Shown: one piece after another, positions 1 through 64,000 of the stretch
Layout of the letters: each line of letters opens with the position of its first letter
Numbering within the stretch: the first letter of the stretch is position 1
Source of the DNA: Chloroflexota bacterium
GTDB taxonomy: Bacteria > Chloroflexota > UBA11872 > VXOZ01
Assembly: GCA_965220175.1 (NCBI GenBank)
Contig: OZ244814.1
Coordinates: forward strand, 1,735,045-1,799,044
Direction of reading: 5' to 3'
Length of the DNA: 64,000 nucleotides
Position numbers and translations under genes: made by a program
The notes under the pieces: model-generated
Seen by the model: only the letters and a program-made list of their open reading frames with translations
What the model was told of the DNA's origin: nothing
Databases searched by the model: none

Positions 1-590
1 GTTTCGATCCGGGCAGCATTTCGACGATCTTCATCACACATCTGCACCTCGATCACTCCGGCGGCGCGGCTGAATTGCAGAAGCTCTCTGGCGCTGAGAT
101 TATTGCTTCTCAAGATGTGGCAGGCTGGCTGGAAAGCGGTGACGAAGAGGCGGCGAGTTTGGTGGCCGCGCGCCAGACGGGCATGTACCCGCTAGAGAAC
201 CGCCTGCGGCCGGTAGCGTCCGCGATGGCCGCCGCGGATGGCGACGTAATCCGAGTGGGCTCACTGAGCGTGACGGTCGTGAAAGCCGACGGTCATAGCC
301 AAGGCCATCTGGCGTACCTGGTAGAAGGCTCGTCGCACGGGCAAGACGGCCGGAACCCCGCGCTCTTCAGCGGCGACGCCCTCTTCTTTGGCGGTCGTAT
401 CCTGCTGCAGAACATCTGGGACTGCTCGCTGGAGGAATCCATTGCCACCGTGCGGCGCTTTGCGGAGCTTGAGTTTACGCAATTCTTCCCCGGTCACGGG
501 GTTTTCTCGCTCCATGACGGCAGGCGCCACGTCAACGCCGCCATGACGCACATCGAGCAGCTTCTCCCCCCACCCCAGCTTGAGACGTAG
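1..590 (+). CDS. MBL-fold metallo-hydrolase, 5' partial (begins before window)
   Basis: Frame 3 from window start reads FDPGSISTIFITHLHLDHSGGAA (HxHxDH zinc motif of metallo-beta-lactamase fold) continuous into ORF 75..590; stop TAG 588-590. Confidence 0.7.
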   Translation, partial: FDPGSISTIFITHLHLDHSGGAAELQKLSGAEIIASQDVAGWLESGDEEAASLVAARQTGMYPLENRLRPVASAMAAADGDVIRVGSLSVTVVKADGHSQGHLAYLVEGSSHGQDGRNPALFSGDALFFGGRILLQNIWDCSLEESIATVRRFAELEFTQFFPGHGVFSLHDGRRHVNAAMTHIEQLLPPPQLET

Positions 591-734
591 CAATGCGTGC
601 GGCACCTTCTGACATCGCGCGCATGTGTCTCGCGTGGAAGAGTGAGGAGGACGTCATCTGCAACGCGTGCCTTAATGCAATGGCACCATTAAGGTAGCGA
701 CACCCGCGCTTAACCAGCCGGCCAGGAGTTCTTG

Positions 735-1913
735 CTACGGCCTAAACTCGCGGGCGATTTGGGCGTAGACGTCGGCGCTTTGGACGACTTCGGTGAGGTC
801 GATGCGTTCGTGGTCGGTGTGGGCGTAGCCGATGTCGCCGGGGCCGTACACGATGCAGGGCACACCTTGCTTGACTTGCAGCTTGCTGGCGTCCGTGCCG
901 TACGTGACGCCCTGCGGCGCCGGTGGGAGGCTGTTTGCTTGGAGCGCGCGCATTGCCGCCTGCACGATTGCCTCATCCTCCGCCGTATCCAGGGGCCAGT
1001 CCGCAAGGTCGCGCGAGGCCACGCTGGGATGCAGATCGGGATTGGTGGCCGCCAGTTCCTGCACGGCATCCTCGAATTCCTGAATCGCCCCTTCGGAAGT
1101 TTCGCCCGGAATGATGCGCCGATCAACCACGATCTGGCAGGTCTCGGGAATGACATTGGCGGCGTGGCCGCCGTGGATGATGCCGATGGCCCAGGTAGGA
1201 TAGCCCACCAGAGGGTGCGAGCGCGCCGCAAAGCGGGGGTCCAAGGTGTTCCGCAGGTGCTGGATGACCTCAACCATCTGGTAGATGGCGTTATTGCCCT
1301 TGTGGGGTTGGCTGCTGTGTGCCGGACGGCCTTTAGTCTGCAGTGTGAAGCGCACCGCGCCCTTGGTGGCGGTCACCAGACGCAGCTCGGTTGGTTCGCC
1401 AATCACCGCTGCAGTTACCTGGACTTCTTGCGTGATGAAGCCCTCGATGCCGCGAAAGCGGTACTCTTCATCCACCACGCCCAGCAAGCCGATTTCGTAA
1501 TCCAGCTCTTCCGGTCGCTTCGCCAACTCGCGTATAGCCAGGATCATGCCGGTCAGGCAGCCCTTGGCGTCGCACGAGCCGCGGCCGTGCAGCGTGGTGC
1601 CCTCCACACGCGGTTCTAGGGCCTCCGATCCCCACGTGTCAATGCCGACCGTATCCATGTGGCACTCGAAGAGCAGCAGACCCTTGGCGTTGGGCACGCG
1701 CAGGCGGCCAAAGACGTTGGGTCGACCCGGCAACACTTCGTGTTGTTGCGTCTCCATGCCGAGGTCTCGTAACTGGGACTCAACGAAACTGGCAAGCCCA
1801 GCCTCGCCGCCGGAACCGTCGGCCATGAACGCCGGATTCATGCTGGGGATGCTAACGAGGGAGGAGAGTAGCTCCGCTGATTCTTGAACGCGAGTATCTT
1901 CGACGACGCCCAT
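735..1913 (-). CDS. M20 family metallopeptidase / ArgE-DapE-like deacylase
   Basis: 392-aa ORF with M20 hallmarks (HMDTV, GSCDAKG, EE pair, dimerisation-domain layout); full-length. Confidence 0.8.
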   Translation of the reverse strand: MGVVEDTRVQESAELLSSLVSIPSMNPAFMADGSGGEAGLASFVESQLRDLGMETQQHEVLPGRPNVFGRLRVPNAKGLLLFECHMDTVGIDTWGSEALEPRVEGTTLHGRGSCDAKGCLTGMILAIRELAKRPEELDYEIGLLGVVDEEYRFRGIEGFITQEVQVTAAVIGEPTELRLVTATKGAVRFTLQTKGRPAHSSQPHKGNNAIYQMVEVIQHLRNTLDPRFAARSHPLVGYPTWAIGIIHGGHAANVIPETCQIVVDRRIIPGETSEGAIQEFEDAVQELAATNPDLHPSVASRDLADWPLDTAEDEAIVQAAMRALQANSLPPAPQGVTYGTDASKLQVKQGVPCIVYGPGDIGYAHTDHERIDLTEVVQSADVYAQIAREFRP

Positions 1914-2334
1914 AAGAGTCCTATATTCCTATCGAGTTACGCTGTATGGTTGAACCACATCTCGCTCCATAGTAGCAGATTCGCTTGGGGCGAGAATGAC
2001 GCAAGACCCGGCAAGCGACTGTGGCGGAAGTAACTGCCGGCAGCGTTCCGCAGGGCAGGTGAGTATCGAGGGCCGTGCAACATTGCGCATGTGTCGGTGG
2101 CTTGGAACTCGACGGAACGGACCGGAAGGCCCTCGACTACATGCGGCAACTACAAAGCCATTTCAGTAGCCGGGCCATTGAGTCCCAATCTATCGGTGCT
2201 CTGCTCTGTGTAGACCCACCCTTTGACCGGCTCAGAGCCTGCCCCGTACTCGATACAGAGTATCGAATGATATGGGTGCCAACGGAAAAACGGGTATTCC
2301 GTTTGGCAGTTAGTTCCGAATTGTGAAGTGGCCC

Positions 2335-3960
2335 CTAGTGCTCGCCGCGGGCTTCCAAGGTAATGAGATCCAGCACGTCCTGGCTGGTTACCGTCCCCAG
2401 GAACTCTTTGGACTCGCGGTCCAGGACCGGGATGATCGTCAGCCCGTTCTCCGTCATCCGTTGCAGCACGTCTTCCACCGGCTCATCGGGCCAAGCGTGC
2501 GGAGGCGTCGTACGACGCACTACGCTGTCCAGTTGCGTCTCTTGCCATCTTTCCTTGGGCAAGTAGCGCAGCATGCTCAATGAGACAATGCCGGAGAGAC
2601 TGCCATTGTTGACAATAGCGTAGTCTTGCTGATGGGGCATAATCCATTGATCGACGAACTGCCGGACCGATTGTGCCGCACTTGGATAGGCGCGCGTGCG
2701 GTCGAGTATGTCGTCCACGGTAATGTCATCCAGAGCGAATTGGACGAGTGAAGCCGGCAAAGAATCGGGTAGCGTTGCCGGCTCCTTCGGTCTGGCGTGC
2801 TCAATGGCAAAGTTGATAACCCAGGGGCCGAAGAGGATATAGGCGAACATAATCAGTACGAGCAATGAGAAGACATCATCCCCAATGATGCCGGTCTCCA
2901 GCATTACCAGGAGGAGGGCAACTTCTGCCACTCCCTTCGCCATGAGCCCGGTGGCCAGGGCAAAAGGCATCTCCAAGCGGGACACGAAGGCGCCGATTAG
3001 GGAACCGGCAAACTTGCCCAAGAGCGGAATCGCCACTAGCGCTGCTATTGTCACGAGCGGCAATTCGGTGAACGAAAGGCTGAGATGCAGCCCCGCTGAG
3101 GCAAAGAAGAGCGGCACAAACAGCCCCTCGGCGGTGCTCCGCATGCCGGGCACGATATCGCGGCGCAATTGGTACGGTAGTCCCGAAAGCGCGGCGCCAA
3201 AGAGCAGCGCCCCAAGAGAGCCATGCGTCCCCACGGCCTCCGAAATGCCGACAACCACGAATAGCCCACCGATGAGCAAGCCGAAGGAGAGTTGGGGCAC
3301 CCGTATCGTGCGCTGCAATATCTCAATCAGCGGCGGAATGACGTATCGGGAGAGAATCCACGTAACCAGAGTAAAGCCGACAATCTTCGCCAGCAGGATG
3401 AGCACGCTCGGCACATTGAAATCGGGCACGTGCTCACCGATAGTGAAACCTATGAGCAAGAGGGCCAGTAACTCAGCGATGAGGACGGTGACGAATATCT
3501 GGATACCGATGGGCTTTTGGAGATGGCCTTCGTCGGCCAAGACCTTGCTTGCCAGCCCGAGGCTGGAAAGCGAGAGGATGCCTGACAGAGCAAGCGCTTC
3601 GGTAAAGTCGAGTCCCAGCCCGAAGTCGTAGAAAATATCGGAGGTAACGGTCAGAGCCAGCAGGAGGGAGATGATAACCGAAAGGGTTGCCGCTACGAAG
3701 AATCGTCCGCGTATCGTAGCGACAAAACCGGAAATGTCGATCTCATCTAAACCGATGAGGAAGAAGAAGAGGAATATACCGATGCCAAGGATGATATCCA
3801 GTTCATCTGTGGGCTCGATAAAGCCGAAGACGGGGCCAAGCGCTACCCCCGCAGCCGTGTAGGCCACGATTGCATTGAGCCGGAAGCGCCGGAAGACGCC
3901 TTCCAACAGCTTGGCGACTACGATGAGCAGTCCAATGGAGAGGATTACTTCGAAGTGCAT
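2335..3960 (-). CDS. cation:proton antiporter (CPA family) with C-terminal CBS domain pair
   Basis: 12-13 predicted TM helices starting MHFEVILSIGLLIVVAKLLEG, typical Na+/H+ exchanger N-terminus; C-terminal 130 aa CBS-like; start placed at ATG 3958-3960 rather than the upstream in-frame extension. Confidence 0.75.
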   Translation of the reverse strand: MHFEVILSIGLLIVVAKLLEGVFRRFRLNAIVAYTAAGVALGPVFGFIEPTDELDIILGIGIFLFFFLIGLDEIDISGFVATIRGRFFVAATLSVIISLLLALTVTSDIFYDFGLGLDFTEALALSGILSLSSLGLASKVLADEGHLQKPIGIQIFVTVLIAELLALLLIGFTIGEHVPDFNVPSVLILLAKIVGFTLVTWILSRYVIPPLIEILQRTIRVPQLSFGLLIGGLFVVVGISEAVGTHGSLGALLFGAALSGLPYQLRRDIVPGMRSTAEGLFVPLFFASAGLHLSLSFTELPLVTIAALVAIPLLGKFAGSLIGAFVSRLEMPFALATGLMAKGVAEVALLLVMLETGIIGDDVFSLLVLIMFAYILFGPWVINFAIEHARPKEPATLPDSLPASLVQFALDDITVDDILDRTRAYPSAAQSVRQFVDQWIMPHQQDYAIVNNGSLSGIVSLSMLRYLPKERWQETQLDSVVRRTTPPHAWPDEPVEDVLQRMTENGLTIIPVLDRESKEFLGTVTSQDVLDLITLEARGEH

Positions 3961-4420
3961 CGTAGGTAGGTTTGTTAGTGCTGTTCCTTTTTCCAGAAAC
4001 ATATTACTACAAATGCGTGTCAAGGGCATGTGGCGTCTGATTCGGAATCAGTAGGTATAGGCTTGCAGTCTTTGGGGCAGCGTTCATGTCATTCAGAGCG
4101 TAGCGTCGAACAGGGATCGCAGGATCCAAGAGAACTCTCGATTCTAAATCCTTCTTCGCTGGGCTCCTCAGGATGGCAGTAGGTAGCTGGCTCAGACCTA
4201 GCAATGAACGCATGGCTGGCCCGTTGCCGATCCAAACCTGGAACTACCAGTTTCAGTCAGATGGAGGGCATGCATCCCGCAGGGCAAGCGGTGAGCTTCC
4301 CTGGGTGAGACCGCGAAGTCCAAGGGCGATTACGCTACAATGGAGCGCAATTGCGGAGCGCAATGCGCTTGCGTTGGTTGGAGAATCTGGGGTCACGTTC
4401 AGGGCGAGAGAGGTAGGTCC

Positions 4421-5465
4421 GGTGGAAGCTAGTCAACAGAATCTGAAGGTGGGAGTAGTAGGACTGGGCGTGGGCCGGAGATTCGTTGAGGCGTTTGCTG
4501 CGCATCCAAACACGTCGGTCATTGCTATCTGCGGGAAGGAGCCGGATGTACTGGCGGCAGTTAGTCGCGAGCATGCGATTCCGCGCTGTTACGAAGACTT
4601 CGCCGATGTTGTGGCCGATTCTGAAGTCGAGCTTGTGGTTATTGCAACCCCTCATGCTCTTCACGCACCGATGGCCGTCCAGGCACTGCGCGCGGGAAAA
4701 CACGTCGTTGTGGAAAAGCCAATGTGCGTTTCTTTGGAAGAGTGTGAAGCGTTGATTCGGGTGGTTGAGGAGAGCGGCAAGCTGTTGGCGGTTGATCAAG
4801 TGTTGCGATTCTACCCCTACTACCAGTCAATCAAGGAGCACATTGCTGGAGGCGGATTGGGGGACATCTACTATGCCGAGGCGGACTACCTCCACAACAC
4901 CACCCGGCTTATCCGTGAGCGCACCGTGTGGCGCGGCTCGGCGGAACACTCGCACTACCCCATTCTCGGCGGCGGCTCGCATTCGCTGGATATGCTGCGG
5001 TGGCTCGTGGGTGAGGTTGACCGCGTTCACTGTGAGGCTGCGCAACGGGCAATGCCGGACTTCCCTTTCCCGGACTGCATGGTGGCAACCTTGCACTTTG
5101 CGAACGGCGCCGTGGGCAAATGCACGACATCGTACGGTTTGGTGCGGGAGACCATGCACAATCTGGTGCTATTTGGGACCGAAGGCTCAATCGAGCGCGC
5201 ACGGGGCCGGCAGGATCGCGACAAGCAGTTTCACTCCTCAGCAGAGCACACCTTTGAGGAAGACGCATGGCCCGTGCCCTTTCAACCCCCGGGCGGTAAA
5301 CCGATTGCCGCCGTAGTCGATCACGTGTACCAGTGCGTCACCAACGGCCGACAACCCCTCACCAATGTATGGGAAGGCGCCAACACGGTCGCTGTGGCGC
5401 TCGCTGCCATTGAATCCTGGCAGACCGGCCGGCCGGTCCAACCCGCCCACTTCACGCCGGCATGA
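4421..5465 (+). CDS. Gfo/Idh/MocA family oxidoreductase
   Basis: Rossmann N-terminus KVGVVGLGVGRRF, EKP motif (VVEKPMC), C-terminal alpha/beta domain; start set at GTG 4421 (after GAGAGGTAGG) because the upstream 80 codons of ORF 4173 look non-coding. Confidence 0.7.
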
Positions 5466-6337
5466 TCTACGTTGCCGGTCAAGTCTTTGGCAACTTCGTT
5501 TTCGCCATGTCACTGCGCTGGGCGCGCGGCAGGCAATTCCACTACCTGACCGTCGGCACTATCAACTACGCGGTGGCCGCCGTGCTGGCGGTCGTCTGGA
5601 TGCTCTTTAACCGACCGCCCGACTTCGCTCTGCCGGTTATTCTCTTGGGAGCAATCAACGGGCTGCAGTATCAGATCAGCTTGGCTGTGCTGTTTACGGT
5701 AGTGGAGTTTGTCGGAATCGGCATCACGTTCGGCATTATTCGCCTTTCAATCGCTTTGCCAACACTGGCCTCGATTTTTCTGTGGGGGGAACATCCGGCC
5801 GCACTCCAGGTGGTCGGGCTTTTGCTCGCGTTCGTTGCGCTCCCACTGTTGGGCGCGGATGCCCATCAGGCCACGCGCACCAGGCCGGGGCGGTCACTGC
5901 AAATGTGGGGCGTATTGATTGTGGTCCTCTTCCTCTCCGGGACGGGTTTCACCGCGGCAAAAGCGTTTTCCGTTTGGAGCACGCCGGAATATCAGCCACT
6001 CTATACGGCTTCCGTCTTCGTTGCCGCTACCGTCGGCGTCGGGTTTGTTTGGCCTCTCCGCAAGCGTTTTCGCTTGCCGGACTGGCAGGAAGCTTCACTT
6101 CGGCACAACATCGGCTTGGGCGTGTTTATGGGTGCGGCAAATCTCTTTCAAATTGCCATGCTGCTGCGCGCGTTGGCAGTCTTGCCCGGCACAGTCGTCT
6201 TTCCGCTGGCGGCGACCGTGGGTTTGGCAACGACGTTAGTTGGCGGGATGGTGCTCTTTGGGGAGCGATTTGGGCGCGTTACGGCGATCGGCATCGTCCT
6301 TTCGCTCTTTGCCATTGCCTTCATCAACGCGAATTGA
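5462..6337 (+). CDS. DMT-superfamily (EamA-like) membrane transporter
   Basis: 291 aa, ~10 TM, two-half architecture; ATGA start/stop overlap with upstream oxidoreductase implies translational coupling. Confidence 0.5.
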   Translation: MIYVAGQVFGNFVFAMSLRWARGRQFHYLTVGTINYAVAAVLAVVWMLFNRPPDFALPVILLGAINGLQYQISLAVLFTVVEFVGIGITFGIIRLSIALPTLASIFLWGEHPAALQVVGLLLAFVALPLLGADAHQATRTRPGRSLQMWGVLIVVLFLSGTGFTAAKAFSVWSTPEYQPLYTASVFVAATVGVGFVWPLRKRFRLPDWQEASLRHNIGLGVFMGAANLFQIAMLLRALAVLPGTVVFPLAATVGLATTLVGGMVLFGERFGRVTAIGIVLSLFAIAFINAN

Positions 6338-6354
6338 AAACGAGGAGGTTGGGG

Positions 6355-7128
6355 ATGATAGGCGCTATCGCAGGAGATGTCATTGGTTCCGTGCACGAGT
6401 ACATCAGCACTAAGATCAAGGACTTCCCGATCTTCGATCCTAAGTGCTTCTTTACCGATGACACCGTGCTGACCGTAGCCCTGGCAGACGCGCTGCTGCA
6501 CGATCTCGATTACAGCGTCACGCTCAAGGACTACTACCGGCGCTATCCCGATGCCGGCTATGGCCTCAGATTCCATGATTGGGCAATGTCGGATTCGATG
6601 GCTCCCTACAACAGCTTTGGCAACGGCTCGGCAATGCGGGTCAGTCCGGCAGCCTATTTCGCAACGGACCTTGACGACGCTCTGGCGCTAGCGGAGCAGA
6701 GCGCTGCGGTAACACACAACCATCCGGAAGGCATACGCGGGGCGCAGGCTACCGCCGCCGCCATCTACTTGGCGCGCACCGGTCACGAGAAGAGTGACAT
6801 AAGGGAGTTTGTAGAGTCCTCGTGCGGGTACGACTTGCAGCACACTTTGGATGAAATGCGCCCCACCTACACGTTTGACGAGTCGTGTCAACGGACGGTG
6901 CCACAGGCGATCACGGCCTTCTTGGAAGCTAAGGACTTCGAGGATGCGGTGCGCAACGCCATCTCGCTGGGCGGCGATGCCGATACGCTGGCCTGCATCA
7001 CGGGTTCCATTGCGGAACCCTACTTTGGGGGCGTGCCTGAGGACATCCGCAAATTCGCCCTCTCGCGGCTCGATGACGATTTGCTGGGAGTCGTAATGGA
7101 GTTCGAGCAAAAGGTAATGGTTCGTTAG
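6355..7128 (+). CDS. ADP-ribosylglycohydrolase family protein
   Basis: MIGAIAGDVIGS...FTDDTVLT...GNGSAMRVSP...SLGGDADTLACITGSIAE: conserved ARH (DraG-like) metal-binding segments; RBS AGGAGG 7 nt upstream of ATG. Confidence 0.8.
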   Translation: MIGAIAGDVIGSVHEYISTKIKDFPIFDPKCFFTDDTVLTVALADALLHDLDYSVTLKDYYRRYPDAGYGLRFHDWAMSDSMAPYNSFGNGSAMRVSPAAYFATDLDDALALAEQSAAVTHNHPEGIRGAQATAAAIYLARTGHEKSDIREFVESSCGYDLQHTLDEMRPTYTFDESCQRTVPQAITAFLEAKDFEDAVRNAISLGGDADTLACITGSIAEPYFGGVPEDIRKFALSRLDDDLLGVVMEFEQKVMVR

Positions 7129-7197
7129 CGGGCCGCACACATTTGGTTAGACGGGGCTCGCTGCCCAGCGAATTCTCTGTTGCGATGCACAAGAATA

Positions 7198-7233
7198 AGA
7201 CCTGCCTTCCATAGTTGAGTGGAAAGCAGGTCT
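7198..7233. terminator. convergent-gene hairpin (14-bp stem, 1 mismatch, 8-nt loop)
   Basis: agacctgccttcca-tagttgag-tggaaagcaggtct between the ARH gene (+) and VanW gene (-); T-rich tract only on minus-strand side. Confidence 0.4.
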
Positions 7234-7358
7234 CTTGGCGATGTGGCTGCTCAGCCAGAGGTATTCAAGTGCGGATGGATGCCGGAGGTTGCGCAGGCGG
7301 CAATAGCGCACACGTCGAGTGAATCGTGCGGAGCCGGGATTCTCAAGCCAACGTAGTT

Positions 7359-8873
7359 CTAGTATCTCCTGGTACCCACTGCCCAGCGTTCCCGCCAAGG
7401 AGTGAATTCGCTCCAGAACTCATCGGTCCGCGTGCTGTCGCCCTGCACGACTTGCCTGATAATGCCTGTCTCCATGCCGTCCACCGCCCATTCCACCTGC
7501 AGCCGCACGCCTCTGGGCAGACTAGGATCGAGCAAGTCCGGTAGGGGAGGCCCCGGAGCCTCGACGTTCTGCTTGATCGCCGGCAACATCTCCACAGTGC
7601 GGTCGAGGTCGCTGCCGCGCAGCGAGATCGAGAGCATCATGGCTTGCTCGTCGACGCGCGCTTGGATCAGTATGGGATGTGCAGTGTCGTTGACAAATTT
7701 CAGGTCGAGCCAGGGATCGTAAACGGTGGCGTCGAATCCCGGCGGGCTGCCGTCTTGCTCATAGTACTTCACGCGATAGGTGTGCGGATGGCGCTCTGCA
7801 ATCGGCAGTCCTGCCCAGAACGCGGCGCGGAACACGGTGGTAGATACCTGACAGACGCCTCCGCCGACGCCCCAGATTGTCTTGTCGCCCCAGATCACGA
7901 GGCTTGTTTGAAAGCCGGTCTTGCGTGTGATCGGCCCCAGTACTTTCAAAAAAGAAAAGGTCTCGCCTGGCTCGATGACGTAACCGTGAATCTTGGATGC
8001 CGCGGTGACGATATTGTGTAAGCGCGCACGCGATGATCCGGCAAACTCCGAGGTACCTTCGGCAATGATGTCGGTGAACCGCTGCGCACCTTGCCCCGCA
8101 TTGAACTCAACCGGCGCGGGCCGCTCGTAGCTCATGTGCGGCAGCTTTGCTTCAAGTGGCAGCAGATTGAATTCCTTCAAGAGGTCTCCGCCGAGGATCG
8201 TCGTGATATCACCTTCCCGAGCGATCCCAGGCACGTCCTCTATCCAGTACTGCAGCGCGATGCGTTGGAAGCGCTGGGTGATGAAGGGGCCAAATGACTG
8301 CGGCCTGGACATGGGGAGACCGTACAGCCGGATTGCTGCCTCTTCGCCGCCCGCACCCAGGTAGTGGCGCTTGATGGCTTCATTCGTGAGCCAGTCAAGG
8401 CGAGTCTGTTTGGCCATCTCAAAATCGCCATTTGAGCCGTCATCGACGATGGACATGGGAATGCCGCGAGCGTAGAGGAGATCGTTCAGGCCGGCTCTTT
8501 CCAGAATCTCGAAGGTGTTGGCGAGAAACACTCTCTGCAATTCGGGGTGGTATTGCAGAAGAGCGCCCTGCGTAATCAGATAGAGGTAGCCGTCCTGCTC
8601 AAAGCGCCGGGATGCTGGGTAGCCAAGGGTGCGAACGCCGCCAAGCTCGCGAAACTCGCTATAGAACGCGGGCCCGCCGGGCTCGTCCCAGATGAGGAAT
8701 CCCTGATCGCCGCGGCCGCCAAAACCGTTGGCTTGCCGATAGAAGTGTCCGCCATTGATTGCCTGGTCCATGGAATCAGCGGCGTAAATGGGGACAAATG
8801 AGAAGGGCAGACTGAGGGTGATACCTAAAACAAGGGAGGTGAACAGTCTGCCGAGTTTAGGATGCACGGGCAT
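7359..8873 (-). CDS. VanW family protein (N-terminal TM/signal anchor)
   Basis: VanW domain segment GYVIEPGETFSFLKVLGPITRKTGFQ...GGGVCQVSTTVFRAAFWAGLPIAERHPH; start placed at MPVHPKLGRLFTSLVLGI (cat 8871-8873). Confidence 0.75.
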   Translation of the reverse strand: MPVHPKLGRLFTSLVLGITLSLPFSFVPIYAADSMDQAINGGHFYRQANGFGGRGDQGFLIWDEPGGPAFYSEFRELGGVRTLGYPASRRFEQDGYLYLITQGALLQYHPELQRVFLANTFEILERAGLNDLLYARGIPMSIVDDGSNGDFEMAKQTRLDWLTNEAIKRHYLGAGGEEAAIRLYGLPMSRPQSFGPFITQRFQRIALQYWIEDVPGIAREGDITTILGGDLLKEFNLLPLEAKLPHMSYERPAPVEFNAGQGAQRFTDIIAEGTSEFAGSSRARLHNIVTAASKIHGYVIEPGETFSFLKVLGPITRKTGFQTSLVIWGDKTIWGVGGGVCQVSTTVFRAAFWAGLPIAERHPHTYRVKYYEQDGSPPGFDATVYDPWLDLKFVNDTAHPILIQARVDEQAMMLSISLRGSDLDRTVEMLPAIKQNVEAPGPPLPDLLDPSLPRGVRLQVEWAVDGMETGIIRQVVQGDSTRTDEFWSEFTPWRERWAVGTRRY

Positions 8874-9132
8874 ACAACGTTGTTCCCGCTCGGCTGGATA
8901 GAGCAAACTGCTAAAGACAATGATACACGACCGCGGCGGGTGGTGCAATATGCGCAGTTGATTCTGAGTGCGGGGCTCGAAGGGAGCTCTTGCCCTTGGG
9001 GGGCCGCTCGGTAGTCGCTAAGACGTGAAGTGGGGTCGCACGACGTGCCTGTGGGGAAGTCAGCACGCCAGGTATCGGTTGCTTCTTATCGCGGCTCGTT
9101 ACCGGTAAGTCGCAGCTCGGCCTTCCGGCTCT

Positions 9133-9969
9133 CTAAGTGGCGAAACTCCATAGTCGAAGCGCCGTACGGCCGAGAATCCATTCCAAGTCGGCTTCACTGA
9201 AGAACGGCATTTCGTAGCGGACTGCGGTGAGACGCGGCAGGTAACCGGCCTTGTCGAGCAACATCGGCCAGTCGGTGCCCCACATGAGGCGCTGCGGCCC
9301 CCACGCGTCTTTTGCCATGCGGAAGAATGGATGGGTATCCGCGAAAGGATACGCCTCGGCGCTATAGTGCAGCATGCCGGAGACTTTGGCGAATGTGCGG
9401 GGGAAATCTGCCAGCGCGAGAAAGCGTTTGAAAACGGGATACGGCGGCTGCTCAGAGACATCGATGCGACCCATGTGGTCGAGTACAACATCCACCTGAG
9501 GAAAGCGCTGCAACATCGCTTCAACCATTGGCGCATGGACTAAGTCCAACAGTAAGCACACCGGGATGCCAAGGTCCGCGGCCTTCTGCCAGATGCAGTC
9601 GGTCTGCGCCGTTGTGAACCAACGTGCGCTGTCGGGCCGCACGGCGTGAAGCCGCACGCCATGGAAGCCGCGCTCCGTTACCCAATACTCAAGATGCTCC
9701 GGCGCTTTCTCGTCCAAGGGATCGACGAGGCAAACTCCCGCTAACTGCTGTGGATAGCGGGCGATGCTGTCCGCGAGATACCGGTTGTCCCAGCCGTATG
9801 TACTCGGCTGAACGAGAACGACGTGGTCGACGCCTGCGATTGCCGTTTCTTCCAGCAGCATTTCGGCCGTGGCGTTGGTGGGTGGCACCGGCACGTCGGG
9901 CAGCGTGGGTGCGAAGGGATATCTCTCGTCTTGCGTCCAAATGTGGACATGAGACTCGACTATTGGCAT
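9133..9969 (-). CDS. amidohydrolase-2 family (TIM-barrel metal-dependent hydrolase)
   Basis: N-terminal HVHIW metal-binding motif, internal HxG and C-terminal D residues typical of PF04909-like hydrolases. Confidence 0.7.
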   Translation of the reverse strand: MPIVESHVHIWTQDERYPFAPTLPDVPVPPTNATAEMLLEETAIAGVDHVVLVQPSTYGWDNRYLADSIARYPQQLAGVCLVDPLDEKAPEHLEYWVTERGFHGVRLHAVRPDSARWFTTAQTDCIWQKAADLGIPVCLLLDLVHAPMVEAMLQRFPQVDVVLDHMGRIDVSEQPPYPVFKRFLALADFPRTFAKVSGMLHYSAEAYPFADTHPFFRMAKDAWGPQRLMWGTDWPMLLDKAGYLPRLTAVRYEMPFFSEADLEWILGRTALRLWSFAT

Positions 9970-9994
9970 GAAAGTGCTTCACCTAGCTTTGAGG

Positions 9995-10095
9995 GTGCTT
10001 GCAAAGGGCGAGGGCTACATTCTCCGTTCGCCCTGAGCTTGTCGAAGGGCCGCTTATGGTTTGACCGGGGACTCGCGCAGCCCTCACCACGAATG
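9995..10095. repeat. dispersed REP-like element, family 1, copy 1
   Basis: contains ccgttcgccctgagcttgtcgaagggc and cgcgcagccctcaccacgaatgg; near-identical modules recur at 52.35 kb (inverted) and 54.78 kb. Confidence 0.5.
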
Positions 10096-10159
10096 GCTCT
10101 TACGAAATTGGAAACGTCCACTCGTTCAATCTTGGGACACGGGAAGCACGCTCTTGGCT

Positions 10160-11188
10160 TCAGCCAATGAGCGGCAACGCGACGGTACGTCCCTCCGCCG
10201 CCGAAATGTCGGCGGCAAAGCACGCCTCATGCGTATTGATTGAATCGAAAATGTCGGCATACGAGTCTTCATCGTTGAGGATGCAGTCGACGATGTGGTC
10301 GATTTCCCCCTGGAATGGGTGATGGGCCACGTCACCGGAATCCGGCGGCACGGTCGGGATGTCCATGAAGCCGGTCAAGCCGGGAAACGCCGAGGTGTAA
10401 ATCTGGTTATTGCGGGCCGTTCCGCCGTCACCCTGCAGCGACATGTGAAAGACATACGGCATGTGGGCTTCCATGGTAGCGGTTACGCGTCCCACGACGC
10501 CGTCCTCCATTTGCAGCACCGCCGCGGTCGTGAGCGGAAAGTCAAAGCCCTTCTCTTCCAAGCGTACGGGCGTTGAATAAGCGGACACGGACTCGACGTT
10601 CTTGCCGGTCAGCCAGCGGATGCAGTCCATGGCGTGGCTGCCGCCGGAGAGCATGGCGCTGCCGACATTCTTTTGATAGCGTCCCCAGTGACCGGGCGGA
10701 CGCAGGTAGCCTACTTCGTGCATGTAATCGGCTTCCGCGTAGACGATGCGACCAAAGTCGCCCGCCTCGCGCCGATGGTGCAACGTCTGTACGAGCGGAT
10801 TCCAGCGCAGGACGAAGCTTACGACACTCTTTACGCCGGCTTTCCGTACCGCGGAAACCAGGCGCTCTAGTTGCTCTGGCGAAATGGCGATGGGCTTCTC
10901 GATCACGAGATGCTTGTTTGCTTCCGCCGCCAGCGCGCCCTGCTCGGCATGCGCGAAGTTTGGCGTGCATATGGAGACGATGTCGACATCAGGATTGGCG
11001 AGCATGGCTTCATAGTCGGTGTAAGGCTTGGCGTCCAAACCGAATTCGTCTATGGCTGCCTGCGCGCGTGCCAGATCCCGGCTGCACACCGCTACCATGC
11101 GCGTATGTGGATTATTGTTGAAAGCGCGAATGTGCTCGCTGGCTACCCAACCGGGGCCTACCAAGCCGACTCCCATTACGTCTGCCAT
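10160..11188 (-). CDS. Gfo/Idh/MocA family oxidoreductase
   Basis: GVGLVGPGWVASEHI Rossmann start, EKP motif (VIEKPIA); strong RBS GAGGAGG upstream of ATG 11186-11188. Confidence 0.8.
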   Translation of the reverse strand: MADVMGVGLVGPGWVASEHIRAFNNNPHTRMVAVCSRDLARAQAAIDEFGLDAKPYTDYEAMLANPDVDIVSICTPNFAHAEQGALAAEANKHLVIEKPIAISPEQLERLVSAVRKAGVKSVVSFVLRWNPLVQTLHHRREAGDFGRIVYAEADYMHEVGYLRPPGHWGRYQKNVGSAMLSGGSHAMDCIRWLTGKNVESVSAYSTPVRLEEKGFDFPLTTAAVLQMEDGVVGRVTATMEAHMPYVFHMSLQGDGGTARNNQIYTSAFPGLTGFMDIPTVPPDSGDVAHHPFQGEIDHIVDCILNDEDSYADIFDSINTHEACFAADISAAEGRTVALPLIG

Positions 11189-11433
11189 GCCGTGACCTCC
11201 TCGTGTCGCTTAGCGTCCTCGCCGGCTCATGCTCGCCACGAAGACCCATGAACCACATTTTCTCGTCCCAACTCACCGGAACCCGTACCTCCGGCACGTG
11301 CCCTGGAAGCGATTTCTGATCGCTAATCCTCGCTGTCGCAACAGTCCGCGGGGCCGTGCAAGAGGCCGAGAGCCCCTGTTTCACTTGGCGCTAGAGTACG
11401 CCACCCCACTACTGAATGCAAACGGTGAATGGC

Positions 11434-12531
11434 CTAGGAGTCGCGTTCCAGGACGAAGTCCGCCACAGCGTGTAGGAGGTCTCGATAGGGCTGACGACGA
11501 ACGTGCGCCAGGTTGTTGTGTGCCTGGTCGATATACGTGCGTGCGAGCGATTGAGCGTAAGCCACGCCGCCTAAGTCCCGTAACAGTCGCGTCACGGTGG
11601 CTACCTCTTCGTCTAGGGCGGTACGGTTGCCGAGGGTATCAAGCATGACTTCGCGTTGCGCAGGCGCAGCGTTGCGCAGAGCTTCCTTTACAATGAGCGT
11701 GCGTTTGCCTTCCCGAATGTCCGCGCCGACGGGCTTGCCGGTGGCCGCAGAGTCTCCGATGATGCCGAGCACGTCGTCCTGCAATTGAAATGCCAGACCG
11801 CAATTGCGCGCGAAGTCGGTAAGCGCCTTGACGACGGGATCGTCGGGTTGCCAAGCGTTCAGGCCGATGCACGCACCGGCCGTAGCGGCAAATGCGTAGA
11901 GAACGCCAGTCTTTTTGCGCATCATGTCGAGAATGTCCGCTTCGGCAACGGATTCGAGCGCTTGCAGGCTGAACTGCACGTCCAGCGCCTCACCGTCAAC
12001 GAGTTGTGCTTCCACCGTGCCAAAGAGCTCCGCGATGAGACGAAGTACGAGCGTGGCATCGACGCCGAATTGAGTGGCACACTCCGTCAGCAGAGTAGCG
12101 GACCATCCCTGCTGAATGTCGCCCGCCAGCAGGGCTTGTGTTAGCCCGTAGTGAGCGGCATCGCCGGCGGATAGACCCAGGTCCTCTTGGGCGCGCGCGG
12201 CAAAGTTCGCATGCACGGTCGGTCTAGCGCGGCGCGTGTCGTCCTGATCGATGATGTCGTCATGCACCAGCGTCCAGATGTGGAAGAGTTCTACCGCGGC
12301 GGCAGCAGGGACGGCGTTCTGTTCGGCGCCGCCTGTGGTACCACAGCACATCAAGAGCAGGCTGGACCGCAGACCCTTGCCCGGTTGCTGCACGTAGTGG
12401 GCAACTGCTTCTCCCAGATGGAGAGAGCGCAAGGCGTTGCGGCCAAGCGCTGCTTGCAGGTAGGCATACACGGGCTCGCGGCGTGAGGAAAGCTCCGAGA
12501 CTAGCCGTGCAGCCGATTGCTCTGCGCTCAC
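11434..12531 (-). CDS. polyprenyl diphosphate synthase (trans-IPPS, GGPP-synthase-like)
   Basis: two Asp-rich motifs LVHDDIIDQDD and FQLQDDVLGIIGD; GTG start overlapping galU stop (GTGA). Confidence 0.8.
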   Translation of the reverse strand: MSAEQSAARLVSELSSRREPVYAYLQAALGRNALRSLHLGEAVAHYVQQPGKGLRSSLLLMCCGTTGGAEQNAVPAAAAVELFHIWTLVHDDIIDQDDTRRARPTVHANFAARAQEDLGLSAGDAAHYGLTQALLAGDIQQGWSATLLTECATQFGVDATLVLRLIAELFGTVEAQLVDGEALDVQFSLQALESVAEADILDMMRKKTGVLYAFAATAGACIGLNAWQPDDPVVKALTDFARNCGLAFQLQDDVLGIIGDSAATGKPVGADIREGKRTLIVKEALRNAAPAQREVMLDTLGNRTALDEEVATVTRLLRDLGGVAYAQSLARTYIDQAHNNLAHVRRQPYRDLLHAVADFVLERDS

Positions 12532-13412
12532 GTTGCGGAGTCCGGGCGGTCAAGATCAAGGCCGCGCAAGTATTCGAGCAGACCGGGTCTGAGGTCGGGC
12601 CGCTTCAATGCGAGATCGATAGAAGCGGACAGATAGCCTACTTTGTCGCCCATATCGTAGCGTCTGCCCGTGAATTCGCAGGAGTGGACGGGGCCGTCTT
12701 GCGCGAGCATATTGATTGCATCGGTGATTTGGACTTCACCACCGGTTCCGGCAGGAATGCGGTCGATGTACTCAAAGATCGCCGGCGTAAACACGTAGCG
12801 GCCAACGATGGCCAGATTGGATGGCGCTTCGTCGGCCGGCGGCTTTTCAATGAGCCGGTGCAATCGTTGCACACCTGCCGCGACCTCTGAGCCCTCTACG
12901 ATGCCGTATCGGTCGACGTGGGCAGGCGGCACAGGCATGACGGCAACCACTTCCCCACCATAGGTGTCATGCACGTCGATGAGCTGCCTGATGGCCGGCG
13001 GGTCGCCGTCGATGACGTCATCAGGGAGAAACACGGCGAACGGCTCATCGCAGACAACGCTGCGTGCTGTGCGTACGGCGTCGCCGGTGCCGAGCGGCGC
13101 GTGTTGTCTCACGCCGATGACGGTGGCCATGTCTTTGAGCGCCTGCAATTCCGCGAGTTCCTTGTGCTTGCCTCTCTCGGCTAGACTCTCTTCGAGGCGG
13201 TAGGCGGTATCGAAATAGTCCTCGACCGCCTGATTGCCCGTTGCGGTGACGAGAATCACTTGCTCAATGCCGGCTGCCACGGCCTCTTCCACCACGTAGT
13301 GGATTGCCGGTTTATCCGCTAGCGGCAGCATTACTTTGGGGATGGACTTCGCAGCCGGCAGCGTACGGGTGCCCAAGCCGGCTACGAGGAATACGCCTTT
13401 ACGTACGCTCAT
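12528..13412 (-). CDS. galU: UTP--glucose-1-phosphate uridylyltransferase
   Basis: N-terminal GLGTRTLPAAKSIPKVMLP nucleotidyltransferase motif, full-length GalU architecture. Confidence 0.85.
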   Translation of the reverse strand: MSVRKGVFLVAGLGTRTLPAAKSIPKVMLPLADKPAIHYVVEEAVAAGIEQVILVTATGNQAVEDYFDTAYRLEESLAERGKHKELAELQALKDMATVIGVRQHAPLGTGDAVRTARSVVCDEPFAVFLPDDVIDGDPPAIRQLIDVHDTYGGEVVAVMPVPPAHVDRYGIVEGSEVAAGVQRLHRLIEKPPADEAPSNLAIVGRYVFTPAIFEYIDRIPAGTGGEVQITDAINMLAQDGPVHSCEFTGRRYDMGDKVGYLSASIDLALKRPDLRPGLLEYLRGLDLDRPDSAT

Positions 13413-13805
13413 CGGGCTGACCTTGCGCGATAGTGCTAATTCTCTTCGAGATCAGTTGCAGAGAGTCTTTCAGATGCCGTATTGACGGAGCGGCCCGTGT
13501 TTCTGCAATCTCCAGGGGTCCCATTGGAAACTTCGACACACCGCAAGGCACAGTCGATGTAGGCAGTGCGCCAGGGAACGGGCCTCTGAGTAGACGGTCT
13601 AATTTCACAGCGATTATACTTTTCACATGCAATTGGTGACAAGGTTTGTGAGGGCGCTGTAGCCACTGCTCTAAGCATTGATTGCATTCCTTGGGTGCTC
13701 CGGGGGCAGGTTCATTTCCTTGCGATTAGTATTGAGCACCCTTTGTAACAACTACAGAGACGTCCGCTGCCAGCCTTCTCCTCTTTGACGAGTTGGGCGA
13801 TACAC

Positions 13806-14387
13806 GTGGAAACTGAACGTCTGTTTCTGGCGATTGCGTTACCAAGCTGTGTTCGCGGTGGCTTGGAAGAGAGAACGCGGTCAATAGGGAAACGCGCCGA
13901 CAAAGTGCGATGGGTACCTTCGGCGAACGTCCACATAACGCTCAAGTTCTTTGGAGATACCCCCACAGAGCGGAAGTCGAAAATTGTATCCACGATGGTA
14001 CGCGTGACCGAGAAAGTGCGGCCTTTTGACCTTGCAATTACCGGCGTGAAGATCGTGCGCAGGGGCAAAAGGCCAAGTATGGTCTGGGCGACTGTGGAAG
14101 ATACCGACGAGCAGTTGCGACGATTGCACGGCAGGACGGAACGGCTGCTGGAGCAGAACGGTTTTGTGCGTGAGAGACGGTCGCTCTCGCCTCACATCAC
14201 CCTTGCCCGGGTGCGCGACGGCATTACGCCTGGAGAGCAAGATTTGCTCAATGAGTGGGCGCTGGCGCAGCGTGAGGCGCCGGAGATCTCCTTCCGGGTA
14301 GCTGACATTTTGCTCATGAAGAGTGTGTTGAAGCCCCGGGGCGCCGAGTATACGGTCTCTCGGCGATTCGCATTTCAGGTGGGATAA
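13806..14387 (+). CDS. thpR: RNA 2',3'-cyclic phosphodiesterase (2H phosphoesterase, LigT/ThpR)
   Basis: two H-x-T/S-x motifs (HITLKF and HITLAR) at the spacing expected for 2H family; GTG 13806 start chosen so RLFLAIALP lies at the N-terminus (ORF as printed begins TTG 13785). Confidence 0.7.
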   Translation: METERLFLAIALPSCVRGGLEERTRSIGKRADKVRWVPSANVHITLKFFGDTPTERKSKIVSTMVRVTEKVRPFDLAITGVKIVRRGKRPSMVWATVEDTDEQLRRLHGRTERLLEQNGFVRERRSLSPHITLARVRDGITPGEQDLLNEWALAQREAPEISFRVADILLMKSVLKPRGAEYTVSRRFAFQVG

Positions 14388-14608
14388 GCCGTGCGCGGCT
14401 GTTCAGTAGAGCTGCACTGCCGCCGCGAAACACAATGCGGCGCGGGCAGAAAGCCCGAGGGCCGGAGAGCCTAGCCACGAACGGTTGCCCCGGGATTCGA
14501 TGGCGGCACGGGAATTGCGGGCTCCATCAGCGCAGGGAATGTGCGGGATCGGACCGTCCGATGTTTCAGAATGAGGTGCCAAGACGGCGCCGAGTTGAGG
14601 AAGCAACT

Positions 14609-15130
14609 ATGCCGGTAGTCTACTTGGGACTTGGGAGTAACAGTGAAGACAGACTTGCCAATCTGCGCAATGCCGCGGGGAAGTTGCACGCCGAAACCAT
14701 AATCACGCAGGTTTCCTCGGTCTACGAAACGGAACCCGTTGGGTACGCAGACCAGCCCTGGTTTCTCAATGCCGTCCTCGAAGGGTATACGGAGTTGAGC
14801 GCGGAAGAGCTTCTCCGCCTTGCATTGGCAACGGAGAAGGCCCTCGGGCGGCAACGGCCGTTTCCCAACGCGCCGCGCACCATAGACATAGACATCCTGT
14901 TCTATGGTGAAGTCGTGATTGCGTCCCCAAGTCTGACGATTCCACATCCACGCCTAACGGAGCGCGGCTTCACCCTGTGCCCGTTGACCGAGATCGCGCC
15001 ACTCCTTGAACATCCCGTCACGGGACTTACCATGGAGAGTATCTTGGCAACAACCACCGGTTTAGAGGAAACCCGTCACTTTGCCGACCAAAACTGGTAT
15101 GCCGAAGCAGCGCCGGAACTGCTCTTCTGA
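14609..15130 (+). CDS. folK: 2-amino-4-hydroxy-6-hydroxymethyldihydropteridine pyrophosphokinase (HPPK)
   Basis: MPVVYLGLGSNSEDRLANL...IDIDILFY signature of HPPK; ATG 14609 with GAGGAAG upstream. Confidence 0.85.
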   Translation: MPVVYLGLGSNSEDRLANLRNAAGKLHAETIITQVSSVYETEPVGYADQPWFLNAVLEGYTELSAEELLRLALATEKALGRQRPFPNAPRTIDIDILFYGEVVIASPSLTIPHPRLTERGFTLCPLTEIAPLLEHPVTGLTMESILATTTGLEETRHFADQNWYAEAAPELLF

Positions 15131-15211
15131 CGTTAGCGAGTGATAGACAGGGAATTTCAGCACGCCCTGCGCATGTGCCGTGATCTGATTGGTACAGGCG
15201 TTCCGCCGCGA

Positions 15212-15598
15212 TCAAGCGTCTTTGCGCTCAAGCAACTCGATTTCGTACCCGTCAGGATCGTCGATGAACCCCATCTTCCTGCCCTCGGCGAACACTTCGC
15301 GCCAGCCGTCGGGCCAAATCTCAATCCCTTTGCCCTCTAGCTCGGCGCAGAATGCAATCAGATCGGGTACGCCAATCGCAAAGTGCATGAGGTCCTCAGG
15401 CACATTGAGGTCGTAGTCGTCGGAGTACGTAAGCTCCAAAGTGTGCAGATTGCCGGGTAGTTCGAGATGGGCAATTTGGTTACCGTCAGGTGAGCGCTCA
15501 CTCCGGCTGATCACTTTGAAGCCGAGGTGTTCGCAATAGAAATTTATCGAGTTGTCAAGATCACTCACGCGCACGCGCGTATGCAAGAAAACTGCCAT
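15212..15598 (-). CDS. VOC/glyoxalase-I family protein (lactoylglutathione-lyase-like)
   Basis: 128 aa, HTRVRVSDLDNSINFY N-terminal beta-alpha-beta-beta-beta module and C-terminal duplicate with metal-binding H/E. Confidence 0.7.
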   Translation of the reverse strand: MAVFLHTRVRVSDLDNSINFYCEHLGFKVISRSERSPDGNQIAHLELPGNLHTLELTYSDDYDLNVPEDLMHFAIGVPDLIAFCAELEGKGIEIWPDGWREVFAEGRKMGFIDDPDGYEIELLERKDA

Positions 15599-15697
15599 TT
15601 GTGGCTCCCTTCAGATGGTTGTTGGCGTACTCACGGTCTTTCGTAGTTACTCTCCTACAGCTTTGCTCTTTTCCCACCTCCCGTTTCTAACATGTGA

Positions 15698-16063
15698 CTA
15701 CCCGCTATCGTCCTGCAATACCAAGAATTCCTCGCTCGCGAGACTAAAGGGCGGCACGTGCACCAGGAGGAGTCTAGCAGGCTTGCCACTCTCGTTGGAA
15801 TAGCTGAACCACTCACTTGTTGCTACATGTAGGACGTCCAGTGTTCCTAACGATACCTCTCGGTCCTGGACTACGAAGGAGACTAGACCCTCGAGGCAAA
15901 CATAGACCTTGTCACTTCTGCTGGAACGCGCCGTGCGATGCCGCGCGCCGACAGGCACGTCAATTGTAGCGATCGAGGCAGTCTGCAGGCTGGCAGGGGT
16001 GAGTTCCCGAATGGATAGGCCGTCAAAGTCAAAAGGCAGAGCGTTGTTGAATACAGTGCGCAT
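15698..16063 (-). CDS. cupin domain protein
   Basis: 121 aa from internal ATG 16061-16063; G(X)5HxH-less but two-motif beta-barrel pattern (VLHVATSEWF...RLLLVHVPPF); weak. Confidence 0.45.
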   Translation of the reverse strand: MRTVFNNALPFDFDGLSIRELTPASLQTASIATIDVPVGARHRTARSSRSDKVYVCLEGLVSFVVQDREVSLGTLDVLHVATSEWFSYSNESGKPARLLLVHVPPFSLASEEFLVLQDDSG

Positions 16064-16329
16064 GAAAATTAAGCTTTCCGCGACCACTCTGAACGGCAGT
16101 GCACCGCTGTTCTCTGCAGGCCATAGTAACAACCTTGAATTGTCGGAACAATCTCCCGATGGTGGACGTAGGAGTCGGGCGGATGTTAACCACCATAGGG
16201 AGGGGGCCCACACGCACGCTCCACTGTCGCGTGCCAGCGCCCCGGATCACATTGAGGAAGAAGCACCTCGCGAGAGATCGTGTCTTTTCTCCAAGGCCTG
16301 GGCACGGCAGTAGATCACTCCATATCCTG

Positions 16330-17193
16330 CTATTCTTCCGCCCCGGCTCCAATCAGAATCTGCACCACATCCGGGGTGCTCTCCAGACTGGCTGCTGCCA
16401 GCAGAGACCGGCCGTCAGCCAATCTGACATTCACGTCCGCACCGGCAGCGACGAGAAACCGGAACGCATCGACATTGCGCCAGCGCATTGCGGCGTACAG
16501 CAGCGGATCGTTGTTGCTGTCGCGCGCGTTCACATCCGCGCCGGCGTCCACGAGTATCCGCAGCGCCTCGGACTTATCCCAGAAAATCGCGGCATGCAGC
16601 AGCGGGTCGTTATTGCTATCGCGTGCGTTTACGTCCGCGCCGGCGGCTACGAGTATGCGCAGCGCCTCATCCCTGTCACGCCAGATCGCCGCGAAGAGTA
16701 GCGGATCGTTTTCGCTGTCGCGCGCGTTCACGTCTGCCCCGGCGTCCACCAGTATTTGCACCTTTTCGGGAGAGGCCCGCCAGACTGCGGTGTACAAATA
16801 CGGATCGCCCTGTTCGTTGCTGGCGTTCACCTCTCTGCCTTCGTTGACAAGCGCCTGCAACCCTTCCGCGCTGACGGAACTCCGCCAAATTGCGGCGTAA
16901 AGCTCGGGATCACCGGCAGGATAGGGCGTGGGCTGCGGCACCGGCGGCAATGTAGGCAGGGGTGCGAGTGTTGGTGTCGGCGACGGAGGCGAAGGCCGTG
17001 AGTCGCGATCTGTCCGCGGTTCGGGCGTCGGTCTGGGTGCTGTTCTTGCAGGCTCTGTGCTGCGGTTCGCAGCTTCCTGAGTATCCGCGGGACGCGCTGC
17101 GGGAGACTCGTCTTCGTAGAGAATGACCAACACGACGATACCAGCAGAGACTATGGCAACTGCAAGCACGAACCCCAAAACGTAGCGAAGCAT
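16330..17193 (-). CDS. membrane-anchored ankyrin-repeat protein
   Basis: N-terminal TM helix, ~60-aa Pro/Thr/Arg-rich linker, then >=6 tandem 33-aa ANK repeats (DPLL(F/H/Y)AAI..DxxEALRILVxAGADVNARD); ATG 17191-17193 with GGAGG RBS preferred over the TTG at 17208. Confidence 0.8.
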   Translation of the reverse strand: MLRYVLGFVLAVAIVSAGIVVLVILYEDESPAARPADTQEAANRSTEPARTAPRPTPEPRTDRDSRPSPPSPTPTLAPLPTLPPVPQPTPYPAGDPELYAAIWRSSVSAEGLQALVNEGREVNASNEQGDPYLYTAVWRASPEKVQILVDAGADVNARDSENDPLLFAAIWRDRDEALRILVAAGADVNARDSNNDPLLHAAIFWDKSEALRILVDAGADVNARDSNNDPLLYAAMRWRNVDAFRFLVAAGADVNVRLADGRSLLAAASLESTPDVVQILIGAGAEE

Positions 17194-17447
17194 GGCAACT
17201 GCCTCCAATCTCAGTGGTGCCCCGGTCCTGCAATAGCAGCCAGAGAGACCACTCTTGTTTGCGCCGCTATTCCTGCAGGTAGGACGCTTTCAAGAACGAG
17301 CAAGGCCGTACAGTGAGGATAGCACAGATTCGACCGCTCCCTCTGCCGCGAAGTATGTTATATACTACGGGTTGTCAGCACTGCAAGCCGTCTTATGCAA
17401 AAGGCAATGAGGCTCAGAGCCGAATAGCTGGAATGGAAGGTGGTCGC

Positions 17448-18719
17448 ATGGAGCGCATAGGCAAGTTTTGCACAAGCTGTGGCGGCGAATTGATTGCAGG
17501 CGCCAAGTTCTGTGGGCAATGCGGCTCGCCAACACGAGTTGATGAGGCACCGGCGGCACGCAGCGAGGCCGCCAAACAACCGCGCAGCGAAGATGTCCAA
17601 GAGACGGCCGGCGAGACCGGCAAGACATTGCGTGAGGATGTTAGTCCTGCAACGGCAGGCACTGCAACCAGTCAGTCCCGCCCGGAGAGCCCTGCGGCGG
17701 CGCCAGGAGAGTCCACCAGACAGACCCGCAGCGATGAAACTTCCGAAGCGAAAGAGACGAGCGGCGCCCAACCGCGCCGGCAGGATGGCACGACGGGTCA
17801 AGACAGGGATTGGAGCAGATACTCGCGCTTGCTTAGAGTTGATGCATCCGGCGGGCTCATGGGGGTTGTGACGCCGCTCTGCATTTGGATCGCCGCCGTT
17901 GGCATCCTCGCGTGGGCCGTTCTCGGACTAATCTCGCTCCGGTTCGATCTCTCGTTCCTGAACCTGGAAGACCTGTTTTTCACTATGTTGATCATCATTG
18001 GCATCATGCTCAGCGTGGTTGCCAATGTCTATCTCATCATTAGTTGCCGTGACCGGGCAGGTGCGTTGTGGCAATTTCTGTCATTCCTGCCGATACTCTG
18101 GTTGGCCTTCTTGTGCGTGGGTTTGACCATCATGATTGGGCAGGTGTGGACGGACTTCGCCGGCGGCCCCAATGAGCTCCGGCGGGCGATGTTCTCGCTG
18201 GTCGGCGTTGGAATCTGTGGGACGTATGGCGGGTACTTGTCCCTAGCCGCCATCGGGTCGCACCGAGTTTACCAGGCGGTGCGTTGGGTGACGTATGTTC
18301 TGATAGCTCTGGTCGCCGTGGAAATCCTGGATGCGCTGTGGTGGGGTGCCAGGGACGTGACTGGTATTGAGATGTGGGAACACTTCCTGCGGGCCGGCTA
18401 CACCGCGGTCTTGTGCGCTATCGTGTACGCCATCATTGCGTTCCTGATTGCCCAGGCTAGGTCCAAGAAGTCGCAATCCGGTATGCTCATCGCATACCTC
18501 GTCCTGGGAGCCTTCGGATTCACGATTGCCGTCGCGGCACTGTGGGACACCTTTCCACCGGGCGCGATTCGTTTCGTCCACGGTGCGATCGTCTTAGTGG
18601 TCATCGCGACAATGGGCTTGCTGGTGGTCCAGCACTATGAAAAGAGAATTGTCGCCGCGAATCCGCCCAAAGGGAGCGCGCCTTCTCCTGGCAATCCCAG
18701 GCAGGCTGCCGCCTCCTGA
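17448..18719 (+). CDS. zinc-ribbon domain-containing polytopic membrane protein
   Basis: N-terminus CTSCGGEL...CGQCG (CxxC-N13-CxxC), ~130-aa low-complexity acidic/Ser-Thr linker, then ~8 TM helices; RBS GGAAGGTGG before ATG 17448. Confidence 0.6.
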   Translation: MERIGKFCTSCGGELIAGAKFCGQCGSPTRVDEAPAARSEAAKQPRSEDVQETAGETGKTLREDVSPATAGTATSQSRPESPAAAPGESTRQTRSDETSEAKETSGAQPRRQDGTTGQDRDWSRYSRLLRVDASGGLMGVVTPLCIWIAAVGILAWAVLGLISLRFDLSFLNLEDLFFTMLIIIGIMLSVVANVYLIISCRDRAGALWQFLSFLPILWLAFLCVGLTIMIGQVWTDFAGGPNELRRAMFSLVGVGICGTYGGYLSLAAIGSHRVYQAVRWVTYVLIALVAVEILDALWWGARDVTGIEMWEHFLRAGYTAVLCAIVYAIIAFLIAQARSKKSQSGMLIAYLVLGAFGFTIAVAALWDTFPPGAIRFVHGAIVLVVIATMGLLVVQHYEKRIVAANPPKGSAPSPGNPRQAAAS

Positions 18720-18816
18720 CCCACATCTTCCTGGCGAGCCGTAATCTTGGGAGTGTATTCTTCAAACTGTCTCACCTGCGGCCAATGGGGTAGGCCTGAA
18801 GTTCTGGCGTTGATCT

Positions 18817-20016
18817 CTAACGGGATAGAACAGATTTGGCGGTTGCTTTCCCAGAATCCAGCGCCGACATGAGCCTGACAGAGACCTCGTTGGCGAGAAA
18901 ATAGCCGTTTGACGTGAGACGGATACAATTCTCGTCGACGGAGATTAGGTCGGCACGGGTCAATTCCTCCAACGCTTCTCCGAACAGGATGACAGGATCA
19001 ACGCCAAAACGAGTAGCAAAATCCTGGCGCAAAATCCCCCGTTGCAACAGGCGTAGATTGAGGAAGATGCTTTCCTCGATGGCGGTTTGTTGTGAGACGT
19101 CTTCTATGCGCAGAGTGGTGGATTCCCCACCAAGCGCGCGCTCGATATACTCGCGAGGCCGGTGAATCTCCTCGGTGCGTGTGCCGTGCGCGTACCCATG
19201 CGCGCCTGCGCCCAAGCCCAAGTACGGCTCGTAGCGCCAGTAGACTTGATTGTGCTGACCTGCCTTGCCCGGCAGGGACCAGTTTGAAATCTCGTAGTGT
19301 CCGTAACCGGCGTTTGCTAGCCCATCCGTCGCAAGAGCGTACATGTCCGCGGCAATGTCGTCGGCAGGGAGCTTGATTCGCCCGCTGCCTACCCAGCGGG
19401 CGTAGGGCGAAGTGGGCTCCACGGTGAGGCAATACAGCGACAGATGTTCCGGTGCAATAGCAAGAGCACAGTCTAGGTCATGCTGCCAGTCGGCGAACGA
19501 CTGGTTAGGTACGGCGTACATCAGATCGAGGCTGACGTTTCGAAATCCGGCTTGGCGCGCCAGTTGCAGAGCGCGCCGTGCCTGCGCGGCATCATGGTCG
19601 CGCCCCAACACCTTCAGCAGGCGGTCGTTAAAGCTCTGCACGCCAAATGAGAGGCGATTGACCCCGGCAGCGTGAAAGCCAGCAAAACGCGCGGCATCAG
19701 CCGTGACCGGATTGGCTTCGAGCGTGATCTCGCAACCGGCCGTGAGGGGCAACACAGCATCTACCGCTGCAAGGATCTGGGCTATGTGTTGCGGTTCCAG
19801 CAGCGAGGGGGTCCCGCCGCCGAAATACACCGTGCGCGCCGCTTGGAATCCGCTGGCCGCGCCCTCGCGGGCAACTACGCGACATAATGCCTCCACGTAC
19901 GCCGGCACGAGCGACTGCATGCCGGCGTACGTGTTAAAATCGCAGTACGGACACCGCACGCGGCAGAAGGGAATGTGCAAATAGACGGCGAGCGCGTTCT
20001 TGACTTCCACACCCAT
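18817..20016 (-). CDS. hemW: radical SAM heme chaperone HemW (oxygen-independent coproporphyrinogen-III-oxidase-like)
   Basis: CRVRCPYC (CxxxCxxC) radical-SAM cluster motif near N-terminus, HemN-like C-terminal domain, ~400 aa. Confidence 0.8.
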   Translation of the reverse strand: MGVEVKNALAVYLHIPFCRVRCPYCDFNTYAGMQSLVPAYVEALCRVVAREGAASGFQAARTVYFGGGTPSLLEPQHIAQILAAVDAVLPLTAGCEITLEANPVTADAARFAGFHAAGVNRLSFGVQSFNDRLLKVLGRDHDAAQARRALQLARQAGFRNVSLDLMYAVPNQSFADWQHDLDCALAIAPEHLSLYCLTVEPTSPYARWVGSGRIKLPADDIAADMYALATDGLANAGYGHYEISNWSLPGKAGQHNQVYWRYEPYLGLGAGAHGYAHGTRTEEIHRPREYIERALGGESTTLRIEDVSQQTAIEESIFLNLRLLQRGILRQDFATRFGVDPVILFGEALEELTRADLISVDENCIRLTSNGYFLANEVSVRLMSALDSGKATAKSVLSR

Positions 20017-20826
20017 GTTTTTCCCGCAGATATCGTACAGGCGCGTGAGCGTTACTTTGCCGGCGAGCCCTGGTTTGAGGCCCTCTATGCCGACCCGCAG
20101 AGCCGTTTGGCGACGGCCGGCGACCTCGCACAGGCTATGGAACGTGACAGCGTTTCCGCGGCGGTGGCGTTGAATTTCGGCTGGCGCGACCCTGGACTCT
20201 GCCGCGAAACGAACAACTCCATTCTAGAAGCTCTGCAGCCGCATCGCCAGATTGCCCCTTTTTGCATGGTTGTGCCGGGCGACCCTGGCGCTACGCAAGA
20301 GATTGAACGTTGTGCGGCCTTGGGCTTTCGCGGCGTGGGCGAGCTTAATGCCGATGGGCAAGGCTTTGATGTTACGAGTGAGCACACGATGCGGCCTGTC
20401 TTCGAAGCCTGCCGGGCGCACAATATGGTCTTGCTCCTCCATGCCAGTGAGCCGGTCGGTCATGAGTATCCGGGCAAGGGCACGACCACACCGGAGAAGC
20501 TGGCGGGCCTGCTGGCAATGGCGCAAGGCGTGCCAATCGTCCAGGCACACTGGGGCGGCGGATTGCTCTTCCATGAGTTGATGCCGGAAGTCACCGAGTC
20601 TGCCGGCAGCACTTACTATGACTCCGCGGCTACGCCATTTCTCTATTCACCGCAGATATATGAGATGGGCGCGCAGCTAGTCGGCTCGCGGGTGCTCTTT
20701 GGGAGTGACTACCCGCTCATGTCGCAGCGCCGCGCATTGGAGCATCTTGGCATGGCGCAACTGAGCAATTCAGAGCGCCGTGCGCTGCTCTGGGACAACG
20801 GAGCACGACTGTTGGGACTAGGGTGA
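19975..20826 (+). CDS. amidohydrolase-2 family protein
   Basis: VLDFHTHVF metal-binding start, HxG, C-terminal FGSDYP; annotated start overlaps hemW 5' end on opposite strand so true start uncertain. Confidence 0.6.
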   Translation: MQIDGERVLDFHTHVFPADIVQARERYFAGEPWFEALYADPQSRLATAGDLAQAMERDSVSAAVALNFGWRDPGLCRETNNSILEALQPHRQIAPFCMVVPGDPGATQEIERCAALGFRGVGELNADGQGFDVTSEHTMRPVFEACRAHNMVLLLHASEPVGHEYPGKGTTTPEKLAGLLAMAQGVPIVQAHWGGGLLFHELMPEVTESAGSTYYDSAATPFLYSPQIYEMGAQLVGSRVLFGSDYPLMSQRRALEHLGMAQLSNSERRALLWDNGARLLGLG

Positions 20827-20924
20827 TGTCTCCCGGACTCCATGTGGATGGGACGTGCACTATAGCCTTCGCCCGTCGCCAAGCCGCAACGTCGATGAGA
20901 CCGAATGCGGAGAGCAGTTGAACT

Positions 20925-22100
20925 TTGCCTGAGACGAGCACGCCTGAATCTACCGACGCGACTAAGGAGCCTGTTTCTCCGCCGGTCACAGCGGACGAAA
21001 CCGTCCCGCAGCCGGATTCTGAGCCAAAGAGCCCACGGTTTCACGAATTGGATGCTCTTCGCGCTGTGGCAATGCTCCTGGGCATAGTCTTGCATGCCTT
21101 TCTTTTTCTCATACCTGATGCGTGGCCGATCCAGCATGCCAATCCGCCTGGAGATCTCTATGGGATTCAGTTGAATGTAATTCACGGCTTTCGCATGCCG
21201 GTCTTCTTTCTGCTTAGCGGATTCTTTACTGCCATGCTCTGGGAGCGGCGCGGGCTCATCCAACTGGCGCTGCACCGCGGCAAGCGCATCGCGTTACCCC
21301 TAGCCTTGTGCTGCGTCACCGTGATTCCAGTGAACACGTGGGCGTTCATTGGTGGCGAATTCAGCATTGCCTTCTGGCCGTTCTACTGGCTGTACGGTTT
21401 TCACCACCTGTGGTTTCTCTGGATACTCCTCTGGCTATGCGCCACTTTTCTCGTGCTCGCCCGGTTAGGGGTGCGGTATTCCCATCCGGCGCTCTGGTGG
21501 TTGCTGGTCCCACTTGCGCTGGCGCCGCAAGTGTTTATGCACGAACCGATTGTCGGTCCGGATACGTCCGACGGGATTGTCTCAGATCCGCTTGTCGTGG
21601 CCTACTATGCCTGCTTCTTCTTCTTTGGCGCTTTCTTCTTCCGGCGTCGTTTCAGCATACGCGGTTGGTGGGCGTTAGGACTGCTGCCGGCGCTCCTGTT
21701 GGTATTCCCGGTCGCTCTGGTGCTGCTGTTTCCTACTGAAGAAACAGCGTGGGCGCTGCCGGTCTCAGCCGTGTTACAGGTAGGGTACGCGTGGCTGATG
21801 TGCTTTGGGCTGATGGGACTGTTTCGCTTGATAGCCTCGCGGGAGCGGTATTGGGTACGGTATGTATCGGACTCTTCCTACTGGCTTTATCTGTGGCACT
21901 TACCGCTCATCGTTTTCGCACAGCGGCTCGTGCTGACGTGGCCGCTGAGCGCGCACCTGAAGTTCTTGTTGATCTGCGTTGCGGTGACCGCCGTATTGCT
22001 TGTGACGTACCAACTTGGCGTGCGCTATACGCCGATTGGAACGATGCTGAATGGCAAGCGGGAACGGCAAAAGCGAGAATCGGTGGCAGGGAGCACTTGA
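20925..22100 (+). CDS. acyltransferase-3 family membrane protein (with Pro/Glu-rich N-terminal extension)
   Basis: LDALRAVAMLLGIVLHAF signature of Acyl_transf_3, ~10 TM. Confidence 0.7.
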   Translation: MPETSTPESTDATKEPVSPPVTADETVPQPDSEPKSPRFHELDALRAVAMLLGIVLHAFLFLIPDAWPIQHANPPGDLYGIQLNVIHGFRMPVFFLLSGFFTAMLWERRGLIQLALHRGKRIALPLALCCVTVIPVNTWAFIGGEFSIAFWPFYWLYGFHHLWFLWILLWLCATFLVLARLGVRYSHPALWWLLVPLALAPQVFMHEPIVGPDTSDGIVSDPLVVAYYACFFFFGAFFFRRRFSIRGWWALGLLPALLLVFPVALVLLFPTEETAWALPVSAVLQVGYAWLMCFGLMGLFRLIASRERYWVRYVSDSSYWLYLWHLPLIVFAQRLVLTWPLSAHLKFLLICVAVTAVLLVTYQLGVRYTPIGTMLNGKRERQKRESVAGST

Positions 22101-22219
22101 CGCATGGCTAAGGTGGTTCACTGGCCGTCAAGTGAATCGGGGAGTTGGACGTTGGTAGGGGGTTTGTAAGAGACTTCAACCCTCTGGACACGGAGCGACG
22201 TTTGGTGCCCAGTTGAAGA

Positions 22220-22238
22220 GCGGGGGACAAGCCCCCGC
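22220..22238. terminator. GC hairpin between convergent genes
   Basis: gcggggg-acaag-cccccgc perfect 7-bp stem between acyltransferase (+) and DegT-like gene (-); no U-tract. Confidence 0.3.
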
Positions 22239-22279
22239 GCTACACTAGCGCCACGGACTGACGCGGTTGACATTTCGCC

Positions 22280-23611
22280 CTAACGAGCCTCGGCCAGCGC
22301 TCCGCTGAGTTCTTCCGCATAGGCCGCGACTTTGGCAAAGGCAGCCACGTATTGGTCGATCAACTCGTCCGCCGGACGCGTGAAGCTGGGCACGCGAATA
22401 GAGTTGTACGGAATCTCAGGGTCTTCCGTGACCGGAAGCACCACGCTACTGTAGTCGATTCTGGTGACATTCGGCCCCAGGACTTCCCAGAGAACGTCCC
22501 CGGTCCCGTGCTCGTTACCCTGGAACACCGGGTGCTTATGCAGCATGTGGGTGAGCCCGTTGGCGTGCGGCGTGAGCGTAGCCTTCTGCGCGGGCGAAGA
22601 GACTTGCGCGCCCTCGGCTTGCAGCACCTCAAGCAACCGTTCGCGAGACATCCCACCGAGTTTGTCAGGATCGAACATGATGCGGCCGCTCTGGTACGGC
22701 GAGGGGAAGTAGTCCGGATAGTCCGGCGCGGAGAAGCCCTCGATACCCGCGATTGCCTCACCTAGCTTGTCCGTGTTCGCGTGCCGTACGTCGAGGCGTT
22801 GCTTCCAATACTTCATCTGAACGCTGCCGATAGCGGCTGAAAGTGTCGCCATGCGGTACTTTTCGCCGAAACTAAAGCCGGTCATGGCGCGCCACTTTGG
22901 GTTTGGCAACTCCCGCAGGCGTTCGTAGTGTCCCAAGCACGCGGCCCGCTGGTAGACTTCCGAATCGTTGGTCATGAAGACACCGCCCTCACCGGCCGAC
23001 GTGCTCTTGCCGTGCTGAAAGCTGATGGCGGCGGCATCACCGATGCTGCCGCACATGCGCCCGCGGTGGGTCGCTCCTTGCGAGATACAGTTGTCTTCCA
23101 CCACGCGCAACCCGTGCCGGGAGGCGATATCCATGAGGGCGTCCATGTCCGCCGGGCAACCGGGCCAATGCACCACCATGATGGCTTTTGTGCGGGGCGT
23201 GATCTTGCGCTCAACGTCCATTGGATCGAGGGTGGTTGTAACCGGATCGATGTCGGCAAATACTGGCACCGCGCCGGTGCCAATGATTGGCAAGCAATTG
23301 AAGGGATGGATCGCCGACTGCGCAATAACCTCATCGCCTTTGCCAACGCCCACGCCGAACAGCGCCGCCCGCAGCGACGCCGTGCCTGAGGAATGGGCGA
23401 GGGCATGCTTGACGCCCCACGTTTGCGCCACCCGCTGTTCCAACTCGGTAATTGGCCCGGACTCGCCAAACTGGCTGGCGAGCGCATGTCTGCGGATGAG
23501 GTCCGATACTACCTCTACTTCCTCTTCGGTATAGATCGGCCACTGGGTGTAGTAACTGTGGTCGATTGTGACAGCGGGCTCGCCGCCAATGACTACGGGC
23601 TGTGCTGACAT
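22280..23611 (-). CDS. DegT/DnrJ/EryC1/StrS family PLP-dependent aminotransferase
   Basis: fold-type-I aminotransferase with SFQHGKSTSAGEGG lysine region typical of sugar aminotransferases; start at MSAQPVVIGG (cat 23609-23611). Confidence 0.8.
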   Translation of the reverse strand: MSAQPVVIGGEPAVTIDHSYYTQWPIYTEEEVEVVSDLIRRHALASQFGESGPITELEQRVAQTWGVKHALAHSSGTASLRAALFGVGVGKGDEVIAQSAIHPFNCLPIIGTGAVPVFADIDPVTTTLDPMDVERKITPRTKAIMVVHWPGCPADMDALMDIASRHGLRVVEDNCISQGATHRGRMCGSIGDAAAISFQHGKSTSAGEGGVFMTNDSEVYQRAACLGHYERLRELPNPKWRAMTGFSFGEKYRMATLSAAIGSVQMKYWKQRLDVRHANTDKLGEAIAGIEGFSAPDYPDYFPSPYQSGRIMFDPDKLGGMSRERLLEVLQAEGAQVSSPAQKATLTPHANGLTHMLHKHPVFQGNEHGTGDVLWEVLGPNVTRIDYSSVVLPVTEDPEIPYNSIRVPSFTRPADELIDQYVAAFAKVAAYAEELSGALAEAR

Positions 23612-23711
23612 ACTGATTCCTCGCTTGGTACTCGCCAAATGTCCGGCCGTACATTCTCCTCATGCTACGGTTGACAAGGGCCGCGCTGACGGCTGTCGCG
23701 CAGTGACCGTG

Positions 23712-24572
23712 CTACGCGCCGTGGGGAATGCCCAGGTCTGCGCAGATGCCCTTGACATAAGCAAAGTCGGCCTTGGTTTGCTCAACTAGCTCATCGTGCT
23801 CCAGGTGCCTCCACGTGGCGGCGCCTTGGTACTCGCTATGGAACGAGGCGAAGCCGTCGTAGCCGATCTGCTTGAGGTAGCCGAACGCCTCCGGATACGG
23901 CGTGAAGCCGCGTTCCAGCGGCACGAGTTTGCGGTGCCACTTGTGCACGCCGGACTTGGCGTCCTCTTCCCAGAACTGCCCCATGTTCTTGAGCGCGAGC
24001 ATGACCAGCCTATCCGACACCAGGTCCAACCCCTGGATCCAGCCCCCGTAACTGCCCTCGACACCCATGTGCCCAAAGTCGCCGTAGACACCGATGGCCT
24101 GCGGGTCGAAGTCCTCGATGAGCGGGCCGACGATGGTAGCCACGGCAGACATGAACGGCCCGGAGTGGATGTGCATCCCGCCTTGCACGTCGTACTTGTG
24201 GCAGAGGCGCTCGATGCTGCGCACGGCATCATGGGTCTCGACAAGCTGGCGCTTGAGATTGCCGAAGCCGTCGTACTTGTGGTAGCCCAGCTTGAACTGC
24301 GTGATGCCCAAGTCGCTGGCGGTGGCAAGGATGTCCTCCGCGTGGGGGGCGTCGGCGCTGAAGATGTTGGTCGTGATCCAGCCGACTTCCAGGCCGCGCT
24401 CCCTGATGGCCTTGGCGGCTTTCGGGAGATCGGTCTTGACGTTTTCCGGCAGCACGTGGCCGGGGCTGCGCACGGTGAGGTCTACACCGTCCAGACCGAT
24501 ATCGGCGATGGTATCCGCAAGCTCCTCGTAGCTGAGATGCTCGAGGTGCTTGGAGAACATGATGAATCTCAT
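23712..24572 (-). CDS. sugar phosphate isomerase/epimerase (xylose-isomerase-like TIM barrel)
   Basis: AP-endonuclease-2/XI-like TIM barrel pattern; ATG 24570-24572 preceded by AAGGAG RBS. Confidence 0.7.
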   Translation of the reverse strand: MRFIMFSKHLEHLSYEELADTIADIGLDGVDLTVRSPGHVLPENVKTDLPKAAKAIRERGLEVGWITTNIFSADAPHAEDILATASDLGITQFKLGYHKYDGFGNLKRQLVETHDAVRSIERLCHKYDVQGGMHIHSGPFMSAVATIVGPLIEDFDPQAIGVYGDFGHMGVEGSYGGWIQGLDLVSDRLVMLALKNMGQFWEEDAKSGVHKWHRKLVPLERGFTPYPEAFGYLKQIGYDGFASFHSEYQGAATWRHLEHDELVEQTKADFAYVKGICADLGIPHGA

Positions 24573-24697
24573 TAAGCGGAATCTCCTTGGCAATGTGTGG
24601 AAATAGGTCTGTTGGGCGCTAGTGTAGCGGTTTTGTAGGGGGCTGTCCATTGGGATTGCGGATGCGCTGCGACCGAGAATCAACAAGATTCGGCCGG

Positions 24698-24726
24698 TTC
24701 AAAACCGCCCAATACTGCGTTATACT
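24698..24726 (+). promoter_or_regulatory. candidate sigma-70 promoter for argD (TTCAAA-N17-TATACT)
   Basis: hexamers read directly at 24698-24703 and 24721-24726, 45 nt upstream of argD ATG; divergent from isomerase gene. Confidence 0.35.
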
Positions 24727-24770
24727 AGGTAAACAGCGTTTTTCAGCACTGCAGGAAGGAAGGGAACGGC

Positions 24771-25958
24771 ATGACCGACTGGCCTGCCAAAGAGAAGCAA
24801 TATTACATGAACACATTCAACCGCCTGCCGGTGACGTTGGTATCCGGTGATGGCTCCTGGGTGTGGGATGACCGCGGCAGGCGTTATCTCGACTTCTTGC
24901 AGGGAATTGCCGTAAACGCGCTCGGCCATGCCCATCCCGTGCAGGTCAAGGCGATTGCGCAGCAAGCAACCACCTTGCTGCACACGTCCTCGCTCTTTCA
25001 TGTGCCGCGGCAGTATGAACTTGCGGAGCTCTTGGTAGAAAACTCCGCCCTGGACCGCGTCTTCTTCGTAAATAGCGGCTCGGAAGCGCTGGAAACTACT
25101 ATCAAGATCGTAAGAAAGTACGGCAAGCTGAACCGCGACGGGGCCTACGAGATCATCGTAATGACGAATGCTTTTCACGGGCGCACGATCGCTTCTGTGG
25201 CGGCTACGGCGAACCCACACTATCAAGAGGACTTCGTGCCCATGCCCGAAGGCTTTGTGCGGGTGCCGTTCAACGACCTCGCGGCGGCCCAAGCGGCAGT
25301 CGGACCGAAGACAGCCGGAGTCTTGGTGGAGCTTATTCAGGGCGAGGGCGGTGTCTACGAGGCCGATCAAGACTACGTGCAGGGCTTGCGCAAGCTCTGC
25401 GACGACTATGACTTGCTGCTGGCGTTGGACGAAGTGCAGACCGGCATTGGTCGCACGGGGCGCATGTTCGCCTATGAGCACTATGGCATCCAGCCGGACG
25501 TGATGGCCTTAGCCAAGGCGTTGGGCGGCGGACTGCCCATTGGCGCGTGTATGGTGAACGAACGGGCCGCGGTCTTTGTGCCCGGCGACCACGGATCCAC
25601 GTTTGGTGGCAATCCCCTCATTTGCGCAGGCGCTGCCGCCGTGGTGCGGCATGTCATCGACAACGAGCTGTGGAAGAATGCTGCCCGGCAGGAACAACGC
25701 ATCAAGGCTGGGCTGGCGGAAATCAGCGCCCGCCATGGCAATGCCTTGACCGACATCCGGGGAAAAGGCCTACTCTTGGCCTTTGACTTGGGTGAGGAAC
25801 GCGCGGAGAAATTCCTGGCGCACGGTTTGGAATGCGGCCTCATTGTGAATCGCGTGGCCCCGCCCAGTATCCGTATGGCTCCCGCACTGACGTTGACCGA
25901 GGCGGAAGCGGACGAGGGCCTGGCGCGGATTGAAGAGACGTTGAGCGGGATTTTGTAG
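24771..25958 (+). CDS. argD: acetylornithine aminotransferase
   Basis: class-III aminotransferase, full-length, clustered with argG and argH. Confidence 0.85.
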   Translation: MTDWPAKEKQYYMNTFNRLPVTLVSGDGSWVWDDRGRRYLDFLQGIAVNALGHAHPVQVKAIAQQATTLLHTSSLFHVPRQYELAELLVENSALDRVFFVNSGSEALETTIKIVRKYGKLNRDGAYEIIVMTNAFHGRTIASVAATANPHYQEDFVPMPEGFVRVPFNDLAAAQAAVGPKTAGVLVELIQGEGGVYEADQDYVQGLRKLCDDYDLLLALDEVQTGIGRTGRMFAYEHYGIQPDVMALAKALGGGLPIGACMVNERAAVFVPGDHGSTFGGNPLICAGAAAVVRHVIDNELWKNAARQEQRIKAGLAEISARHGNALTDIRGKGLLLAFDLGEERAEKFLAHGLECGLIVNRVAPPSIRMAPALTLTEAEADEGLARIEETLSGIL

Positions 25959-26019
25959 TAGTGTTCTCTAGGATGACGCAGTGCTTTGGATCCCGCCAGT
26001 AGGCGGAAGGAACAAAAGC

Positions 26020-26373
26020 ATGGCAGTGTTTGACACCCACAGAGCAATAAAGACACTCATCGGCGCAGGCTTCAGCGAGACCAAAGCTGAAGCCATGATT
26101 GACGCCATGGGCGAATCTCACGATGCACTTGCTACCAAGGCGGATATATCCGCCGTTAGATCGGAAATTGCTGCTGTGAAAGCGGATGTTGTGGTCGTGA
26201 AAGCAGAACTAGATGCCGTGCGCTCCGACGTGAAGGCGCTGGAGAGTGCTGTGAACGAGCGTGCGACCAAAGCCGATCTCCGCGAACAAGAACTACGTAT
26301 CCGGTTGCATCTGTACGCGGTTGCGATTGTCGTCATCGGTGTCTTGGCCGCGCTTGAGTTGTTGCCCCGCTAG
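26020..26373 (+). CDS. DUF1640-like coiled-coil protein with C-terminal TM anchor
   Basis: MAVFDTHRAIKTLIGAGFSETKAEAMIDAM then heptad-like ATKADI/AAVKAD/VKAELDAV repeats, terminal hydrophobic helix. Confidence 0.45.
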   Translation: MAVFDTHRAIKTLIGAGFSETKAEAMIDAMGESHDALATKADISAVRSEIAAVKADVVVVKAELDAVRSDVKALESAVNERATKADLREQELRIRLHLYAVAIVVIGVLAALELLPR

Positions 26374-26490
26374 AAGATGTGCTCGCTTGGTGTCTATCAA
26401 GAAGTGGAGCAGATGCACAGTTGCTTTGTTTCGTTCCACTGATTTCGAGCCTAGTACTCAATTGACACGTGCAAAGAGGAGAATTCCACT

Positions 26491-27756
26491 ATGGCTACTC
26501 GCCAAGGGCGCGTAGTTCTGGCCTATTCAGGCGGCCTGGACACCAGTGTGTGCATACGCTGGTTACAAGAGCACTACGACATGGATGTGGTCACGCTCAC
26601 CATTGACTTGGGTCACGAGCCTGACTTACCCGCCATTCGCGACAAAGCAATTGACACCGGAGCGCGCAAGGCGTACGTCGTAGACGCGCGGGACCTCTTC
26701 ATCGCGCATTTCATCTGGCCCGGGCTCAAGGCCGGCGCCGTCTATGAGAACGCCTACTACCTGGCGACGGCGTTGGGCCGCCCGCTGATAGCAAAGCTGC
26801 TCGTAGACGTGGCGCGCGAAGAGGGCGCACAGGCCGTGGCCCACGGCTCCACGGGCAAGGGCAACGACCAGGTACGGTTCGATGTTTCCGTGCACGCGCT
26901 CGCGCCGGAGTTGCAGGTGATTGCGCCGGTCCGCGAGTGGGGCCTGACCCGCGACCAGGAGGAGGCCTACGCCAAGGAGCATGGCATTCCCGTGCCGGAA
27001 GGATCGCGCCAGCCGTATAGTCTCGACCAGAATCTTTGGGGTCGCAGCATCGAATCCGGCCCGTTGGAAGATCCCTGGGTAGAACCACCGGAGGATGCAT
27101 ACGAGTGGACGGTCGCCCCGGAGAACGCGCCGGAAACGCCCGCCTACGTCGAGATTGGATTCGATGAAGGGATCCCCGTAAGCATAGACGGCCATGAAAA
27201 GAACGGCATCGACCTGATTCAAGTGCTCAACGACTTGGGCGGCGCGCACGGCGTGGGCCGCGTAGACCACGTAGAGAACCGCGTGGTCGGCATCAAGTCA
27301 CGGGAGATATATGAGTGCCCGGCGGGCACGATACTCTTCAAAGCGCATGAGGCTTTGGAGCAGATGACCCTCTCCCGCGACCAGTCCCATTTCAAGCGCG
27401 TGGTGGCGGAGGAGATTTCGCGCCTCGTCTATGGCGGCCTGTGGTTCTCAACGCTCAACCGCGATCTGATGGCATTTGTGGATAGCACCCAGCGGGCCGT
27501 GAGCGGTACGGTGCGGGTGAAGCTCTACCGCGGCCAGGCGACGGTTGTTGGTCGTCAGTCACCGCACTCGCTCTATCGAGAAGACCTCGCGACGTATCTT
27601 ACCGGAGACGCGTTCGATCACCGCGCCGCCGAGGGCTTTGTGAAGATCTGGGGATTGAGCACGCAGGTGCAAGCGCAGCAGCAAATCCATGGCAACGACG
27701 CGCCGCTTCTACCCCATGCCAAACGGCTGGAGGCGAAGGAAGCTGAGGATAAGTGA
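26491..27756 (+). CDS. argG: argininosuccinate synthase
   Basis: AYSGGLDTS PP-loop, full-length ArgG. Confidence 0.9.
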   Translation: MATRQGRVVLAYSGGLDTSVCIRWLQEHYDMDVVTLTIDLGHEPDLPAIRDKAIDTGARKAYVVDARDLFIAHFIWPGLKAGAVYENAYYLATALGRPLIAKLLVDVAREEGAQAVAHGSTGKGNDQVRFDVSVHALAPELQVIAPVREWGLTRDQEEAYAKEHGIPVPEGSRQPYSLDQNLWGRSIESGPLEDPWVEPPEDAYEWTVAPENAPETPAYVEIGFDEGIPVSIDGHEKNGIDLIQVLNDLGGAHGVGRVDHVENRVVGIKSREIYECPAGTILFKAHEALEQMTLSRDQSHFKRVVAEEISRLVYGGLWFSTLNRDLMAFVDSTQRAVSGTVRVKLYRGQATVVGRQSPHSLYREDLATYLTGDAFDHRAAEGFVKIWGLSTQVQAQQQIHGNDAPLLPHAKRLEAKEAEDK

Positions 27757-27842
27757 GCCCTTGCCTTTCACGGTTCATTGACGCTTGCCCGGTACAGACA
27801 GTCAACAAAGTATGCAACAGGTTCTCGTGAGTTAGTGTTGGC

Positions 27843-28673
27843 ATGGAGGACGACGGGACTGCCGTCTCAGTCGAAGCGCTCCAGGAAGAACGCACCAGCA
27901 GGCTCTTCTTGGCCGACGGTCGTGGCGTGCGGAATGAAGCCGACGCAGCAGCATACGCAAATGAACGGGGCTTCGTCCACCTCTTCGCTCCGGGCAAGCT
28001 GCCGTGGCCGAACGTCAGTGATGCTGAGTTGCGGGCGCGGGGCAGCATCGAGACGTTCTCCCTCAACGTTTGGCACTGGAAGAACACCCTACCCGCAAAG
28101 AAACGCTGTGCCTACGGGCACAATCTCCGGAACCGAGGCATATTCATATCGTGGCGGTACTTTCCGATTTTCCGGCAGATTTGGGGGCTGCATGAACCGG
28201 TGGATCGGGTCTTGGAGAGCGGCCATTTGCAGCCGATCGAGCGTCACGCCCTGCAGGTGATCGCCGTGCAAGGTCCAGTGAGATCGCTGGATCTGCGGCG
28301 CGAGGTGCAGGCACTCTCCGGCGCCGGCAAGCGACAGTACCAGGCGGCTCTGCGCGCGCTTCAGGAGCGGTTCCTGATTACGGTTGCCGGTGGCAGCGTG
28401 GCGGGTTTTTCTATGCACGATTGGGACCTGATTGAGCGGCACGTGCCGACCGATGCATTGACGCTCGAGGTTTCCAAAGATGAAGCGCGGGAGCAGTTAG
28501 TCTGCCAGGCGATAGCGAACGCGCCATTCTGTACGGCCCGTGAACTCGGACTCCTCTTCGGTTGGAAGCGAGGAGAGGTCCAGACGCTGCTCAAGGTGCT
28601 GATGGAGAGGGGCGTCATCGTAGCAAGATTGGTTGAGGGAGAAAAGGAGCCGGGGTACCGTGTGAGCGGTTGA
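27843..28673 (+). CDS. hypothetical protein, possible winged-helix DNA-binding (AlkZ/YcaQ-like?)
   Basis: 276 aa, no firm motif; C-terminal region resembles winged-helix; assignment tentative. Confidence 0.35.
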   Translation: MEDDGTAVSVEALQEERTSRLFLADGRGVRNEADAAAYANERGFVHLFAPGKLPWPNVSDAELRARGSIETFSLNVWHWKNTLPAKKRCAYGHNLRNRGIFISWRYFPIFRQIWGLHEPVDRVLESGHLQPIERHALQVIAVQGPVRSLDLRREVQALSGAGKRQYQAALRALQERFLITVAGGSVAGFSMHDWDLIERHVPTDALTLEVSKDEAREQLVCQAIANAPFCTARELGLLFGWKRGEVQTLLKVLMERGVIVARLVEGEKEPGYRVSG

Positions 28674-28755
28674 AGCGCGTCTCTTGGGAGAACAGCCAAG
28701 AGTGGCGTTGAAAGCGGTTCCGGCTAGCAGTATTCGAGGGATTTGTGCAGCCGTT

Positions 28756-28788
28756 CCGTCATTCCCGCGAAGGCGGGAATCCATCTTT
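28756..28788. repeat. dispersed palindromic repeat, family 2, copy 1
   Basis: ccgtcattcccgcgaaggcgggaatccatcttt (ATTCCCGC-N4-GCGGGAAT hairpin); second copy at 45267-45299 differing by 1 nt. Confidence 0.5.
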
Positions 28789-28934
28789 TCTTCACAATTG
28801 GCACTGCGAGAGCGGGAGACAAACCCCGCGCACGCATACGGATGCCAGCTTCAACTCCCGGTCTCTAGCCGAAAGTGACAGCGAGTGGTTTTTGTGTAGG
28901 CAAGATGAGCGCACATGACCGAGCCTAGCGAGAT

Positions 28935-30350
28935 ATGAATAATACTGAAGGCGCATCTACACTCTGGGGTGGTCGCTTTACTAAAGCACTGGCCGGCGAC
29001 ATGCTGGCGTTTTCTTCTTCATTGCCGGTTGACTGGCGGCTCTACCGCGAGGACATTGCCGGGTCGCTGGCACATTGCCGCATGCTGTCCAAGCAGGACA
29101 TCATTGCTCCTCAAGAAGCCGACGCCATTTGTGCCGGTCTTACGGCAATCCTGGAAGAGATTGAAAGCGGCGCAATAGTGCCCGACTTCGGCCGCTGGGA
29201 AGACGTGCATTCGGCGGTGGAAGACCTCTTGCAGGAGCGCGTGGGCGCCGTGGCGGGCAAACTCCACACGGCCCGCAGCCGCAACGATCAAGTGGCAACG
29301 GACGTTCGGCTATGGTGTCGCGGCGCACTCGACACACTCGGCAGCCAACTTTGCGCCGTTCGGCAGACGCTCCTTGATCTAGCTGCAACGCATGCATCCT
29401 CGAGCATGCCCGGGTATACGCATCTGCAACGCGCTCAGCCCGTGACGTTCGGCCACCACCTGCTTGCCTACGTTGAGATGTTCGCACGGGACTTCGCGCG
29501 GTCGCGGGAGTGCCGGATCCGGGTAAATGTCCTGCCCTTGGGCGCGGCGGCGTTGGCCGGTGCGCCCTACCCGCTGGACCGGGCGTACGTGGCGCGCGAG
29601 CTTGGCTTCGAGGAGATTGCCGCGAATAGCATGGACGCCGTAAGCGACCGCGACTTCGCCATCGAGATGTTGCACGTGTGCAGCCTCAGCATGGTGCACC
29701 TCTCCCGGCTGGCTGCGGAGGTGATACTCTGGTCGTCAGCGGAGTTCGGTTTTGTGGAGCTTGACGACGCCTATGCCACCGGTTCCAGCATCATGCCGCA
29801 AAAGAAGAACCCTGACGCGGCAGAATTGACGCGCGGCAAGTCGGGCCGGGTATTTGGCGATCTCTTTGCTCTGCTGAACCTCATGGAAGGCCTGCCGCTC
29901 ACCTATAACCGTGACTTGCAGGAAGACAAAGAGGCGCTCTTCGACGGTGTGGACACCACAGCGGCGTGTCTTGACATCATGAACGCCGTGATGGATTCCC
30001 TGCGCGTCAACACTAAGCGCATGGCGGAGGCCGCCGCGGGCGGGTTTTCCACGGCAACGGACCTCGCGGACTATCTCGTGAAGAAGGGCTTGCCATTCCG
30101 GGAAGCGCATGCGGTGGTCGGCTGTGTCGTGCGGGCTTGCATTGACCGCGGCTGCGGGCTTGAAGACATATCGTTCGCAGAGTATCAGGAAGTCTGCGAC
30201 CGCATCGGTGCTGACGTCTTTGACGTTATTACTGTGCAGGGGTCTCTTGCGGCCCGCGACATCTCCGGCGGCACGGCGCCTGTTCAGGTCGAAGCAGCTA
30301 TAGCCACGGCCCAGGCGCGGCTGGAGCAAGACCGGACCGCTCTGGCCTGA
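28935..30350 (+). CDS. argH: argininosuccinate lyase
   Basis: fumarate-lyase superfamily, GSSxMPxKxNP signature (GSSIMPQKKNP). Confidence 0.9.
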   Translation: MNNTEGASTLWGGRFTKALAGDMLAFSSSLPVDWRLYREDIAGSLAHCRMLSKQDIIAPQEADAICAGLTAILEEIESGAIVPDFGRWEDVHSAVEDLLQERVGAVAGKLHTARSRNDQVATDVRLWCRGALDTLGSQLCAVRQTLLDLAATHASSSMPGYTHLQRAQPVTFGHHLLAYVEMFARDFARSRECRIRVNVLPLGAAALAGAPYPLDRAYVARELGFEEIAANSMDAVSDRDFAIEMLHVCSLSMVHLSRLAAEVILWSSAEFGFVELDDAYATGSSIMPQKKNPDAAELTRGKSGRVFGDLFALLNLMEGLPLTYNRDLQEDKEALFDGVDTTAACLDIMNAVMDSLRVNTKRMAEAAAGGFSTATDLADYLVKKGLPFREAHAVVGCVVRACIDRGCGLEDISFAEYQEVCDRIGADVFDVITVQGSLAARDISGGTAPVQVEAAIATAQARLEQDRTALA

Positions 30351-30491
30351 GCCTAATGTCTCTCTTCCGGCCTTCGACGCGCGCCCGGTACTAGTTGGGC
30401 TTGTGTCGTACACCAAGCTACGTCTTCGGCCCCTCTCCAAGGCACACAGGCTTCCATTTGACCTGACGAACCCCAAGTGCTATCGTCGTTT

Positions 30492-30507
30492 TGTGAAAAA
30501 ATTCACA
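30492..30507. promoter_or_regulatory. CRP-family consensus site TGTGA-N6-TCACA
   Basis: tgtgaaaaaattcaca perfect palindrome ~175 nt upstream of ctaB start. Confidence 0.4.
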
Positions 30508-30682
30508 TGATGGGCCTGGGCATGCAAGGATTGCGGCGATCGGCGCTAGCGTGTCCGCGCCGTGCACCGCGGCCGAACCGGATATGGCATCGGTCTGTCT
30601 GCGGTGCTGCGAGAGACTGAGGAAGTGGGTGGGCCGGGTGCGGGGCCTCGAAAGTACAAGGGTCAGTGTCGATTTGGCGCAG

Positions 30683-31558
30683 ATGACGGAATTCTACAAC
30701 CACTTTCAAAATTACGTGGCGCTGACCAAGCCAAAGATTCTATTACTGCTCCTGATAACGGCGCTGGGCGGGATGTTCCTGGCGAGCAATGGCGCGCCGG
30801 AATGGACGTTGGTTCTCGTAGTGCTCGCGGGTGGCGCATTGGGTTCCGGTGGCGCCAATGCCCTGAACCACTATATGGACAGAGATATCGATGAACAGAT
30901 GGTGCGCACAAGGAAACGGCCGGTTCCAAGAGGCGCCATCAGACCGCTGCATGCGTTGGTTTTCGGAGTTGCCCTGAATGTCTGTGCTTTCGCGCTGCTC
31001 TATACGTATGCCAACTTGCTGAGCGCAAGTTTGACGTTGGGGGCGACGCTCTTCTACGTCGTGGTATACACCGGACTCCTCAAGCGCACCACACCGCAGA
31101 ACATCGTCATCGGCGGCGCGGCGGGGTCGATTCCGCCGTTGGTGGGCTGGGCGGCTGTGACAGGGGGGCTTGCGCTGCCGGCATTCTACCTCTTTGCCGT
31201 GATCTTTCTCTGGACGCCGCCGCACTTCTGGGCGCTGGCGCTCATGTTGAAAGATGACTACGCGAGGGCAGGAGTGCCTATGCTGCCCGTCGTCTCCGGT
31301 GTCGATAAGACGAAGAAACACATCTTCATCTATACCCTGATTGTCGTTGCTTCGACGGTGTTGTTCTTTACTACAGGAGCATTGAGTGCGGTCTATTTGG
31401 CTCTTGCCGTAGCGCTAGGTGCTGGGTTCATTTACTTCGCTTGGCAGCTTTTGAATGGGCCCGGCATAGAGAAAGCCAAGGCGATGTATCTCTACTCTTT
31501 AGCCTACCTTGGGCTTTTCTATCTTGTCATAATGTTTGATAGTATACTCTTTGAATAG
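30683..31558 (+). CDS. ctaB: protoheme IX farnesyltransferase (heme O synthase)
   Basis: UbiA-family prenyltransferase, NALNHYMDRDIDEQMVRTRKRP Asp-rich motif; start at MTEFYNHF (ATG 30683). Confidence 0.85.
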   Translation: MTEFYNHFQNYVALTKPKILLLLLITALGGMFLASNGAPEWTLVLVVLAGGALGSGGANALNHYMDRDIDEQMVRTRKRPVPRGAIRPLHALVFGVALNVCAFALLYTYANLLSASLTLGATLFYVVVYTGLLKRTTPQNIVIGGAAGSIPPLVGWAAVTGGLALPAFYLFAVIFLWTPPHFWALALMLKDDYARAGVPMLPVVSGVDKTKKHIFIYTLIVVASTVLFFTTGALSAVYLALAVALGAGFIYFAWQLLNGPGIEKAKAMYLYSLAYLGLFYLVIMFDSILFE

Positions 31559-31874
31559 GTCAAAGCAGTGCCGAGCCGTCTAATGGGTGCGGAGGTGGGT
31601 CCTGCCGTGCACGATTCCGGCTCGGGAATGCCCTCTCCGTTGATGGCAGAAGGTGAATTGCCCCCTTTGCGGAGTCAGCGGCGCAGTCGCCGGACCCCAG
31701 ATTCACTCTCCAGTTGACGATGTGTGCCCACAAGAGCGGTACGAGTGTTCAATCCGCAACACTGCAAAAGAACTGACGATTGAGAGTATGTGGCGACGAA
31801 ATGCAGGCGATCGGCGGCGGGTGCGATTTCCCAGGGCGCACATCCGCGAGCATGCGCGGAGATAGCCGAGGTCG

Positions 31875-31904
31875 TTGACCATATCCGTCGCGCGTTGGTA
31901 CACT
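31875..31904 (+). promoter_or_regulatory. candidate tRNA-Asn promoter (TTGACC-N18-TACACT)
   Basis: -35/-10 hexamers read at 31875-31880 and 31899-31904, 14 nt before mature tRNA 5' end. Confidence 0.35.
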
Positions 31905-31918
31905 GGAATCGTCAACTT

Positions 31919-31993
31919 TCCGCGGTAGCTCAATGGTAGAGCAGGCGGCTGTTAACCGTCTGGTTCGAGGTTCGAGTCCTCGCCGCGGAGCCA
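31919..31993 (+). tRNA. tRNA-Asn (anticodon GTT)
   Basis: cloverleaf folds by hand: acceptor TCCGCGG/CCGCGGA, D-arm GCTC-AATGGTA-GAGC, anticodon stem GGCGG/CCGTC loop CT-GTT-AA, T-arm CGAGG-TTCGAGT-CCTCG, discriminator G, encoded CCA. Confidence 0.85.
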
Positions 31994-32127
31994 CCTTTTA
32001 AAAGGGGGGTGCCGGTGTTATTCACAGGGGAAAGCTCTGTAAAGTATCGTTCGGACCGAGCCTCTCGAAGGCCGCACGGGTTCATGAACGGGGTGAATTA
32101 GGATAATTCATCACTTAGGACCGCGGG

Positions 32128-32637
32128 GTGGTACTGATCCGCAAACAGCAGTCTGCCGACATTCCCCAGATTCGAGAGGTCAACACGCGGGCCTTCGGCC
32201 AGCCCGATGAGGCAGATCTTGTAGACAAGCTCAGAGAACGCTGTCAGGATCTGGTGGAATTGGTGGCGGTTTTTGGCGACGAGATTATCGGGCATATCGT
32301 TTTCAGCCCAGCCACCGTCGAGTGCGAGGAACGAACGGTAACCGGAGCAGCCTTGGGACCCATGGCCGTGATGCCTCGGCATCAAAGGCAAGGGATCGGC
32401 ACCAAGCTGGTAACAAGCGGCGTCTCACTCCTGCAGCAGAATAACTGTCCGTTCCTGGTTGTCATCGGGCATCCGGATTTCTATCCTCGATTTGGGTTCA
32501 GGCCGGCGAGCCGGTTCGGTGTTCAATGCGACTGGGACGTTCCCGATGCGGTCTTCATGATGATGGTCCTCGCTGAGGAGGAGATGCAGGGAGTCGGGGG
32601 AAGGGTCAAGTTCAGGCCGGAGTTCTCGCAAGCCTGA
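32128..32637 (+). CDS. GNAT family N-acetyltransferase
   Basis: RHQRQGIGTKLV acetyl-CoA binding motif A (Q/RxxGxG/A). Confidence 0.7.
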   Translation: MVLIRKQQSADIPQIREVNTRAFGQPDEADLVDKLRERCQDLVELVAVFGDEIIGHIVFSPATVECEERTVTGAALGPMAVMPRHQRQGIGTKLVTSGVSLLQQNNCPFLVVIGHPDFYPRFGFRPASRFGVQCDWDVPDAVFMMMVLAEEEMQGVGGRVKFRPEFSQA

Positions 32638-32797
32638 CAGTCCACGACTTTCCTTTCTGCCTTCTTTCATCCTGCAGGATCCTGGACATCCCAATGCGAG
32701 GCTTTAGTGAGGAATGCCGCCAACCGCCGGCATGGTGCGGACGGGGAGCCAAAGGGCGAATCGCAGTCTCTTCAGAACTACATGGTGTTTACTCTCA

Positions 32798-33553
32798 ATG
32801 AAGCTTGACCAACGATTGCGCGCCCAGTGGTCGGAACACGTACAAGACTGGATTCAGCAAGACCAGTCAGTGCGCACCGGCATGCTCGATTCCTGGATGC
32901 TGGAGGCACTGGGAGATGTGTGCGGCCGCAACGTGCTCGACATCGGGTGTGGGGAGGGGCGTTTCTGTCGTGTCTTGAGCGGTCTGGGCGCCTTGGTCAC
33001 GGGTGTTGATCTTACTGAGCCATTGATTGAGCAAGCGCGTGGACTGGCTGGCGATGCCGGGACGTATCTCGTAGGCAATGCTGAAGACCTCGCCGGCATA
33101 GATGACGACAGTTTTGACCTGGCTGTGTCCTACATCGTCCTGGTGGACGTGCTCGACTATCGGCGGGCAATTCAGGCCGCCTTTCGCATACTGCGGCCGG
33201 GTGGGCGCTTCATCGTGTGCAATGTTCACCCTATGCGCATGGCCAAACCCAATGGCTGGGTCAAGCTCGGCGATCGCAAGCTCTTCTACGCCGTAGATGA
33301 CTACGCTGACGAGGGATCCCGGGAGTTTGAATGGTGGGGCGCCAACTTCATCAACATGCACCGGACGCTGTCAAGCTATATTACGGCTTTCTTGGATGCT
33401 GGCTTCGAGCTCGAGAGTCTGCTGGAACCAACGCCATCCGACGACCAACTCACTGCGATTCCCTGGCTAGCCGATGAGTTCCGTGTGCCTAACTTCGTCA
33501 TTTATGCGCTGCGGAAGCCTTTGGCCCAGAGGAATCCCACTCCCAAGGATTAA
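32798..33553 (+). CDS. class I SAM-dependent methyltransferase
   Basis: motif I VLDIGCGEGR, motif II/post-I acidic residue, ~250 aa; ATG 32798. Confidence 0.75.
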   Translation: MKLDQRLRAQWSEHVQDWIQQDQSVRTGMLDSWMLEALGDVCGRNVLDIGCGEGRFCRVLSGLGALVTGVDLTEPLIEQARGLAGDAGTYLVGNAEDLAGIDDDSFDLAVSYIVLVDVLDYRRAIQAAFRILRPGGRFIVCNVHPMRMAKPNGWVKLGDRKLFYAVDDYADEGSREFEWWGANFINMHRTLSSYITAFLDAGFELESLLEPTPSDDQLTAIPWLADEFRVPNFVIYALRKPLAQRNPTPKD

Positions 33554-34101
33554 CGCGTTACGTGATTGGCTGCAGACCAGGTTGGCCGGCCTAGCGGTGG
33601 CTCTCGGCGCAACGCACCGCCTAGACCGGTGCATCCCCGCCGCACCATTTTCGATGTCCCTCTACACCGGGTCATCATTGATAACCCCTGCGTTCAATCT
33701 AGACCTGCCTTGACCCGCCATGGATTCGACCACGCGTACTCCTCACCTGCTGCTTCAATCTCGTGTCTTGTTTTGAGAGTATGGGAACGTGTGGCGGTTG
33801 CTCTGAGCAAGGCAAGATGCTTGACGAGTGCTATTTCGTGCTATACCATGGGGCTGCGGTCAAGGAGGACCGTCCCAAACGTCAACACCGAAGGACGTTG
33901 AACATCGGGTAAGGAGGTTGCGCCAAGAACCGACTTTCTAACGTGTTTGCCGTTGCTCGTTCCGGTCTCTGCAGGAAGTAACAAGACGGTGCTGCTGCGG
34001 TGTCGTCAATTTGGCAAACCACCGTGGAGGCATGCGGGCTCGAGTTGCGGTCGTTTTGGGCGCTTGAGAAAGCGATTGTGAGAACCCTGGAGGTCGATCC
34101 A

Positions 34102-34296
34102 ATGAATAAAGGAGATTCTGTTTCTAAGCGAGAGGAAACAGTCTCCGCCGATCCGGAAAACGCGGATCCGGTCGGCGGTGAGTTGACCGAAGACGAATTG
34201 GACGAAGCCGTTGGTGGAGTTGGGAGTGATGAGCAGCCTCCTCAGTCCCCCGGCGAAGGCTCTGGCAGAGGTTGGTGGCACGATCCGAACGACTAG
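34102..34296 (+). CDS. secreted-peptide/RiPP-like precursor with double-glycine leader (64 aa)
   Basis: MNKGDSVSKREETVSADPENADPVGG-ELTEDELDEAVGG | VGSDEQPPQSPGEGSGRGWWHDPND; leader matches L(-12)-S/T-x-x-E(-8)-L(-7)-x-x-hydrophobic(-4)-x-G-G(-1); GGAGG RBS 8 nt before ATG; gene immediately precedes HlyD and C39-ABC exporter genes; alternative in-frame GTG start at 34000. Confidence 0.6.
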   Translation: MNKGDSVSKREETVSADPENADPVGGELTEDELDEAVGGVGSDEQPPQSPGEGSGRGWWHDPND

Positions 34297-34318
34297 GCTC
34301 ATCCTCGCAAGAGACTTG

Positions 34319-34363
34319 CAGGTACGATGGGATTTGCAGGAAACCCATCGTACCTGTTTTTTT
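34319..34363 (+). terminator. rho-independent terminator after precursor gene
   Basis: caggtacgatggg-(12-nt loop)-cccatcgtacctg perfect 13-bp stem followed by TTTTTTT, 22 nt after precursor stop. Confidence 0.75.
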
Positions 34364-34827
34364 GCCTGGCTGATAGAGGCAGCAGTATCTCGCTCCATGG
34401 GCGGCAGTGAGACTGAATAGCAGTTAACAACGCTGGGCGCTCGCACACTCACGAGTGCCGGCAACACAGGGTCCTCATAGCCAGCGTTAGGGGGTGCAGT
34501 CAAGGCCGTGCCGGACGGCTCAGATTGACGCCAGCCGGGAGCTTTACATGCGGACTGTGAGATCGGGCACATGCTGCTTGGCGCAACCTTAGCGCACACC
34601 TGCCGCGGCAAGCCCTGGTTCGCCAGTTCTTGCATGACCACGGAGACTGCGTCGCCGCTTCGAATTCCGAGCAAAACTCCGCGTGCACGAAGCACAGAAT
34701 AGGCAATAGGCAATTGGGTGCCTGCAAGACCGTGGCTGCCGAAGTCTCTTCCGTTCCGTCTGCGGCCAGCTTTACGCTAGAATAGCCCTCATACTGCGGT
34801 CAGCCTCGTAGACAAGAACCTGGAGCG

Positions 34828-35724
34828 GTGACGGTGACGGACAATCGTCGTCTCTTTCGTGAGGAAGCGCTTGCCCGCAGAGGCAAGTCCGAGTCTCTCA
34901 ATGGTCTGCTACGGGTTTCGGGGCCCCACGAGTGGATACTGCTGGTTTGCCTGGGTCTGGGTGTCTTGGGGTTCGTGGTCTGGGGGCTCTTCGGTAGTGT
35001 TGAGGAGAGTGTTCCGGCACGATGCGTGTTGGCACTGCCAGGAGATCGCTATGCGGTGATCGCTGAGTCCGCAGGCACGGTCGTGGATCTCCTGGTGGAT
35101 GCCGGCGACACGGTTGCTGCGGGGCAGCCTCTTGCCAGGCTCAGGTCACCGGAGCTGGGGCGAGAGATTGCGATTGCCCGCTCTCGGGTAGATTACCTGG
35201 AAAGCAAAGATACGACAACGTCCGAGGCCCTTGACGTGGCGCGGTCTGAGTTGACCGAGCTGGAGGCACGCGAGTCATTCGGCGAGTTTCTGACTACGCC
35301 TTACAGCGGTGTAGTTTCTGTCTACGAGTTATCCATCGGTCAGGCGGTTGCTGTTGGCGCCACGGTGGCGAGTGTCCGCGTTGCCGATCGGAACGAGTTC
35401 GAGGCGGTTGCCGTACTCTTGCCGGAGCGCGCACTGCGCCTTGCCGTCGGCATGGAGGCACGGGTGATGGCAATGGGACGTGACGGGGGAAGGAGTGCAG
35501 ACGCCCTCGAGGCCGAGGTGAGCTACGTAGCGCCGCATGCCGCCAGGCTGCCGCACTGGCTGACAGCCCTCGGATTCGCCGACGTCTCCCGCGGCTACAT
35601 TGTCTACTTGGCACTGCACGAGAGCCAAGATGCAACGTTTCAAGACGGCGATCCGTGCGAAGTGCGGATCATCCTGCGCAGAGCCTCACCTGTGCGCATG
35701 CTACTTGCGTCCGCGACCAATTAA
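34828..35724 (+). CDS. HlyD-family membrane fusion / secretion protein (NHLM-type)
   Basis: N-terminal RRLFREEAL + single TM, biotinyl-lipoyl-like hairpin, short coiled coil; GTG start (34828 or 34834 after GGAG). Confidence 0.7.
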   Translation: MTVTDNRRLFREEALARRGKSESLNGLLRVSGPHEWILLVCLGLGVLGFVVWGLFGSVEESVPARCVLALPGDRYAVIAESAGTVVDLLVDAGDTVAAGQPLARLRSPELGREIAIARSRVDYLESKDTTTSEALDVARSELTELEARESFGEFLTTPYSGVVSVYELSIGQAVAVGATVASVRVADRNEFEAVAVLLPERALRLAVGMEARVMAMGRDGGRSADALEAEVSYVAPHAARLPHWLTALGFADVSRGYIVYLALHESQDATFQDGDPCEVRIILRRASPVRMLLASATN

Positions 35725-35738
35725 GGCGGCTTTGAGGT

Positions 35739-37934
35739 ATGCCAGCGAGCGCTGCGGCGAAGCCAACGAAGAAGCGCATTCGCACGCCTCTCTTTCCACA
35801 GCTTGAAACGTCGGAGTGCGGCGCCGCCTGCCTGGGCATTCTGCTCGCCTACTTCGGTCGCTGGGAGTCGATGGAGACGCTGCGCGAAGCATGTGGAGTA
35901 AGCCGGGACGGCACCAGCGCAGCGGACATTGTACGGGCAGCGAGAAAGTTCGATCTGGAGGTCACGGGCTGGCGGCGAGAAGTCAGCCAACTAAAAGAAA
36001 TCGCTTTGCCCGCTGTTCTCTTCTGGGAATTCAATCATTTCCTGGTTCTCGAAGGAGTGAACAACGGGCAATATTTCTTGAATGACCCTGCCAATGGCCG
36101 GCGCAAGGTGAGTGAAGAGACTCTTGACCGGTCGTTTACGGGCGTCGTCCTTACGGCGAAGCCAGGGCCGAACTTCCGTCAAGGCGGCGCTCCGCCCGGT
36201 GTCACGCGCGAGCTCTTTGCGTGGTTGACAGATGTCAAGTCGCCTCTCGCATTTGTCTTAGCGTGTGGGTTGCTCCTGGCACTGCCAGGTCTGTTTCTCC
36301 CCATTCTTCTGAGCCTATTCGTTGACTATGTTCTTGACGGTGCGGGGAGGAATTGGGGGGCCTACCTTGTCACCGCCGCGGCTGTGACCGGTGGTCTTGC
36401 GTATCTTCTCACCTGGCTCCAGCAACACGCCTTGCGCAGACTAGCCGTTAGACTCTCGGTCGTTCACGCAGAACGCATGCTTTCGCGTCTATTCCGGCTG
36501 CCCATCGAATTCTTCGCGCACCGCTATGCGGGCGATCTGACGGCCCGGGTTCAGTTGATCAACGAGGTAACCAACGGCTCGTCGCGCCACTTCGTCGGCA
36601 TCATGATAGAGCTCGTCACGAGCGTGCTATTCCTGGTACTGATGGCCTTATTCGATCCATTGCTCGCCGCAGCCATTGGAGTCCTCGGTGCCGCGAACCT
36701 CGCACTCATGCGTATCCTGAGCCGGTTCCGCAGCGACGAGAATCGCCAGTTGCGGCGCGAGCAAACACTGCTCTTCGGTACCGGCGCGTCAATTCTTCGT
36801 GACATTGACTCTATGCACGCGACTGGCAGCGAGGACGATTACTTTGCGCGCTGGTCAGGGTACCAAGCGCGCGAGCTCATAGCTAGGCAGAAATTCGCGG
36901 AGCTCGGCTATATCATCGCGTCACTGCCGCGGTTTTTCTTGATACTTGGTGGCGTACTCGTGCTGGGACTCGGTGGTTGGCGCGTCATGTCCGCTGACAT
37001 GACGATCGGCATGCTCATGGGATTCTATGTGATTGCCGGCAATTTCCTGCAACCGATTGGCAGGTTCGTCCAGTTTGCCGACACGCTTCAAGTCCTGGAG
37101 GCCGACCTGCAGCGCATAGCAGACATTATGGCGGCACCCGAAGACCCCGCCCTTGCAACGAATGGAGATGCTGGGAACGGCAAGTTGGCGACACTGGGAG
37201 GCCGGTTGCACTTAGCGGGGCGGGTCGAGTTGCGCAATGTAACGTTTGGCTATCACCGCAACCGTCCGCCGCTTATCGAGGATTTTAGCCTCACCATCGA
37301 ACCCGGCCAACGGGTCGCGCTGGTCGGCCCTACAGGATCGGGGAAGTCGACACTCCTAAAGCTGGTTAGCGGCGAGTACTCACCGTGGTCGGGTGAAATC
37401 CTCTTCGACGGTGTGCCGCGCAACAGAATTCCGCGAGAGATACTCACGCGTTCAGTCTCGATTGTGGACCAGCAGGTATTCCTGTTTGCTGCATCGGTAC
37501 ATGACAATCTGACGATGTGGAACCCAACAGTGCCTGACGAACAGGTGGTGAGGGCCGCTCAGGACGCGTTGATTCACAGTGAGATAATGGGCCGGGAATT
37601 CGGCTATGACACGAGAGTGGAGGAGAGCGGAAAGAATTTCAGCGGCGGCCAGCGTCAGCGCTTGGAAATCGCTCGCGCCCTTGTTGACAATCCTTCCGTG
37701 CTCTTTCTCGATGAAGCTACCAGTACGCTTGATGCCGTGAGTGAGATGCGAATTGACGACAGTTTGCGGCGGCGCGGGTGCACCTGCATAATCGTCGCTC
37801 ATCGCTTGAGTACCATCCGCGATTGTGATCAGATTGTCGTGCTCGATCACGGCCGGCAGGTTCAATGCGGTACGCATGAGAGTCTCTTGGGCGATGAGCA
37901 GGGCCTTTACTACCAACTTATCCAAGCGCAATGA
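35739..37934 (+). CDS. ABC transporter with N-terminal C39 peptidase domain (bacteriocin-processing, ABC1)
   Basis: C39 catalytic Cys in LETSECGAACLGILLAYF and His in WEFNHFLVLEG, 6-TM domain, Walker A GPTGSGKST, signature FSGGQRQR, Walker B VLFLDEATS. Confidence 0.85.
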   Translation: MPASAAAKPTKKRIRTPLFPQLETSECGAACLGILLAYFGRWESMETLREACGVSRDGTSAADIVRAARKFDLEVTGWRREVSQLKEIALPAVLFWEFNHFLVLEGVNNGQYFLNDPANGRRKVSEETLDRSFTGVVLTAKPGPNFRQGGAPPGVTRELFAWLTDVKSPLAFVLACGLLLALPGLFLPILLSLFVDYVLDGAGRNWGAYLVTAAAVTGGLAYLLTWLQQHALRRLAVRLSVVHAERMLSRLFRLPIEFFAHRYAGDLTARVQLINEVTNGSSRHFVGIMIELVTSVLFLVLMALFDPLLAAAIGVLGAANLALMRILSRFRSDENRQLRREQTLLFGTGASILRDIDSMHATGSEDDYFARWSGYQARELIARQKFAELGYIIASLPRFFLILGGVLVLGLGGWRVMSADMTIGMLMGFYVIAGNFLQPIGRFVQFADTLQVLEADLQRIADIMAAPEDPALATNGDAGNGKLATLGGRLHLAGRVELRNVTFGYHRNRPPLIEDFSLTIEPGQRVALVGPTGSGKSTLLKLVSGEYSPWSGEILFDGVPRNRIPREILTRSVSIVDQQVFLFAASVHDNLTMWNPTVPDEQVVRAAQDALIHSEIMGREFGYDTRVEESGKNFSGGQRQRLEIARALVDNPSVLFLDEATSTLDAVSEMRIDDSLRRRGCTCIIVAHRLSTIRDCDQIVVLDHGRQVQCGTHESLLGDEQGLYYQLIQAQ

Positions 37935-37965
37935 TCCAGGATAACCACAACCGGGGAAGACTCAC

Positions 37966-40881
37966 GTGACGCAAAGACGATTCCAGCGGCTTGGCGAACT
38001 TGCAGTTTCAATTGGAGAACCGGTCTCCAGCGCCGGTAACCTTCCCATCCACTTGGACGATCCGGGTTCTGCCTGGTTCGTAGAGCGAGGCGCACTGGAT
38101 GTGTTTCTTTTCGAGTACCAGGATGAAGTGCCCATCTCTCGCTCGAAGCACATTCTCCGAGCTGAGCGCGGCCGGATGGTATTTGGAGTTGGAAAGTGCG
38201 GAATCTTCGCGGCGGTCGCCAAGGGCAGCCCGGGTTGCATGCTGCGGCGCGTAAGCATCGACCGTGTCCTCCAATATGAAATCGTAGACCAGTTGGCCGG
38301 TCAGATCGATGCGTGGGTCGCGGATTTCGCAGCCGCAGTGGCACTTCAGATTGAACCGCGCCCTCGACCCGACCTATTGCTTGATCACAGAGTGCCTGCC
38401 GAAGCGCTCGACGCAGCGGACGGCACAGTGGTGTCGAGCCGGCCTGGTGGGGTGGTGTGGGTCAATGTAGGCAATGCCGACGCGGCCTACTTGGGGACGG
38501 AAGAGCGAGACTCCGCGGGCGCCGGCGTGATACCGGTGACGTCCGATACCTGGCTCACGCTGCAGAGCCCGGCGCAAGTCTCGGGCAAGACGTCCCGCGC
38601 GTTGTGCATGGACGGGATACTGCTTGCGGCTCTCACCGACTTTCACCGGCTTGTCCTCGGAGCCGAGAAGATCAACCGCCTCTTGCTGCTGGCCGACGAG
38701 GCAAACGAGCAGACCGCCCTCGCCTTACATCGGCAACGTGACGAGGAACGTGCGAGACAGGGCCTCTTTGGCGTCCTTGGTTCCTCCCAGGCGGCGGTAG
38801 AAGAAAGCAACTCCGCGCTTTTGGCGGCCCTGCGCATCATTGGTGAACGAGAAGGCATTGCGTTTCAGGCTCCAACTCGCCGGCGGACATCGGATGGTGA
38901 GGAATTCGCTCTACAGGAAATCCTGGAAACATCGGGTGTGCGCAGCCGCAAGGTAAATTTGACGGCAGATGAATGCTGGTGGCTAGGAGACAGCGGCGCA
39001 ATGCTGGGCTTTCGGCGCGAGGACGGACATCCAATCGCGCTGCTACCGAGTGAAAGTGGGCGCTATAGGGCGCTGGACCCGATTTCCGGAGATTCTACCC
39101 GCCTCAATGCAGGCCGGGCAGCCGCAATTCACCACGACGCTTGGCAGTTCTACCGCTCCTTCCCGGTTGACCGTCCGGTAGGTACCCAGGACATTCTGGC
39201 ACTAGCCGCTAGGGGTGTGTCCGGTGACCTTATGCGGTTTGCGGGGGCCGGCCTCATCGCGAGCGTACTCGCCTTAGCTCCCGCGCTTGCGATCGGGCTT
39301 CTGGCGGACTCGATTCTGCCCGCGGCAAGCATCGGCATGTTAGTCCAGATTACAATCGCTCTCATCGTTCTTGCGGTTGTGGGCACGTTCCTGCAGATGC
39401 TGCGGGGGACGGCCATGATGCGGCTGGAAGCACGTGCCGTTGCGCGGGTGAGCGCGGCACTCTGGGACCGCTTGCTGTTGCTCCCTCCAAGTTTCTTCAG
39501 AGGCTTTACTGCAGGCGACCTCGCCGTGCGCATGGCGGCAATCCAAGTGCTGCGCGACCAGGTTTCGGGCGTGGTTGCCAACGCCGTAATCTCGTTTGCT
39601 TTTCTGCTCCCGTTGCTCATCATCCTCTTTATCTATGACACCGCTTTGGCATGGTTGATTCTCGGCACCGGGATGGTCTCGCTTGCCGTTACTCTGGTGT
39701 TCGGTCTCTTGCAAATTGGACCACAGCGTCGACTCTATGCCGTCTCCAGACGTCTCACCGGCGAGCTGTTCCAATATGTAAACGGCATCAGCAAGCTCCG
39801 GTCGGCCGGGGCCGAAGCGTCGGCGTTTGCGTCGTGGGCGCGGGGCTACCGCGAACAGCAGGTGGCGCAACTACAGATAGGCAAGCTCAATGAACACCTG
39901 GTCGCGTATAGCGCGGCGATTCCCGCTCTCATGGCTGCCGCCATCTTCGGCGTTGCCCTGTGGCAGGGCATTGACCGGCTCGAATTGGGGAGTTTTCTCG
40001 TCGTCTATGCGGTTTCCATCCAGTTCTATACAGCAGTAATCGGACTGGGCTACTCATTTGAGGTCATGGCGGCAGTCTTGCCGGGCTACGAACAGATTAA
40101 GCCGGTGACAACCGCCGTTCCTGACGGCCGCGGGGCTCACCGCGCGTCCGTCGAACTCAGCGGCGAAGTGCGATTCGACCACGTGAGTTTCCAATACGCC
40201 AAGGAAGGTCCGCGGATCATCGATGAAGTCTCTGTGCGCGCGCGTCCCGGCGAGTTCATCGCCATCGTCGGTGAATCAGGCGCAGGCAAAAGTACACTGG
40301 TGCGCCTGGCGCTGGGGCTTGAAGTCCCAACAGCGGGGGGAATCTACTATGACGGTCGCGACCTTGCCCATCTCAATCGACGGGCCGTGCGCCGCCAGAT
40401 AGGTGTCGTGACCCAGGATGGCGCCCTCAGGCCCGGCAACCTCCTGGACAACATCATCGGTCTTGGGGACGATTTGACGATCGATGACGCTTGGCGCGCG
40501 GCCAAACTTGCCGCCGTGGATGGCGACATCGCCGCTATGCCCATGCAGATGTTTACCGCGGTAGGCGACAGAGCGTCCACCTTCTCCGGCGGGCAAATTC
40601 AACGCATCAGGATTGCGGCAGCCCTCGTGCGGGAACCGCGCATTGTCTTTCTGGATGAGGCCACGAGTTGGCTCGACGCCAAGAGCCAGGCCCAGGTCAT
40701 GGAAGGCATTGAGAAGCTCGCCGCCACCCGCATAGTCATCGCCCACCGGCTCTCCACTATCCGCAAGGCGCAGCGCATCTACGTGCTTCACCAGGGAAGG
40801 GTGGTACAGGAGGGCAGCTTCATCGAGCTCTTCCAGACGGAAGGCCTCTTTCGAGACCTGGTGCAACGGCAAATGACGTAA
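37966..40881 (+). CDS. ABC transporter ATP-binding/permease with ~420-aa N-terminal cNMP-binding-like extension (ABC2)
   Basis: N-terminal beta-roll-like segment (FVERGALDVFLFEY...RGRMVFGVG), 6 TM, Walker A GESGAGKST, signature FSGGQIQR, Walker B IVFLDEATS; no C39 domain. Confidence 0.8.
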   Translation: MTQRRFQRLGELAVSIGEPVSSAGNLPIHLDDPGSAWFVERGALDVFLFEYQDEVPISRSKHILRAERGRMVFGVGKCGIFAAVAKGSPGCMLRRVSIDRVLQYEIVDQLAGQIDAWVADFAAAVALQIEPRPRPDLLLDHRVPAEALDAADGTVVSSRPGGVVWVNVGNADAAYLGTEERDSAGAGVIPVTSDTWLTLQSPAQVSGKTSRALCMDGILLAALTDFHRLVLGAEKINRLLLLADEANEQTALALHRQRDEERARQGLFGVLGSSQAAVEESNSALLAALRIIGEREGIAFQAPTRRRTSDGEEFALQEILETSGVRSRKVNLTADECWWLGDSGAMLGFRREDGHPIALLPSESGRYRALDPISGDSTRLNAGRAAAIHHDAWQFYRSFPVDRPVGTQDILALAARGVSGDLMRFAGAGLIASVLALAPALAIGLLADSILPAASIGMLVQITIALIVLAVVGTFLQMLRGTAMMRLEARAVARVSAALWDRLLLLPPSFFRGFTAGDLAVRMAAIQVLRDQVSGVVANAVISFAFLLPLLIILFIYDTALAWLILGTGMVSLAVTLVFGLLQIGPQRRLYAVSRRLTGELFQYVNGISKLRSAGAEASAFASWARGYREQQVAQLQIGKLNEHLVAYSAAIPALMAAAIFGVALWQGIDRLELGSFLVVYAVSIQFYTAVIGLGYSFEVMAAVLPGYEQIKPVTTAVPDGRGAHRASVELSGEVRFDHVSFQYAKEGPRIIDEVSVRARPGEFIAIVGESGAGKSTLVRLALGLEVPTAGGIYYDGRDLAHLNRRAVRRQIGVVTQDGALRPGNLLDNIIGLGDDLTIDDAWRAAKLAAVDGDIAAMPMQMFTAVGDRASTFSGGQIQRIRIAAALVREPRIVFLDEATSWLDAKSQAQVMEGIEKLAATRIVIAHRLSTIRKAQRIYVLHQGRVVQEGSFIELFQTEGLFRDLVQRQMT

Positions 40882-41091
40882 TTGGACAGTCTGTGAACAC
40901 TGCTGGGCAACACGACAAGTGGCCACTGTGCCAGCACTCGAGGTCGCGAATTGGACTTTCAGATTACGCGGCGCCAAGTTGCCAAAGCCGTAAGCAGCGC
41001 CTGCGCCGCATAACGCATGGAGCCATTTGGTGAGCGGGTGCGCGGTTCACTGCCAATGCGTCCGCGTCAGCCTACGTTGAAGGCACGTATA

Positions 41092-42927
41092 TTAGGCCGT
41101 TACCTTGAGACACAAGGTCACGGGTGTGCCGGCGGCAAGGTCCACCGTGGCGGCACGTTGGCGTCGACTTTCGAGCGTTACCTGCCGGATGGGCAGCGCC
41201 GCACCTGAACTCTTGTCATTCACGGAGGCAACACTGTCAGGCAGCAGCAACGAAAGCTCGGAGATGTTGGCGCCGGATTCCAGCGTGATGAAGTGGGAGT
41301 CGCCTTGGGCATAGGACTCGGTCAGGCGCACGCCCGCGCGGGCGCGGGAGAAACTGGAGTAGTTCTCCTGGTTTTCGAAGCGGCAGCCGGCTGCAATTGC
41401 CCCTTCCATGCCCAGCTCCAGGGCGTGGCGCGAGGCTCTGACGTGGTCCTGGGGCCCGGCAGCGTAGACCGGATGGAAGTTCGCGATCTGCATCACGTGC
41501 CAGCGGGTGGCCGCGGATTCGGCAAAGCGGGCGAGTTCCACGCCGTATTCCTCTGACGTGAGGCCCACCATGCCTTCGGCGCGGTCGGGTGTCTCGGCCA
41601 TTGGCCCAGCCAGCAGGTCCTCGTGCCGGCCGATGGTCTGGCTCTCGTCCCATTGGGCGGGCATATGCCACATTTCCGTCAGACCCACGCCGTGCTGGAA
41701 ATACGGCATGCAGAGGCCGGTGCCGATCATGTAGGGGCCGTAATTCTTGTCGCGCCGCATGCGGGGGTCGTGGGAAGCAAAGTGGGTCGGCGTATACCAG
41801 CCGAAGTCCAACATGATTTGTATGAGCGGATAGCCCGTCCACTGGCAGCCGTGGCTGCAAATGGTCTCCACGTCGAGGCCGGTTTCGCGGCGAAATACGT
41901 CCCAAGATTCCTGCAGGTTGGCGCGTAACGCCGGTAGGTAATTCTCGTTCAGGTCCTCCGGCGTGCGGCCGTAGCGTACCTGGGCGCCGTTCTCTTCTAT
42001 GGCGTACTGGGTGATGCTGGTCAAGTCCACTTCGATTGACACGGCATGACCGCGCGCGTGCCACTCTTTCATCAAGTCGCCGTGATAGCGGCTGAACGGC
42101 GCCCGGTAGAAGGTAAGCAGCGCGTCGTACGATTCCACAATGTCCACGAGCACGGGCGCGCCACTTTCGCCGCAGCCGTCACCCTTAATGAACCACAGCG
42201 CCGGCGCCGCGTCGGGGAAGTACCACAGGCGCGGCAGCGGTGTGTCCGACAGCGCTTCCGCCACCAGGGTCCGGAGGATGTCCTGATGGACGTCCGCCAC
42301 CGGGATATCCCGGGTGGTCTTCTCTGAGAGAGCAAAGAAACTGTAGAGGTGGCGCGGGCCTTTCAGCGGTCCCATGTCGCGCAGGGGACGTTCGTGTAAG
42401 TCGCCGTCTCCGTGTCGAAAGTTGACAACAGCCTGGCAAAGGTCGTAGCCGTAGAGCCAGGCCTTGCCCTCGCCCAGATAAGCCTCAACGATGCCGGGGC
42501 CAATAAGGTTGTCCTCAGCATCTCGCAGCTCCGCGACCGTCTCGCCGCCGTTCAAGGGCTGAGATATCTCATCCGGGCAGAGCAGCGGCAGGCTCCCATG
42601 TTCCCATCGTGGGAGCTGCCGGACTGCAAGCCACGCGTCCGTCACCGGCTCGCCTGCCGTGATGCCGAAGGCGCCTAGCAGAGCGGGATCGGGAGCCAAG
42701 GCGATAAGCGAAGTGCCGCCGGCCACCGCCGCAGCCAGCCGCTCCGCTGACTCGTTGCTCAGACCGCTGCCGGCGATAACAATGAGTGCTACGTCCGGCG
42801 GCGGGTCTTCGAAGTCGGCCGCAGCTTGCGCATCCAGCCAGGGAAATCCCTCACAGCGGAGGATTTCCGCACTCACCGGGGTAGTAAGCGCATCGTCGGC
42901 ATACAGGAGCAGGATGGGCTGATTCAT
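41092..42927 (-). CDS. hypothetical protein (612 aa; N-terminal flavodoxin/ThuA-like alpha/beta region, C-terminal unknown)
   Basis: no diagnostic motif recognised; start placed at MNQPILLLYADD (cat 42925-42927) 10 nt after C45 gene stop. Confidence 0.45.
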   Translation of the reverse strand: MNQPILLLYADDALTTPVSAEILRCEGFPWLDAQAAADFEDPPPDVALIVIAGSGLSNESAERLAAAVAGGTSLIALAPDPALLGAFGITAGEPVTDAWLAVRQLPRWEHGSLPLLCPDEISQPLNGGETVAELRDAEDNLIGPGIVEAYLGEGKAWLYGYDLCQAVVNFRHGDGDLHERPLRDMGPLKGPRHLYSFFALSEKTTRDIPVADVHQDILRTLVAEALSDTPLPRLWYFPDAAPALWFIKGDGCGESGAPVLVDIVESYDALLTFYRAPFSRYHGDLMKEWHARGHAVSIEVDLTSITQYAIEENGAQVRYGRTPEDLNENYLPALRANLQESWDVFRRETGLDVETICSHGCQWTGYPLIQIMLDFGWYTPTHFASHDPRMRRDKNYGPYMIGTGLCMPYFQHGVGLTEMWHMPAQWDESQTIGRHEDLLAGPMAETPDRAEGMVGLTSEEYGVELARFAESAATRWHVMQIANFHPVYAAGPQDHVRASRHALELGMEGAIAAGCRFENQENYSSFSRARAGVRLTESYAQGDSHFITLESGANISELSLLLPDSVASVNDKSSGAALPIRQVTLESRRQRAATVDLAAGTPVTLCLKVTA

Positions 42928-42937
42928 AGCAGATTCC

Positions 42938-43999
42938 TCAGTTTCTAACTGCGGTTGCCTGGGCATCGAAGATGAACACTTCAAGATCATTCTGGCAAGG
43001 GTAACCGTCACTCGCGAGCAATGTGCGGTCGCGAGGGATGGCTATCAGGCCAAACGCACTATGCATTGGCCCGTGCTGGCACATTGAGACCGGGTCGGCG
43101 TGGGCGCGTGCGATGCGCGCGACTTGCTCCAGGGTATGGGGTTCTTCCTGGGTGAGCTCTGCCAGCAGCGCCCAGCGGCCTTCAGTGTTGGCGCGAAAGT
43201 CAGCGTTTGTTCGACTGTCGACGTCCTGCATTTCAGGCGTCACATAGTGGTTCGCGCACCAGATGGCGTCGCCTTCCATCCGCCGCACCGCCATGCGGGT
43301 GGCTGACCTTTCTACCACTACCGCGTTCTCCGCCGGATCGGTGAGCATGATGTTCATGCCGTGGTTCATGACCGGCGTACTCTCGCAGAGGGCGATGCCT
43401 TCTTCCACGTCGGCGCAGTACTGCAAGAGGTAGCGCTGCAGGAGATTAGTTGGGATGCCATTCTCCCAATCCTGGTCGGAATTCATGATGCTGCTGCCGC
43501 CAAAGGTCAGGCCGGTGTCGTTGACGCCCGGCCCCATCCAGGGCGCGCCCGGACCGGAGACGCAGATGAAGGGGTGGCCCTTATCGGGTCTGATGTCCCA
43601 GAAGACGTAGGTGCCGATGGAATCCTTGCCCACGTCATTGGACTTGTAGTGCACGACACCGTGCTCGTCGGTGCGCAGGGCTACGTTCGTGCAGCCTACG
43701 GCGGTGCGCCCGACCTCCATGCAAGATGCGTATGCCAGAATGTCATCGCGCTGTAGTCCCGCGCCGTCGGCGATACCCTGCATTTCCTCAAGCGATTCAG
43801 GAAAGACTCGCTCGACGTTGCGCGCCATTTGTTGGACAACACGTTCGCGATGGGCAGCGTCGATTTGCCTCCCAAAGACCACGTTCTCGATTGCGGAATT
43901 CACGGCTGCGGCACAGGTAGTGCCATGCTGCAATCCCATTTCGTAAGGAGTGCCGGATAACTCAACGCGGCGCATGGCTTCGTAATCCTTTACTAGCAT
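42938..43999 (-). CDS. C45-family Ntn-hydrolase / acyl-CoA:6-aminopenicillanic-acid-acyltransferase-like protein
   Basis: Gly-Cys autoproteolytic site context (RTAVGCTNVAL) with Cys nucleophile, overall length and secondary pattern of linear-amide C-N hydrolase / IAT family. Confidence 0.6.
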   Translation of the reverse strand: MLVKDYEAMRRVELSGTPYEMGLQHGTTCAAAVNSAIENVVFGRQIDAAHRERVVQQMARNVERVFPESLEEMQGIADGAGLQRDDILAYASCMEVGRTAVGCTNVALRTDEHGVVHYKSNDVGKDSIGTYVFWDIRPDKGHPFICVSGPGAPWMGPGVNDTGLTFGGSSIMNSDQDWENGIPTNLLQRYLLQYCADVEEGIALCESTPVMNHGMNIMLTDPAENAVVVERSATRMAVRRMEGDAIWCANHYVTPEMQDVDSRTNADFRANTEGRWALLAELTQEEPHTLEQVARIARAHADPVSMCQHGPMHSAFGLIAIPRDRTLLASDGYPCQNDLEVFIFDAQATAVRN

Positions 44000-44143
44000 T
44001 CACAGTGTGCGGTCCATTGCACACTGGGCCTGCTGCTGAAATGCGATTTTGTTCGGGTCTCTCACCCTCACGCCGGCCCTCTCCCTCGGGGAGAGGATGC
44101 AGACGGAGAGTTCGGCAATGCGAAAGCATGCATTGGCACGATA

Positions 44144-45109
44144 CTATGCGTGTCGGATGCGCTCGAAGTAGTTGCACGGGATGATGTTTAGCGGCCCAAA
44201 ACGGCGCTCGATTTCGTCGTAGAAGAGGTTTATGCCCAGGTTGTCCGCCGCGGCATGCGGCAGGCGCACCACCGAAACGCCGACTTCCTTTGCCGCGCTC
44301 GCCACGGCCGCGGACGCCCCAATCTGCAGCACGGTGTTGATCCCGGCCTTAGCGAACAGTGGTTGTGCTGCCGGCGGCCAAAGCCACCCACCGGCATCTT
44401 GGATGATGTAACGGCCCAATGGCGTATCCGGTTCTCCCGCGAGTACCAAAGAGTACGCGCCGTGGCGCGCGGCGCCCTGGAATTCCGGAATCGTCATCAG
44501 CGCTTCTTCAGCGTCGGCGAGTGTCTGCGGCTGCAGCTCGTCGAATACCTGCTTAATGCCTACACCGATATAGAGATCCTGGGGTGTGTGAATCTGCACA
44601 AAGGGGATTTCAAAGAGCCGCGCCATATCCGGACCCATGCGGTGCGGCATGTCGTCGTAGCCGGTGCGCCAATCATCTATCCACGGCAATAAGACCTTTT
44701 CCGCCTCTTTGCGCGGTACACCCTCACGGACAAAGATGTCGATGTTGATGAGGGTGATGTCGTCAATATGCGAACGGCCGATGCCCGTGCCGCTCGTATG
44801 GTGGGCAATGATGGCGTCGAGCGGCACGCCCTTGTCCTTGAGGCGGTCGGCAATGAGGAATTCGTCCGTGCCGATGTTGATGCCCGCGAGGGCGGTGTAG
44901 ACCTCAGCATCTTCGGGGCCGTTGACGATACGCACGTCGCCGTAGGGATTACGCAGGCGCTCGTGGTCGAAGTACGGCTTCTTCCACTCAGGCAAGGCTT
45001 CGAATTCTTGCTGGCGACGCGCAAGTTCAGCGTCAAGGGTCTCTTGACTGCGGGGATCGAGGGCGATGCCGAGTTCTATGGCGGCTTCGTAGAGTTCGCG
45101 GACAGTCAT
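44144..45109 (-). CDS. Nif3-like (DUF34) dinuclear-metal-centre protein, with N-terminal extension
   Basis: GVPLDAIIAHHTSG resembles the conserved Nif3/YbgI A-D-A-V-I-V-H-H motif; C-terminal LPHAAADNLG weakly matches second His cluster. Confidence 0.4.
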   Translation of the reverse strand: MTVRELYEAAIELGIALDPRSQETLDAELARRQQEFEALPEWKKPYFDHERLRNPYGDVRIVNGPEDAEVYTALAGINIGTDEFLIADRLKDKGVPLDAIIAHHTSGTGIGRSHIDDITLINIDIFVREGVPRKEAEKVLLPWIDDWRTGYDDMPHRMGPDMARLFEIPFVQIHTPQDLYIGVGIKQVFDELQPQTLADAEEALMTIPEFQGAARHGAYSLVLAGEPDTPLGRYIIQDAGGWLWPPAAQPLFAKAGINTVLQIGASAAVASAAKEVGVSVVRLPHAAADNLGINLFYDEIERRFGPLNIIPCNYFERIRHA

Positions 45110-45266
45110 TGAGATGCCTCGGTGAGAGTGAATGGAAAGTGTGATTCTTCGGCCTCAAATGCGACCGGCGGCCGAAGTCCAAGCCATTTACGATATGGGT
45201 GCGACTCAGGAGAATCTAGTTTTGAGTGCTAGCGGCTTTCTCAGTGAGATTCGGTGACACAATTCG

Positions 45267-45299
45267 CCGTCATTCCCGCGAAAGCGGGAATCCATCTTT
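45267..45299. repeat. dispersed palindromic repeat, family 2, copy 2
   Basis: ccgtcattcccgcgaaagcgggaatccatcttt; 32/33 identical to 28756-28788. Confidence 0.5.
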
Positions 45300-45528
45300 G
45301 TCACGCCCACCCCGGATTCCGGCGTTCGCTAGAGCTACGAGCAGGATGCCAGCCGCTGTTTTTATTCCTCTGCGCGGCCTAGGCAAGGCAACAAAGATTC
45401 CTGCCAATACAGGAATCGCCCGCATTGCACGCACGCAGTCTTAACAGGAAACAACCTTCGCTATGATTCTAGATTCCTCGCTACGCTCGGAATGACTGGA
45501 TATGTTACCGTCTTCGGGTTCTGCGGAA

Positions 45529-45562
45529 TGCGTTGGAGGGGTGCGCCTTGGCGCACCCCTCC
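45529..45562 (-). terminator. 16-bp perfect palindrome immediately downstream of SBP gene stop
   Basis: gttggaggggtgcgcc-tt-ggcgcacccctccaac; 10 nt after the minus-strand stop at 45573; no U-tract. Confidence 0.45.
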
Positions 45563-45572
45563 AACAATCTGG

Positions 45573-46949
45573 CTACTTCCAGTCGTCCGGTCGCTGTGCG
45601 AAGAGTTCGTTGACAGCGTCGGCTGACGTTTTCATAGCTTCCTGTACCGTGCTCTCACCGGTGTACATCGGTTGGAGATGCTGGTTCGCGGTTGTCCAGA
45701 ATTCGCCGGTTTCCGGCGTCAGGAAGAAGTCGCGTCCATCATCCCGCCAGTGATCCAGGACGATATCCCAGTCCATGCCCGGGTAGTTGTCCAGGAACAC
45801 GTTGGCCGATGCAAAGAGGCCGGGGAAAGCGTGTACGGCGTAGAGGTCTTGTGCTTCCTTCTGGGACAGCACGTGGAAGACCTCCCAAGCCTCGTCGGGA
45901 ACCTCGGTGAGCGCCATGATGCTCCAGGCATTGCTGCCGGTGGCCGGGCTGCGGGTGCCCGCCGGCCCGGTACCGATCGGGGCAATGCCCAGCCGGTCGC
46001 CGAGCACCTCATAGGCGCCTTTGAGCGGAATGAGCGTGATCTGCGACATGGCGAAAATGCCGGTGCCGATGTGACGGCCGCCGCCGCCTTGCTTACGCAA
46101 TTCGGCTCGCTCATCGCCCCAGGGCACTACACGGTGCTTGAGGATCATGTCCACGTACATCTGAGCGCCGGCGATGGCGTTCTGATCTTCGCCGTAGAGG
46201 GCTTGATCGCGGGCCTCATTGAGTACTTGGCCGCCATGGTCGAGCACGAAGCTGCCCAGATTGACCTCCAAGGAGGCATAGCCGAAGTTATAGCCCCACT
46301 GGGTAGTCTGGTCGCCGGTCTGCTTCGTCATCTGGGTGGCGCCGTCGAGCAACTGCTCCAAGGTCGTGCCCATCTGCGGATACGGGACGCCTTCGTTGTC
46401 GAAGATTTCCTTGTTGAAGTAGATGGCGTCGCCGCCGCCGAGGAAGGCCAAGCCGTACATGATGCCATTGACGTCCCAGGAAGAGGAGTCAAGGTAGTCA
46501 TCGCGGGAAACGCCGTCGCGCTTCATGTAGTCGCTGATCGGCAGGAACATGCCTTGGCGCGCGCCGGCCTGCACCCAGTTGATCTGGTTCACGACGACGT
46601 CGTACGTGGTTGTGCCGGCGACGAACTCGGTGCGGATCTTCTCCAGGAAGTTCTCCGTGACGATCTCGAGTTTAGTCTCAATATTCTCTAGGGAGTTGTT
46701 GCAGACTTCCGCCATTTCCCGCAGGGTCTTGTTGCGATGCTCCTGCAGGTCGTAGCAAGCCCATACCACTTCTACGACTTCTGCCTCTGGCGCTGCTTCC
46801 GCTTCCTTCGGCGCCTCCTTCTCCTCCATCATCTCGCCGCTATCCGCGACTGGCACGGCTCCGCAGGCTGCGGCGAAGGCGGCGCCGGTGAGACCGGCGA
46901 CACCGCCGAGGAAACGCCGTCGTGTGGTAAATCCATTGCCCATAGACAT
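45573..46949 (-). CDS. ABC transporter substrate-binding lipoprotein (family-1 SBP) with Tat signal
   Basis: MSMGNGFTTRRRFLGGVAGLTGAAFAAACG twin-arginine motif plus lipobox Cys; sugar-type SBP fold length; GGGAGG RBS. Confidence 0.8.
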   Translation of the reverse strand: MSMGNGFTTRRRFLGGVAGLTGAAFAAACGAVPVADSGEMMEEKEAPKEAEAAPEAEVVEVVWACYDLQEHRNKTLREMAEVCNNSLENIETKLEIVTENFLEKIRTEFVAGTTTYDVVVNQINWVQAGARQGMFLPISDYMKRDGVSRDDYLDSSSWDVNGIMYGLAFLGGGDAIYFNKEIFDNEGVPYPQMGTTLEQLLDGATQMTKQTGDQTTQWGYNFGYASLEVNLGSFVLDHGGQVLNEARDQALYGEDQNAIAGAQMYVDMILKHRVVPWGDERAELRKQGGGGRHIGTGIFAMSQITLIPLKGAYEVLGDRLGIAPIGTGPAGTRSPATGSNAWSIMALTEVPDEAWEVFHVLSQKEAQDLYAVHAFPGLFASANVFLDNYPGMDWDIVLDHWRDDGRDFFLTPETGEFWTTANQHLQPMYTGESTVQEAMKTSADAVNELFAQRPDDWK

Positions 46950-47144
46950 AGCTTGTGACCTCCCGTGGTCTCCTGTTCTTGTGCCGACTAGGCTGTCGGA
47001 CACACTCGGATTACATCACCTTGGGTCTCTGGCGGGCGCTTGCTTGATCACTCAATCGCCCTCCTTTCTCACTGCTCTGCCCGCTCGATGCGCCGTATGG
47101 GAGAGGGAGCCCCTGCTCCCGTCCCGCGGTCAATTGGGTGTCAA

Positions 47145-48323
47145 TTAGAGTGTGGAAACGGAATACGCATGCTGCGGCACGATGCGTCGCTCTTGGCTAA
47201 AGCGTGCCGGATTAAACAATGTAATGTCAAACTGTGTACTGTGGCCGGTCAGCAATTGCTCTGCCAGCATCTGACTGAAGATGGGGCTTAGCTTGAAGCC
47301 GTGGCCGCTCAGCCCCACGGCCAAGTGCAAGCCCTGTACGTCGGGCACCGCGCCAAGCAAGGGCTGGAGGTCCGGCGAACAGTCGTAGAGGCCGGAAGTC
47401 GCGCCATTGACGGCGGGGGCCCCTTGATTTGGGAACCGCTGCCCGTAACGGTTGGCAAGAGTCTGCAGCACGTCCGGACGCGCGGCAGGGAATTCGTCCA
47501 CGTGCGGATCTTGCTCGCCGTCGTAGGGAGCCGTCTTGCCGACCATCGTATGTCCGTCCTCGCGGGGACGATAGTAGCTTCCCGAAACGCGGTCGGAGAT
47601 TATCGGGTGAGGCTTGCCAAAGCAATCGGCCCTCTGCAATATCCCCACGACGTGCCGGATCGGCGTAAGGGGAAGCTCAATGCCAAGGGGCGCGACGAGA
47701 CCGCGAGACGAGAAGCCATTGGCCACGATGACGGATCGGGTGGCAATGTGCCCGGCGTTCGTCTCAATCCCGGTGATGCCGCTGGCGTCGGCAACCAGCC
47801 GTTCGGCACCCACGCCAATGCGCAATTCCGCTCCGCACCGCCGCGCGGCATTGGCAAAGCTGATGGTCGTGCGCACGGGGTCCGCGTAGCCCGATTCCGG
47901 CTCCCAGGCGGCGGCGCCGATGCCAAAGAGGGCCAGACGCGGCTCTATTTCTTGGATTTCATGCGGCGAAAGTATGTACGTGTTGATGCCGAGGTCGCGG
48001 TGCATGGCAACATTGGCCGCCACGGTGTCAACATCATCCGGCCCGAGAAGAGCGAGGAAACCAGGCTGGCGATAACCCGCATCGCCGCCAACCTCGTCTG
48101 CGAAATTCTCAAACACTTGCCGCGCGCGCAAGGCCATGCGCGCCAATGTCTCGTGGGTATAGTGGGTACGCACAATGCCGGCAGTAACGCCGGTGGCTTG
48201 GGCCGCGAGACCGCGCCTTTCGAGGAGGATCACCCTGCCTGCGCCCATTGCTGCCAGTCGCCAGGCAATGCTGGTACCAGTGCTGCCGCCGCCTACAACG
48301 ACAACGTCTGCGGTCTCGGCCAT
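47145..48323 (-). CDS. FAD-dependent oxidoreductase (DAO family; sarcosine-oxidase-beta/glycine-oxidase-like)
   Basis: ADVVVVGGGSTGTSIAWRLA dinucleotide-binding fold, C-terminal HGFKLSP; GGGAGG RBS. Confidence 0.8.
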   Translation of the reverse strand: MAETADVVVVGGGSTGTSIAWRLAAMGAGRVILLERRGLAAQATGVTAGIVRTHYTHETLARMALRARQVFENFADEVGGDAGYRQPGFLALLGPDDVDTVAANVAMHRDLGINTYILSPHEIQEIEPRLALFGIGAAAWEPESGYADPVRTTISFANAARRCGAELRIGVGAERLVADASGITGIETNAGHIATRSVIVANGFSSRGLVAPLGIELPLTPIRHVVGILQRADCFGKPHPIISDRVSGSYYRPREDGHTMVGKTAPYDGEQDPHVDEFPAARPDVLQTLANRYGQRFPNQGAPAVNGATSGLYDCSPDLQPLLGAVPDVQGLHLAVGLSGHGFKLSPIFSQMLAEQLLTGHSTQFDITLFNPARFSQERRIVPQHAYSVSTL

Positions 48324-48389
48324 AGTTCCCCTCGCCTCCCTCATAATTGCGTGCCGAAGGGTCTCTCTTTGAACCCGGCGCGCCTCCGA

Positions 48390-50501
48390 TTACGCTTGAG
48401 CCGTGCGAGTCATCAGTAGTGTACCGTATTGATCGACCGTTGCGTAGTATCCCGGGTGAATCACGCTTGTAGAGTCGTATTCCTCCACAATCGCCGGGCC
48501 GAGTATCTCCATGCCTGCGCTGAGTGCATAGCGGTCGTAGATGGGACAGTCGACGAAGGCATCAAGCTCCCCGAAGAAGACGGAACGACTGCTGCGCTGC
48601 GCCGCTTTCAGATCTTGGTCGTCACCGCTCTTCTCCAAGAGCGGCGGCTTCCTGATTGACCCGAGTGCGGTGAGTCGCAGGTTGACCGTTTCCACAGGTT
48701 CGCCCGGCACACTGTGGCCGTACACGCGATTGTGCTCTCCATGGAACTCTCGCAGCAGACTGCGAAAGTCAACGTTCGCTGCCGGTCCGTCGGGGTACGG
48801 CAGCGTGAGCTCGTAGCTCTGGCCGACGTACCGCAAATCCACCTGCTGGACAAAGTCCATGTCGACTGACGCCACGCCCGCGGCTGACAGAGCCGTTGTA
48901 CCTTGGTGTCTAAGGTCCGCAAAGACTTCCGCAACGGCGGCCGGCTCGATCCGGTCAACGCGTTCGATGAGCGTCGTAGCGTAGTCGTAAGTGATGTCGG
49001 TGACCAAGAGGCCCAACGCAGAGGCCGTTCCCGGGCTGGTGGGAATTACTGTAACGGGGATATTCATTTCGTGCGCGAGGCGGTTGGCGTGTAGAGGCCC
49101 TGCCCCGCCGAAGGCGGTCAGCGCGAAATCACGGGGATCGTGTCCGCGCTGCACCGAGACGAGGCGCAGCGCGTTGATCATCGCTACGTTGGCGATTTCA
49201 ACGATGCTGTGCGCGGCTTTCGTTATATCCAACCCCAGGGGTTTGGCAATGTGCTCCTCGATGGCGTTATGCGCTAGCCCGCTATCCAACTTTAGGTCGC
49301 CCCCGAGCAGGTAGCCGGGATTGAGGCGTCCCAAGACCAGATTGGCGTCGGTGACCGTCGGTTCAGTGCCGCCTTGACCGTAGCAGGCCGGCCCGGGATC
49401 AGCCCCCGCACTTTGGGGGCCCACGCGCAGCACGCCGCCGGGATCCACCCAGGCAATCGAGCCGCCGCCGGCGCCAATTTCCACCAGGTCGATCACAGGC
49501 GTCCGAATGGGATAGCCTCCCGCGCGAAAACCGCCGCTGCCAGGCTGCGCCACGGACCCAACCTCGTAGTCTTTCGTAATGCGCGGCGTACCGTCTTGCA
49601 CGAGGCCCACCTTGGCGGTGGTACCGCCCATGTCGAAGGAGATGACATTCGCATAGCCGAGCGCTTCACCCAGGTGCGCGGCCGTGATGACGCCCGCGGC
49701 CGGGCCGGATTCCACCATGAAGACCGGCCTGCTGCGCGCATCGGCGAACGTCATGAGGCCCCCGCTGCTCTGCATGACGAGAAGCTCCGAAGATACGCCC
49801 TGCGCCCGGAGCCGGGCTTCGATGTTTTCCAGATACCGCGAGACTATGGGTCGCAGTGCGGCGTTGATAACCGTGGTGCTGGCGCGAAAGTATTCGCGAA
49901 TTTCCGGCGCTACTTCAGATGACAGGGAAATAGCAATATCCGGTGCCTGCGCCCGCAGGATCTCGCCTGCTCGTTGCTCGTGCTGCGCGTTGAGATAGGA
50001 ATGCAGGAAACAGACGGCAACGGACTCAATCCCTGCTTCCCGCAGGCTAGACGCGATGGGGGGAATGGCGTTTTCATCCAATGGCGTAACCACGGCGCCG
50101 GTGGCGTCCAGGCGTTCGCGCACGCCAAAACAGCGGTCGCGCGGCACGAGGGGTGTGGGCTTTTCAAATTGCGTGTCGTAGAGCGAAGGACGTATCTGGC
50201 GGGCGATTTCCAGAATGTCGCGAAAGCCCTCCGTGGTAATGAGCACAGTGGGAGCGACTTTGCCTTCAATGATAGCGTTGGTGGCAACAGTGGTAGCGTG
50301 AACGACGTAGCGCAGGATCTCCGGCGCTAACGCTGCGCGGTCAAGGATTTGCTCCGTGACGTTGAGGAAACCCTGCGACGGGTCGCTCGGCGTGGAGGAG
50401 ACTTTGGCGTTCCACAAGCGGCCGGTGTTCTCATCTACCAACGTGGCATCGGTGAACGTGCCGCCAATGTCCACGCCGAGCCGATATCGCGTCTCGCTCA
50501 C
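48390..50501 (-). CDS. hyuA: hydantoinase/oxoprolinase family, A (beta) subunit
   Basis: YRLGVDIGGTFTDA N-terminal ASKHA motif, 703 aa. Confidence 0.85.
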   Translation of the reverse strand: MSETRYRLGVDIGGTFTDATLVDENTGRLWNAKVSSTPSDPSQGFLNVTEQILDRAALAPEILRYVVHATTVATNAIIEGKVAPTVLITTEGFRDILEIARQIRPSLYDTQFEKPTPLVPRDRCFGVRERLDATGAVVTPLDENAIPPIASSLREAGIESVAVCFLHSYLNAQHEQRAGEILRAQAPDIAISLSSEVAPEIREYFRASTTVINAALRPIVSRYLENIEARLRAQGVSSELLVMQSSGGLMTFADARSRPVFMVESGPAAGVITAAHLGEALGYANVISFDMGGTTAKVGLVQDGTPRITKDYEVGSVAQPGSGGFRAGGYPIRTPVIDLVEIGAGGGSIAWVDPGGVLRVGPQSAGADPGPACYGQGGTEPTVTDANLVLGRLNPGYLLGGDLKLDSGLAHNAIEEHIAKPLGLDITKAAHSIVEIANVAMINALRLVSVQRGHDPRDFALTAFGGAGPLHANRLAHEMNIPVTVIPTSPGTASALGLLVTDITYDYATTLIERVDRIEPAAVAEVFADLRHQGTTALSAAGVASVDMDFVQQVDLRYVGQSYELTLPYPDGPAANVDFRSLLREFHGEHNRVYGHSVPGEPVETVNLRLTALGSIRKPPLLEKSGDDQDLKAAQRSSRSVFFGELDAFVDCPIYDRYALSAGMEILGPAIVEEYDSTSVIHPGYYATVDQYGTLLMTRTAQA

Positions 50502-52273
50502 GGCCCGGCTCCCGACTCACCGTTGCCATCCTGAGTCCCGATCCGCTGCATTGATGTACGCAGTTGCGTCGTGGCACTGTTGTCCACTGCCCCTGTCTCT
50601 GGATCAATGACTACCCCGTATGCGGTGCGAGCGCGTTCAAGGCTGACTCTCCCTTGGCGCACGTCGCTTAGAACGCGCTCGGGGTCGCGCTGCCAAGGCG
50701 GTCCGTGGCCCCCGCCGCCGCACGTCTCATAGCGGACCATCTCGCCCGGGCGCACGTCGATTGTGGTCTTGGAGCTCAAGACCTCCCATTCGCCGTCGTG
50801 ATCGTGGATATAGTAGGCCTGGCGGCCGGGTTCACCGCCAAACAGACCCCAGGGGCCGGCCTTATCCCTGTCCGCCAGCACGGTGAAGGTGACTTCGTGA
50901 TCGAGAAAGATGTAGTCCCGGCGCAGGCCCAGTCCGCCGCGATACTTACCGGGACCATCGGAGTCATCCACCAACTCATAGCGTAGTATGCGCACCGGAT
51001 AGTAGCGCTCCGTCTCCTCGATAGGCGCGTTTTCGGTGTTTTGGCCGTGCGTTTGCACGGCATCGGGACCGTCACTCTGGTATCTTGCGCCGTACCCACC
51101 GGCAAGCGTCTCCAGAAAGCAGTAGTACTCGCCGTTTCGCGGATCGATGCCGCCAAACCCAGCGTGGCATTGCATCGCCTTGCCGCCTGCGGGCACGCGT
51201 TCCGGCAGCACGGGCGCTAGGGCCTTGAATATCACCTCATTCAGGCGTGCGTGGGTCTCCCAACCTCCTACCACTGGAGCGGGCGGCTTGCAGTTGACCA
51301 CCGTGCCTTCCGGGGCGTCTATGCGCACCATTTGGTAGAACCCCTGATTTGGCGGGATGTCGGGGTCCATGAGAGTCTTCAGGTTGTAAGCGCAGGCGGA
51401 AAAGGTCTGCGCGAACGTGGAGTTCACCGGCGCGCGACGCTGGGGGTCGCTGCCGTTGAGATCGAAGAGCACGCCTTCGTCGTCAATGCGGACCTTGGCT
51501 ACCAGCCTGACCGGCTCGTCGGTGTAGCCGTCATTGTCCACATAGCCCTCCGCGCTGAATTCGCCCTGGGGCAGCTTGGCGATCTCCGCGCGGGTGCGCC
51601 GTTCGGCGTAGGTCATGAGTTCCTTGATGTACTGGTTTACCGTGTCAAGGCCGGTCTGTTGCGTAAGTTCGGCCAGGCGGCGCGCGCCGGTGGCGTTGGC
51701 GGCCATCTGGGCGCGAAAGTCACCGGCTGTCTCGCGCTTGGAGCGGATCTGCCCCAGGATGAGGCGGAATACGTCCTCGACAATCTCGCCGCCCGCGACC
51801 AGCTTGACCGGCGGAATGATGATGCCTTCCTGGTAGACCTCGCGGAACGCGCCGACGCTGGCGGGAGCGCCGCCGCCTACGTCGACGTGGTGCGCCATAT
51901 TGGCGACGTAACCGAAGAGCTCGCCATCACAATAGACCGGCGAAATCAAGCTGATGTCGTTCAGGTGTACGCCGCCGAGATAGGGATCGTTGCAGAGAAC
52001 GGCATCGCCGGGACCCATGTTCTCCGGGCCGTATTCACGGACTGCGATGGGCACGAGGTGTACGAGCGAGCCGAGATGGACAGCCTGGCAGAACGCTTGC
52101 GCCACGACGTTTAGGTCTCGGTCGAAGAATGCGCAAGAGAAGTCGGCGCGCGTCTTGATGTTGGTGGAATAGGCGCTGCGCCGGAGGGCAATCGCCATTT
52201 CCTCCGTCGCCTCGGTGAGCGAATGGCGCACGACTTCGAAGGTGATAGGATCGAACGCGGTTGTGTCGGCCAT
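50498..52273 (-). CDS. hyuB: hydantoinase B/oxoprolinase family, B (alpha) subunit
   Basis: MADTTAFDPITFEVVRHSL start typical of HyuB, 591 aa; stop overlaps hyuA start (4 nt). Confidence 0.85.
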   Translation of the reverse strand: MADTTAFDPITFEVVRHSLTEATEEMAIALRRSAYSTNIKTRADFSCAFFDRDLNVVAQAFCQAVHLGSLVHLVPIAVREYGPENMGPGDAVLCNDPYLGGVHLNDISLISPVYCDGELFGYVANMAHHVDVGGGAPASVGAFREVYQEGIIIPPVKLVAGGEIVEDVFRLILGQIRSKRETAGDFRAQMAANATGARRLAELTQQTGLDTVNQYIKELMTYAERRTRAEIAKLPQGEFSAEGYVDNDGYTDEPVRLVAKVRIDDEGVLFDLNGSDPQRRAPVNSTFAQTFSACAYNLKTLMDPDIPPNQGFYQMVRIDAPEGTVVNCKPPAPVVGGWETHARLNEVIFKALAPVLPERVPAGGKAMQCHAGFGGIDPRNGEYYCFLETLAGGYGARYQSDGPDAVQTHGQNTENAPIEETERYYPVRILRYELVDDSDGPGKYRGGLGLRRDYIFLDHEVTFTVLADRDKAGPWGLFGGEPGRQAYYIHDHDGEWEVLSSKTTIDVRPGEMVRYETCGGGGHGPPWQRDPERVLSDVRQGRVSLERARTAYGVVIDPETGAVDNSATTQLRTSMQRIGTQDGNGESGAGP

Positions 52274-52349
52274 GCAGATGAACTCCGTGCAAAGAAACGG
52301 AACGGTGCACCTATTCGTGCGAACTCTAAGACCTGCCTTGAGAGTGAAC

Positions 52350-52455
52350 GGCTCTGCTAGATCCGCCCTTCGACCCTTCGACAAGCTCAGGACAGGCAGG
52401 CTCAGGGCGAACAGAATAGGCAAGTCGCCGTTCGTGCTGAGCAAATCTTCTGTCG
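52350..52455. repeat. dispersed REP-like element, family 1, copy 2 (inverted)
   Basis: cccttcgacaagctcagg...ctcagggcgaacag is reverse complement of the 10.03 kb module; followed by gccgttcgtgctgagc...gtcgaagcacgaa inverted repeat. Confidence 0.45.
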
Positions 52456-52713
52456 AAGCACGAATCAGTAATCGAACCGAGCCACAAAAGGCTTCTAGAT
52501 TAAACTAAGTATAGCGGAATGGTCTGCAGAGATTTCTCGTGCGCACGAGCGCCGAGCCGCTAAAGCGATCTACGGTACTCATTTGGGCTCAGAGAGTGCT
52601 TGACATGGGTATCCGTTCATCGTTCGACGGACTCAGGACGAACGGATACCCATTTCGTTAAAGCCTTGTCGAACCCTGAACGGCAAGCGAAGAGAACTTA
52701 CCGCACGCCCTTC

Positions 52714-54126
52714 TTAGACCGCCGCAGGCTGCTCAGCAACCGGACCGTAGCCTTCGGGACGCTCAAGCAGCTTTTCCCCATCGGAGAAGCCGTCGCCCCG
52801 CTCGCCCAGGTAAGTAATGAGCCGGTTGCGCCACAGGGTAACACGGTCGGCATAGGCCGGATCGTTCGCCCGATCGTGAAGTTCCTGGCGATCGTTGGCA
52901 AGGTCGAAGAACTGCTCCTCACCCCGCACCGGATACCAAAGGTACTTCTCCTTGCCGTCGGTGAGAAACTGCACCGCGTTGTCTTTGCTATAGCAAGGCG
53001 AGTGCTCGCCGTGGACGTATGCGCGCCAGGGTTCGCCGCGCGCAGCTTTCAAAACGCTCGTACCGGTAACGGAATCGGGAACGGGCGAGCCGGTGGCCTC
53101 AAGGATCGTCGGCATGACGTCTTGCAGGCCTACCGGATGTTCGAACGTGCCGGACGGCGCATCGACACTACTGGGATACCTTATGACAAACGGGATACGT
53201 GCCGACCCTTCGTACGCGTATGACTTGCGCAGCAGATTGTGGTCGCCCATCATGTCGCCGTGGTCGGCGGTGAAAACGTACATGACATCACCGCCCAACT
53301 CCTGCTGCATTCGTTCAAAGAGGTAGCCAAGCTGATAGTCGATGTGGCTGATACACGCCATGTAGCCCGCGCGCATGCGCTGGAGTTGCTCGTCGGTCAG
53401 CCTTCCGTGCCAAGCGGCGCGCGGCAGACTCGGCTGTGGCACGTTATACCGCTCCGCCCAGTCACCCAGGGGTATATCCGGCAACTCTCGGTTGATGTAC
53501 ATGTCCCAGAAAAACTGCGGTGGGTCGTAGGGCGAGTGCGGGCGTAGGTGCGAGCACCACACAAACACGGGGCGGGTAGGATCACGTTTCTTAATCTGTT
53601 CAATCGTCACGTCCACGGTCCAGTTCGTGGCGTGGTAGCGCTCCTCGTAGGCCCAGGGCCGTCCTAACCAGCCGTTGGCGTCGGAGCCGTGTATGCGCTC
53701 GTGGGCATAGGGGCCAAGCTCCTGGCACAGCCACTCCCAATAGTCGTCGTCGCCCTGGCGTAGATCGTGGGGTATGACGGTATGGAAGCCGTAGAGCTTG
53801 CGGCGTGGGTGCATGTTGCGCCAGCCGACGTTGATGCAGTGGTACCCTTCGGAGGCAAGCACCGCCGCAAGGGTATTCGGCTCATGCCACTCCAATCCGG
53901 AATAGCCGATCAAGCCGCAGTCGTAGCTGCGCTGGCCGCCGTGTAAGCAGCGCCGCGCGCCGGTCGTGGATGGAATCTCCGTGTAGGCGTTGGGAAAGTA
54001 CGCCCCATGCTGCACGAATGCATCGACGTTGGGAGTCTCAACCGCCGGGTGACCGGCAATACTGAGATGATCGCCGCGGTGTTGGTCGGTAGTGAAGAGG
54101 ATGACGTTCGGTCGCGAATCCTTCAT
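52714..54126 (-). CDS. sulfatase-family (alkaline-phosphatase superfamily) hydrolase
   Basis: N-terminal PNVILFTTDQHRGDHLS metal-binding motif of sulfatases. Confidence 0.75.
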   Translation of the reverse strand: MKDSRPNVILFTTDQHRGDHLSIAGHPAVETPNVDAFVQHGAYFPNAYTEIPSTTGARRCLHGGQRSYDCGLIGYSGLEWHEPNTLAAVLASEGYHCINVGWRNMHPRRKLYGFHTVIPHDLRQGDDDYWEWLCQELGPYAHERIHGSDANGWLGRPWAYEERYHATNWTVDVTIEQIKKRDPTRPVFVWCSHLRPHSPYDPPQFFWDMYINRELPDIPLGDWAERYNVPQPSLPRAAWHGRLTDEQLQRMRAGYMACISHIDYQLGYLFERMQQELGGDVMYVFTADHGDMMGDHNLLRKSYAYEGSARIPFVIRYPSSVDAPSGTFEHPVGLQDVMPTILEATGSPVPDSVTGTSVLKAARGEPWRAYVHGEHSPCYSKDNAVQFLTDGKEKYLWYPVRGEEQFFDLANDRQELHDRANDPAYADRVTLWRNRLITYLGERGDGFSDGEKLLERPEGYGPVAEQPAAV

Positions 54127-54234
54127 GCTCTGTGTCCGCCCTTCTGCTCTTGCTTTCTGTTGTCTGCCTAACGAGCTTCCTCGGCTCGGAGTCAGATTGG
54201 GTATGACTGCGAGCTCAACACTGCAGACCGATGC

Positions 54235-54687
54235 TCACCCCGTAACCCAGCGGTTGCTTTCCCGCGAGTAATCGACGAGTTCATCCGATTGGAAAAAGAG
54301 TTCAACTTCCTTCTCCGCGGTATCCGGAGCGTCTGAAGCGTGAATGAGGTTCATGGTGAGATCGAGGGCAAAGTCGCCACGAATCGAGCCGGGCTCAGCT
54401 TCGGTGAACCGCGTGGCCCCCACCAAATTCCGTACGACGGCAATCGCCTCGGGCCCTTCAATGACGGCGCAAACGACGGGAGCGGCGGTGATGAATGCAA
54501 TCAGGTCGCCAAAGAACGGCTTATCACTGTGCACCGCGTAATGGGTTTCGGCGAGAGATCTGTCGACCGACATGAGCTTGAGGCCGACGAGCTTCAGGCC
54601 GCGCTGCTCGAAGCGGCCGAGAATCTCGCCGACGAGCCCGCGTTGCACGCCGTCCGGCTTGATGATGATGAGGGTTCGTTGCGCCAC
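54235..54687 (-). CDS. ndk: nucleoside diphosphate kinase
   Basis: TLIIIKPDGVQRGLVGEI...NLIHASDA (active-site His) ; GTG start with AGGAGAAG RBS. Confidence 0.9.
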   Translation of the reverse strand: MAQRTLIIIKPDGVQRGLVGEILGRFEQRGLKLVGLKLMSVDRSLAETHYAVHSDKPFFGDLIAFITAAPVVCAVIEGPEAIAVVRNLVGATRFTEAEPGSIRGDFALDLTMNLIHASDAPDTAEKEVELFFQSDELVDYSRESNRWVTG

Positions 54688-54776
54688 TGTTTTGTCTTCT
54701 CCTGTCTGGGTAACTGTTGTCTGGGTATCTATTGGTCGTTGCTTTGATCCGTCACTGCCATGAAGATTGCCTATCT

Positions 54777-54915
54777 ACCGTTCGCCCTGAGCATTGTCGA
54801 AGGGTGAACGCCGGAGCAAAAGGGTAACACAGCTTTCGGCTCTCCTCTCTCCGTTCGTGCTTCGACAAGGGCTTTCGTAAAGCCCAGGCTTCGCGCAGCC
54901 CTCAGCACGAGCGGA
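54777..54915. repeat. dispersed REP-like element, family 1, copy 3
   Basis: accgttcgccctgagcattgtcgaaggg ... ccgttcgtgcttcgacaagggc ... cgcgcagccctcagcacgagcgg; flanked by ctctctcc / ggagagat inverted ends. Confidence 0.45.
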
Positions 54916-54992
54916 GAGATCCGGCTCTTGTTTTCATCCCTTTTTGTGGCCTGGGCAAGCTCATGGAGGCTACCGCTTTCGCGGGAGTCAGC

Positions 54993-55475
54993 CTATTCCA
55001 CACTCGCTATGATACGCTCCACCAGGTCTGTAGTGCTGTAACCGGACGTAAAGGGCAGAATTCGTACGGTGCCGCCATAAGCTCTGACGACCGCGGCTTC
55101 CACCGGCTCGTCGCTCGCGTAGTCGCCGCCCTTGACATACGTATCGGGTTGCAGATTCTGCAACAGGCGTTCCGCAGTTTCGTCGTCAAATTCCACCACG
55201 TAGTCGACGCACGCCAGCGCCGACAGTACATGCGCTCGGTCTTCGGCCGGCGTAATGGGTCGTGTAGGCCCTTTTAGCGCGCGTACGGACTGATCGCTGT
55301 TTACGGCAACAATCAGGACATCGCCAAGCGCCCGTGCTGCCTCAAGGTAAGCGACATGGCCGCGATGGAGCAAATCGAAGCAGCCATTGGTGAAGACTAC
55401 GGAACGGCCTTGTTGGCGAAACATGCCGAGTCGGTCTACGAGCGCTGATTCAGATTGTATCTTGGATGCCGTCAT
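54993..55475 (-). CDS. D-glycero-beta-D-manno-heptose-1-phosphate adenylyltransferase (RfaE domain II / HldC-like cytidylyltransferase)
   Basis: [19 protein letters not shown] nucleotidyltransferase HxGH motif; ~160 aa. Confidence 0.8.
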
Positions 55476-55485
55476 CACGCGTTGG

Positions 55486-55735
55486 ACCTTGGGCGCCCAC
55501 GAGGGACGCTCGAACTATGGGATCTTGGGCGCCCACGAGGGACGCTCGAACTATGGGATCTTGGGCGCCCACGAGGGACGCCCCTACTATGGGAACCTTG
55601 GGCGCCCACGAGGGACGCGCCTACTATGGGATCTTGGGCGCCCACAAGGGACGCGCCTACTATGGGATCTTGGGCGCCCACGAGGGACGCCCCTACTATG
55701 GGACCTCGGGCGCCCACAAGGGACGCCCCTACAGT
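55486..55735. repeat. 36-bp tandem direct repeat, ~7 copies
   Basis: unit gggcgcccacgagggacgctcgaactatgggatctt; copies 1-2 identical, later copies carry cacgag/cacaag and gctcgaactatgggatc/cccctactatggga(a/c)c variants, one 37-nt unit; no spacers so not CRISPR. Confidence 0.85.
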
Positions 55736-56733
55736 ACTTTGGATGCGAGAACAGCCAGGATTTCAGCGGGAGTGGCCACGGCGGCGCCGAGTTTGCGCAC
55801 GACGACGCTGGCTGCCGCTGCCGCCAGTGTAGCAGCGCGCGGCGGCGGTAAGCCGGCAAGCAGCGCCAGCGTCAGAACGGCTGACACCGTGTCTCCCGCG
55901 CCGGTCGGATCGATTATGCCGCCGTCGCCCAACGCCGGGATATGGTAGGGAGTGGCTCCCGCGGCAAAGAGTGACATGCCCTCGCTGCCGCGCGTGATGA
56001 GCACCACCTGTGTCTGCAGCATTTCGAGCAAGGCATTGCCGGCCTCTTCGAGTTCTTCCCGCGACTCCAAGGTGCGCCCCAGTGTGAACTCCACTTCCGG
56101 TTGGTTCGGCGTAAAGGTGGCGGCACCGGGAAAGCGCGCGAGGTTGCCGTGCGAGTCGACAGTCACCGGCTTTTGCTGTGTTTGCGCGCACTGCAGTACA
56201 GACTCGATGATGGCATCGTCCACCATGCTGATCTCGTAGTCGGCAATGATGATGGCGTCCACCTGGGGAATGCGCGTATCCAAGCCTGCTTTTACCTGCC
56301 GGCAAAGAGCTGCCGGAATAGGCTCTCGTTCGACGCGATCCAAGCGGCAGACTTGCTGCTGCACGGGCTGTTGGTCGCCACCCGCCCAGATGCGGGTCTT
56401 GGTCGAGGTTGCACGGCGCTCGTCCGCGAGCAAGTCGCCGCAGTCAATGCCATCGTCCTCGAGCATCTGCCGCAAGTCACGCCCGATTGCATCATTCCCG
56501 ATCACGCCGGTGACCCAGACCTCGGCGCCGAGCGCACGCGCATTGCGGGCAACGTTGGTGGCGCCGCCGGGAACGAGCTTGCGGTCAACGTACTGCAAGA
56601 CCGGCAATGGTGCCTCGCGGGACATACCGCTCGCGCGCGTGAAGATGTGCTCGTCCGCGACCATGTCACCAATGACGAGCATGCGCTGGGCCGCAAAGCG
56701 TGCCAAGGCGTCTTGCCATGAAGGTATTGTCAC
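55729..56733 (-). CDS. D-glycero-beta-D-manno-heptose-7-phosphate kinase (RfaE domain I / HldA-like, PfkB family)
   Basis: PfkB carbohydrate-kinase fold with C-terminal DPTGAGDT motif; GTG start; stop TAG lies inside last repeat unit. Confidence 0.75.
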   Translation of the reverse strand: MTIPSWQDALARFAAQRMLVIGDMVADEHIFTRASGMSREAPLPVLQYVDRKLVPGGATNVARNARALGAEVWVTGVIGNDAIGRDLRQMLEDDGIDCGDLLADERRATSTKTRIWAGGDQQPVQQQVCRLDRVEREPIPAALCRQVKAGLDTRIPQVDAIIIADYEISMVDDAIIESVLQCAQTQQKPVTVDSHGNLARFPGAATFTPNQPEVEFTLGRTLESREELEEAGNALLEMLQTQVVLITRGSEGMSLFAAGATPYHIPALGDGGIIDPTGAGDTVSAVLTLALLAGLPPPRAATLAAAAASVVVRKLGAAVATPAEILAVLASKVL

Positions 56734-56755
56734 TAGAAATCCCCCGGCGGAGCGG

Positions 56756-57784
56756 TCACGATTTGCCGTTTACCCTATCGTGGCAGTCTTCGCCACATTC
56801 AGCAACAGGAGGACTCTGAAGAAAAGCGGCGACTTCCTCACCGGTCGGCAGCGACGGTTGCGCGCCAAAGCGCCCGACCGTAATCGCGGCGGCCGCCGTT
56901 GCATTGCGGGCTGCGTCCGCGAGCGCCTCGCCACGTGCCAGCGCCGCTGCCAGTGCGCCGACAAAGGAGTCGCCGGCGGCGGTGCCATCAACGGTTGGCA
57001 CACGCCAGGCAGGGACCTGCAGAACACCGTCACTGGAAGCCAGAACGCTGCCTTCTGCGCCAAGCGTAAGTGAGAGTCCATCACGAACTTCGCCAAAAAG
57101 CTCCGCCGCAGCCACTCTTGCTTCAGCTATCGAATCCACTGGCTGGCCGAGCAGGCTGGCGGCTTCCGCTCGGTTTACGACCAGCACGTCCGTTTCTTTC
57201 AGCAACGAGGCGGCCTCCACGGTGCCGGGCGCGGCGTTCAAAATGGTCGTCAGTCTGTACTCGCGTGCCTGTGCGAGGGCCGCTCGCACCGTATCCAATG
57301 GGACTTCCAATTGGCAGACGAGAACGCGGCTCCGCTGAAACAACGTGGCGGCGGCAGCGACATGAGACGGCCTGAGCGCCGCGTTGGCGCCGGGGGCAAC
57401 CGCAATGACGTTGTCGCCGGAATCGTCGACGAGAATGAGAGCCGCGCCGGTTGGCAGCGTTGGGCAAATGGACTCGCCGCCAACGGTCACGCCGTAAGAC
57501 TTGAGATCGTGCAGGCGCTGCTTGCCGAATTCGTCAGCGCCGACGCATCCGAGCAGAGCAGTATGCGCGCCTAAACGGGCCGCTGCTACCGCCTGATTGG
57601 CGCCCTTGCCGCCGCTGATGTGCTGCAAGTCGCCGCCCAGCACGGTTTCGCCCGCCTGGGGGAGCGCCGGGACCGGCACAACCAGGTCCGTGTTGATGCT
57701 CCCAACGACCAACACTTCAAAATGCTGTTGGTTTCTTGCGTTGGGTGTGCAGTCGCCGGATGTGCGTTCGACAGCGGGTGCCAT
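56756..57784 (-). CDS. ribokinase-like PfkB family sugar kinase
   Basis: ISGGKGANQAVAAARLG (ribokinase signature 1) and DTTAAGDSF-like C-terminal motif (DGTAAGDSF). Confidence 0.7.
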   Translation of the reverse strand: MAPAVERTSGDCTPNARNQQHFEVLVVGSINTDLVVPVPALPQAGETVLGGDLQHISGGKGANQAVAAARLGAHTALLGCVGADEFGKQRLHDLKSYGVTVGGESICPTLPTGAALILVDDSGDNVIAVAPGANAALRPSHVAAAATLFQRSRVLVCQLEVPLDTVRAALAQAREYRLTTILNAAPGTVEAASLLKETDVLVVNRAEAASLLGQPVDSIAEARVAAAELFGEVRDGLSLTLGAEGSVLASSDGVLQVPAWRVPTVDGTAAGDSFVGALAAALARGEALADAARNATAAAAITVGRFGAQPSLPTGEEVAAFLQSPPVAECGEDCHDRVNGKS

Positions 57785-57854
57785 AATTCTTGTCTACGTA
57801 GAGGAATAGACCAGGCGGAATAGCGCTGTATTCGCTAAAACAGCGCAGACTCAT

Positions 57855-58598
57855 TCACTGTTTACTGTTCTCGCGGAGAACTCTCCACAGGTAGGGGATA
57901 AGCGTGAGCTGTCGTCGCCAGCGCCACGGCTGCCGCAAAAGCCGGTAGCACCACTCGAGATTCAGCCGTTGCACCCAGAGCGGCGCGCGGGCCACTGTTC
58001 CGGAAATGTAGTCAAAGCTCCCGCCGACGCCTATCGCTACGCGTGCACCGGTATCCGCCTGATACTGCCGAATCCAGAAGTCTTGCGCCGGACAGCCAAA
58101 AGCGACGAAGAGAAGGCCGGCGCCGGATTCCCGGATTTGCGCACATAGCGCGGGCGCTTCCTTGGGGTCGGGCGAACCAACGGCCGTCCCGGCTACCTTG
58201 AGGCCGGCGATGTCCCGCTGTAACGTCGCTGCCGCCTTGTCGGCTATCCCCGGTGCGGCGCCCAGCAAGAACACGGACACCTGCCTTGGCGCGGCGCGGG
58301 CGCACAATTCCTGCATAAGGTCTATGCCGGTTACCCGTGCCACGTTGGCGAGGCCCTTTCGGCGCAAGGCCCAGACGATGCCGGCGCCGTCCGGAACTAC
58401 CAGGCCCGCATCGCGTATAACTGAGCGGAAAGGTGCATCATGCTGCGCCAGCATGACGAATTCAGGATTGACCGTCACCACTTGATGGTGGCCGGCCTCT
58501 TCGAGAAACCGCAAACTCCGATCGACTGCTTCCGCCATGGTCAGGCAGTCCACTCGCACGCCGAGAACTTCGGCGCTTGCGGGTTCGTCGGCGCTCAT
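57855..58598 (-). CDS. WecB/TagA/CpsF family glycosyltransferase
   Basis: VTVNPEFVMLAQHD...VVPDGAGIVWAL typical of GT26; start at MSADEP (cat 58596-58598). Confidence 0.75.
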   Translation of the reverse strand: MSADEPASAEVLGVRVDCLTMAEAVDRSLRFLEEAGHHQVVTVNPEFVMLAQHDAPFRSVIRDAGLVVPDGAGIVWALRRKGLANVARVTGIDLMQELCARAAPRQVSVFLLGAAPGIADKAAATLQRDIAGLKVAGTAVGSPDPKEAPALCAQIRESGAGLLFVAFGCPAQDFWIRQYQADTGARVAIGVGGSFDYISGTVARAPLWVQRLNLEWCYRLLRQPWRWRRQLTLIPYLWRVLRENSKQ

Positions 58599-58603
58599 AT
58601 TGG

Positions 58604-59716
58604 CTAGCCGATCGCTTTGGTCTGTGTGAACTCTGTCCACTTTTCTTTAACAAACTCCCCAAACTGCGCCACGAATACTGCTTGATCGAATTGCGCGGCA
58701 GTCTCGCGGCAAACGTCAGGCGAATAGTCGCCGGAATTGAACTCTTGTAGCACCTGTGCAAATGCGGCTACTGACTGCTCTGCAACGAGCACGCCGTTGA
58801 CGCCCGGCTGCACAATCTCAGTCGCGCCGCCGGCCCCATAGGCGATCACGGGCTTGCCGGCGCTGAGCGCCTCCACCATTACAATGCCGAAATCTTCTTC
58901 TCCGGGAAAGAGCAAGGCACAACTACCGGAGAGTTGCGCGGCCAGTTCTTTTTCCGGCAGCCAGCCGAGAAAAGTAACGTTGGCAGGCGCCGTCTCCGCT
59001 AAGCGGTCACGGAGCGGACCGTCGCCTATCACGCGCAGGGGAACGCCGGCAGCTTGCGCCGCCGCAACTGCGATGTCGACGCGCTTATGGGCTTCCAAAC
59101 GTCCCACATATACATAATACCCCCCATCGCGTGTCGCCTGCGACTGGAAGCGGTGTGTGGCTACCGGCGGGTAGATGACGGTTGCCTTTCTGCCATAAAT
59201 GCGGCGTATGCGCTCCGCCACGGTCTGGGAGATCGCAACCATGTGGTGCGGCTGGGCCGCGGCCCATCTGTCCCAGCGCTGGAGGTGCGGTCGGAGCAGT
59301 GCATCGAGACCGCGCAGCGGCGGGCTCAGATCCTGGCGGTCCGTGGCCGGCGTCAGGCCCCAGAGAAAGCGCGGTGGCGTGTAGCAGTAGCAAATGTGCA
59401 ACGTGTCTTCGCGCCGCGGCAGGCCCTTGGCAGCGAAGCTTGCGGAGGAGACAACGACGTCGAAGGGCTCCATGTCAAAGCTGCGGGACGCCAGCGGGTA
59501 CAAGGGGGTGAGAAACTTCTGTAGACGTGCGGGATGGGGAATCCTTTGCAGAAACGACGTCCGCACGTTCCAATCAACTGTGTCCAGGGGAAACGCGCTG
59601 CGGTCTATAAAGGACGTATACACGGGCGCTTCCGGCCAGAGGCCGCGCATGACCGCCACGGTCTGCTCGGCGCCACCCAACGTATAGAAGTAATCGTGCG
59701 CTAGTGCCACTCGCAT
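58604..59716 (-). CDS. glycosyltransferase family 4
   Basis: GT-B fold, C-terminal EEDFGIVMVEALSAGKPVIA (E-x7-E motif region). Confidence 0.8.
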   Translation of the reverse strand: MRVALAHDYFYTLGGAEQTVAVMRGLWPEAPVYTSFIDRSAFPLDTVDWNVRTSFLQRIPHPARLQKFLTPLYPLASRSFDMEPFDVVVSSASFAAKGLPRREDTLHICYCYTPPRFLWGLTPATDRQDLSPPLRGLDALLRPHLQRWDRWAAAQPHHMVAISQTVAERIRRIYGRKATVIYPPVATHRFQSQATRDGGYYVYVGRLEAHKRVDIAVAAAQAAGVPLRVIGDGPLRDRLAETAPANVTFLGWLPEKELAAQLSGSCALLFPGEEDFGIVMVEALSAGKPVIAYGAGGATEIVQPGVNGVLVAEQSVAAFAQVLQEFNSGDYSPDVCRETAAQFDQAVFVAQFGEFVKEKWTEFTQTKAIG

Positions 59717-59874
59717 GTTGGCTCTATGCTAGCAAAGTGTGGCACGAAGGCACAGTGCCATGGCGTTTGTAGGGCATGCATTGGTTGCTCGTCTTATGGA
59801 AGCAGTGACGCAGACCTGGGAAGAGCGAAAAGCTGCGCACTTCGCCGCTACACTCTTGACGCAGTGCGGAAGAT

Positions 59875-59925
59875 GGAGATAATATAAAGAAAAATCACTT
59901 CAACTATAATTGATATATATGCGAG
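59875..59925. promoter_or_regulatory. AT-rich promoter/operator island upstream of arsR-family gene
   Basis: gataatataaagaaaaatcacttcaactataattgatatatatgcgagg in otherwise GC-rich DNA; imperfect dyad TATAATTGATATATA. Confidence 0.3.
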
Positions 59926-59955
59926 GTGAGGGGTAACATTCATCTAGGAGAAAAG

Positions 59956-60279
59956 ATGCAATCGGTCCGTGAACTCAGCAGACAGTTGCGTGCGCTTGCC
60001 AGTCGTTCGCGCCTGGAGATTCTTCAGCTCCTGGCCGCCAAGGAGGCGATGACGGTGACCGAATTGCGTGAGCAAGTGCGACTCAGCCAACCGTTGCTCT
60101 CGTGGCACTTGAGTATATTGCGGCGCGCGGGGCTGGTGGATGCAACCAAGGACGGCCGGCAGGTCTATTACGCGGTCAATCGTGCCGGTTTCCAGCAGGT
60201 CTTCCAAGAGCTCGATGAATTGCTGGGAACGGAACCGGGTGCGGACCCGGCGCTTGCGGAGCAAGTTGCCGGTTCGTAG
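59956..60279 (+). CDS. ArsR/SmtB family transcriptional regulator
   Basis: HTH region LEILQLLAAKEAMTVTELREQVRLSQPLLSWHLSILRRAGLV; AGGAG RBS before ATG 59956. Confidence 0.8.
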   Translation: MQSVRELSRQLRALASRSRLEILQLLAAKEAMTVTELREQVRLSQPLLSWHLSILRRAGLVDATKDGRQVYYAVNRAGFQQVFQELDELLGTEPGADPALAEQVAGS

Positions 60280-60389
60280 AGAGGCGCTTCCACCGAACAC
60301 GTTTAGGGTATGTACGGGTGCGGCAGCGAGATCGCACGCCACAGGAATGTAGCAAGTAGTTTTACAGCAGCGGCAGGAGAAGTGAACCG

Positions 60390-61499
60390 GTGAGTAGTAA
60401 GGTACGGGTAGCGATTGTTGGTGTAGGAAACTGCGCGTCGTCTCTGATTCAGGGCGTGCACTATTATCGAAACGCGGCGGACACGGACTTTGTTCCCGGC
60501 CTCATGCACGTGCGGTTGGGCGATTATCACGTCAGCGACATTGAGTTTTCTGCTGCTTTTGACGTTGACGAGAACAAAGTCGGCAAAGACCTGGGCGAGG
60601 CGATTTGGGAAGCGCCGAACAACACGATCAAGTTCTCTGAGGTCGAGCCACTCGGCGTGACGGTGCATCGCGGTATGACTCACGACGGTATCGGCCAGTA
60701 CCTTAGCGGCGTGGTAAACAAGGCGTCAGGCGCGACCGACGACATCGTAAACATCCTGAAGGAGACCGGCACGGACGTCCTCGTCAGCTATCTGCCGGTG
60801 GGCAGCGAACAGGCGACGAAGTGGTATGTAGAGCAGGTTCTGCAGGCCGGCTGCGCCTTCGTCAATTGCATTCCGGTCTTCATCGGCCGCGAGCCGTATT
60901 GGCAGCGGCGCTTCCACGAAGCGGGAGTGCCCATCGTGGGCGATGACATCAAGTCGCAGGTGGGAGCTACGATAGTCCATCGCGCCTTGGCCCGCTTGTT
61001 CCGGGAACGCGGTGTCCGCCTGGAAGAGACGAGCCAACTCAACGTCGGCGGCAATACCGACTTTCTCAACATGCTCGAACGCTCGCGCCTCAGTTCGAAG
61101 AAAGAATCCAAGACGAACGCGGTCACCTCGCAGTTGGACTATGATCCCGGCGGGGACAATGTCTACATTGGCCCCAGCGACCACGTGCCGTTCTTGGAAG
61201 ACCGCAAATGGGCGTATATCTACATGAACGGCCGGGCCTTTGGCGACGTGCCATTGCGTGCCGAGCTGAAGCTGGAGGTGTGGGATTCGCCAAACTCGGC
61301 CGGTGTGGTACTCGATGCTGTGCGCTTGGCCAAGATCGGGCTCGACCGGAATTTGAGCGGAACACTCGTCGCGGCGTCGGCCTACTTGATGAAGTCGCCG
61401 CCGCAGCAAATCGCTGACGAACGCGCACGCGCGATGTTGGAAGAGTTCATTGCTGGATCCGGTGACGATGCGGATCACGTGCTACGAGGTGCGGAGTAG
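60390..61499 (+). CDS. ino1: inositol-3-phosphate synthase (myo-inositol-1-phosphate synthase, short bacterial/archaeal type)
   Basis: [16 protein letters not shown] Rossmann start, NGSPQNTFVPGL-like and SYNHLGNNDG-like core motifs in diverged form, ~369 aa. Confidence 0.8.
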
Positions 61500-61518
61500 T
61501 CTAAGCCGAGATAGCGAG

Positions 61519-62448
61519 ATGTCAGTTGGCAACTTCTTAGGACGACTCTTGCTACAGATGGGTGCCGCACTTGACGGCGCCCTGTCGCAGACTGTCAAAT
61601 ATCGCATCGCGAGTGCGTTGGCGGGGGTGGTATTTGTGTCGTGGCAGACCGGCCGAGAAAACGCAATCAACAATATGTCCCATGTCTTGGGGAAACCGCC
61701 GCAGCACCCTGAGACGCAACGTGTTGCCAAGAAGTCCATGGAGAACTATAGCTGGTATCTGGCGGACTTTCTGAGCTGGCTGCGGATGACCCCCAAGCGC
61801 CTCAACAGTCGTGTCCGCGAGTTTAACGGCGAAGAGCACATTACCGAAGCCCTACAAGCCGGGAAGGGGGCTATATTCGTCTCCGGACACTTCGGTCTCT
61901 GGGACTTGGGCGGCGCCATGCTCGCGCAACGGTTTCCAGTACTCATCCCGGTTGACGAACTGCAAAACGGCGCCATGAATTGGATTGCGTGCAGGGTACG
62001 CGAGCGCTTGGGGATTGATACGGTCCCGGCGGAGATTGGGCTGCGCGCCATGTTGCGTCAATTGCAGGCCAACCGCGTCGTAGGCTTGCTGTTTGACCGG
62101 CCGATGACCGGGCGCGGCGTGCCGGTTGAGTTTTTTGGTAGCCGGGCACATTTGCCCTCAGGCCCGGCCGCACTTGCCCTACGCACCGGCGCCCCGCTGG
62201 TGATGTGCCAGTGCCAGCGTCTCAAGAACAACGGATTGGCCGTTACGGTTTACCCACCGATCTATGCCGTTTCCAGCGACGATGAGAAGCAGGACATTCA
62301 GACGACAATGCAGCAACTCACGGACCAGTTGGAGGAAGTCATCCGTTCGTGCCCCGAACAATGGTACATGTTTCGCGCAATGTGGCCGCAGACCTCGACT
62401 GCAGGGGCTCCCACTGAAGGTCGCGCCTATGAGGGAGAAGACGGATGA
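61519..62448 (+). CDS. lysophospholipid/lipid-A-type acyltransferase (HtrB/LpxL-PatA-like, PF03279)
   Basis: H-x4-D acyltransferase motif in FVSGHFGLWDLGG; size and position next to ino1 and GT4 resemble PIM acyltransferase loci. Confidence 0.7.
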   Translation: MSVGNFLGRLLLQMGAALDGALSQTVKYRIASALAGVVFVSWQTGRENAINNMSHVLGKPPQHPETQRVAKKSMENYSWYLADFLSWLRMTPKRLNSRVREFNGEEHITEALQAGKGAIFVSGHFGLWDLGGAMLAQRFPVLIPVDELQNGAMNWIACRVRERLGIDTVPAEIGLRAMLRQLQANRVVGLLFDRPMTGRGVPVEFFGSRAHLPSGPAALALRTGAPLVMCQCQRLKNNGLAVTVYPPIYAVSSDDEKQDIQTTMQQLTDQLEEVIRSCPEQWYMFRAMWPQTSTAGAPTEGRAYEGEDG

Positions 62449-63182
62449 GGCAAACACCAGTAGAGCCGTCAACCTCGACCTTGATGAGCAAGGCGGACTT
62501 GCACATTCATACGAAAGCGAGCGACGGCACCTTCACGCCCTATGAGATGCTGGAATATGTGAGCGCCGAAACCGATATAGCCGTCCTGGCCGTCACGGAC
62601 CACGATGAAATCGACGGAGCCTTGGAGGCCGCGGCCCTCGCCGAGCAGTTTCCAGGCGTGGACGTGATACCGGGCATCGAGGTGTCTACGTTCGACGGGC
62701 ATCTCATTGGCCTGTGGGTTGAGACGGCGTTTCCCGTACTGCGCAGCGCGGAATGGACGATTGACGCCATCCGCGAGCAAGGGGGTGTGATCGTTGTGCC
62801 GCACCCGACGTCTTGGTTGACGCTGAGTTTCAGACCATTCACATTCAAGAGACTGGCGAGGAAGGGCTATCAGTTCGATGCCATCGAGGTGATGAACGCT
62901 AGTCCGGCCGGCAAGATGAGCTATGAAAAGGCACTGGAGATCCAGCAGAGTCTCGGTCTTCCCCAGGTTGGCGGCAGTGATGCTCACATTTTGGAAGGAA
63001 TCGGCAAGGCGCATACGCTCTTCCCCGGAAGCACGGCCGCAGACGTGCGGGAAGCGATCGCGCAGAATACGACCCTGGCGCGCGGCGGCTACTTTGATTT
63101 AGATGAGTCAATGCTCTATTTCCGGCGCAAGATGCGGCGCTATGCGGACTGGCTGGGACAGACGCTTGTTCCCGGGAAGTGA
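62445..63182 (+). CDS. PHP-domain phosphoesterase
   Basis: ADLHIHTKASDG...AVTDHD...VVPHP...GGSDAHI metal-ligand motifs of PHP family; ATGA overlap with upstream acyltransferase. Confidence 0.75.
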   Translation: MRQTPVEPSTSTLMSKADLHIHTKASDGTFTPYEMLEYVSAETDIAVLAVTDHDEIDGALEAAALAEQFPGVDVIPGIEVSTFDGHLIGLWVETAFPVLRSAEWTIDAIREQGGVIVVPHPTSWLTLSFRPFTFKRLARKGYQFDAIEVMNASPAGKMSYEKALEIQQSLGLPQVGGSDAHILEGIGKAHTLFPGSTAADVREAIAQNTTLARGGYFDLDESMLYFRRKMRRYADWLGQTLVPGK

Positions 63183-63190
63183 GGCGGAGC

Positions 63191-64000
63191 ATGAAAATTG
63201 GCCTCGTTTCACCGTACGATTACGCCTACCCAGGTGGCGTGACTGAGCACATCAGTCACTTGAATGCGCAGTTCCAGGGTATGGGGCACGAGGTCCGTAT
63301 TCTGGCCCCGTCGTCTCAGTCGGAAGAGGAACTCCCCTACGACAACCTGTACCGGGTAGGGAAAACCATCGTCAAGGTGCCCACGAACGCCTCGGTTGCC
63401 CGCATTTCACTGTCGCTAACGCTCTCCCGCCAGGTGAAGGAAATCCTCGCAAACGAGCGCTTCGATGTGGTGCACTTGCACGAGCCGCTCGCCCCTGCCT
63501 TGCCCATCACCGTGCTCCGTCACTCGCGCACCGTAAACGTGGGTACGTTCCACACGTACAGACGGTCCCACTTCGCGTACCTCTACGGCAAACCCTTGCT
63601 GAAGCGCTATTTCAATCGGTTGCAGGGCCGGATCGCGGTCTCCGAGGCGGCGCGGGAGCTCATTGAGCGCTACTTCCCTTCCCAATACCGCATTATTCCC
63701 AACGGCATCGACATGCGGCTGTTCCAGAGCGCCCTGCCTCCATTTCCCGAACTCGAAGACGGCAAACTGAATGTGTTGTTTGTGGGGCGGCTGGAGAAAC
63801 GCAAGGGTCTCACCTACCTTTTGCACGCGCTGCGTAGAGTGCAGGACAGCGCGACTCACGACGTGCGCCTCATTGTTGTCGGAGCGTTTACGGAGGAACA
63901 GCGTGCGGAATACGAGAAGAGAGTGGCGCAGCTTGGGCTGTCAAATGTGCTCTTCGTTGGTTTCGTAAGCAGAGAAGACAAGGTGCGGTATTACAAGTCA
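63191..64000 (+). CDS. glycosyltransferase family 4 (PimA-like), 3' partial
   Basis: MKIGLVSPYDYAYPGGVTEHISHLNAQF N-terminal GT-B domain typical of PimA/MgtA-type mannosyltransferases; runs off window end. Confidence 0.75.
   Translation, partial: MKIGLVSPYDYAYPGGVTEHISHLNAQFQGMGHEVRILAPSSQSEEELPYDNLYRVGKTIVKVPTNASVARISLSLTLSRQVKEILANERFDVVHLHEPLAPALPITVLRHSRTVNVGTFHTYRRSHFAYLYGKPLLKRYFNRLQGRIAVSEAARELIERYFPSQYRIIPNGIDMRLFQSALPPFPELEDGKLNVLFVGRLEKRKGLTYLLHALRRVQDSATHDVRLIVVGAFTEEQRAEYEKRVAQLGLSNVLFVGFVSREDKVRYYKS

What the first reader, a model, noticed from the sequence alone, without database searches (positions are those of the whole stretch)
34102..40881. Stand-alone precursor peptide plus NHLM-type three-gene exporter with no co-encoded modification enzyme
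What is seen: a 64-codon gene, its own strong terminator, then HlyD, an ABC transporter with an N-terminal C39 cysteine-peptidase domain (Cys and His recognisable), and a second ABC transporter lacking C39 but carrying a ~420-aa cNMP-binding-like N-terminal extension. Established knowledge: this HlyD + C39-ABC + second-ABC trio is the transport module described for nitrile-hydratase-leader/Nif11-type microcin-like precursors (the NHLM_micro HlyD/ABC1/ABC2 TIGRFAM trio; from memory TIGR03794/03796/03797, numbers not verified). The leader C-terminus ELTEDELDEAVGG closely resembles the LSDEELEAVAGG box of those leaders. Unusual: the leader N-terminal part is short and unrelated to NHLP/Nif11. There is one precursor only, with no LanM, cyclodehydratase, radical SAM or ATP-grasp gene anywhere in the operon. 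So either the product is an unmodified exported peptide or it is modified in trans by unlinked or non-canonical enzymes.
Basis: partly seen in the sequence, partly recalled or inferred. Interest (0 to 1): 0.8.

Follow-up and report, generated by a model that had tools for sequence, protein, structure and literature searches.

The report
Exported double-glycine peptide with dedicated transporter
A Chloroflexota genome carries a small, well-conserved gene for a secreted 25-residue acidic peptide next to its own three-protein cut-and-export machine; the machine is a known type, but the peptide family is new and seems to need no neighbouring modifying enzyme.

Summary
A 64-codon gene (34102-34296) with an RBS and a strong terminator precedes a separate operon. 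The operon encodes a short HlyD-like adaptor, a C39-peptidase ABC transporter (TIGR03796, above cutoff; Q21/C27/H100/D116 present) and a second ABC transporter (TIGR03797, above cutoff). The peptide is a real gene: about 15 homologues and dN/dS 0.13-0.36. It hits no NHLP or Nif11 model.

Two corrections. The second transporter does not simply lack C39. By fold it has two cNMP-binding-like modules followed by a Cys-less C39-like domain. The HlyD scores below its family cutoff because its helical hairpin is cut to about 30 residues.

In an unrelated genomic background (L012) the same peptide family again sits beside the same trio. The flanks there are not homologous and no modifying enzyme is present. 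In L003 the four-gene cassette is inverted between the same flanks. So the module is self-contained.

Across lineages the core is conserved (invariant G, WW, PN; C-terminal GWWx[D/N]PNx) while leaders diverge.

This architecture is already described: the Haft 2010 trio and the Wang 2011 "group V" cyanobacterial clusters. Verdict: a new peptide family in a known kind of export system. Whether the peptide is modified is unresolved. Moderate-to-low interest.

The parts
33911..33970 (+). Conserved upstream block about 190 nt before the peptide start. It contains a palindrome (GGTT-N-AACC, or GTTAC-N6-GTAAC in relatives). Candidate promoter/operator of the peptide gene.
   Evidence: The block AAGGAGG..TCTA..CCGTT is invariant across window, L001, L003, L004 and L006. 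It travels with the cassette in the L003 inversion. It occurs once in the window. Function is inferred.
34089..34093 (+). Ribosome-binding site GGAGG, 8 nt before the ATG
   Evidence: Read from the sequence. Conserved in L001, L004 and L006.
34102..34218 (+). Leader peptide, residues 1-39, ending ELTEDELDEAVGG (Leu-12, Glu-8, Leu-7, Ala-4, Gly-2, Gly-1)
   Evidence: EDEL.EAVGG is invariant among the Chloroflexota homologues. The GG pair is invariant in all 15 sequences.
34219..34296 (+). Core peptide VGSDEQPPQSPGEGSGRGWWHDPND (25 aa, 2691.7 Da average, net charge about -4, no Cys) plus the stop codon
   Evidence: Invariant G41, W58, W59, P62, N63 across lineages. dN/dS of the whole ORF is 0.13-0.36.
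34319..34363 (+). Intrinsic terminator: 14-16-bp stem followed by T7
   Evidence: A hairpin is retained at this position in relatives, with compensatory changes in L004 and a wholly different stem sequence in L003. L012 also has a hairpin plus T-run after its peptide gene.
34776..34785 (+). Invariant GCTAGAATAG, a -10-like box about 45 nt before hlyD. Candidate promoter of the transporter operon.
   Evidence: It is the only conserved island in an otherwise unconserved ~520-nt spacer. It occurs once in the window. Function is inferred.
34828..35724 (+). HlyD-family membrane-fusion protein, short form (298 aa; the real start is probably the second GTG at 34834, giving 296 aa). One N-terminal TM helix (residues 32-59). 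The alpha-helical hairpin is reduced to about 30 aa.
   Evidence: TIGR03794 scores 87.1 bits, below the 156.2 cutoff, and matches profile positions 6-113 only. Pfam HlyD_3 and HlyD_D23 hit. Alignment with the 415-aa L012 homologue places the deletion in the hairpin. TM helix. Start codon by comparison with L001 and L004.
35739..37934 (+). ABC1: peptidase-containing ABC transporter (C39 domain residues ~17-145, then TMD and NBD)
   Evidence: TIGR03796 scores 895.6, above the 853.3 cutoff. The C39 domain matches LahT150 (6MPZ) at 2.9e-37. Q21, C27, H100 and D116 are present and invariant in 6 homologues. The protein is full-length collinear with PCAT1 4RY2. Walker A/B, signature and H-loop are canonical.
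37966..40881 (+). ABC2: second ABC half-transporter. Residues ~17-272 form two CNB/CRP-effector-like modules plus a long helix. Residues ~283-400 form a C39-like domain without Cys. Residues ~422-695 are the TMD and ~735-971 the NBD.

Best explanation
This is a self-contained, four-gene 'make, cut and export' module for a new family of double-glycine-leader peptides.

The 64-aa precursor is transcribed on its own, with its own RBS and terminator. The adaptor and the two ABC half-transporters form a separate operon just downstream.

Proposed mechanism:
- The last 13 leader residues (ELTEDELDEAVGG) dock into the C39 domain of ABC1, which cleaves after Gly39.
- ABC1 and ABC2 most likely work as a heterodimer. 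It would have one active peptidase domain (ABC1) and one inactive C39-like domain (ABC2), the latter serving as a substrate-holding or regulatory module.
- The two cNMP-binding-like modules of ABC2 probably gate export in response to an unknown small ligand.
- The short HlyD-like protein is the accessory adaptor. Its missing hairpin fits an organism with no TolC-type outer-membrane partner.

The released product is a 25-residue, strongly acidic, Cys-free peptide. Its functional part is the conserved C-terminus GWWx(D/N)PNx.

No modifying enzyme belongs to the module. The most likely reading is that the peptide is exported without leader-guided modification and acts outside the cell as a signal or effector, not as a classical cationic pore-forming bacteriocin.

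Shown here: gene reality, family assignments, catalytic residues, domain folds, and module conservation and autonomy. Inferred: the heterodimer, ligand gating, cleavage site, modification state and biological role.
For: Gene reality:
- 9 close homologues and 5 more distant ones.
- dN/dS 0.13-0.36.
- Stops in the other + strand frames, and an antisense ORF that is conserved only where it shadows the peptide gene.
- RBS and terminator are conserved.

Transporter identity:
- TIGR03796 and TIGR03797 score above their curated cutoffs.
- The C39 domain is closest to LahT150, with Q21/C27/H100/D116. LahT's triad is Cys27/His101/Asp117, and it needs only the last 13 leader residues, with Leu-12, position -7 and position -4 in hydrophobic pockets (PMC6363468).

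Module autonomy:
- L012 carries HlyD-ABC1-ABC2-peptide with unrelated flanks (ClpB; DUF5723; MetK) and no enzyme. Its ABC2 is 32% identical over its full length, and its HlyD passes TIGR03794 at 234 bits.
- In L003 the cassette is inverted between the same flanking genes. L001, L002, L004, L020 and L021 keep the four genes together.

No modifying enzyme:
- Pfam survey of the window's large ORFs. The stretches 24771-25958 and 47145-52444 were read from precomputed Pfam on the L001/L003 homologues.
- UbiA is heme o synthase and the methyltransferase is generic.

Other support:
- The core is conserved while leaders diverge. That argues for selection on the product, not on an enzyme-recognition leader.
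- Heterodimer: Wang 2011 report natural ABC1-ABC2 fusions ('group VII') derived from group V (PMC3140520).
- Ligand gating: the cNMP domain of the related PCAT HetC is essential and binds ppGpp in vitro (PMC10986499).
- A sister system of the same transporter subtype (L008: short HlyD, long ABC2) is followed by two bona fide NHLP precursors ending LSEEELEKAVGG and LTEAELAQAAGG. This ties the transporter subtype to this leader box.
Against: - No expression, cleavage or export data exist for this system.
- NHLM-type trios are classically linked to modified peptides, and enzymes can be unlinked. Invariant WW and PN residues could equally be enzyme recognition or crosslink sites.
- Only the 64-kb window and up to 10-kb flanks of relatives could be inspected, not whole genomes.
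- Three neighbouring proteins have no family assignment (639 aa at 41092-43011; 321 aa at 44144-45109; 468 aa at 17313-18719).
- In another lineage (L009-L011, L015, L018) the peptide gene sits without any transporter nearby. So physical linkage to the trio is not universal.
- The heterodimer and ligand gating rest on analogy. Both NBDs are canonical, so homodimers are not excluded.
- Profile-profile comparison of the ABC2 C39-like region with the ABC1 C39 domain was not significant. That domain call rests on predicted structure only.
Confidence: 0.7

Rival explanations
1. The peptide is a true RiPP. Its tailoring enzyme(s) are encoded elsewhere in the genome and act in trans before ABC1 removes the leader. 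Candidates are a Trp-directed halogenase, radical SAM, P450 or prenyltransferase, or an Asp/Asn-directed enzyme.
For: - NHLM trios were defined by association with modified-peptide precursors. Haft et al. stress that precursors and enzymes are often unlinked (PMC2887384).
- Nine of 16 cyanobacterial lanM genes lie away from the other biosynthetic genes (PMC3140520).
- The invariant core positions G41, W58, W59, P62 and N63 could mark modification sites.
- Marine sponge microbiomes carry cross-phylum RiPPs with conserved cores and Trp bromination, for example the srp LCCCW core (bioRxiv 10.1101/2023.06.09.544420).
- The sister system L008 exports NHLP peptides with W/N-rich cores.
Against: - The long NHLP or Nif11 leader domain is absent.
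- The leader N-terminus is not conserved between lineages, while the 13-residue export box is.
- Three independent genomic contexts share no candidate enzyme within 10 kb.
- The core lacks Cys and has few Ser/Thr.
Confidence: 0.25
2. The flanking genes modify the peptide, so the cluster is larger than four genes. Candidates are the class I methyltransferase (32714-33553), the GNAT (32128-32637), the C45 acyltransferase/hydrolase (42938-43999) and the unknown 639-aa protein (41092-43011).
For: These genes flank the cassette in every Chloroflexota locus seen. In L003 the 611-aa and C45 genes lie upstream of the peptide gene and point the same way.
Against: - The flanks have no homologues next to the L012 module.
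- The cassette inverts independently of them, while their order with argH and heme o synthase stays fixed. That indicates plain synteny among close relatives.
- The peptide gene has its own conserved upstream block and terminator.
Confidence: 0.04
3. The small ORF is not the transporter's substrate, or is not a gene. The trio would then export peptides encoded elsewhere.
For: In the P0025/P0026 lineage the peptide gene is unlinked to any transporter. The HetC-type PCAT has no known neighbouring substrate.
Against: - The ORF is under purifying selection.
- Its leader box fits perfectly.
- It is adjacent to the trio in two unrelated genomic backgrounds, with different gene order.
- It is the only such box in the related 3.38-Mb chromosome.
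Confidence: 0.03

Closest known systems
NHLM 'microcin' export trio of Haft, Basu & Mitchell 2010 (TIGR03794 HlyD / TIGR03796 ABC-peptidase / TIGR03797 ABC)
   Same: Three adjacent genes in the same order. ABC1 and ABC2 pass the equivalog cutoffs. The precursor is adjacent, and its 13-residue box matches the published logo: acidic at positions 1/4/6, Leu at 2/7, Ser/Thr at 3, Gly-Gly at 12-13.
   Different: The precursor is neither NHLP nor Nif11; it gives no TIGR03793 or TIGR03798 hit. The HlyD is 298 aa, scores below cutoff and has a truncated hairpin. ABC2 carries about 280 extra N-terminal residues. The host is a Chloroflexota MAG.
'Group V' cyanobacterial bacteriocin gene clusters (Wang, Fewer & Sivonen 2011, PMC3140520)
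   Same: HlyD, a short-type C39 ABC transporter and an additional ABC transporter with CAP_ED-type N-terminal domain(s) but no active C39. There are double-glycine precursors and no LanM. CAP_ED modules occur in tandem in that group.
   Different: Here the CAP_ED-like modules are too diverged for Pfam and are seen by fold only. There is a single precursor with a conserved, Cys-free, acidic core. The phylum is different.
LahT / PCAT1 / ComA peptidase-containing ABC transporters (PDB 6MPZ, 4RY2, 3K8U)
   Same: ABC1 aligns full-length with PCAT1. Its C39 domain matches LahT150 at 2.9e-37 with the same Cys27/His/Asp geometry in sequence.
   Different: Those transporters are homodimers with two active peptidase domains. 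Here a second, peptidase-dead partner with sensor-like domains is co-encoded.
HetC of Nostoc PCC 7120 (PCAT with an N-terminal cNMP domain that binds ppGpp; PMC10986499)
   Same: A cNMP-fold module is fused N-terminally to a (pseudo)peptidase-ABC exporter of a presumed signalling peptide.
   Different: HetC keeps an active C39 in the same chain, has no neighbouring adaptor and has no known substrate. Here the sensor-like modules sit on the peptidase-dead partner, and the substrate gene is adjacent.
HlyB C39-like domain (PDB 3ZUA)
   Same: It is the best structural match to ABC2 residues 275-400. It is a Cys-less C39 fold in an ABC exporter.
   Different: HlyB exports a large RTX protein with a C-terminal signal and has no active-peptidase partner.

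Membership tests
NHLM-type export trio (TIGR03794/03796/03797) | ABC1 scores above the TIGR03796 equivalog cutoff | tested here: met
   895.6 bits against 853.3
NHLM-type export trio (TIGR03794/03796/03797) | ABC2 scores above the TIGR03797 equivalog cutoff | tested here: met
   724.5 bits against 709.4, over residues 283-970
NHLM-type export trio (TIGR03794/03796/03797) | The adaptor scores above the TIGR03794 equivalog cutoff | tested here: not met
   87.1 bits against 156.2, with only profile positions 6-113 matched. It is still the best-scoring family. The orthologous position in L012 passes at 234.4 bits. The shortfall is explained by deletion of the hairpin.
NHLM-type export trio (TIGR03794/03796/03797) | An associated precursor of the NHLP (TIGR03793) or Nif11 (TIGR03798) leader family | tested here: not met
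   No NCBIfam or Pfam hit at E<=0.01 for the peptide, P0023 or P0025. Positive control: the L008 precursors hit TIGR03793 at 59.8 and 63.6 bits. Only the 13-residue C-terminal box is shared.
Peptidase C39 (active bacteriocin-processing domain) | Catalytic Cys and His, plus oxyanion Gln and Asp, at the aligned positions | tested here: met
   Q21, C27, H100 and D116 align to LahT150, ComA and PCAT1 and are invariant in 6 homologues.
Double-glycine (GG) leader peptides | Gly-Gly at -2/-1 with hydrophobic residues at -4, -7 and -12 and Glu at -8 | tested here: met
   L28(-12), E32(-8), L33(-7), A36(-4), G38-G39, read from the sequence. GG is invariant in 15 sequences. Actual cleavage was not tested.
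Group V cyanobacterial bacteriocin cluster (Wang 2011) | HlyD, a short C39-ABC, an extra ABC with CAP_ED but no active C39, and no LanM | tested here: met
RiPP biosynthetic gene cluster | A co-encoded post-translational modification enzyme acting on the core | tested here: not met
   No LanM, YcaO, ATP-grasp, SPASM radical SAM, halogenase or P450 in the window. The only radical SAM is HemN-like at 18817-20016. None is shared between L012 and the window flanks. Unlinked enzymes could not be tested.
Class II bacteriocin / class II microcin locus | An adjacent immunity gene and a cationic or hydrophobic membrane-active mature peptide | tested here: not met
   No small hydrophobic ORF is conserved in the cassette; the spacer is unconserved. 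The mature peptide is hydrophilic with net charge about -4. Activity was not tested.
GG-pheromone quorum-sensing locus (ComC/BlpC type) | An adjacent histidine kinase and response regulator | tested here: not met
   No HK or RR domains among the window ORFs scanned or in the L012 flanks. A distant receptor is not excluded.

The most novel reading that the evidence does not exclude
The GWWx(D/N)PNx peptides are a conserved extracellular signal or effector shared across distinct bacterial lineages of marine, possibly sponge-associated, communities. Three divergent versions of the module occur in one metagenome sample (L003, L020, L012). Release would be gated by a metabolite-sensing, peptidase-dead ABC partner. 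On this reading the system is a non-RiPP, non-bacteriocin peptide communication channel in uncultured Chloroflexota, with the product, not the leader, under selection.
Probability: 0.15. Interest if true: 0.6.

Novelty: new member of a known kind. Interest (0 to 1): 0.35.

Why it matters
- It adds a defined substrate to a transporter subtype whose substrates are mostly unknown: a C39-ABC paired with a sensor-bearing, peptidase-dead ABC.
- Here the substrate gene, cleavage box and exporter are all adjacent and conserved. That makes it a tractable system for asking what the C39-like and cNMP-like domains of the second transporter do.
- It gives a small, easily synthesised 25-mer to test for activity.
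- The peptide family reverses the usual RiPP pattern, with a conserved core and a drifting leader. That points to a specific target.
- It does not change what is known about how such systems work.

Tried and rejected
1. Hidden gene or RNA in the 520-nt spacer between terminator and hlyD. The spacer is unconserved apart from a -10-like box, and L006 has a deletion there. Rfam finds nothing.
2. Antisense 235-aa ORF at 34006-34713. Its similarity in distant loci is confined to the shadow of the peptide gene.
3. The GTG-34000 start. The upstream extension is not conserved; L003 has only 7 upstream codons.
4. Inverted repeats flanking the cassette that could explain the L003 inversion. None was convincing.
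5. Homology between the window's downstream neighbours (639 aa and C45) and the L012 neighbours (685 aa and DUF5723). None was found.
6. A homologue in the window of the NTF2-like protein that follows the peptide gene in the P0025/P0026 lineage. None was found.
7. Sequence-level proof that ABC2 residues 275-410 are C39-like. BLASTP and hhalign were not significant, and PDB sequence searches were empty. Only the fold searches succeeded.
8. Lasso, graspetide, PatS (RGSGR) and srp (LCCCW) resemblances. These were judged by eye and rejected. There is no Asp/Glu at core positions 7-9, the motif differs, and none of the required enzymes is present.
9. The metagenome-contig scan added one more P0026-type locus (L018) and one chance hit inside a 667-aa protein (L017).
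10. The afdb50 fold library was unavailable.


Full report
**What is in the sequence**

The window is 59.8% G+C. Its nearest sequenced relative is a 3.38-Mb Chloroflexota MAG chromosome, OZ244803.1.

At 34102-34296 lies a 64-codon ORF preceded by GGAGG. The product is MNKGDSVSKREETVSADPENADPVGGELTEDELDEAVGG|VGSDEQPPQSPGEGSGRGWWHDPND.

It is followed by a 14-16-bp perfect hairpin and seven T (arms 34319-34334 and 34341-34356). The surrounding 86 nt fold at -39.1 kcal/mol, z -6.45. The generic terminator scan missed this hairpin because of its loop length.

After a ~520-nt spacer come three tightly spaced genes:
- a HlyD-like gene, 34828-35724
- ABC1, 35739-37934
- ABC2, 37966-40881

**Is the small ORF a gene?**

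Yes.
- A 5.8-billion-protein search found nine homologues at 56-88% identity.
- An exhaustive profile search of 1.84 billion cluster representatives added five more distant homologues.
- Nei-Gojobori dN/dS between divergent loci is 0.13-0.36.
- The other + strand frames carry stops.
- The long antisense ORF is conserved only where it shadows the peptide gene.
- The upstream GTG-34000 extension is not conserved.
- RBS and terminator are conserved. The terminator keeps its structure through compensatory changes in L004 and through a completely different stem sequence in L003.

**The transporter**

NCBIfam gives TIGR03796 at 895.6 bits (cutoff 853.3) for ABC1 and TIGR03797 at 724.5 bits (cutoff 709.4) for ABC2.

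ABC1:
- It is collinear with PCAT1 over its full length.
- Its C39 domain is closest to LahT150 (6MPZ, 2.9e-37).
- Gln21, Cys27, His100 and Asp116 are in place and invariant in six homologues.
- LahT's triad is Cys27/His101/Asp117. Its recognition motif is the last 13 leader residues, with Leu-12, position -7 and position -4 in hydrophobic pockets (PMC6363468).
- The peptide offers Leu-12, Glu-8, Leu-7, Ala-4 and Gly-Gly.

The HlyD-like protein:
- TIGR03794 is its best match, but at only 87.1 bits against a cutoff of 156.2.
- Alignment with the 415-aa homologue of L012, which passes at 234 bits, shows why. The alpha-helical hairpin is about 30 residues instead of about 108.
- The same short form (295-298 aa) occurs in all Chloroflexota loci and in L008.
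- I infer that this fits a cell envelope without a TolC-type partner.
- Comparison with L001 and L004 suggests the real start is the second GTG, at 34834.

ABC2:
- The TIGR03797 model begins only at residue 283.
- Pfam and PDB sequence searches of residues 1-430 find nothing.
- An AlphaFold model built from ten homologues has pLDDT 79.
- A separate model of residues 275-410 (pLDDT 83) has the HlyB C39-like domain 3ZUA as its top Foldseek hit and PCAT1 at TM 0.62.
- By inspection, the position of the catalytic Cys is Ala.
- Profile-profile comparison with the ABC1 C39 domain was not significant. This domain call is therefore structural only.
- Both NBDs have canonical Walker A/B, signature and H-loop motifs.

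**Is the module self-contained?**

Closely related Chloroflexota loci:
- L001, L002, L004, L020 and L021 keep peptide-HlyD-ABC1-ABC2 together. One flank is argH, heme o synthase, GNAT and methyltransferase. The other is an unknown 611-639-aa protein and a C45 acyltransferase/hydrolase.
- In L003 the four-gene cassette is inverted between the same flanks.
- A conserved ~60-nt block about 190 nt upstream of the peptide start moves with the cassette.

A different genomic background, L012:
- It has a full-length HlyD and its neighbours are ClpB, DUF5723 and MetK.
- It carries HlyD-ABC1-ABC2(976 aa)-peptide. The peptide again has its own RBS and terminator.
- ABC2 aligns over its whole length at 32% identity.
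- The flanking proteins are not homologous to those of the window.
- No modifying enzyme is shared.

Other contexts:
- A Pfam survey of the window's large ORFs found only housekeeping genes. The stretches 24771-25958 and 47145-52444 were read from precomputed Pfam on the L001/L003 homologues. The single radical SAM is HemN-like, 14 kb away.
- In a third lineage (P0025, P0026, L018) the peptide gene lies without any transporter within 10 kb. It is always followed by a 133-aa NTF2-like protein that has no homologue in the window.
- A fourth context, L019, is uninformative.

**The peptide family**

- Across all 15 sequences the invariant positions are Met1, the Gly-Gly pair, Gly+2, Trp-Trp and Pro-Asn.
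- The consensus core is xG[ST]xDEQxPQxxxxGSGxGWWx(D/N)PNx, ending at the C-terminus.
- The leader N-termini diverge between lineages.
- The peptide hits no NCBIfam or Pfam model. Two genuine NHLP precursors from L008 do hit TIGR03793.
- L008 carries the same transporter subtype (short HlyD, long ABC2). Its precursors end LSEEELEKAVGG and LTEAELAQAAGG, which links this transporter subtype to this leader box.
- The mature 25-mer weighs 2691.7 Da (average), has net charge about -4 and contains no Cys.
- Only one gene with this box was found in the window. Only one was found in the entire related chromosome.

**Transcription units**

- The spacer between terminator and hlyD is not conserved, apart from an invariant GCTAGAATAG (34776-34785) about 45 nt before hlyD.
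- Rfam finds nothing in the spacer.
- I infer a monocistronic peptide transcript plus a separate three-gene transporter operon.

**Comparison with the literature**

- Haft et al. 2010 defined the trio by phylogenetic profiling with NHLP/Nif11 precursors. They argued that the conserved leader box reflects handling by the transporter, not by the modifying enzymes. They also noted members in species without identified enzymes (PMC2887384).
- Wang et al. 2011 catalogued twelve 'group V' cyanobacterial clusters. These have HlyD, a short C39-ABC and an extra ABC with CAP_ED but no C39 peptidase domain, and no LanM. They also described 'group VII', in which the two ABC proteins are fused, which is Rosetta-stone support for a heterodimer (PMC3140520).
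- The cNMP domain of the PCAT HetC is essential and binds ppGpp in vitro (PMC10986499).
- So the architecture and the absence of a linked enzyme are not new. The peptide family, the hairpin-less adaptor and the Chloroflexota setting are new.

**Mechanism and verdict**

The best-supported reading is a dedicated processing-and-export module. ABC1 cleaves after Gly39. ABC1 and ABC2, probably as a heterodimer, export the 25-mer together with the short adaptor. The cNMP-like modules of ABC2 probably regulate export.

The pattern of a conserved core with a drifting leader, the missing NHLP/Nif11 domain, and three enzyme-free contexts favour export without leader-guided modification. Modification in trans remains a live rival at about 0.25.

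The acidic, hydrophilic product and the absence of immunity, kinase or regulator genes argue against a classical bacteriocin locus or a ComC-type locus. The biological role is unknown.

This is a new member of a known kind of system, and interest is moderate to low.

Noticed in passing
L008:14313-14588 and L008:14752-15018: Two canonical NHLP precursors sit next to the same transporter subtype. Their very short cores, VDVNWNTVNIS and GNAWNWQTT, are rich in W and N. From memory, the W-N-W motif recalls the darobactin core WNWSKSF. No radical SAM gene was called nearby.
   Followed up: partly
L003 (whole locus) compared with window 33900-41090: The four-gene cassette is inverted between identical flanking genes in one relative. 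No flanking inverted repeats were found that would explain this.
   Followed up: partly
window 33911-33970: A conserved upstream block contains a palindrome (GTTAC-N6-GTAAC in L004 and L006; GGTT-N-AACC in the window). It looks like a regulator-binding site for the peptide gene. No regulator gene was identified.
   Followed up: partly
window 16330-17208 (-) and 52714-54126 (-): An ankyrin-repeat protein and a sulfatase. From memory, these gene types are enriched in sponge symbionts, and relatives include a MAG named SB0662_bin_44. The host or source could not be verified.
   Followed up: no
L010:7370-7804, L015:2845-3246, L018:4244-4645: In the lineage where the peptide gene has no transporter nearby, it is always followed by a conserved 133-aa NTF2/SnoaL-like protein. 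Upstream, on the opposite strand, are a hydrolase, an enoyl-CoA hydratase and two nitroreductase genes. Any link to the peptide is unknown.
   Followed up: partly
L012:9815-9895: A small ORF, MSGKKEAMKIIPPPRKHRSRGGGRGT, with a strong RBS lies between ABC2 and the peptide gene in the second lineage. There is no counterpart in the window.
   Followed up: no
window 41092-45109 (-): A conserved trio of an unknown 611-639-aa protein (weak DUF4350 hit), a C45-family autoproteolytic acyltransferase/hydrolase and an unknown 321-aa protein. It is followed by a solute-binding protein, a DAO oxidase and hydantoinase A/B, so it is probably a catabolic cluster. Function unknown.
   Followed up: partly
L003, L012, L020, L021 (all from sample ERZ25069412): One metagenome sample contains at least three divergent versions of the module: two Chloroflexota arrangements and the L012 lineage. 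Many ABC2 homologues in these long-read assemblies are split by frameshifts (P0010-P0018).
   Followed up: no
L019:688-972: A family member (P0021) whose ORF reads through past the usual C-terminus (…GWWNDPNDNWLAAG…). It lies on a 1x-coverage contig next to a PIN toxin and SbcCD-like genes. It may be a decayed copy or a sequencing error.
   Followed up: partly

Follow-up and report, generated by a model that had tools for sequence, protein, structure and literature searches.

The 64-kb stretch of DNA analysed here (the window) belongs to a sponge-type Chloroflexota genome and contains a small open reading frame at 34102-34296 on the forward strand, followed on its 3' side by three export genes. 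The question raised by this locus is whether the frame encodes a genuine peptide precursor and, if so, how the peptide is released, whether it is modified, and what it might do once outside the cell.

Conceptual translation of positions 34000-34296 ended in ...MNKGDSVSKREETVSADPENADPVGGELTEDELDEAVGGVGSDEQPPQSPGEGSGRGWWHDPND and a stop, with the ATG at 34102 and the last stop nucleotide at 34296. The resulting 64-aa precursor reads MNKGDSVSKREETVSADPENADPVGG-ELTEDELDEAVGG for the leader and VGSDEQPPQSPGEGSGRGWWHDPND for the predicted core, whose first residue, Val, is codon 40 and starts at 34219; the core boundaries given in an earlier note on this DNA (34219-34296) were exact at the Val codon and at the stop end. 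Consensus scanning predicted a sigma-70-like promoter at 33821..33849 on the forward strand (TTGACG, 17 nt, TACCAT), of which the -35 TTGAC and the spacing were invariant across seven Chloroflexota loci. It is followed by a promoter-proximal 5' leader or operator block (33854..33945, forward strand; ...GCGGTCAAGGAGGACCGTCCCAAACGTCAACACCGAAGGACGTTGAA...TAAGGAGGTT...) that was highly conserved in sequence in seven loci. Consensus folding of this block produced two short hairpins; because these showed zero compensatory changes, an RNA structure was considered unsupported, and an Rfam search of 33400-34900 returned only a sub-threshold snoRNA match. A Shine-Dalgarno sequence, GGAGG, was read at 34089..34093 (forward strand), 8 nt 5' of the ATG; CTGGAGG was kept in the window and in loci L001, L004, and L006 and had diverged in L003. 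Directly 3' of the gene, folding and inverted repeat I4 located an intrinsic terminator with a 14-bp stem and U7 (34318..34363, forward strand), and a 79-nt segment of this region folded at -39.1 kcal/mol (z = -6.5). The hairpin was retained in L001, L004, and L006, and a hairpin of different sequence occupied the same place in L003.

Homologues fell into at least 55 clusters, 9 of them close, and the conservation in related genomes that the earlier note had proposed as a check was thereby established. Values of dN/dS were 0.13-0.56 for the whole gene, 0.02-0.33 for the final 16 residues of the leader, and 0.15-0.27 for the C-terminal decapeptide. On account of the homologue clusters, the low dN/dS, the ribosome-binding site, the promoter, and the terminator, ORF 34102-34296 is a real gene under purifying selection. 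It was the one double-glycine (GG) peptide in the 64-kb window and is thus single-copy there. An exact look-up of the peptide returned zero records, and comparison with Pfam and NCBIfam gave zero family matches, also when 13 members were compared at a cut-off of E = 10.

The leader comprises 39 aa (34102..34218, forward strand), and its last 13 residues, ELTEDELDEAVGG, were recognized as a double-glycine export and cleavage signal by their fit to a published logo. The NHLP/N11P/TIGR01847 logo has acidic residues at positions 1, 4, and 6, Leu at 2 and 7, Ser or Thr at 3, and GG at 12-13 (PMC2887384), and ELTEDELDEAVGG agrees with it, including a hydrophobic residue near position 10. EDEL.EAVGG was invariant among close relatives. 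The N-terminal 24 residues of the leader were variable, conservation being confined to the export 13-mer, and nothing in the family alignment resembled a second recognition motif such as maturases use. The second GG was invariant in a 13-sequence alignment and substituted in only a few of about 74 members (GA in P0056); cleavage is therefore predicted after Gly39, the position proposed in the earlier note. An additional GG at residues 25-26 might suggest that the real cut falls after Gly26; a more radical reading takes the whole frame for a chance reading frame. Either is scarcely credible, given the coding type of the conservation and the regulatory signals around the gene; moreover, the first GG was replaced by SG or DG or was missing in relatives, whereas the second, preceded by the full 13-residue logo, was not lost from the 13-sequence alignment.

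The predicted mature core, VGSDEQPPQSPGEGSGRGWWHDPND (25 aa; 34219..34293, forward strand), has a monoisotopic mass of 2690.14 Da, a pI of 4.26, a GRAVY of -1.76, and a net charge of -4. It contains three Asp and two Glu, a single Arg, a single His, and zero Cys, Thr, Lys, Tyr, or Phe, so that recomputation reproduced the acidic composition originally described. The absence of Cys, Thr, and Lys holds for this orthologue and does not extend to the family, whose cores include Thr (5.4%), Lys (0.7%), and Cys (0.5%). Nearly all family cores are 25-26 aa long (range 22-28), with a net charge of -6 to 0, and they have in common a Gly at +2 and two acidic residues at positions 5-6, and end in G-W-W-x-[D/N]-P-N-x. 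In the window this C-terminal octapeptide is G-W-W-H-D-P-N-D (34270..34293, forward strand; omega 0.15-0.27). WW and P were present in all 56 distinct cores, G before WW in 51, D or N in 53, and the final N in 51. The residue after WW may be N, H, S, T, D, L, or K, and the WWH motif, or conserved W-W-H-D-P, of the earlier note was accordingly replaced by the homologue-based motif above. An N-x-S/T glycosylation sequon was also considered; it was rejected as a family feature because only 15 of the 44 cores with a length of 26 aa contained it and it was absent from the window core. The peptide belongs to an undescribed family, which probably adds a new kind of substrate to an export system already known. 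The earlier view that it fits no known class agrees with the zero Pfam and NCBIfam matches and with the finding that no RiPP maturase is encoded in the window or beside relatives. No papers were found in the literature on the motif strings or on the sample accessions.

The three genes 3' of the peptide gene form an NHLM-type export cassette consisting of a short adaptor, ABC1, and ABC2, all on the forward strand. A -10-like box, TAGAAT (34778..34783, forward strand), some 45 nt 5' of the adaptor gene, was invariant in five loci, as was TAGAATAG, the rest of the spacer being unconserved; the box is probably a separate promoter of the export operon. The adaptor (34828..35724) is a short HlyD-type membrane fusion protein of 298 aa, in which a truncated coiled coil accompanies an N-terminal TM segment. 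It matched Pfam HlyD_3 and HlyD_D23, and its match to TIGR03794 was partial (profile positions 6-113, 87 bits, below the 156-bit cut-off); its counterpart in the second lineage described below has 415 aa. ABC1 (35739..37934) combines a C39 peptidase, a permease, and an ATPase in the PCAT arrangement, with 895.6 bits against TIGR03796 (cut-off 853.3) and E = 4.8e-33 against Peptidase_C39. Its C39 triad is intact (Cys27/His100/Asp116, plus Gln21), and residues 20-727 matched PCAT1 (4ry2) at E = 3e-87. ABC2 (37966..40881; TIGR03797, 724.5 bits, cut-off 709.4) consists of one or more cyclic-nucleotide-binding-like N-terminal domains (about 11-270), a degenerate C39-like domain without the Cys (about 283-415), a permease, and an ATPase. 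The N-terminal extension had no match in Pfam at E = 10, its cyclic-nucleotide-binding-like fold was visible in a structure model only, and a homologue search with it yielded fragmentary ORFs only. Canonical Walker B, signature, and H-loop motifs were present in both ABC1 and ABC2. An intact C39 domain and a HlyD-type gene upstream of ABC1, as expected of the cognate exporter of a GG-leader substrate, are thus found beside the peptide gene.

The gene order peptide-adaptor-ABC1-ABC2 was retained in six Chloroflexota species-level loci. In L003 and L022 the four-gene block was inverted in place, and a search for inverted repeats at the cassette borders as a cause of the inversion found none. In a second lineage the same four genes were adjacent in a different order and with unrelated flanks. 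Identity between the two lineages was 46% for the core, 42% for ABC1, 33% for ABC2, 26% for the leader, and 18% for the adaptor, so that the core was conserved to the same degree as ABC1 and more than ABC2, the leader, or the adaptor. The exporter proteins of the two lineages are therefore only 18-42% identical and their other neighbours differ, yet the adjacency of peptide and exporter was kept. A 639-aa neighbour in the window and a 685-aa neighbour in the second lineage were compared and are not homologous, and no kinase, immunity gene, or modifying enzyme was common to both peptide-exporter lineages. The linkage is not universal, since two context types (L007-L010, L015, and L018; L025/L026) have no exporter within 10 kb of the peptide. 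Scanning of JGI metagenomes with narrow patterns found nothing, and a broad pattern returned two loci, L017 and L018. The former was rejected as a chance GRGWWYDPN inside a 667-aa protein; the latter is a true member from an Aplysina aerophoba metagenome. The family has so far been seen only in uncultured bacteria: the source-traced members come from sponge metagenomes (Aplysina aerophoba, SB06xx series), and the remaining members from Tara and unidentified marine metagenomes.

The neighbourhood was searched for genes that might modify the peptide, protect the producer, or sense the product. Radical SAM/SPASM, LanM, YcaO, ATP-grasp, P450, and ABBA-type peptide prenyltransferase genes were absent within 10 kb of the peptide at every locus in five context types, and no RiPP maturase occurred among the approximately 50 larger annotated ORFs of the window, where the sole radical SAM protein is HemN-like (18820-20016). 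Neither a radical SAM-SPASM enzyme nor a ComQ-like prenyltransferase, as would mark a Trp-modified RiPP, adjoins the gene. A membrane UbiA-family prenyltransferase (30551-31558 in the window) borders the cassette in the window and likewise in L001, L003, and L006, and is missing in L022 and L024. The intervals 33554-34101 and 34297-34827 contain no conserved or hydrophobic small ORF, and the conservation in these spacers is not of the coding type; a small membrane immunity ORF next to the peptide and siderophore-attachment genes were likewise absent. No linked histidine kinase or response regulator was found within 10 kb of any Chloroflexota locus or among the scanned window proteins. The earlier note had drawn attention to a GNAT and a SAM methyltransferase as enzymes that might act on the exported peptide, and both (32128-32637 and 32714-33553, respectively, in the window) are adjacent and on the same strand in the window and in L001. 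The idea did not survive comparison and is now very improbable. No GNAT lies beside the cassette in L022 or L024. In L003 and L022 the inversion took in the four-gene cassette alone, which leaves the methyltransferase downstream of ABC2 on the opposite strand, in convergent orientation. Both genes are missing near the peptide in the second lineage and in the other contexts, and a dedicated promoter, well apart from the methyltransferase stop, precedes the peptide gene.

We consider it somewhat better than an even chance that the product of ORF 34102-34296 is a precursor with a double-glycine leader, serves as dedicated cargo for the NHLM-type exporter encoded next to it, and gives rise to a probably unmodified, secreted, anionic signal or effector. 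The peptide would be transcribed from its own promoter to its own terminator, separately from the transporter operon, and could for that reason be produced in excess over it. The C39 domain of ABC1 is proposed to bind the amphipathic acidic 13-mer ELTEDELDEAVGG and to cut after Gly39, whereupon the 25-residue core would be translocated through ABC1, probably acting jointly with ABC2, and the short adaptor. ABC2, with its non-catalytic C39-like domain and cyclic-nucleotide-binding-like sensor domain, may gate export. The peptide set free in this way most probably carries no modification, and a signal or effector role is suggested for it. A secreted unmodified signal or effector is probable, rather than a classical bacteriocin, because the peptide has its own cleaving exporter next to it, belongs to an undescribed family, and has no modifying enzyme nearby. 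The secreted signal-like peptide envisaged in the earlier note was a reasonable reading. The hydrophilic, anionic character of the core and its conserved C-terminal element, set at a constant spacing from the predicted cut, would suit a diffusible signal or effector that binds one particular, conserved partner, and not a membrane-active bacteriocin. Four observations count against the favoured reading. Exporter genes do not accompany the peptide in every context. The Chloroflexota loci include no linked receptor, whether histidine kinase or cytoplasmic regulator. Signals usually diverge among species, whereas the C-terminal motif is conserved over distant lineages. Finally, a conserved core motif would be equally expected from a core-recognising maturase encoded elsewhere.

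According to the alternative that follows from this last point, the peptide is a RiPP precursor in which W-W-x-[D/N]-P-N is the site of core recognition or modification, and export follows modification. Candidate chemistries would be a radical-SAM three-residue cyclophane on W-x-D/N (triceptides, darobactin, dynobactin), Trp prenylation, or Asp/Asn hydroxylation. In triceptide and darobactin chemistry, core-directed enzymes recognise aromatic-x-Asx-like motifs, and the invariant aromatic-x-Asx and the fixed core length of the present family resemble the motifs of such enzymes. Leader-dependent RiPP enzymes, for their part, require a conserved leader element, and here the leader has none beyond the export 13-mer, a point against this alternative. 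Precursors of the NHLM export system may sit far from their modification genes (Haft et al., PMC2887384), which speaks for a distant maturase. Set against this are the lack of any maturase-type gene within 10 kb in five context types or among the larger window ORFs, the single copy of the gene in the window, and a core that is conserved and not hypervariable; we regard a maturase encoded elsewhere as unlikely.

An antibacterial role was weighed in the form of a miniature, anionic, microcin-like peptide, exported by the PCAT and adaptor, taken up in Trojan-horse style through a receptor that reads the C-terminal motif, and tolerated by its producer through export or an unlinked gene. In class IIb microcins, which carry a net negative charge, Gly and Ser abound and Cys is almost lacking; they have a GG leader, a C39-ABC plus HlyD-type adaptor, and a conserved C-terminal uptake motif (PMC10233263), and class II microcins have been reported to be far commoner than earlier thought (PMC12219008). 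Export logic, composition, charge, C-terminal motif, and wide occurrence thus all lend the proposal some weight, and the generalization in the earlier note that class-II bacteriocins are cationic was too broad, as class IIb microcins carry GG leaders and a net negative charge (PMC10233263). Because class IIb microcins share it, composition alone is not what sets the present peptide apart; it is distinguished by being small and hydrophilic, by the conservation of its core, and by the lack of an immunity gene. The cores of class II microcins span about 60-90 aa and 5-10 kDa (PMC10233263), as against 25 aa and 2.7 kDa here, with no hydrophobic segment. No small membrane immunity ORF adjoins the gene, the spacer being non-coding, no siderophore-attachment genes are present, and the core is conserved across lineages rather than diversifying. 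A microcin-like function is accordingly thought to be improbable.

A more far-reaching version of the signal hypothesis, which we hold to be doubtful, treats the locus as an ancient four-gene module kept in distant sponge-associated bacteria. The G-W-W-x-D-P-N end, conserved across lineages, of the 26-residue anionic peptide would then address a common receptor, in the animal host or between species in the symbiont community, and its release might be gated by a small ligand on the cyclic-nucleotide-binding-like domain of ABC2. If this holobiont-level signal were real, the exporter would be the first HetC-kind PCAT with a known substrate. The three-gene NHLM-type exporter is widespread, and the cargoes known for it have long leaders and are heavily modified; few cargoes are known for orphan C39-ABC exporters outside Firmicutes and Enterobacteria, and none for HetC. 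The present locus offers a compact, testable case, with a short leader, an apparently unmodified 25-mer that can be synthesised, a conserved pharmacophore, and a dedicated exporter with a sensor-like domain. As a signal or host effector, the peptide would be a new communication molecule of sponge symbioses; were it modified elsewhere, the family would bring a new core motif to the RiPPs.

Among known systems, the closest in export are the NHLP and Nif11 precursors linked to the TIGR03794/03796/03797 cassette (PMC2887384), which share the exporter families, the acidic 13-residue motif 2 ending in GG, and the position of the precursor next to the cassette. Their leaders average 83 and 70 aa, respectively (PMC2887384), whereas the leader here has 39 aa and no homology to nitrile hydratase or Nif11 (no NCBIfam or Pfam match at E = 10 for 13 members). 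Their cores are hypervariable and rich in Cys, Ser, and Thr, in contrast to the conserved, acidic, essentially Cys-free core of this family; here, too, the gene is single-copy, no LanM or cyclodehydratase was found in the window or related loci, and the adaptor is truncated and below the TIGR03794 cut-off. Of the features that define NHLP and N11P families (TIGR03793, TIGR03795, TIGR03798), the association with the cassette was thus found, and a long homologous leader, a hypervariable core, paralogues, and a maturase were not. With class II microcins, above all those of class IIb (MccE492, MccH47, MccM), the peptide shares the GG leader, the PCAT and adaptor, an anionic, Gly/Ser-rich, Cys-poor core, and a conserved C-terminal element. 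Its core is a quarter to half of their size and strongly hydrophilic, and it ends in W-W-x-D-P-N-x, whereas theirs ends in a Gly/Ser tract with a terminal Ser.

The ComC/CSP-ComAB and BlpC pheromones resemble the present system in their short GG-leader peptides, C39-ABC transporter with an accessory protein, single-copy gene, and unmodified product, the last being predicted here, and 3 of 13 family members gave noise-level ComC matches through the leader. Gram-positive pheromones, however, are cationic or hydrophobic and form pherotypes, whereas this peptide is anionic, its motif is conserved over distant lineages, and no histidine kinase or response regulator is linked to it. In the double-tryptophan pheromones of streptococci (XIP/ComS), the active part is likewise a short C-terminal segment with a W-W pair; these have no GG leader, are exported by PptAB, and are re-imported to bind ComR, and no sequence relationship between XIP/ComS and the window peptide is known. 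HetC of Nostoc PCC 7120 is a cNMP-domain PCAT that is needed for cell differentiation and has been implicated in regulatory-peptide export (PMC10986499); it may serve as a precedent for regulatory export and was counted for the favoured reading, as was the setting of one family member, which has a HAMP-SpoIIE phosphatase gene on one side, a LysR gene on the other, and a STAS gene in the vicinity. Like the cassette described here, it represents a PCAT-type exporter with a cyclic-nucleotide-binding domain, the domain in the window being cyclic-nucleotide-binding-like. HetC carries its cNMP and C39 domains on one polypeptide, with no adjacent adaptor and no known substrate, whereas the present cassette carries its sensor-like domain on ABC2, the protein that lacks a peptidase, and has the substrate gene next to it.

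Translation of positions 34000-34296 of the forward strand gave a frame that includes MNKGDSVSKREETVSADPENADPVGGELTEDELDEAVGGVGSDEQPPQSPGEGSGRGWWHDPND, followed by a stop codon. By translation, the start codon of the peptide gene was placed at the ATG at 34102 (forward strand), which is preceded at a distance of 8 nt by the sequence GGAGG (34089-34093, forward strand). The GTG at 34000, taken as the start in a mechanical ORF list, was rejected because every homologue begins at the Met instead. The first codon of the core is codon 40 at 34219; the position, the length of 25 residues, and the composition that the earlier note had reported for the core (five acidic residues, one Arg, one His, and no Cys, Thr, Lys, Tyr, or Phe) were confirmed. 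The core has a computed monoisotopic mass of 2690.14 Da, a pI of 4.26, and a GRAVY of -1.76. A word-indexed search returned nine homologues with identities of 56-88%, and when 1.8 billion cluster representatives were searched with a profile and a second indexed search was made with a broader alignment, the family grew to about 55 clusters (90% identity), so that the lack of conservation in relatives that would have spoken against the ORF was not seen. All members are 53-70 aa in length, and each is unnamed or labeled ‘hypothetical’. The dN/dS ratios, calculated by the Nei-Gojobori method on five orthologues, were 0.13-0.56 for the whole gene, 0.02-0.33 for the final 16 leader residues, 0.15-0.27 for the C-terminal decapeptide, and 0.3-1.07 for the mid-core.

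A promoter (TTGACG-17-TACCAT, 33821-33849, forward strand) with an invariant -35 box precedes the gene and is followed by about 90 conserved nt (33854-33945, forward strand), a block nearly identical base for base in seven Chloroflexota loci. Two AAGGAGG-like elements and a partially palindromic sequence (GGTTAC…GTAAC) occur in the block, which gave no Rfam match and no covariation; it could regulate expression of the peptide as an operator or as a leader RNA. Downstream of the gene lies a terminator with a 14-bp stem and U7 (34318-34363, forward strand; z = -6.5), and one homologous locus, L003, carries a hairpin of other sequence at the same position (z = -7.7). The 530-bp spacer between the peptide and adaptor genes is unconserved except for one invariant box, TAGAAT, at 34778-34783 (forward strand). 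The promoter, the terminator, and this spacer with its box therefore suggest that the peptide gene is transcribed by itself and the exporter operon as a second unit. No conserved or hydrophobic ORFs were found in the spacers around the peptide gene. The peptide ORF is a real small gene under selection, and it has a promoter and a terminator of its own.

The leader was compared with the 13-position logo described for residues preceding the cleavage site, which has acidic residues at 1, 4, and 6, Leu at 2 and 7, Ser/Thr at 3, Val/Leu at 10, and GG at 12-13 (Haft et al., PMC2887384). The segment ELTEDELDEAVGG matches at all positions but 10, which is Ala, with Val located at 11. Across the family, this 13-mer and the x-Gly after it are the best-conserved part of the leader; the N-terminal 24 residues are variable, and no second conserved motif was found there in the family alignment. 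The earlier GG (residues 25-26) is frequently SG or DG, or is missing. Because of the logo fit, the conserved 13-mer, and the poorly kept earlier GG, cleavage is predicted after Gly39, in agreement with the earlier note, and this prediction is well supported bioinformatically. A chance reading frame, or cleavage at another site, is effectively excluded.

The genes for the HlyD-type adaptor (298 aa, 34828-35724), the C39-peptidase transporter ABC1 (731 aa, 35739-37934), and the second transporter ABC2 (971 aa, 37966-40881) were identified on the forward strand by domain annotation. ABC1 scored 895.6 bits against TIGR03796 of NCBIfam (equivalog cut-off 853.3) and ABC2 scored 724.5 bits against TIGR03797 (cut-off 709.4), and the adaptor match to TIGR03794 was confined to the first 110 profile positions. 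These three models describe an export cassette linked with NHLP and Nif11-type precursors by phylogenetic profiling (Haft et al., PMC2887384). ABC1 aligns with PCAT1 end to end and has the catalytic set (oxyanion Gln21, Cys27, His100, and Asp116). Judged by sequence, the adjoining exporter thus belongs to a defined family and has intact protease residues. The adaptor is without most of the coiled-coil hairpin seen in second-lineage counterparts of 391-415 aa; as a guess, it would suit an envelope that has no outer channel of the TolC type.

Core statistics were compiled from 56 distinct cores, and a position table was made from the 44 cores of exactly 26 aa. The consensus is V-G-T-V-D-E-Q-G-P-Q-N-T-S-D-G-S-G-S-G-W-W-N-D-P-N-R. 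Nearly all cores are 25-26 residues long (range 22-28), with a net charge of -6 to 0 (median -4). Gly2, the acidic pair 5-6, Gly19, Trp20, Trp21, Asp/Asn23, Pro24, and Asn25 are invariant or nearly so, and exactly one residue follows Asn25. The expectation that W-W-H-D-P would be conserved in other genomes was borne out for WW and P but not for His: of the 56 cores, 27 carry Asn directly after WW and 10 carry His, with Ser and Thr in 7 each, Asp in 3, and Leu and Lys in 1 each. The family motif is therefore G-W-W-x-[D/N]-P-N-x, of which ‘WWH’ is a local form. An N-x-S/T sequon (e.g. QNTS) occupies positions 11-13 in 15 of the 44 cores and is absent from the window core. Pfam and NCBIfam gave only noise-level matches to GG-leader families (mersacidin, plantaricin C, ComC), and no paper containing the motif strings was found in the literature searched. 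Three family proteins (P0007, P0011, and P0048) are frameshifted or truncated, including peptides with altered C-termini, and loci L019/L020 have split ABC export genes on long-read contigs; these are probably assembly errors, with pseudogenisation a possible alternative.

Three kinds of gene context were seen. In Chloroflexota (a), the order is peptide, adaptor (295-298 aa), ABC1, ABC2, as found in the window, L001, L004, L024, L003, and L022, and additionally in L002 (same protein as L001) and L006 (contig ends early). In L003 and L022, precisely these four genes, as a block, have the reverse orientation with respect to the flanks on either side. The cassette, flipped in place between Chloroflexota species, corresponds to 33554-41091 of the window, promoter region included; its borders were found to carry no inverted repeats. 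The earlier suggestion that the neighboring GNAT (32128-32637) and methyltransferase might modify the exported peptide is disfavoured by comparative gene order, as GNAT, along with UbiA (30551-31558), is absent from L022 and L024, and the methyltransferase lies on the opposite strand, downstream of ABC2, in L003 and L022. In the second lineage (b), on contigs of 7.05 and 2.38 Mb and shorter ones with ClpB, HtrA, DUF5723, MetK, and PcrB in the flanks, the order is adaptor (391-415 aa), ABC1, ABC2 (976 aa), peptide. For ABC2, the identity over the full length, N-terminal extension included, is 32%. Between lineages, identities are 46% for the core, 42% for ABC1, 33% for ABC2, 26% for the leader, and 18% for the adaptor. 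Exactly these four genes are linked in both lineages, between which the exporter proteins share only 18-42% identity. The large flanking proteins of the two lineages, considered as candidate homologues, proved unrelated on comparison. Within Chloroflexota, the peptide (53-62% identity; 88% in L001, the closest relative) has diverged more quickly than either ABC1 (75-80%) or argininosuccinate lyase (81-82%), mainly in the mid-core and towards the N-terminus of the leader.

In context (c), which comprises two groups, no exporter lies within 10 kb. In L007-L010, L015, and L018, the peptide gene adjoins that of an NTF2/SnoaL-like protein (133-145 aa), which always comes after it and may reflect gene order shared by close relatives. 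In L025/L026, from a BamE-encoding diderm of high GC (70%), the member (10001-10162) directly follows a HAMP-SpoIIE phosphatase gene and precedes one for a LysR regulator, and a STAS-domain gene is close by, an arrangement that might point to signalling; GA replaces GG at its cleavage site. Besides the exporter, no genes were common to the contexts.

A scan of genome collections located members in the Chloroflexota MAGs OZ244803.1 and VXOZ01000167.1 (isolate SB0662_bin_44); the SB06xx bin series contains sponge-specific Entoporibacteria (PMC7883664). Another member is on MKWU01016993.1, from an Aplysina aerophoba sponge metagenome. The family may be a feature of sponge-associated bacteria, habitat being established for some members only. 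Genes for ankyrin-repeat proteins and sulfatases are enriched in sponge symbionts, and those in the window (16333-17208 and 52717-54126) fit the sponge-metagenome origin of the relatives. The larger annotated ORFs elsewhere in the window are housekeeping-type; among them, no RiPP maturase or kinase/regulator pair was found, and the sole radical SAM protein is HemN-like. A gene trio (41092-45109, reverse strand) lies beside the cassette in every Chloroflexota locus with a long enough contig; it encodes a 611-639-aa protein with only a weak DUF4350 match, a C45 autoproteolytic acyltransferase/hydrolase, and a 321-aa protein without a match. Between species, the 611-aa protein shares 86-91% identity, about the level of argininosuccinate lyase or above it.

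In the proposed mechanism, the leader helix would be bound by the C39 domain of ABC1, which would cut after Gly39 before export of the 25-mer, and ABC2 would supply a C39-like domain for substrate docking and a further domain that senses a ligand. Since the leader conserves only the export 13-mer and no maturase travels with the gene, the product is most likely unmodified. A RiPP with an unlinked maturase is possible, the W-x-[D/N] arrangement of the core being chemically suited to radical-SAM cyclophane formation. It is also possible that the peptide is a miniature microcin-like antibacterial, as class IIb microcins demonstrate that a bacteriocin can be an anionic GG peptide without Cys (PMC10233263); however, it fails on size and on immunity genes, none of which, like maturase genes, were linked to it in the loci compared. 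The strongly hydrophilic, anionic character, fixed length, and cross-lineage C-terminal motif of the core are less suggestive of a membrane-active toxin than of a ligand whose partner is specific and conserved. With moderate confidence, the peptide is considered a secreted signal or effector; predicted export and cleavage are much better supported than this biological role.

The locus provides a clean, tractable case for the cargo of orphan C39-ABC exporters with sensor domains. The defining features of the NHLP, NHLP-Burk, and N11P families, of class II microcins as currently defined, and of ComC-type pheromone systems were each checked, and the peptide belongs to none of these groups. Its system shares the working principle of PCAT-exported GG peptides and uses an exporter of the NHLM type; the peptide forms an undescribed family and is cargo of a new kind for an exporter already known, without being categorically new.

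Follow-up and report, generated by a model that had tools for sequence, protein, structure and literature searches.

Why is the interval between two genes for ADP-heptose enzymes occupied by an array of short tandem repeats, how did the array arise, and does it affect the genes on either side? These questions are raised by a 64-kb stretch (64,000 nucleotides, referred to here as the window) of contig OZ244814.1 from a Chloroflexota bacterium, in which seven repeat units separate a sugar-phosphate kinase gene from the adenylyltransferase gene hldC. A sequence-only reading of this locus had described the array as replacing the linker between the two halves of a split hldE, and had suggested a contingency or regulatory locus or, alternatively, the scar of a domain fission. 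We consider it likely that the array is a head-to-tail cluster of GTAG-tagged REP hairpins, with the history of insertion and expansion and the effect on expression that are proposed below.

Seven head-to-tail units tile a 253-nt segment of the minus strand exactly and without gap (Table 1), and the concatenated units are identical to the window sequence. The unit lengths in transcription order are 36, 36, 36, 37, 36, 36, and 36 nt, and Tandem Repeats Finder detected 6.9 copies with a period of 36 and 92% matches (positions 55484-55732, score 391). The exact tiling confirmed the seven 36-nt units, one of them with 37 nt, and the point variants that had been noted earlier; the array also lies where it had been placed, in a range that had been drawn a few bases too wide. 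A 19-nt core, GGGCGCCCACRAGGGACGC, occurs seven times in the array at spacings of 36, 36, 37, 36, 36, and 36 nt, and no copy with three or fewer mismatches was found outside the array in the 64-kb window. From shuffled sequences 0.08 matches were expected, and seven matches were reached in 0 of 100 shuffles.

The consensus of the units is GTAG-GGGCGTCC-CTYGT-GGGCGCCC-AAGATCCCATA, which corresponds to an unpaired GTAG, an 8-bp GC stem, a 5-nt loop, and a spacer of 11-12 nt. The stem contains one U.G (T.G) wobble and pairs on the minus strand only. All seven units share one orientation on the same strand. Units 1-5 have an intact GTAG, whereas units 6 and 7 show a decayed GTTC in its place and have also lost one stem pair. 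Units 2 and 5 are identical, units 3 and 4 both carry the variant GGCGCG, and units 6 and 7 both carry GTTCGAGCG. Such variants common to adjacent units are the pattern left by stepwise local duplication. Moreover, a degenerate AAGA, AAGG, or GAGG occurs in every internal spacer, which shows that the duplications included flanking DNA along with the hairpin.

The array is also crossed by open reading frames of 40-160 aa in both directions (Table 1). Their periodic translations, for example GAHEGRPYYGIL, are by-products of the 36-nt (12-codon) period. These ORFs, including a spurious one at 55475-55717(-), are unfit for gene annotation and are repeat-derived, as is the kinase stop codon.

Table 1 Features of the kinase-hldC junction, further repeats of the window, and inverted core pairs elsewhere. 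Positions refer to the window unless a locus is named.
Feature	Position	Strand	Remarks
PfkB-family, RfaE-domain-I-like sugar-phosphate kinase ("HldA-like"), 334 aa	55729-56733	-	ORF and profile match
Seven-unit array	55480..55732	-	Unit starts (G of GTAG/GTTC): 55732, 55696, 55660, 55624 (37-nt unit), 55587, 55551, 55515
First REP core, GTAG + GGGCGTCC-CTTGT-GGGCGCCC	55708..55732	-	TAG 55731-55729 is the kinase stop
Array-crossing ORFs, 40-160 aa	55387-55948	+	
Array-crossing ORFs, 40-160 aa	55450-55859	-	
AAGG, putative Shine-Dalgarno motif	55487..55490	-	8 nt upstream of GTG 55478
RfaE-domain-II/HldC-type heptose-1-phosphate adenylyltransferase, 160-161 aa	54993..55478	-	Start ATG 55475 or GTG 55478
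hldC-ndk spacer	54688-54992		305 nt
Hydantoinase-B-like/sulfatase spacer	52330-52700		
Third small hairpin repeat CCGTCATTCCCGCGAAGGCGGGAATCCATCTTT	28756-28788 and 45267-45299		97% identity between the copies
Tandem repeat, 99-nt period	16430-16769		Coding
Ankyrin-repeat protein, 292 aa	16330-17208	-	Pro-rich N-terminal region
Inverted doublets of the core	L025 668/753 and 1366/1451; L041 5015/5100; L071 6996/7082		Also in L091 and L093

The best profile match of the upstream gene is TIGR02198 rfaE_dom_I with 282 bits, and since this score lies under the model cut-off of 345, the product is labelled "HldA-like". The downstream gene product reached 204 bits on TIGR02199 rfaE_dom_II, over the cut-off of 181.5. 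As had been described, the two genes are split, are separated by a gap of 250 nt, and differ in reading frame (253 mod 3 = 1). The kinase stop lies inside a repeat unit, as claimed, although this unit is the first and not the last to be transcribed, and the TAG of its GTAG ends the kinase frame. The kinase ends with three variable residues past the conserved ...AEILAVLAS, followed by this REP-supplied stop, and the first hairpin stem begins 1 nt past the stop codon. At the other end of the array, the start of the transferase (MTASKI...) is conserved in all relatives. The AAGG motif preceding it is homologous to the GAAGG in front of the overlapping GTG start of REP-free relatives, and probably serves as the ribosome-binding site.

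Further repeats were observed in the window. The hldC-ndk spacer is 305 nt long versus 39-50 nt in L122, L125, L126, L128, and L130, and the extra ~250 nt consist of a nest of other short palindromes, among them CTCTCCGCTCGTGCTGAG...GTCGAAGCACGAACGGAGAGAG and GTTCACCCTTCGACAATGCTCAGGGCGAACGG. This nest begins right after ...SVE, supplies the hldC TAG stop, and thereby removes in the window the 14-aa hldC tail of L121, L122, L126, and L128. It is also found in L124, and L121 has a different insertion. The same repeat family (CCGTTCGTGCTGAG / CTCAGGACGAACGG, TTGTCGAAGC...) fills the spacer between the hydantoinase-B-like and sulfatase genes. A third small hairpin repeat is present in two copies. 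The only other strong tandem repeat has a period of 99 nt and encodes 33-aa ankyrin repeats (Table 1).

To compare the junction among relatives, syntenic loci were reached through homologues of the kinase, and clades were defined by a neighbour-joining tree of the kinase gene. The gene order GT4-WecG-ribokinase-kinase-hldC-ndk-sulfatase is conserved across 11 syntenic loci. Four of these, which are outgroups with kinase DNA 71-79% identical to that of the window, contain no REP, and the two ORFs overlap by 26 nt (L130), 14 nt (L131), or 4 nt (L133 and L134). In these outgroups the GTG start lies within the end of the kinase gene, in an overlap of the GTGA type, and is preceded at a distance of about 8 nt by a GAAGG motif. 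This overlap of stop and start suggests translational coupling in the REP-free state. One unit is present at the junction in L122/L123 and in L126/L127, two in L121, three in L124 and in L125, six in L128/L129, and seven in the window, which has the largest array seen. The comparison of copy number among relatives that had been proposed earlier thus yielded a series of 0, 1, 1, 2, 3, 3, 6, and 7 (0 in all four outgroups). At this junction, the REP insertion swapped an overlapping stop and start for a structured spacer of 36-250 nt.

The REP-bearing lineages form one clade in the kinase tree, and in each of them the REP is located at the junction. Where a single copy is present, the junction has the sequence ...CTG TAG-hairpin-AAGGTYCAGCGC-GTG ATG..., so that the REP lies precisely between the truncated kinase end and the ribosome-binding region of the ancestral state. 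Lineages with one copy are sister to expanded ones (L126 to L128, and L122 to the window plus L121), and the internal spacers differ between the expansions, being AAGATCCCATA in the window, ATGGTCGTAGC in L124, and RATGTAAC in L125/L128. Taken together, the single clade, the sister pairs, and the differing spacers indicate one insertion followed by at least three independent tandem expansions. By the same evidence, each expansion copied the hairpin plus a piece of its flank that includes AAGG. Regardless of copy number, the last unit is followed by the retained AAGG-N8-GTG/ATG initiation region of hldC. In six of the seven REP-bearing lineages the kinase stop is the TAG of GTAG, the exception being L128.

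In L128 (3960-4023), the kinase frame does not coincide with the TAG of the first unit. Translation of the kinase therefore continues across this REP (...ECRGVPCGRPM*) as far as a TAA in the spacer, and the REP encodes a C-terminal tail there.

Outside the syntenic loci, an exact-match scan with the 19-nt core, using one genome per species, retrieved at least 120 loci (L001-L120). Nearly all of these loci share not only the 19 nt but one and the same 25-mer, GTAGGGGCGTCCCTYGTGGGCGCCC, past which their flanks are unrelated; the complete 36-mer, spacer included, shows no such dispersal, and the spacer is specific to the window array. The sequence-only reading had held that a 36-mer found widely dispersed would point to a generic MITE-like element. 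This applies to the 25-nt core but not to the entire unit, and a widely dispersed hairpin is essentially what the core is. Among the matches listed, GTAG is conserved in nearly all of the 127 dispersed cores. Single chromosomes harbor up to at least 6 core loci. According to the record titles of the matches listed, the core loci belong to metagenome-assembled genomes (MAGs) of about seven phyla, several of them chromosome-level assemblies: Chloroflexota (many Dehalococcoidia), Latescibacterota (e.g., OZ242358.1 and OZ220733.1), Gemmatimonadota (JAPPJY01), Acidobacteriota (Versatilivorator; OZ253547.1), Armatimonadota (OY781964.1), Bacteroidota, and Omnitrophota, with a Prevotella record (OMVI01) as a further example. 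To judge from the bin names, many of the core-bearing MAGs presumably represent symbionts of marine sponges.

The genomic context of the dispersed cores was assessed in the fetched loci. Cores are depleted inside long ORFs (46% versus a base coverage of 84%), are located downstream of long ORFs in the same orientation more often than antisense to them (29 versus 13), and supply a stop codon in 5 dispersed copies. The same core also takes part in other tandem arrays, with units of 57 nt (7 copies in L112), 95 nt (6.4 copies in L114), and 75 nt (3.5 copies in L037). A search of JGI metagenome contigs for the junction of hairpin and spacer (GGCGCCCAAGRTCCCATAGT) returned a single chance match within an AT-rich coding region. 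No RAYT gene was found by motif regular expressions and tblastn in the window or in 135 loci (about 1 Mb), with an approximate E. coli YafM-like sequence as the probe; one weak match in an rpoB/rpoC region was not credible. Our literature search found no paper on the exact repeat sequence and none on the same GTAG-REP core being shared across phyla. REP families are usually lineage-specific. The identity of the 25-nt core across phyla suggests either that a REP/RAYT system has spread horizontally or that a constraint is shared.

Inverted pairs of the core, about 85 nt apart, were observed in Gemmatimonadota, Latescibacterota, and unclassified MAGs (Table 1). These REPIN-like doublets have conserved extended flanks (...CCTACAAnACCnnACATyCACGAATTGAA), unlike the head-to-tail array of the window. 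In several fetched loci, REP cores are flanked by "GGGAATGACGG" motifs that resemble the third hairpin repeat of the window.

A single unit was predicted to fold at -16.5 to -16.7 kcal/mol. As GGGCGCCC is self-complementary, adjacent units can also pair with each other, and the fold of the entire array surpasses those of shuffled sequences by a moderate margin only (z = -2.8). The fetched loci contain stem subfamilies with compensating changes (GGGCAACC/GGTTGCCC, GGGCGACC/GGTCGCCC, and GGGCACCC/GGGTGCCC). In an alignment of 15 distinct variants, 98% of the cells were paired and 15 cells showed two-sided changes, a level reached in 0 of 500 shuffles. This covariation is convincing only once the subfamily variants from other loci are added, and was weak (1 pair, 2 cells) for the 23 units from the heptose junction alone. 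A scan for sigma-70-like promoters and intrinsic terminators detected none in the array, and local folds of the last units with the hldC start, evaluated for sequestration of the Shine-Dalgarno motif, did not differ from those of shuffled sequences. An Rfam scan of positions 54000-57000 (E ≤ 1) gave no match overlapping the array, and three weak sub-threshold snoRNA/miRNA matches were located away from it.

Based on these data, we propose the following history. Ancestrally, kinase and adenylyltransferase would have been separate cistrons, the kinase stop overlapping the adenylyltransferase start in a GTGA-type arrangement. In the ancestor of one Chloroflexota clade, a single REP hairpin would have landed just upstream of the hldC ribosome-binding site, clipping the last kinase codons and contributing the TAG of its GTAG tag as the new stop. 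This hairpin and about 11 nt of flank would then have been re-duplicated in tandem, independently in several lineages, probably through slippage or unequal recombination and possibly through a RAYT-type transposase. Stable GC hairpins would consequently follow one another along the polycistronic mRNA, starting one base past the kinase stop. By analogy with REP arrays of E. coli, on which the functional part of this proposal rests, the stop/start coupling would be abolished and hldC would be initiated de novo at the retained AAGG-N8-GTG. The hairpins may also impede 3'-to-5' decay, which would stabilise the upstream ribokinase-kinase message, and may attenuate read-through into hldC-ndk. The net outcome would be a raised ratio of upstream to downstream expression, more so with seven units than with one. 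The array does lie at a position where coupling between the two cistrons could change, as the sequence-only reading had pointed out, and by the same analogy a regulatory effect on the coupling of the downstream cistron is plausible.

It is possible, although we favor an effect on expression, that the array is a purely selfish or neutral REP that was amplified locally and leaves the expression of the flanking genes unchanged. Copy number varies freely between 0 and 7 while both flanking proteins are conserved, and units decay: stem-breaking substitutions or other decay affect many units of L124 and L128 as well as units 6 and 7 of the window, which argues against strong selection on every hairpin. 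That spacers of this operon tolerate junk is also suggested by the unrelated cluster of palindromic repeats that some lineages only have between hldC and ndk. However, the first hairpin starts 1 nt past the stop codon and has replaced a start/stop overlap, and going by the behavior of stop-proximal REPs and of REP arrays in E. coli (PMC12306157; 10.64898/2026.03.23.713779) some effect on termination or coupling would be hard to avoid; in addition, nearly all lineages have retained the first unit better than any other. Much of the variation in copy number may nevertheless be simply neutral or selfish. That the repeated expansions (to 2, 3, 3, 6, and 7 copies) were selected, with the array acting as an evolvable "rheostat" for the stoichiometry of ADP-heptose enzymes, appears doubtful to us. 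If this were true, changes in REP copy number would adjust both ADP-heptose enzymes (and ndk) through the mRNA in an adaptive and heritable way, and the array would be more than junk.

The contingency locus of the sequence-only reading, i.e., a phase-variable array that switches or tunes hldC within populations by often gaining and losing 36-nt units, is unlikely. It would agree with the differences in copy number among related lineages, and the identity of units 2 and 5 together with the variants shared by neighbors points to relatively recent duplications. Yet the units have a length of 36-37 nt and a mutual similarity of only about 92%, some of them are decayed, the array is located outside ORFs and not between promoter hexamers, and the AAGG-N8-GTG initiation region is kept at every copy number. 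Furthermore, all observed differences in copy number are between lineages, at the species level, that are 9-19% diverged in kinase-gene DNA; no strain-level pairs are among them.

Descent of the array from a domain fission of HldE, as its scar or as a cryptic or decayed inter-domain linker, is very improbable. Fused HldE does exist in the more distant homologues P0043 and P0044 (510-512 aa, PfkB + CTP_transf_like), and the array sits exactly at the junction of the two domains' genes. In the four closest REP-free relatives, however, the cistrons are already separate and overlapping (by 4-26 nt), with their own GTG start for hldC, so that the split is older than the REP and no linker existed that the array could have replaced. 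The first unit ends the kinase frame with its TAG, the two genes are in different frames, and the unit is a non-coding hairpin that is dispersed in unrelated contexts. Finally, a degenerate CRISPR-like array or an assembly artefact is scarcely conceivable: the 36-nt period and the palindromic core resemble CRISPR repeats superficially, but unique spacers are absent, the 11-12 nt between the hairpins (AAGATCCCATA) are themselves repeated, and the array has no Rfam match, while an artefact is countered by same-site arrays that recur in independent assemblies of relatives, with identical arrays in three assembly pairs (L128 and L129, L122 and L123, L126 and L127), and by the length of 250 nt, which is far below that of long reads.

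As a GTAG-tagged REP cluster in an operon spacer, the array belongs to an ordinary class of elements. The element class, its tandem clustering, the donation of stop codons, and the intercistronic position have all been described already. Mildly new are the series of graded copy numbers at a single junction and the occurrence of an identical core in about seven phyla. A single junction with 0, 1, 2, 3, 6, or 7 hairpins in otherwise syntenic genomes is a clean natural series, which could be used to test, in bacteria other than E. coli, the influence of REP number on the stability of the mRNA, on attenuation, and on translational coupling.

GTAG REPs have been described, in Chloroflexi among others (Di Nocera, De Gregorio & Rocco 2013, PMC3733652). 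In that account, they consist of an unpaired GTAG next to a GC stem of 6-13 bp with a short loop and a G.T/U wobble, are mostly extragenic and located downstream of co-directional or convergent genes, and can provide a TAG stop with their GTAG; clusters arise by tandem reiteration of a singleton together with flanking DNA and are rarely head-to-tail (PMC3733652). All structural features of GTAG-tagged REPs that we tested are present in the window array. It resembles the published GTAG REPs, above all GTAG-23 of Thermomicrobium roseum (Chloroflexi), in its GTAG, GC stem, wobble, position, stop donation, and flank-including clusters, the likeness of the window 25-mer to the 24 published families being one of description (PMC3733652). 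The array differs from most published GTAG REPs in being head-to-tail, and neither the window nor the fetched loci yielded a RAYT.

Other known systems share single traits with the array. REPIN-RAYT systems (Bertels & Rainey 2011, PMC3116915) have short GC hairpins in many copies in common with the dispersed core, which forms inverted doublets at other loci. The junction in the window is without such doublets and without a cognate RAYT in the window or fetched loci. Both a BIME and a REPIN were ruled out for the junction, as all seven units are on the same strand and none is inverted. E. coli REPs within 15 nt of a stop codon cause ribosome stalling and mRNA cleavage, according to Liang, Rudd & Deutscher (2015) as presented in PMC12306157; in these REPs the hairpin directly follows the stop codon on its 3' side, as it does in the window. 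The functional model that we adopted for the window array is REP325 of E. coli, a BIME with 12 hairpins between yjdM and yjdN, which was shown to make the mRNA upstream of it more stable and to act on the downstream gene as an attenuator, the attenuation being partial, length-dependent, and partly Rho-dependent (bioRxiv 10.64898/2026.03.23.713779). The units of REP325 alternate (Y/Z2), whereas those of the window are unidirectional and unrelated in sequence, and a shared function would follow by analogy. In both cases, however, several REP hairpins are located between two co-directional genes of one operon.
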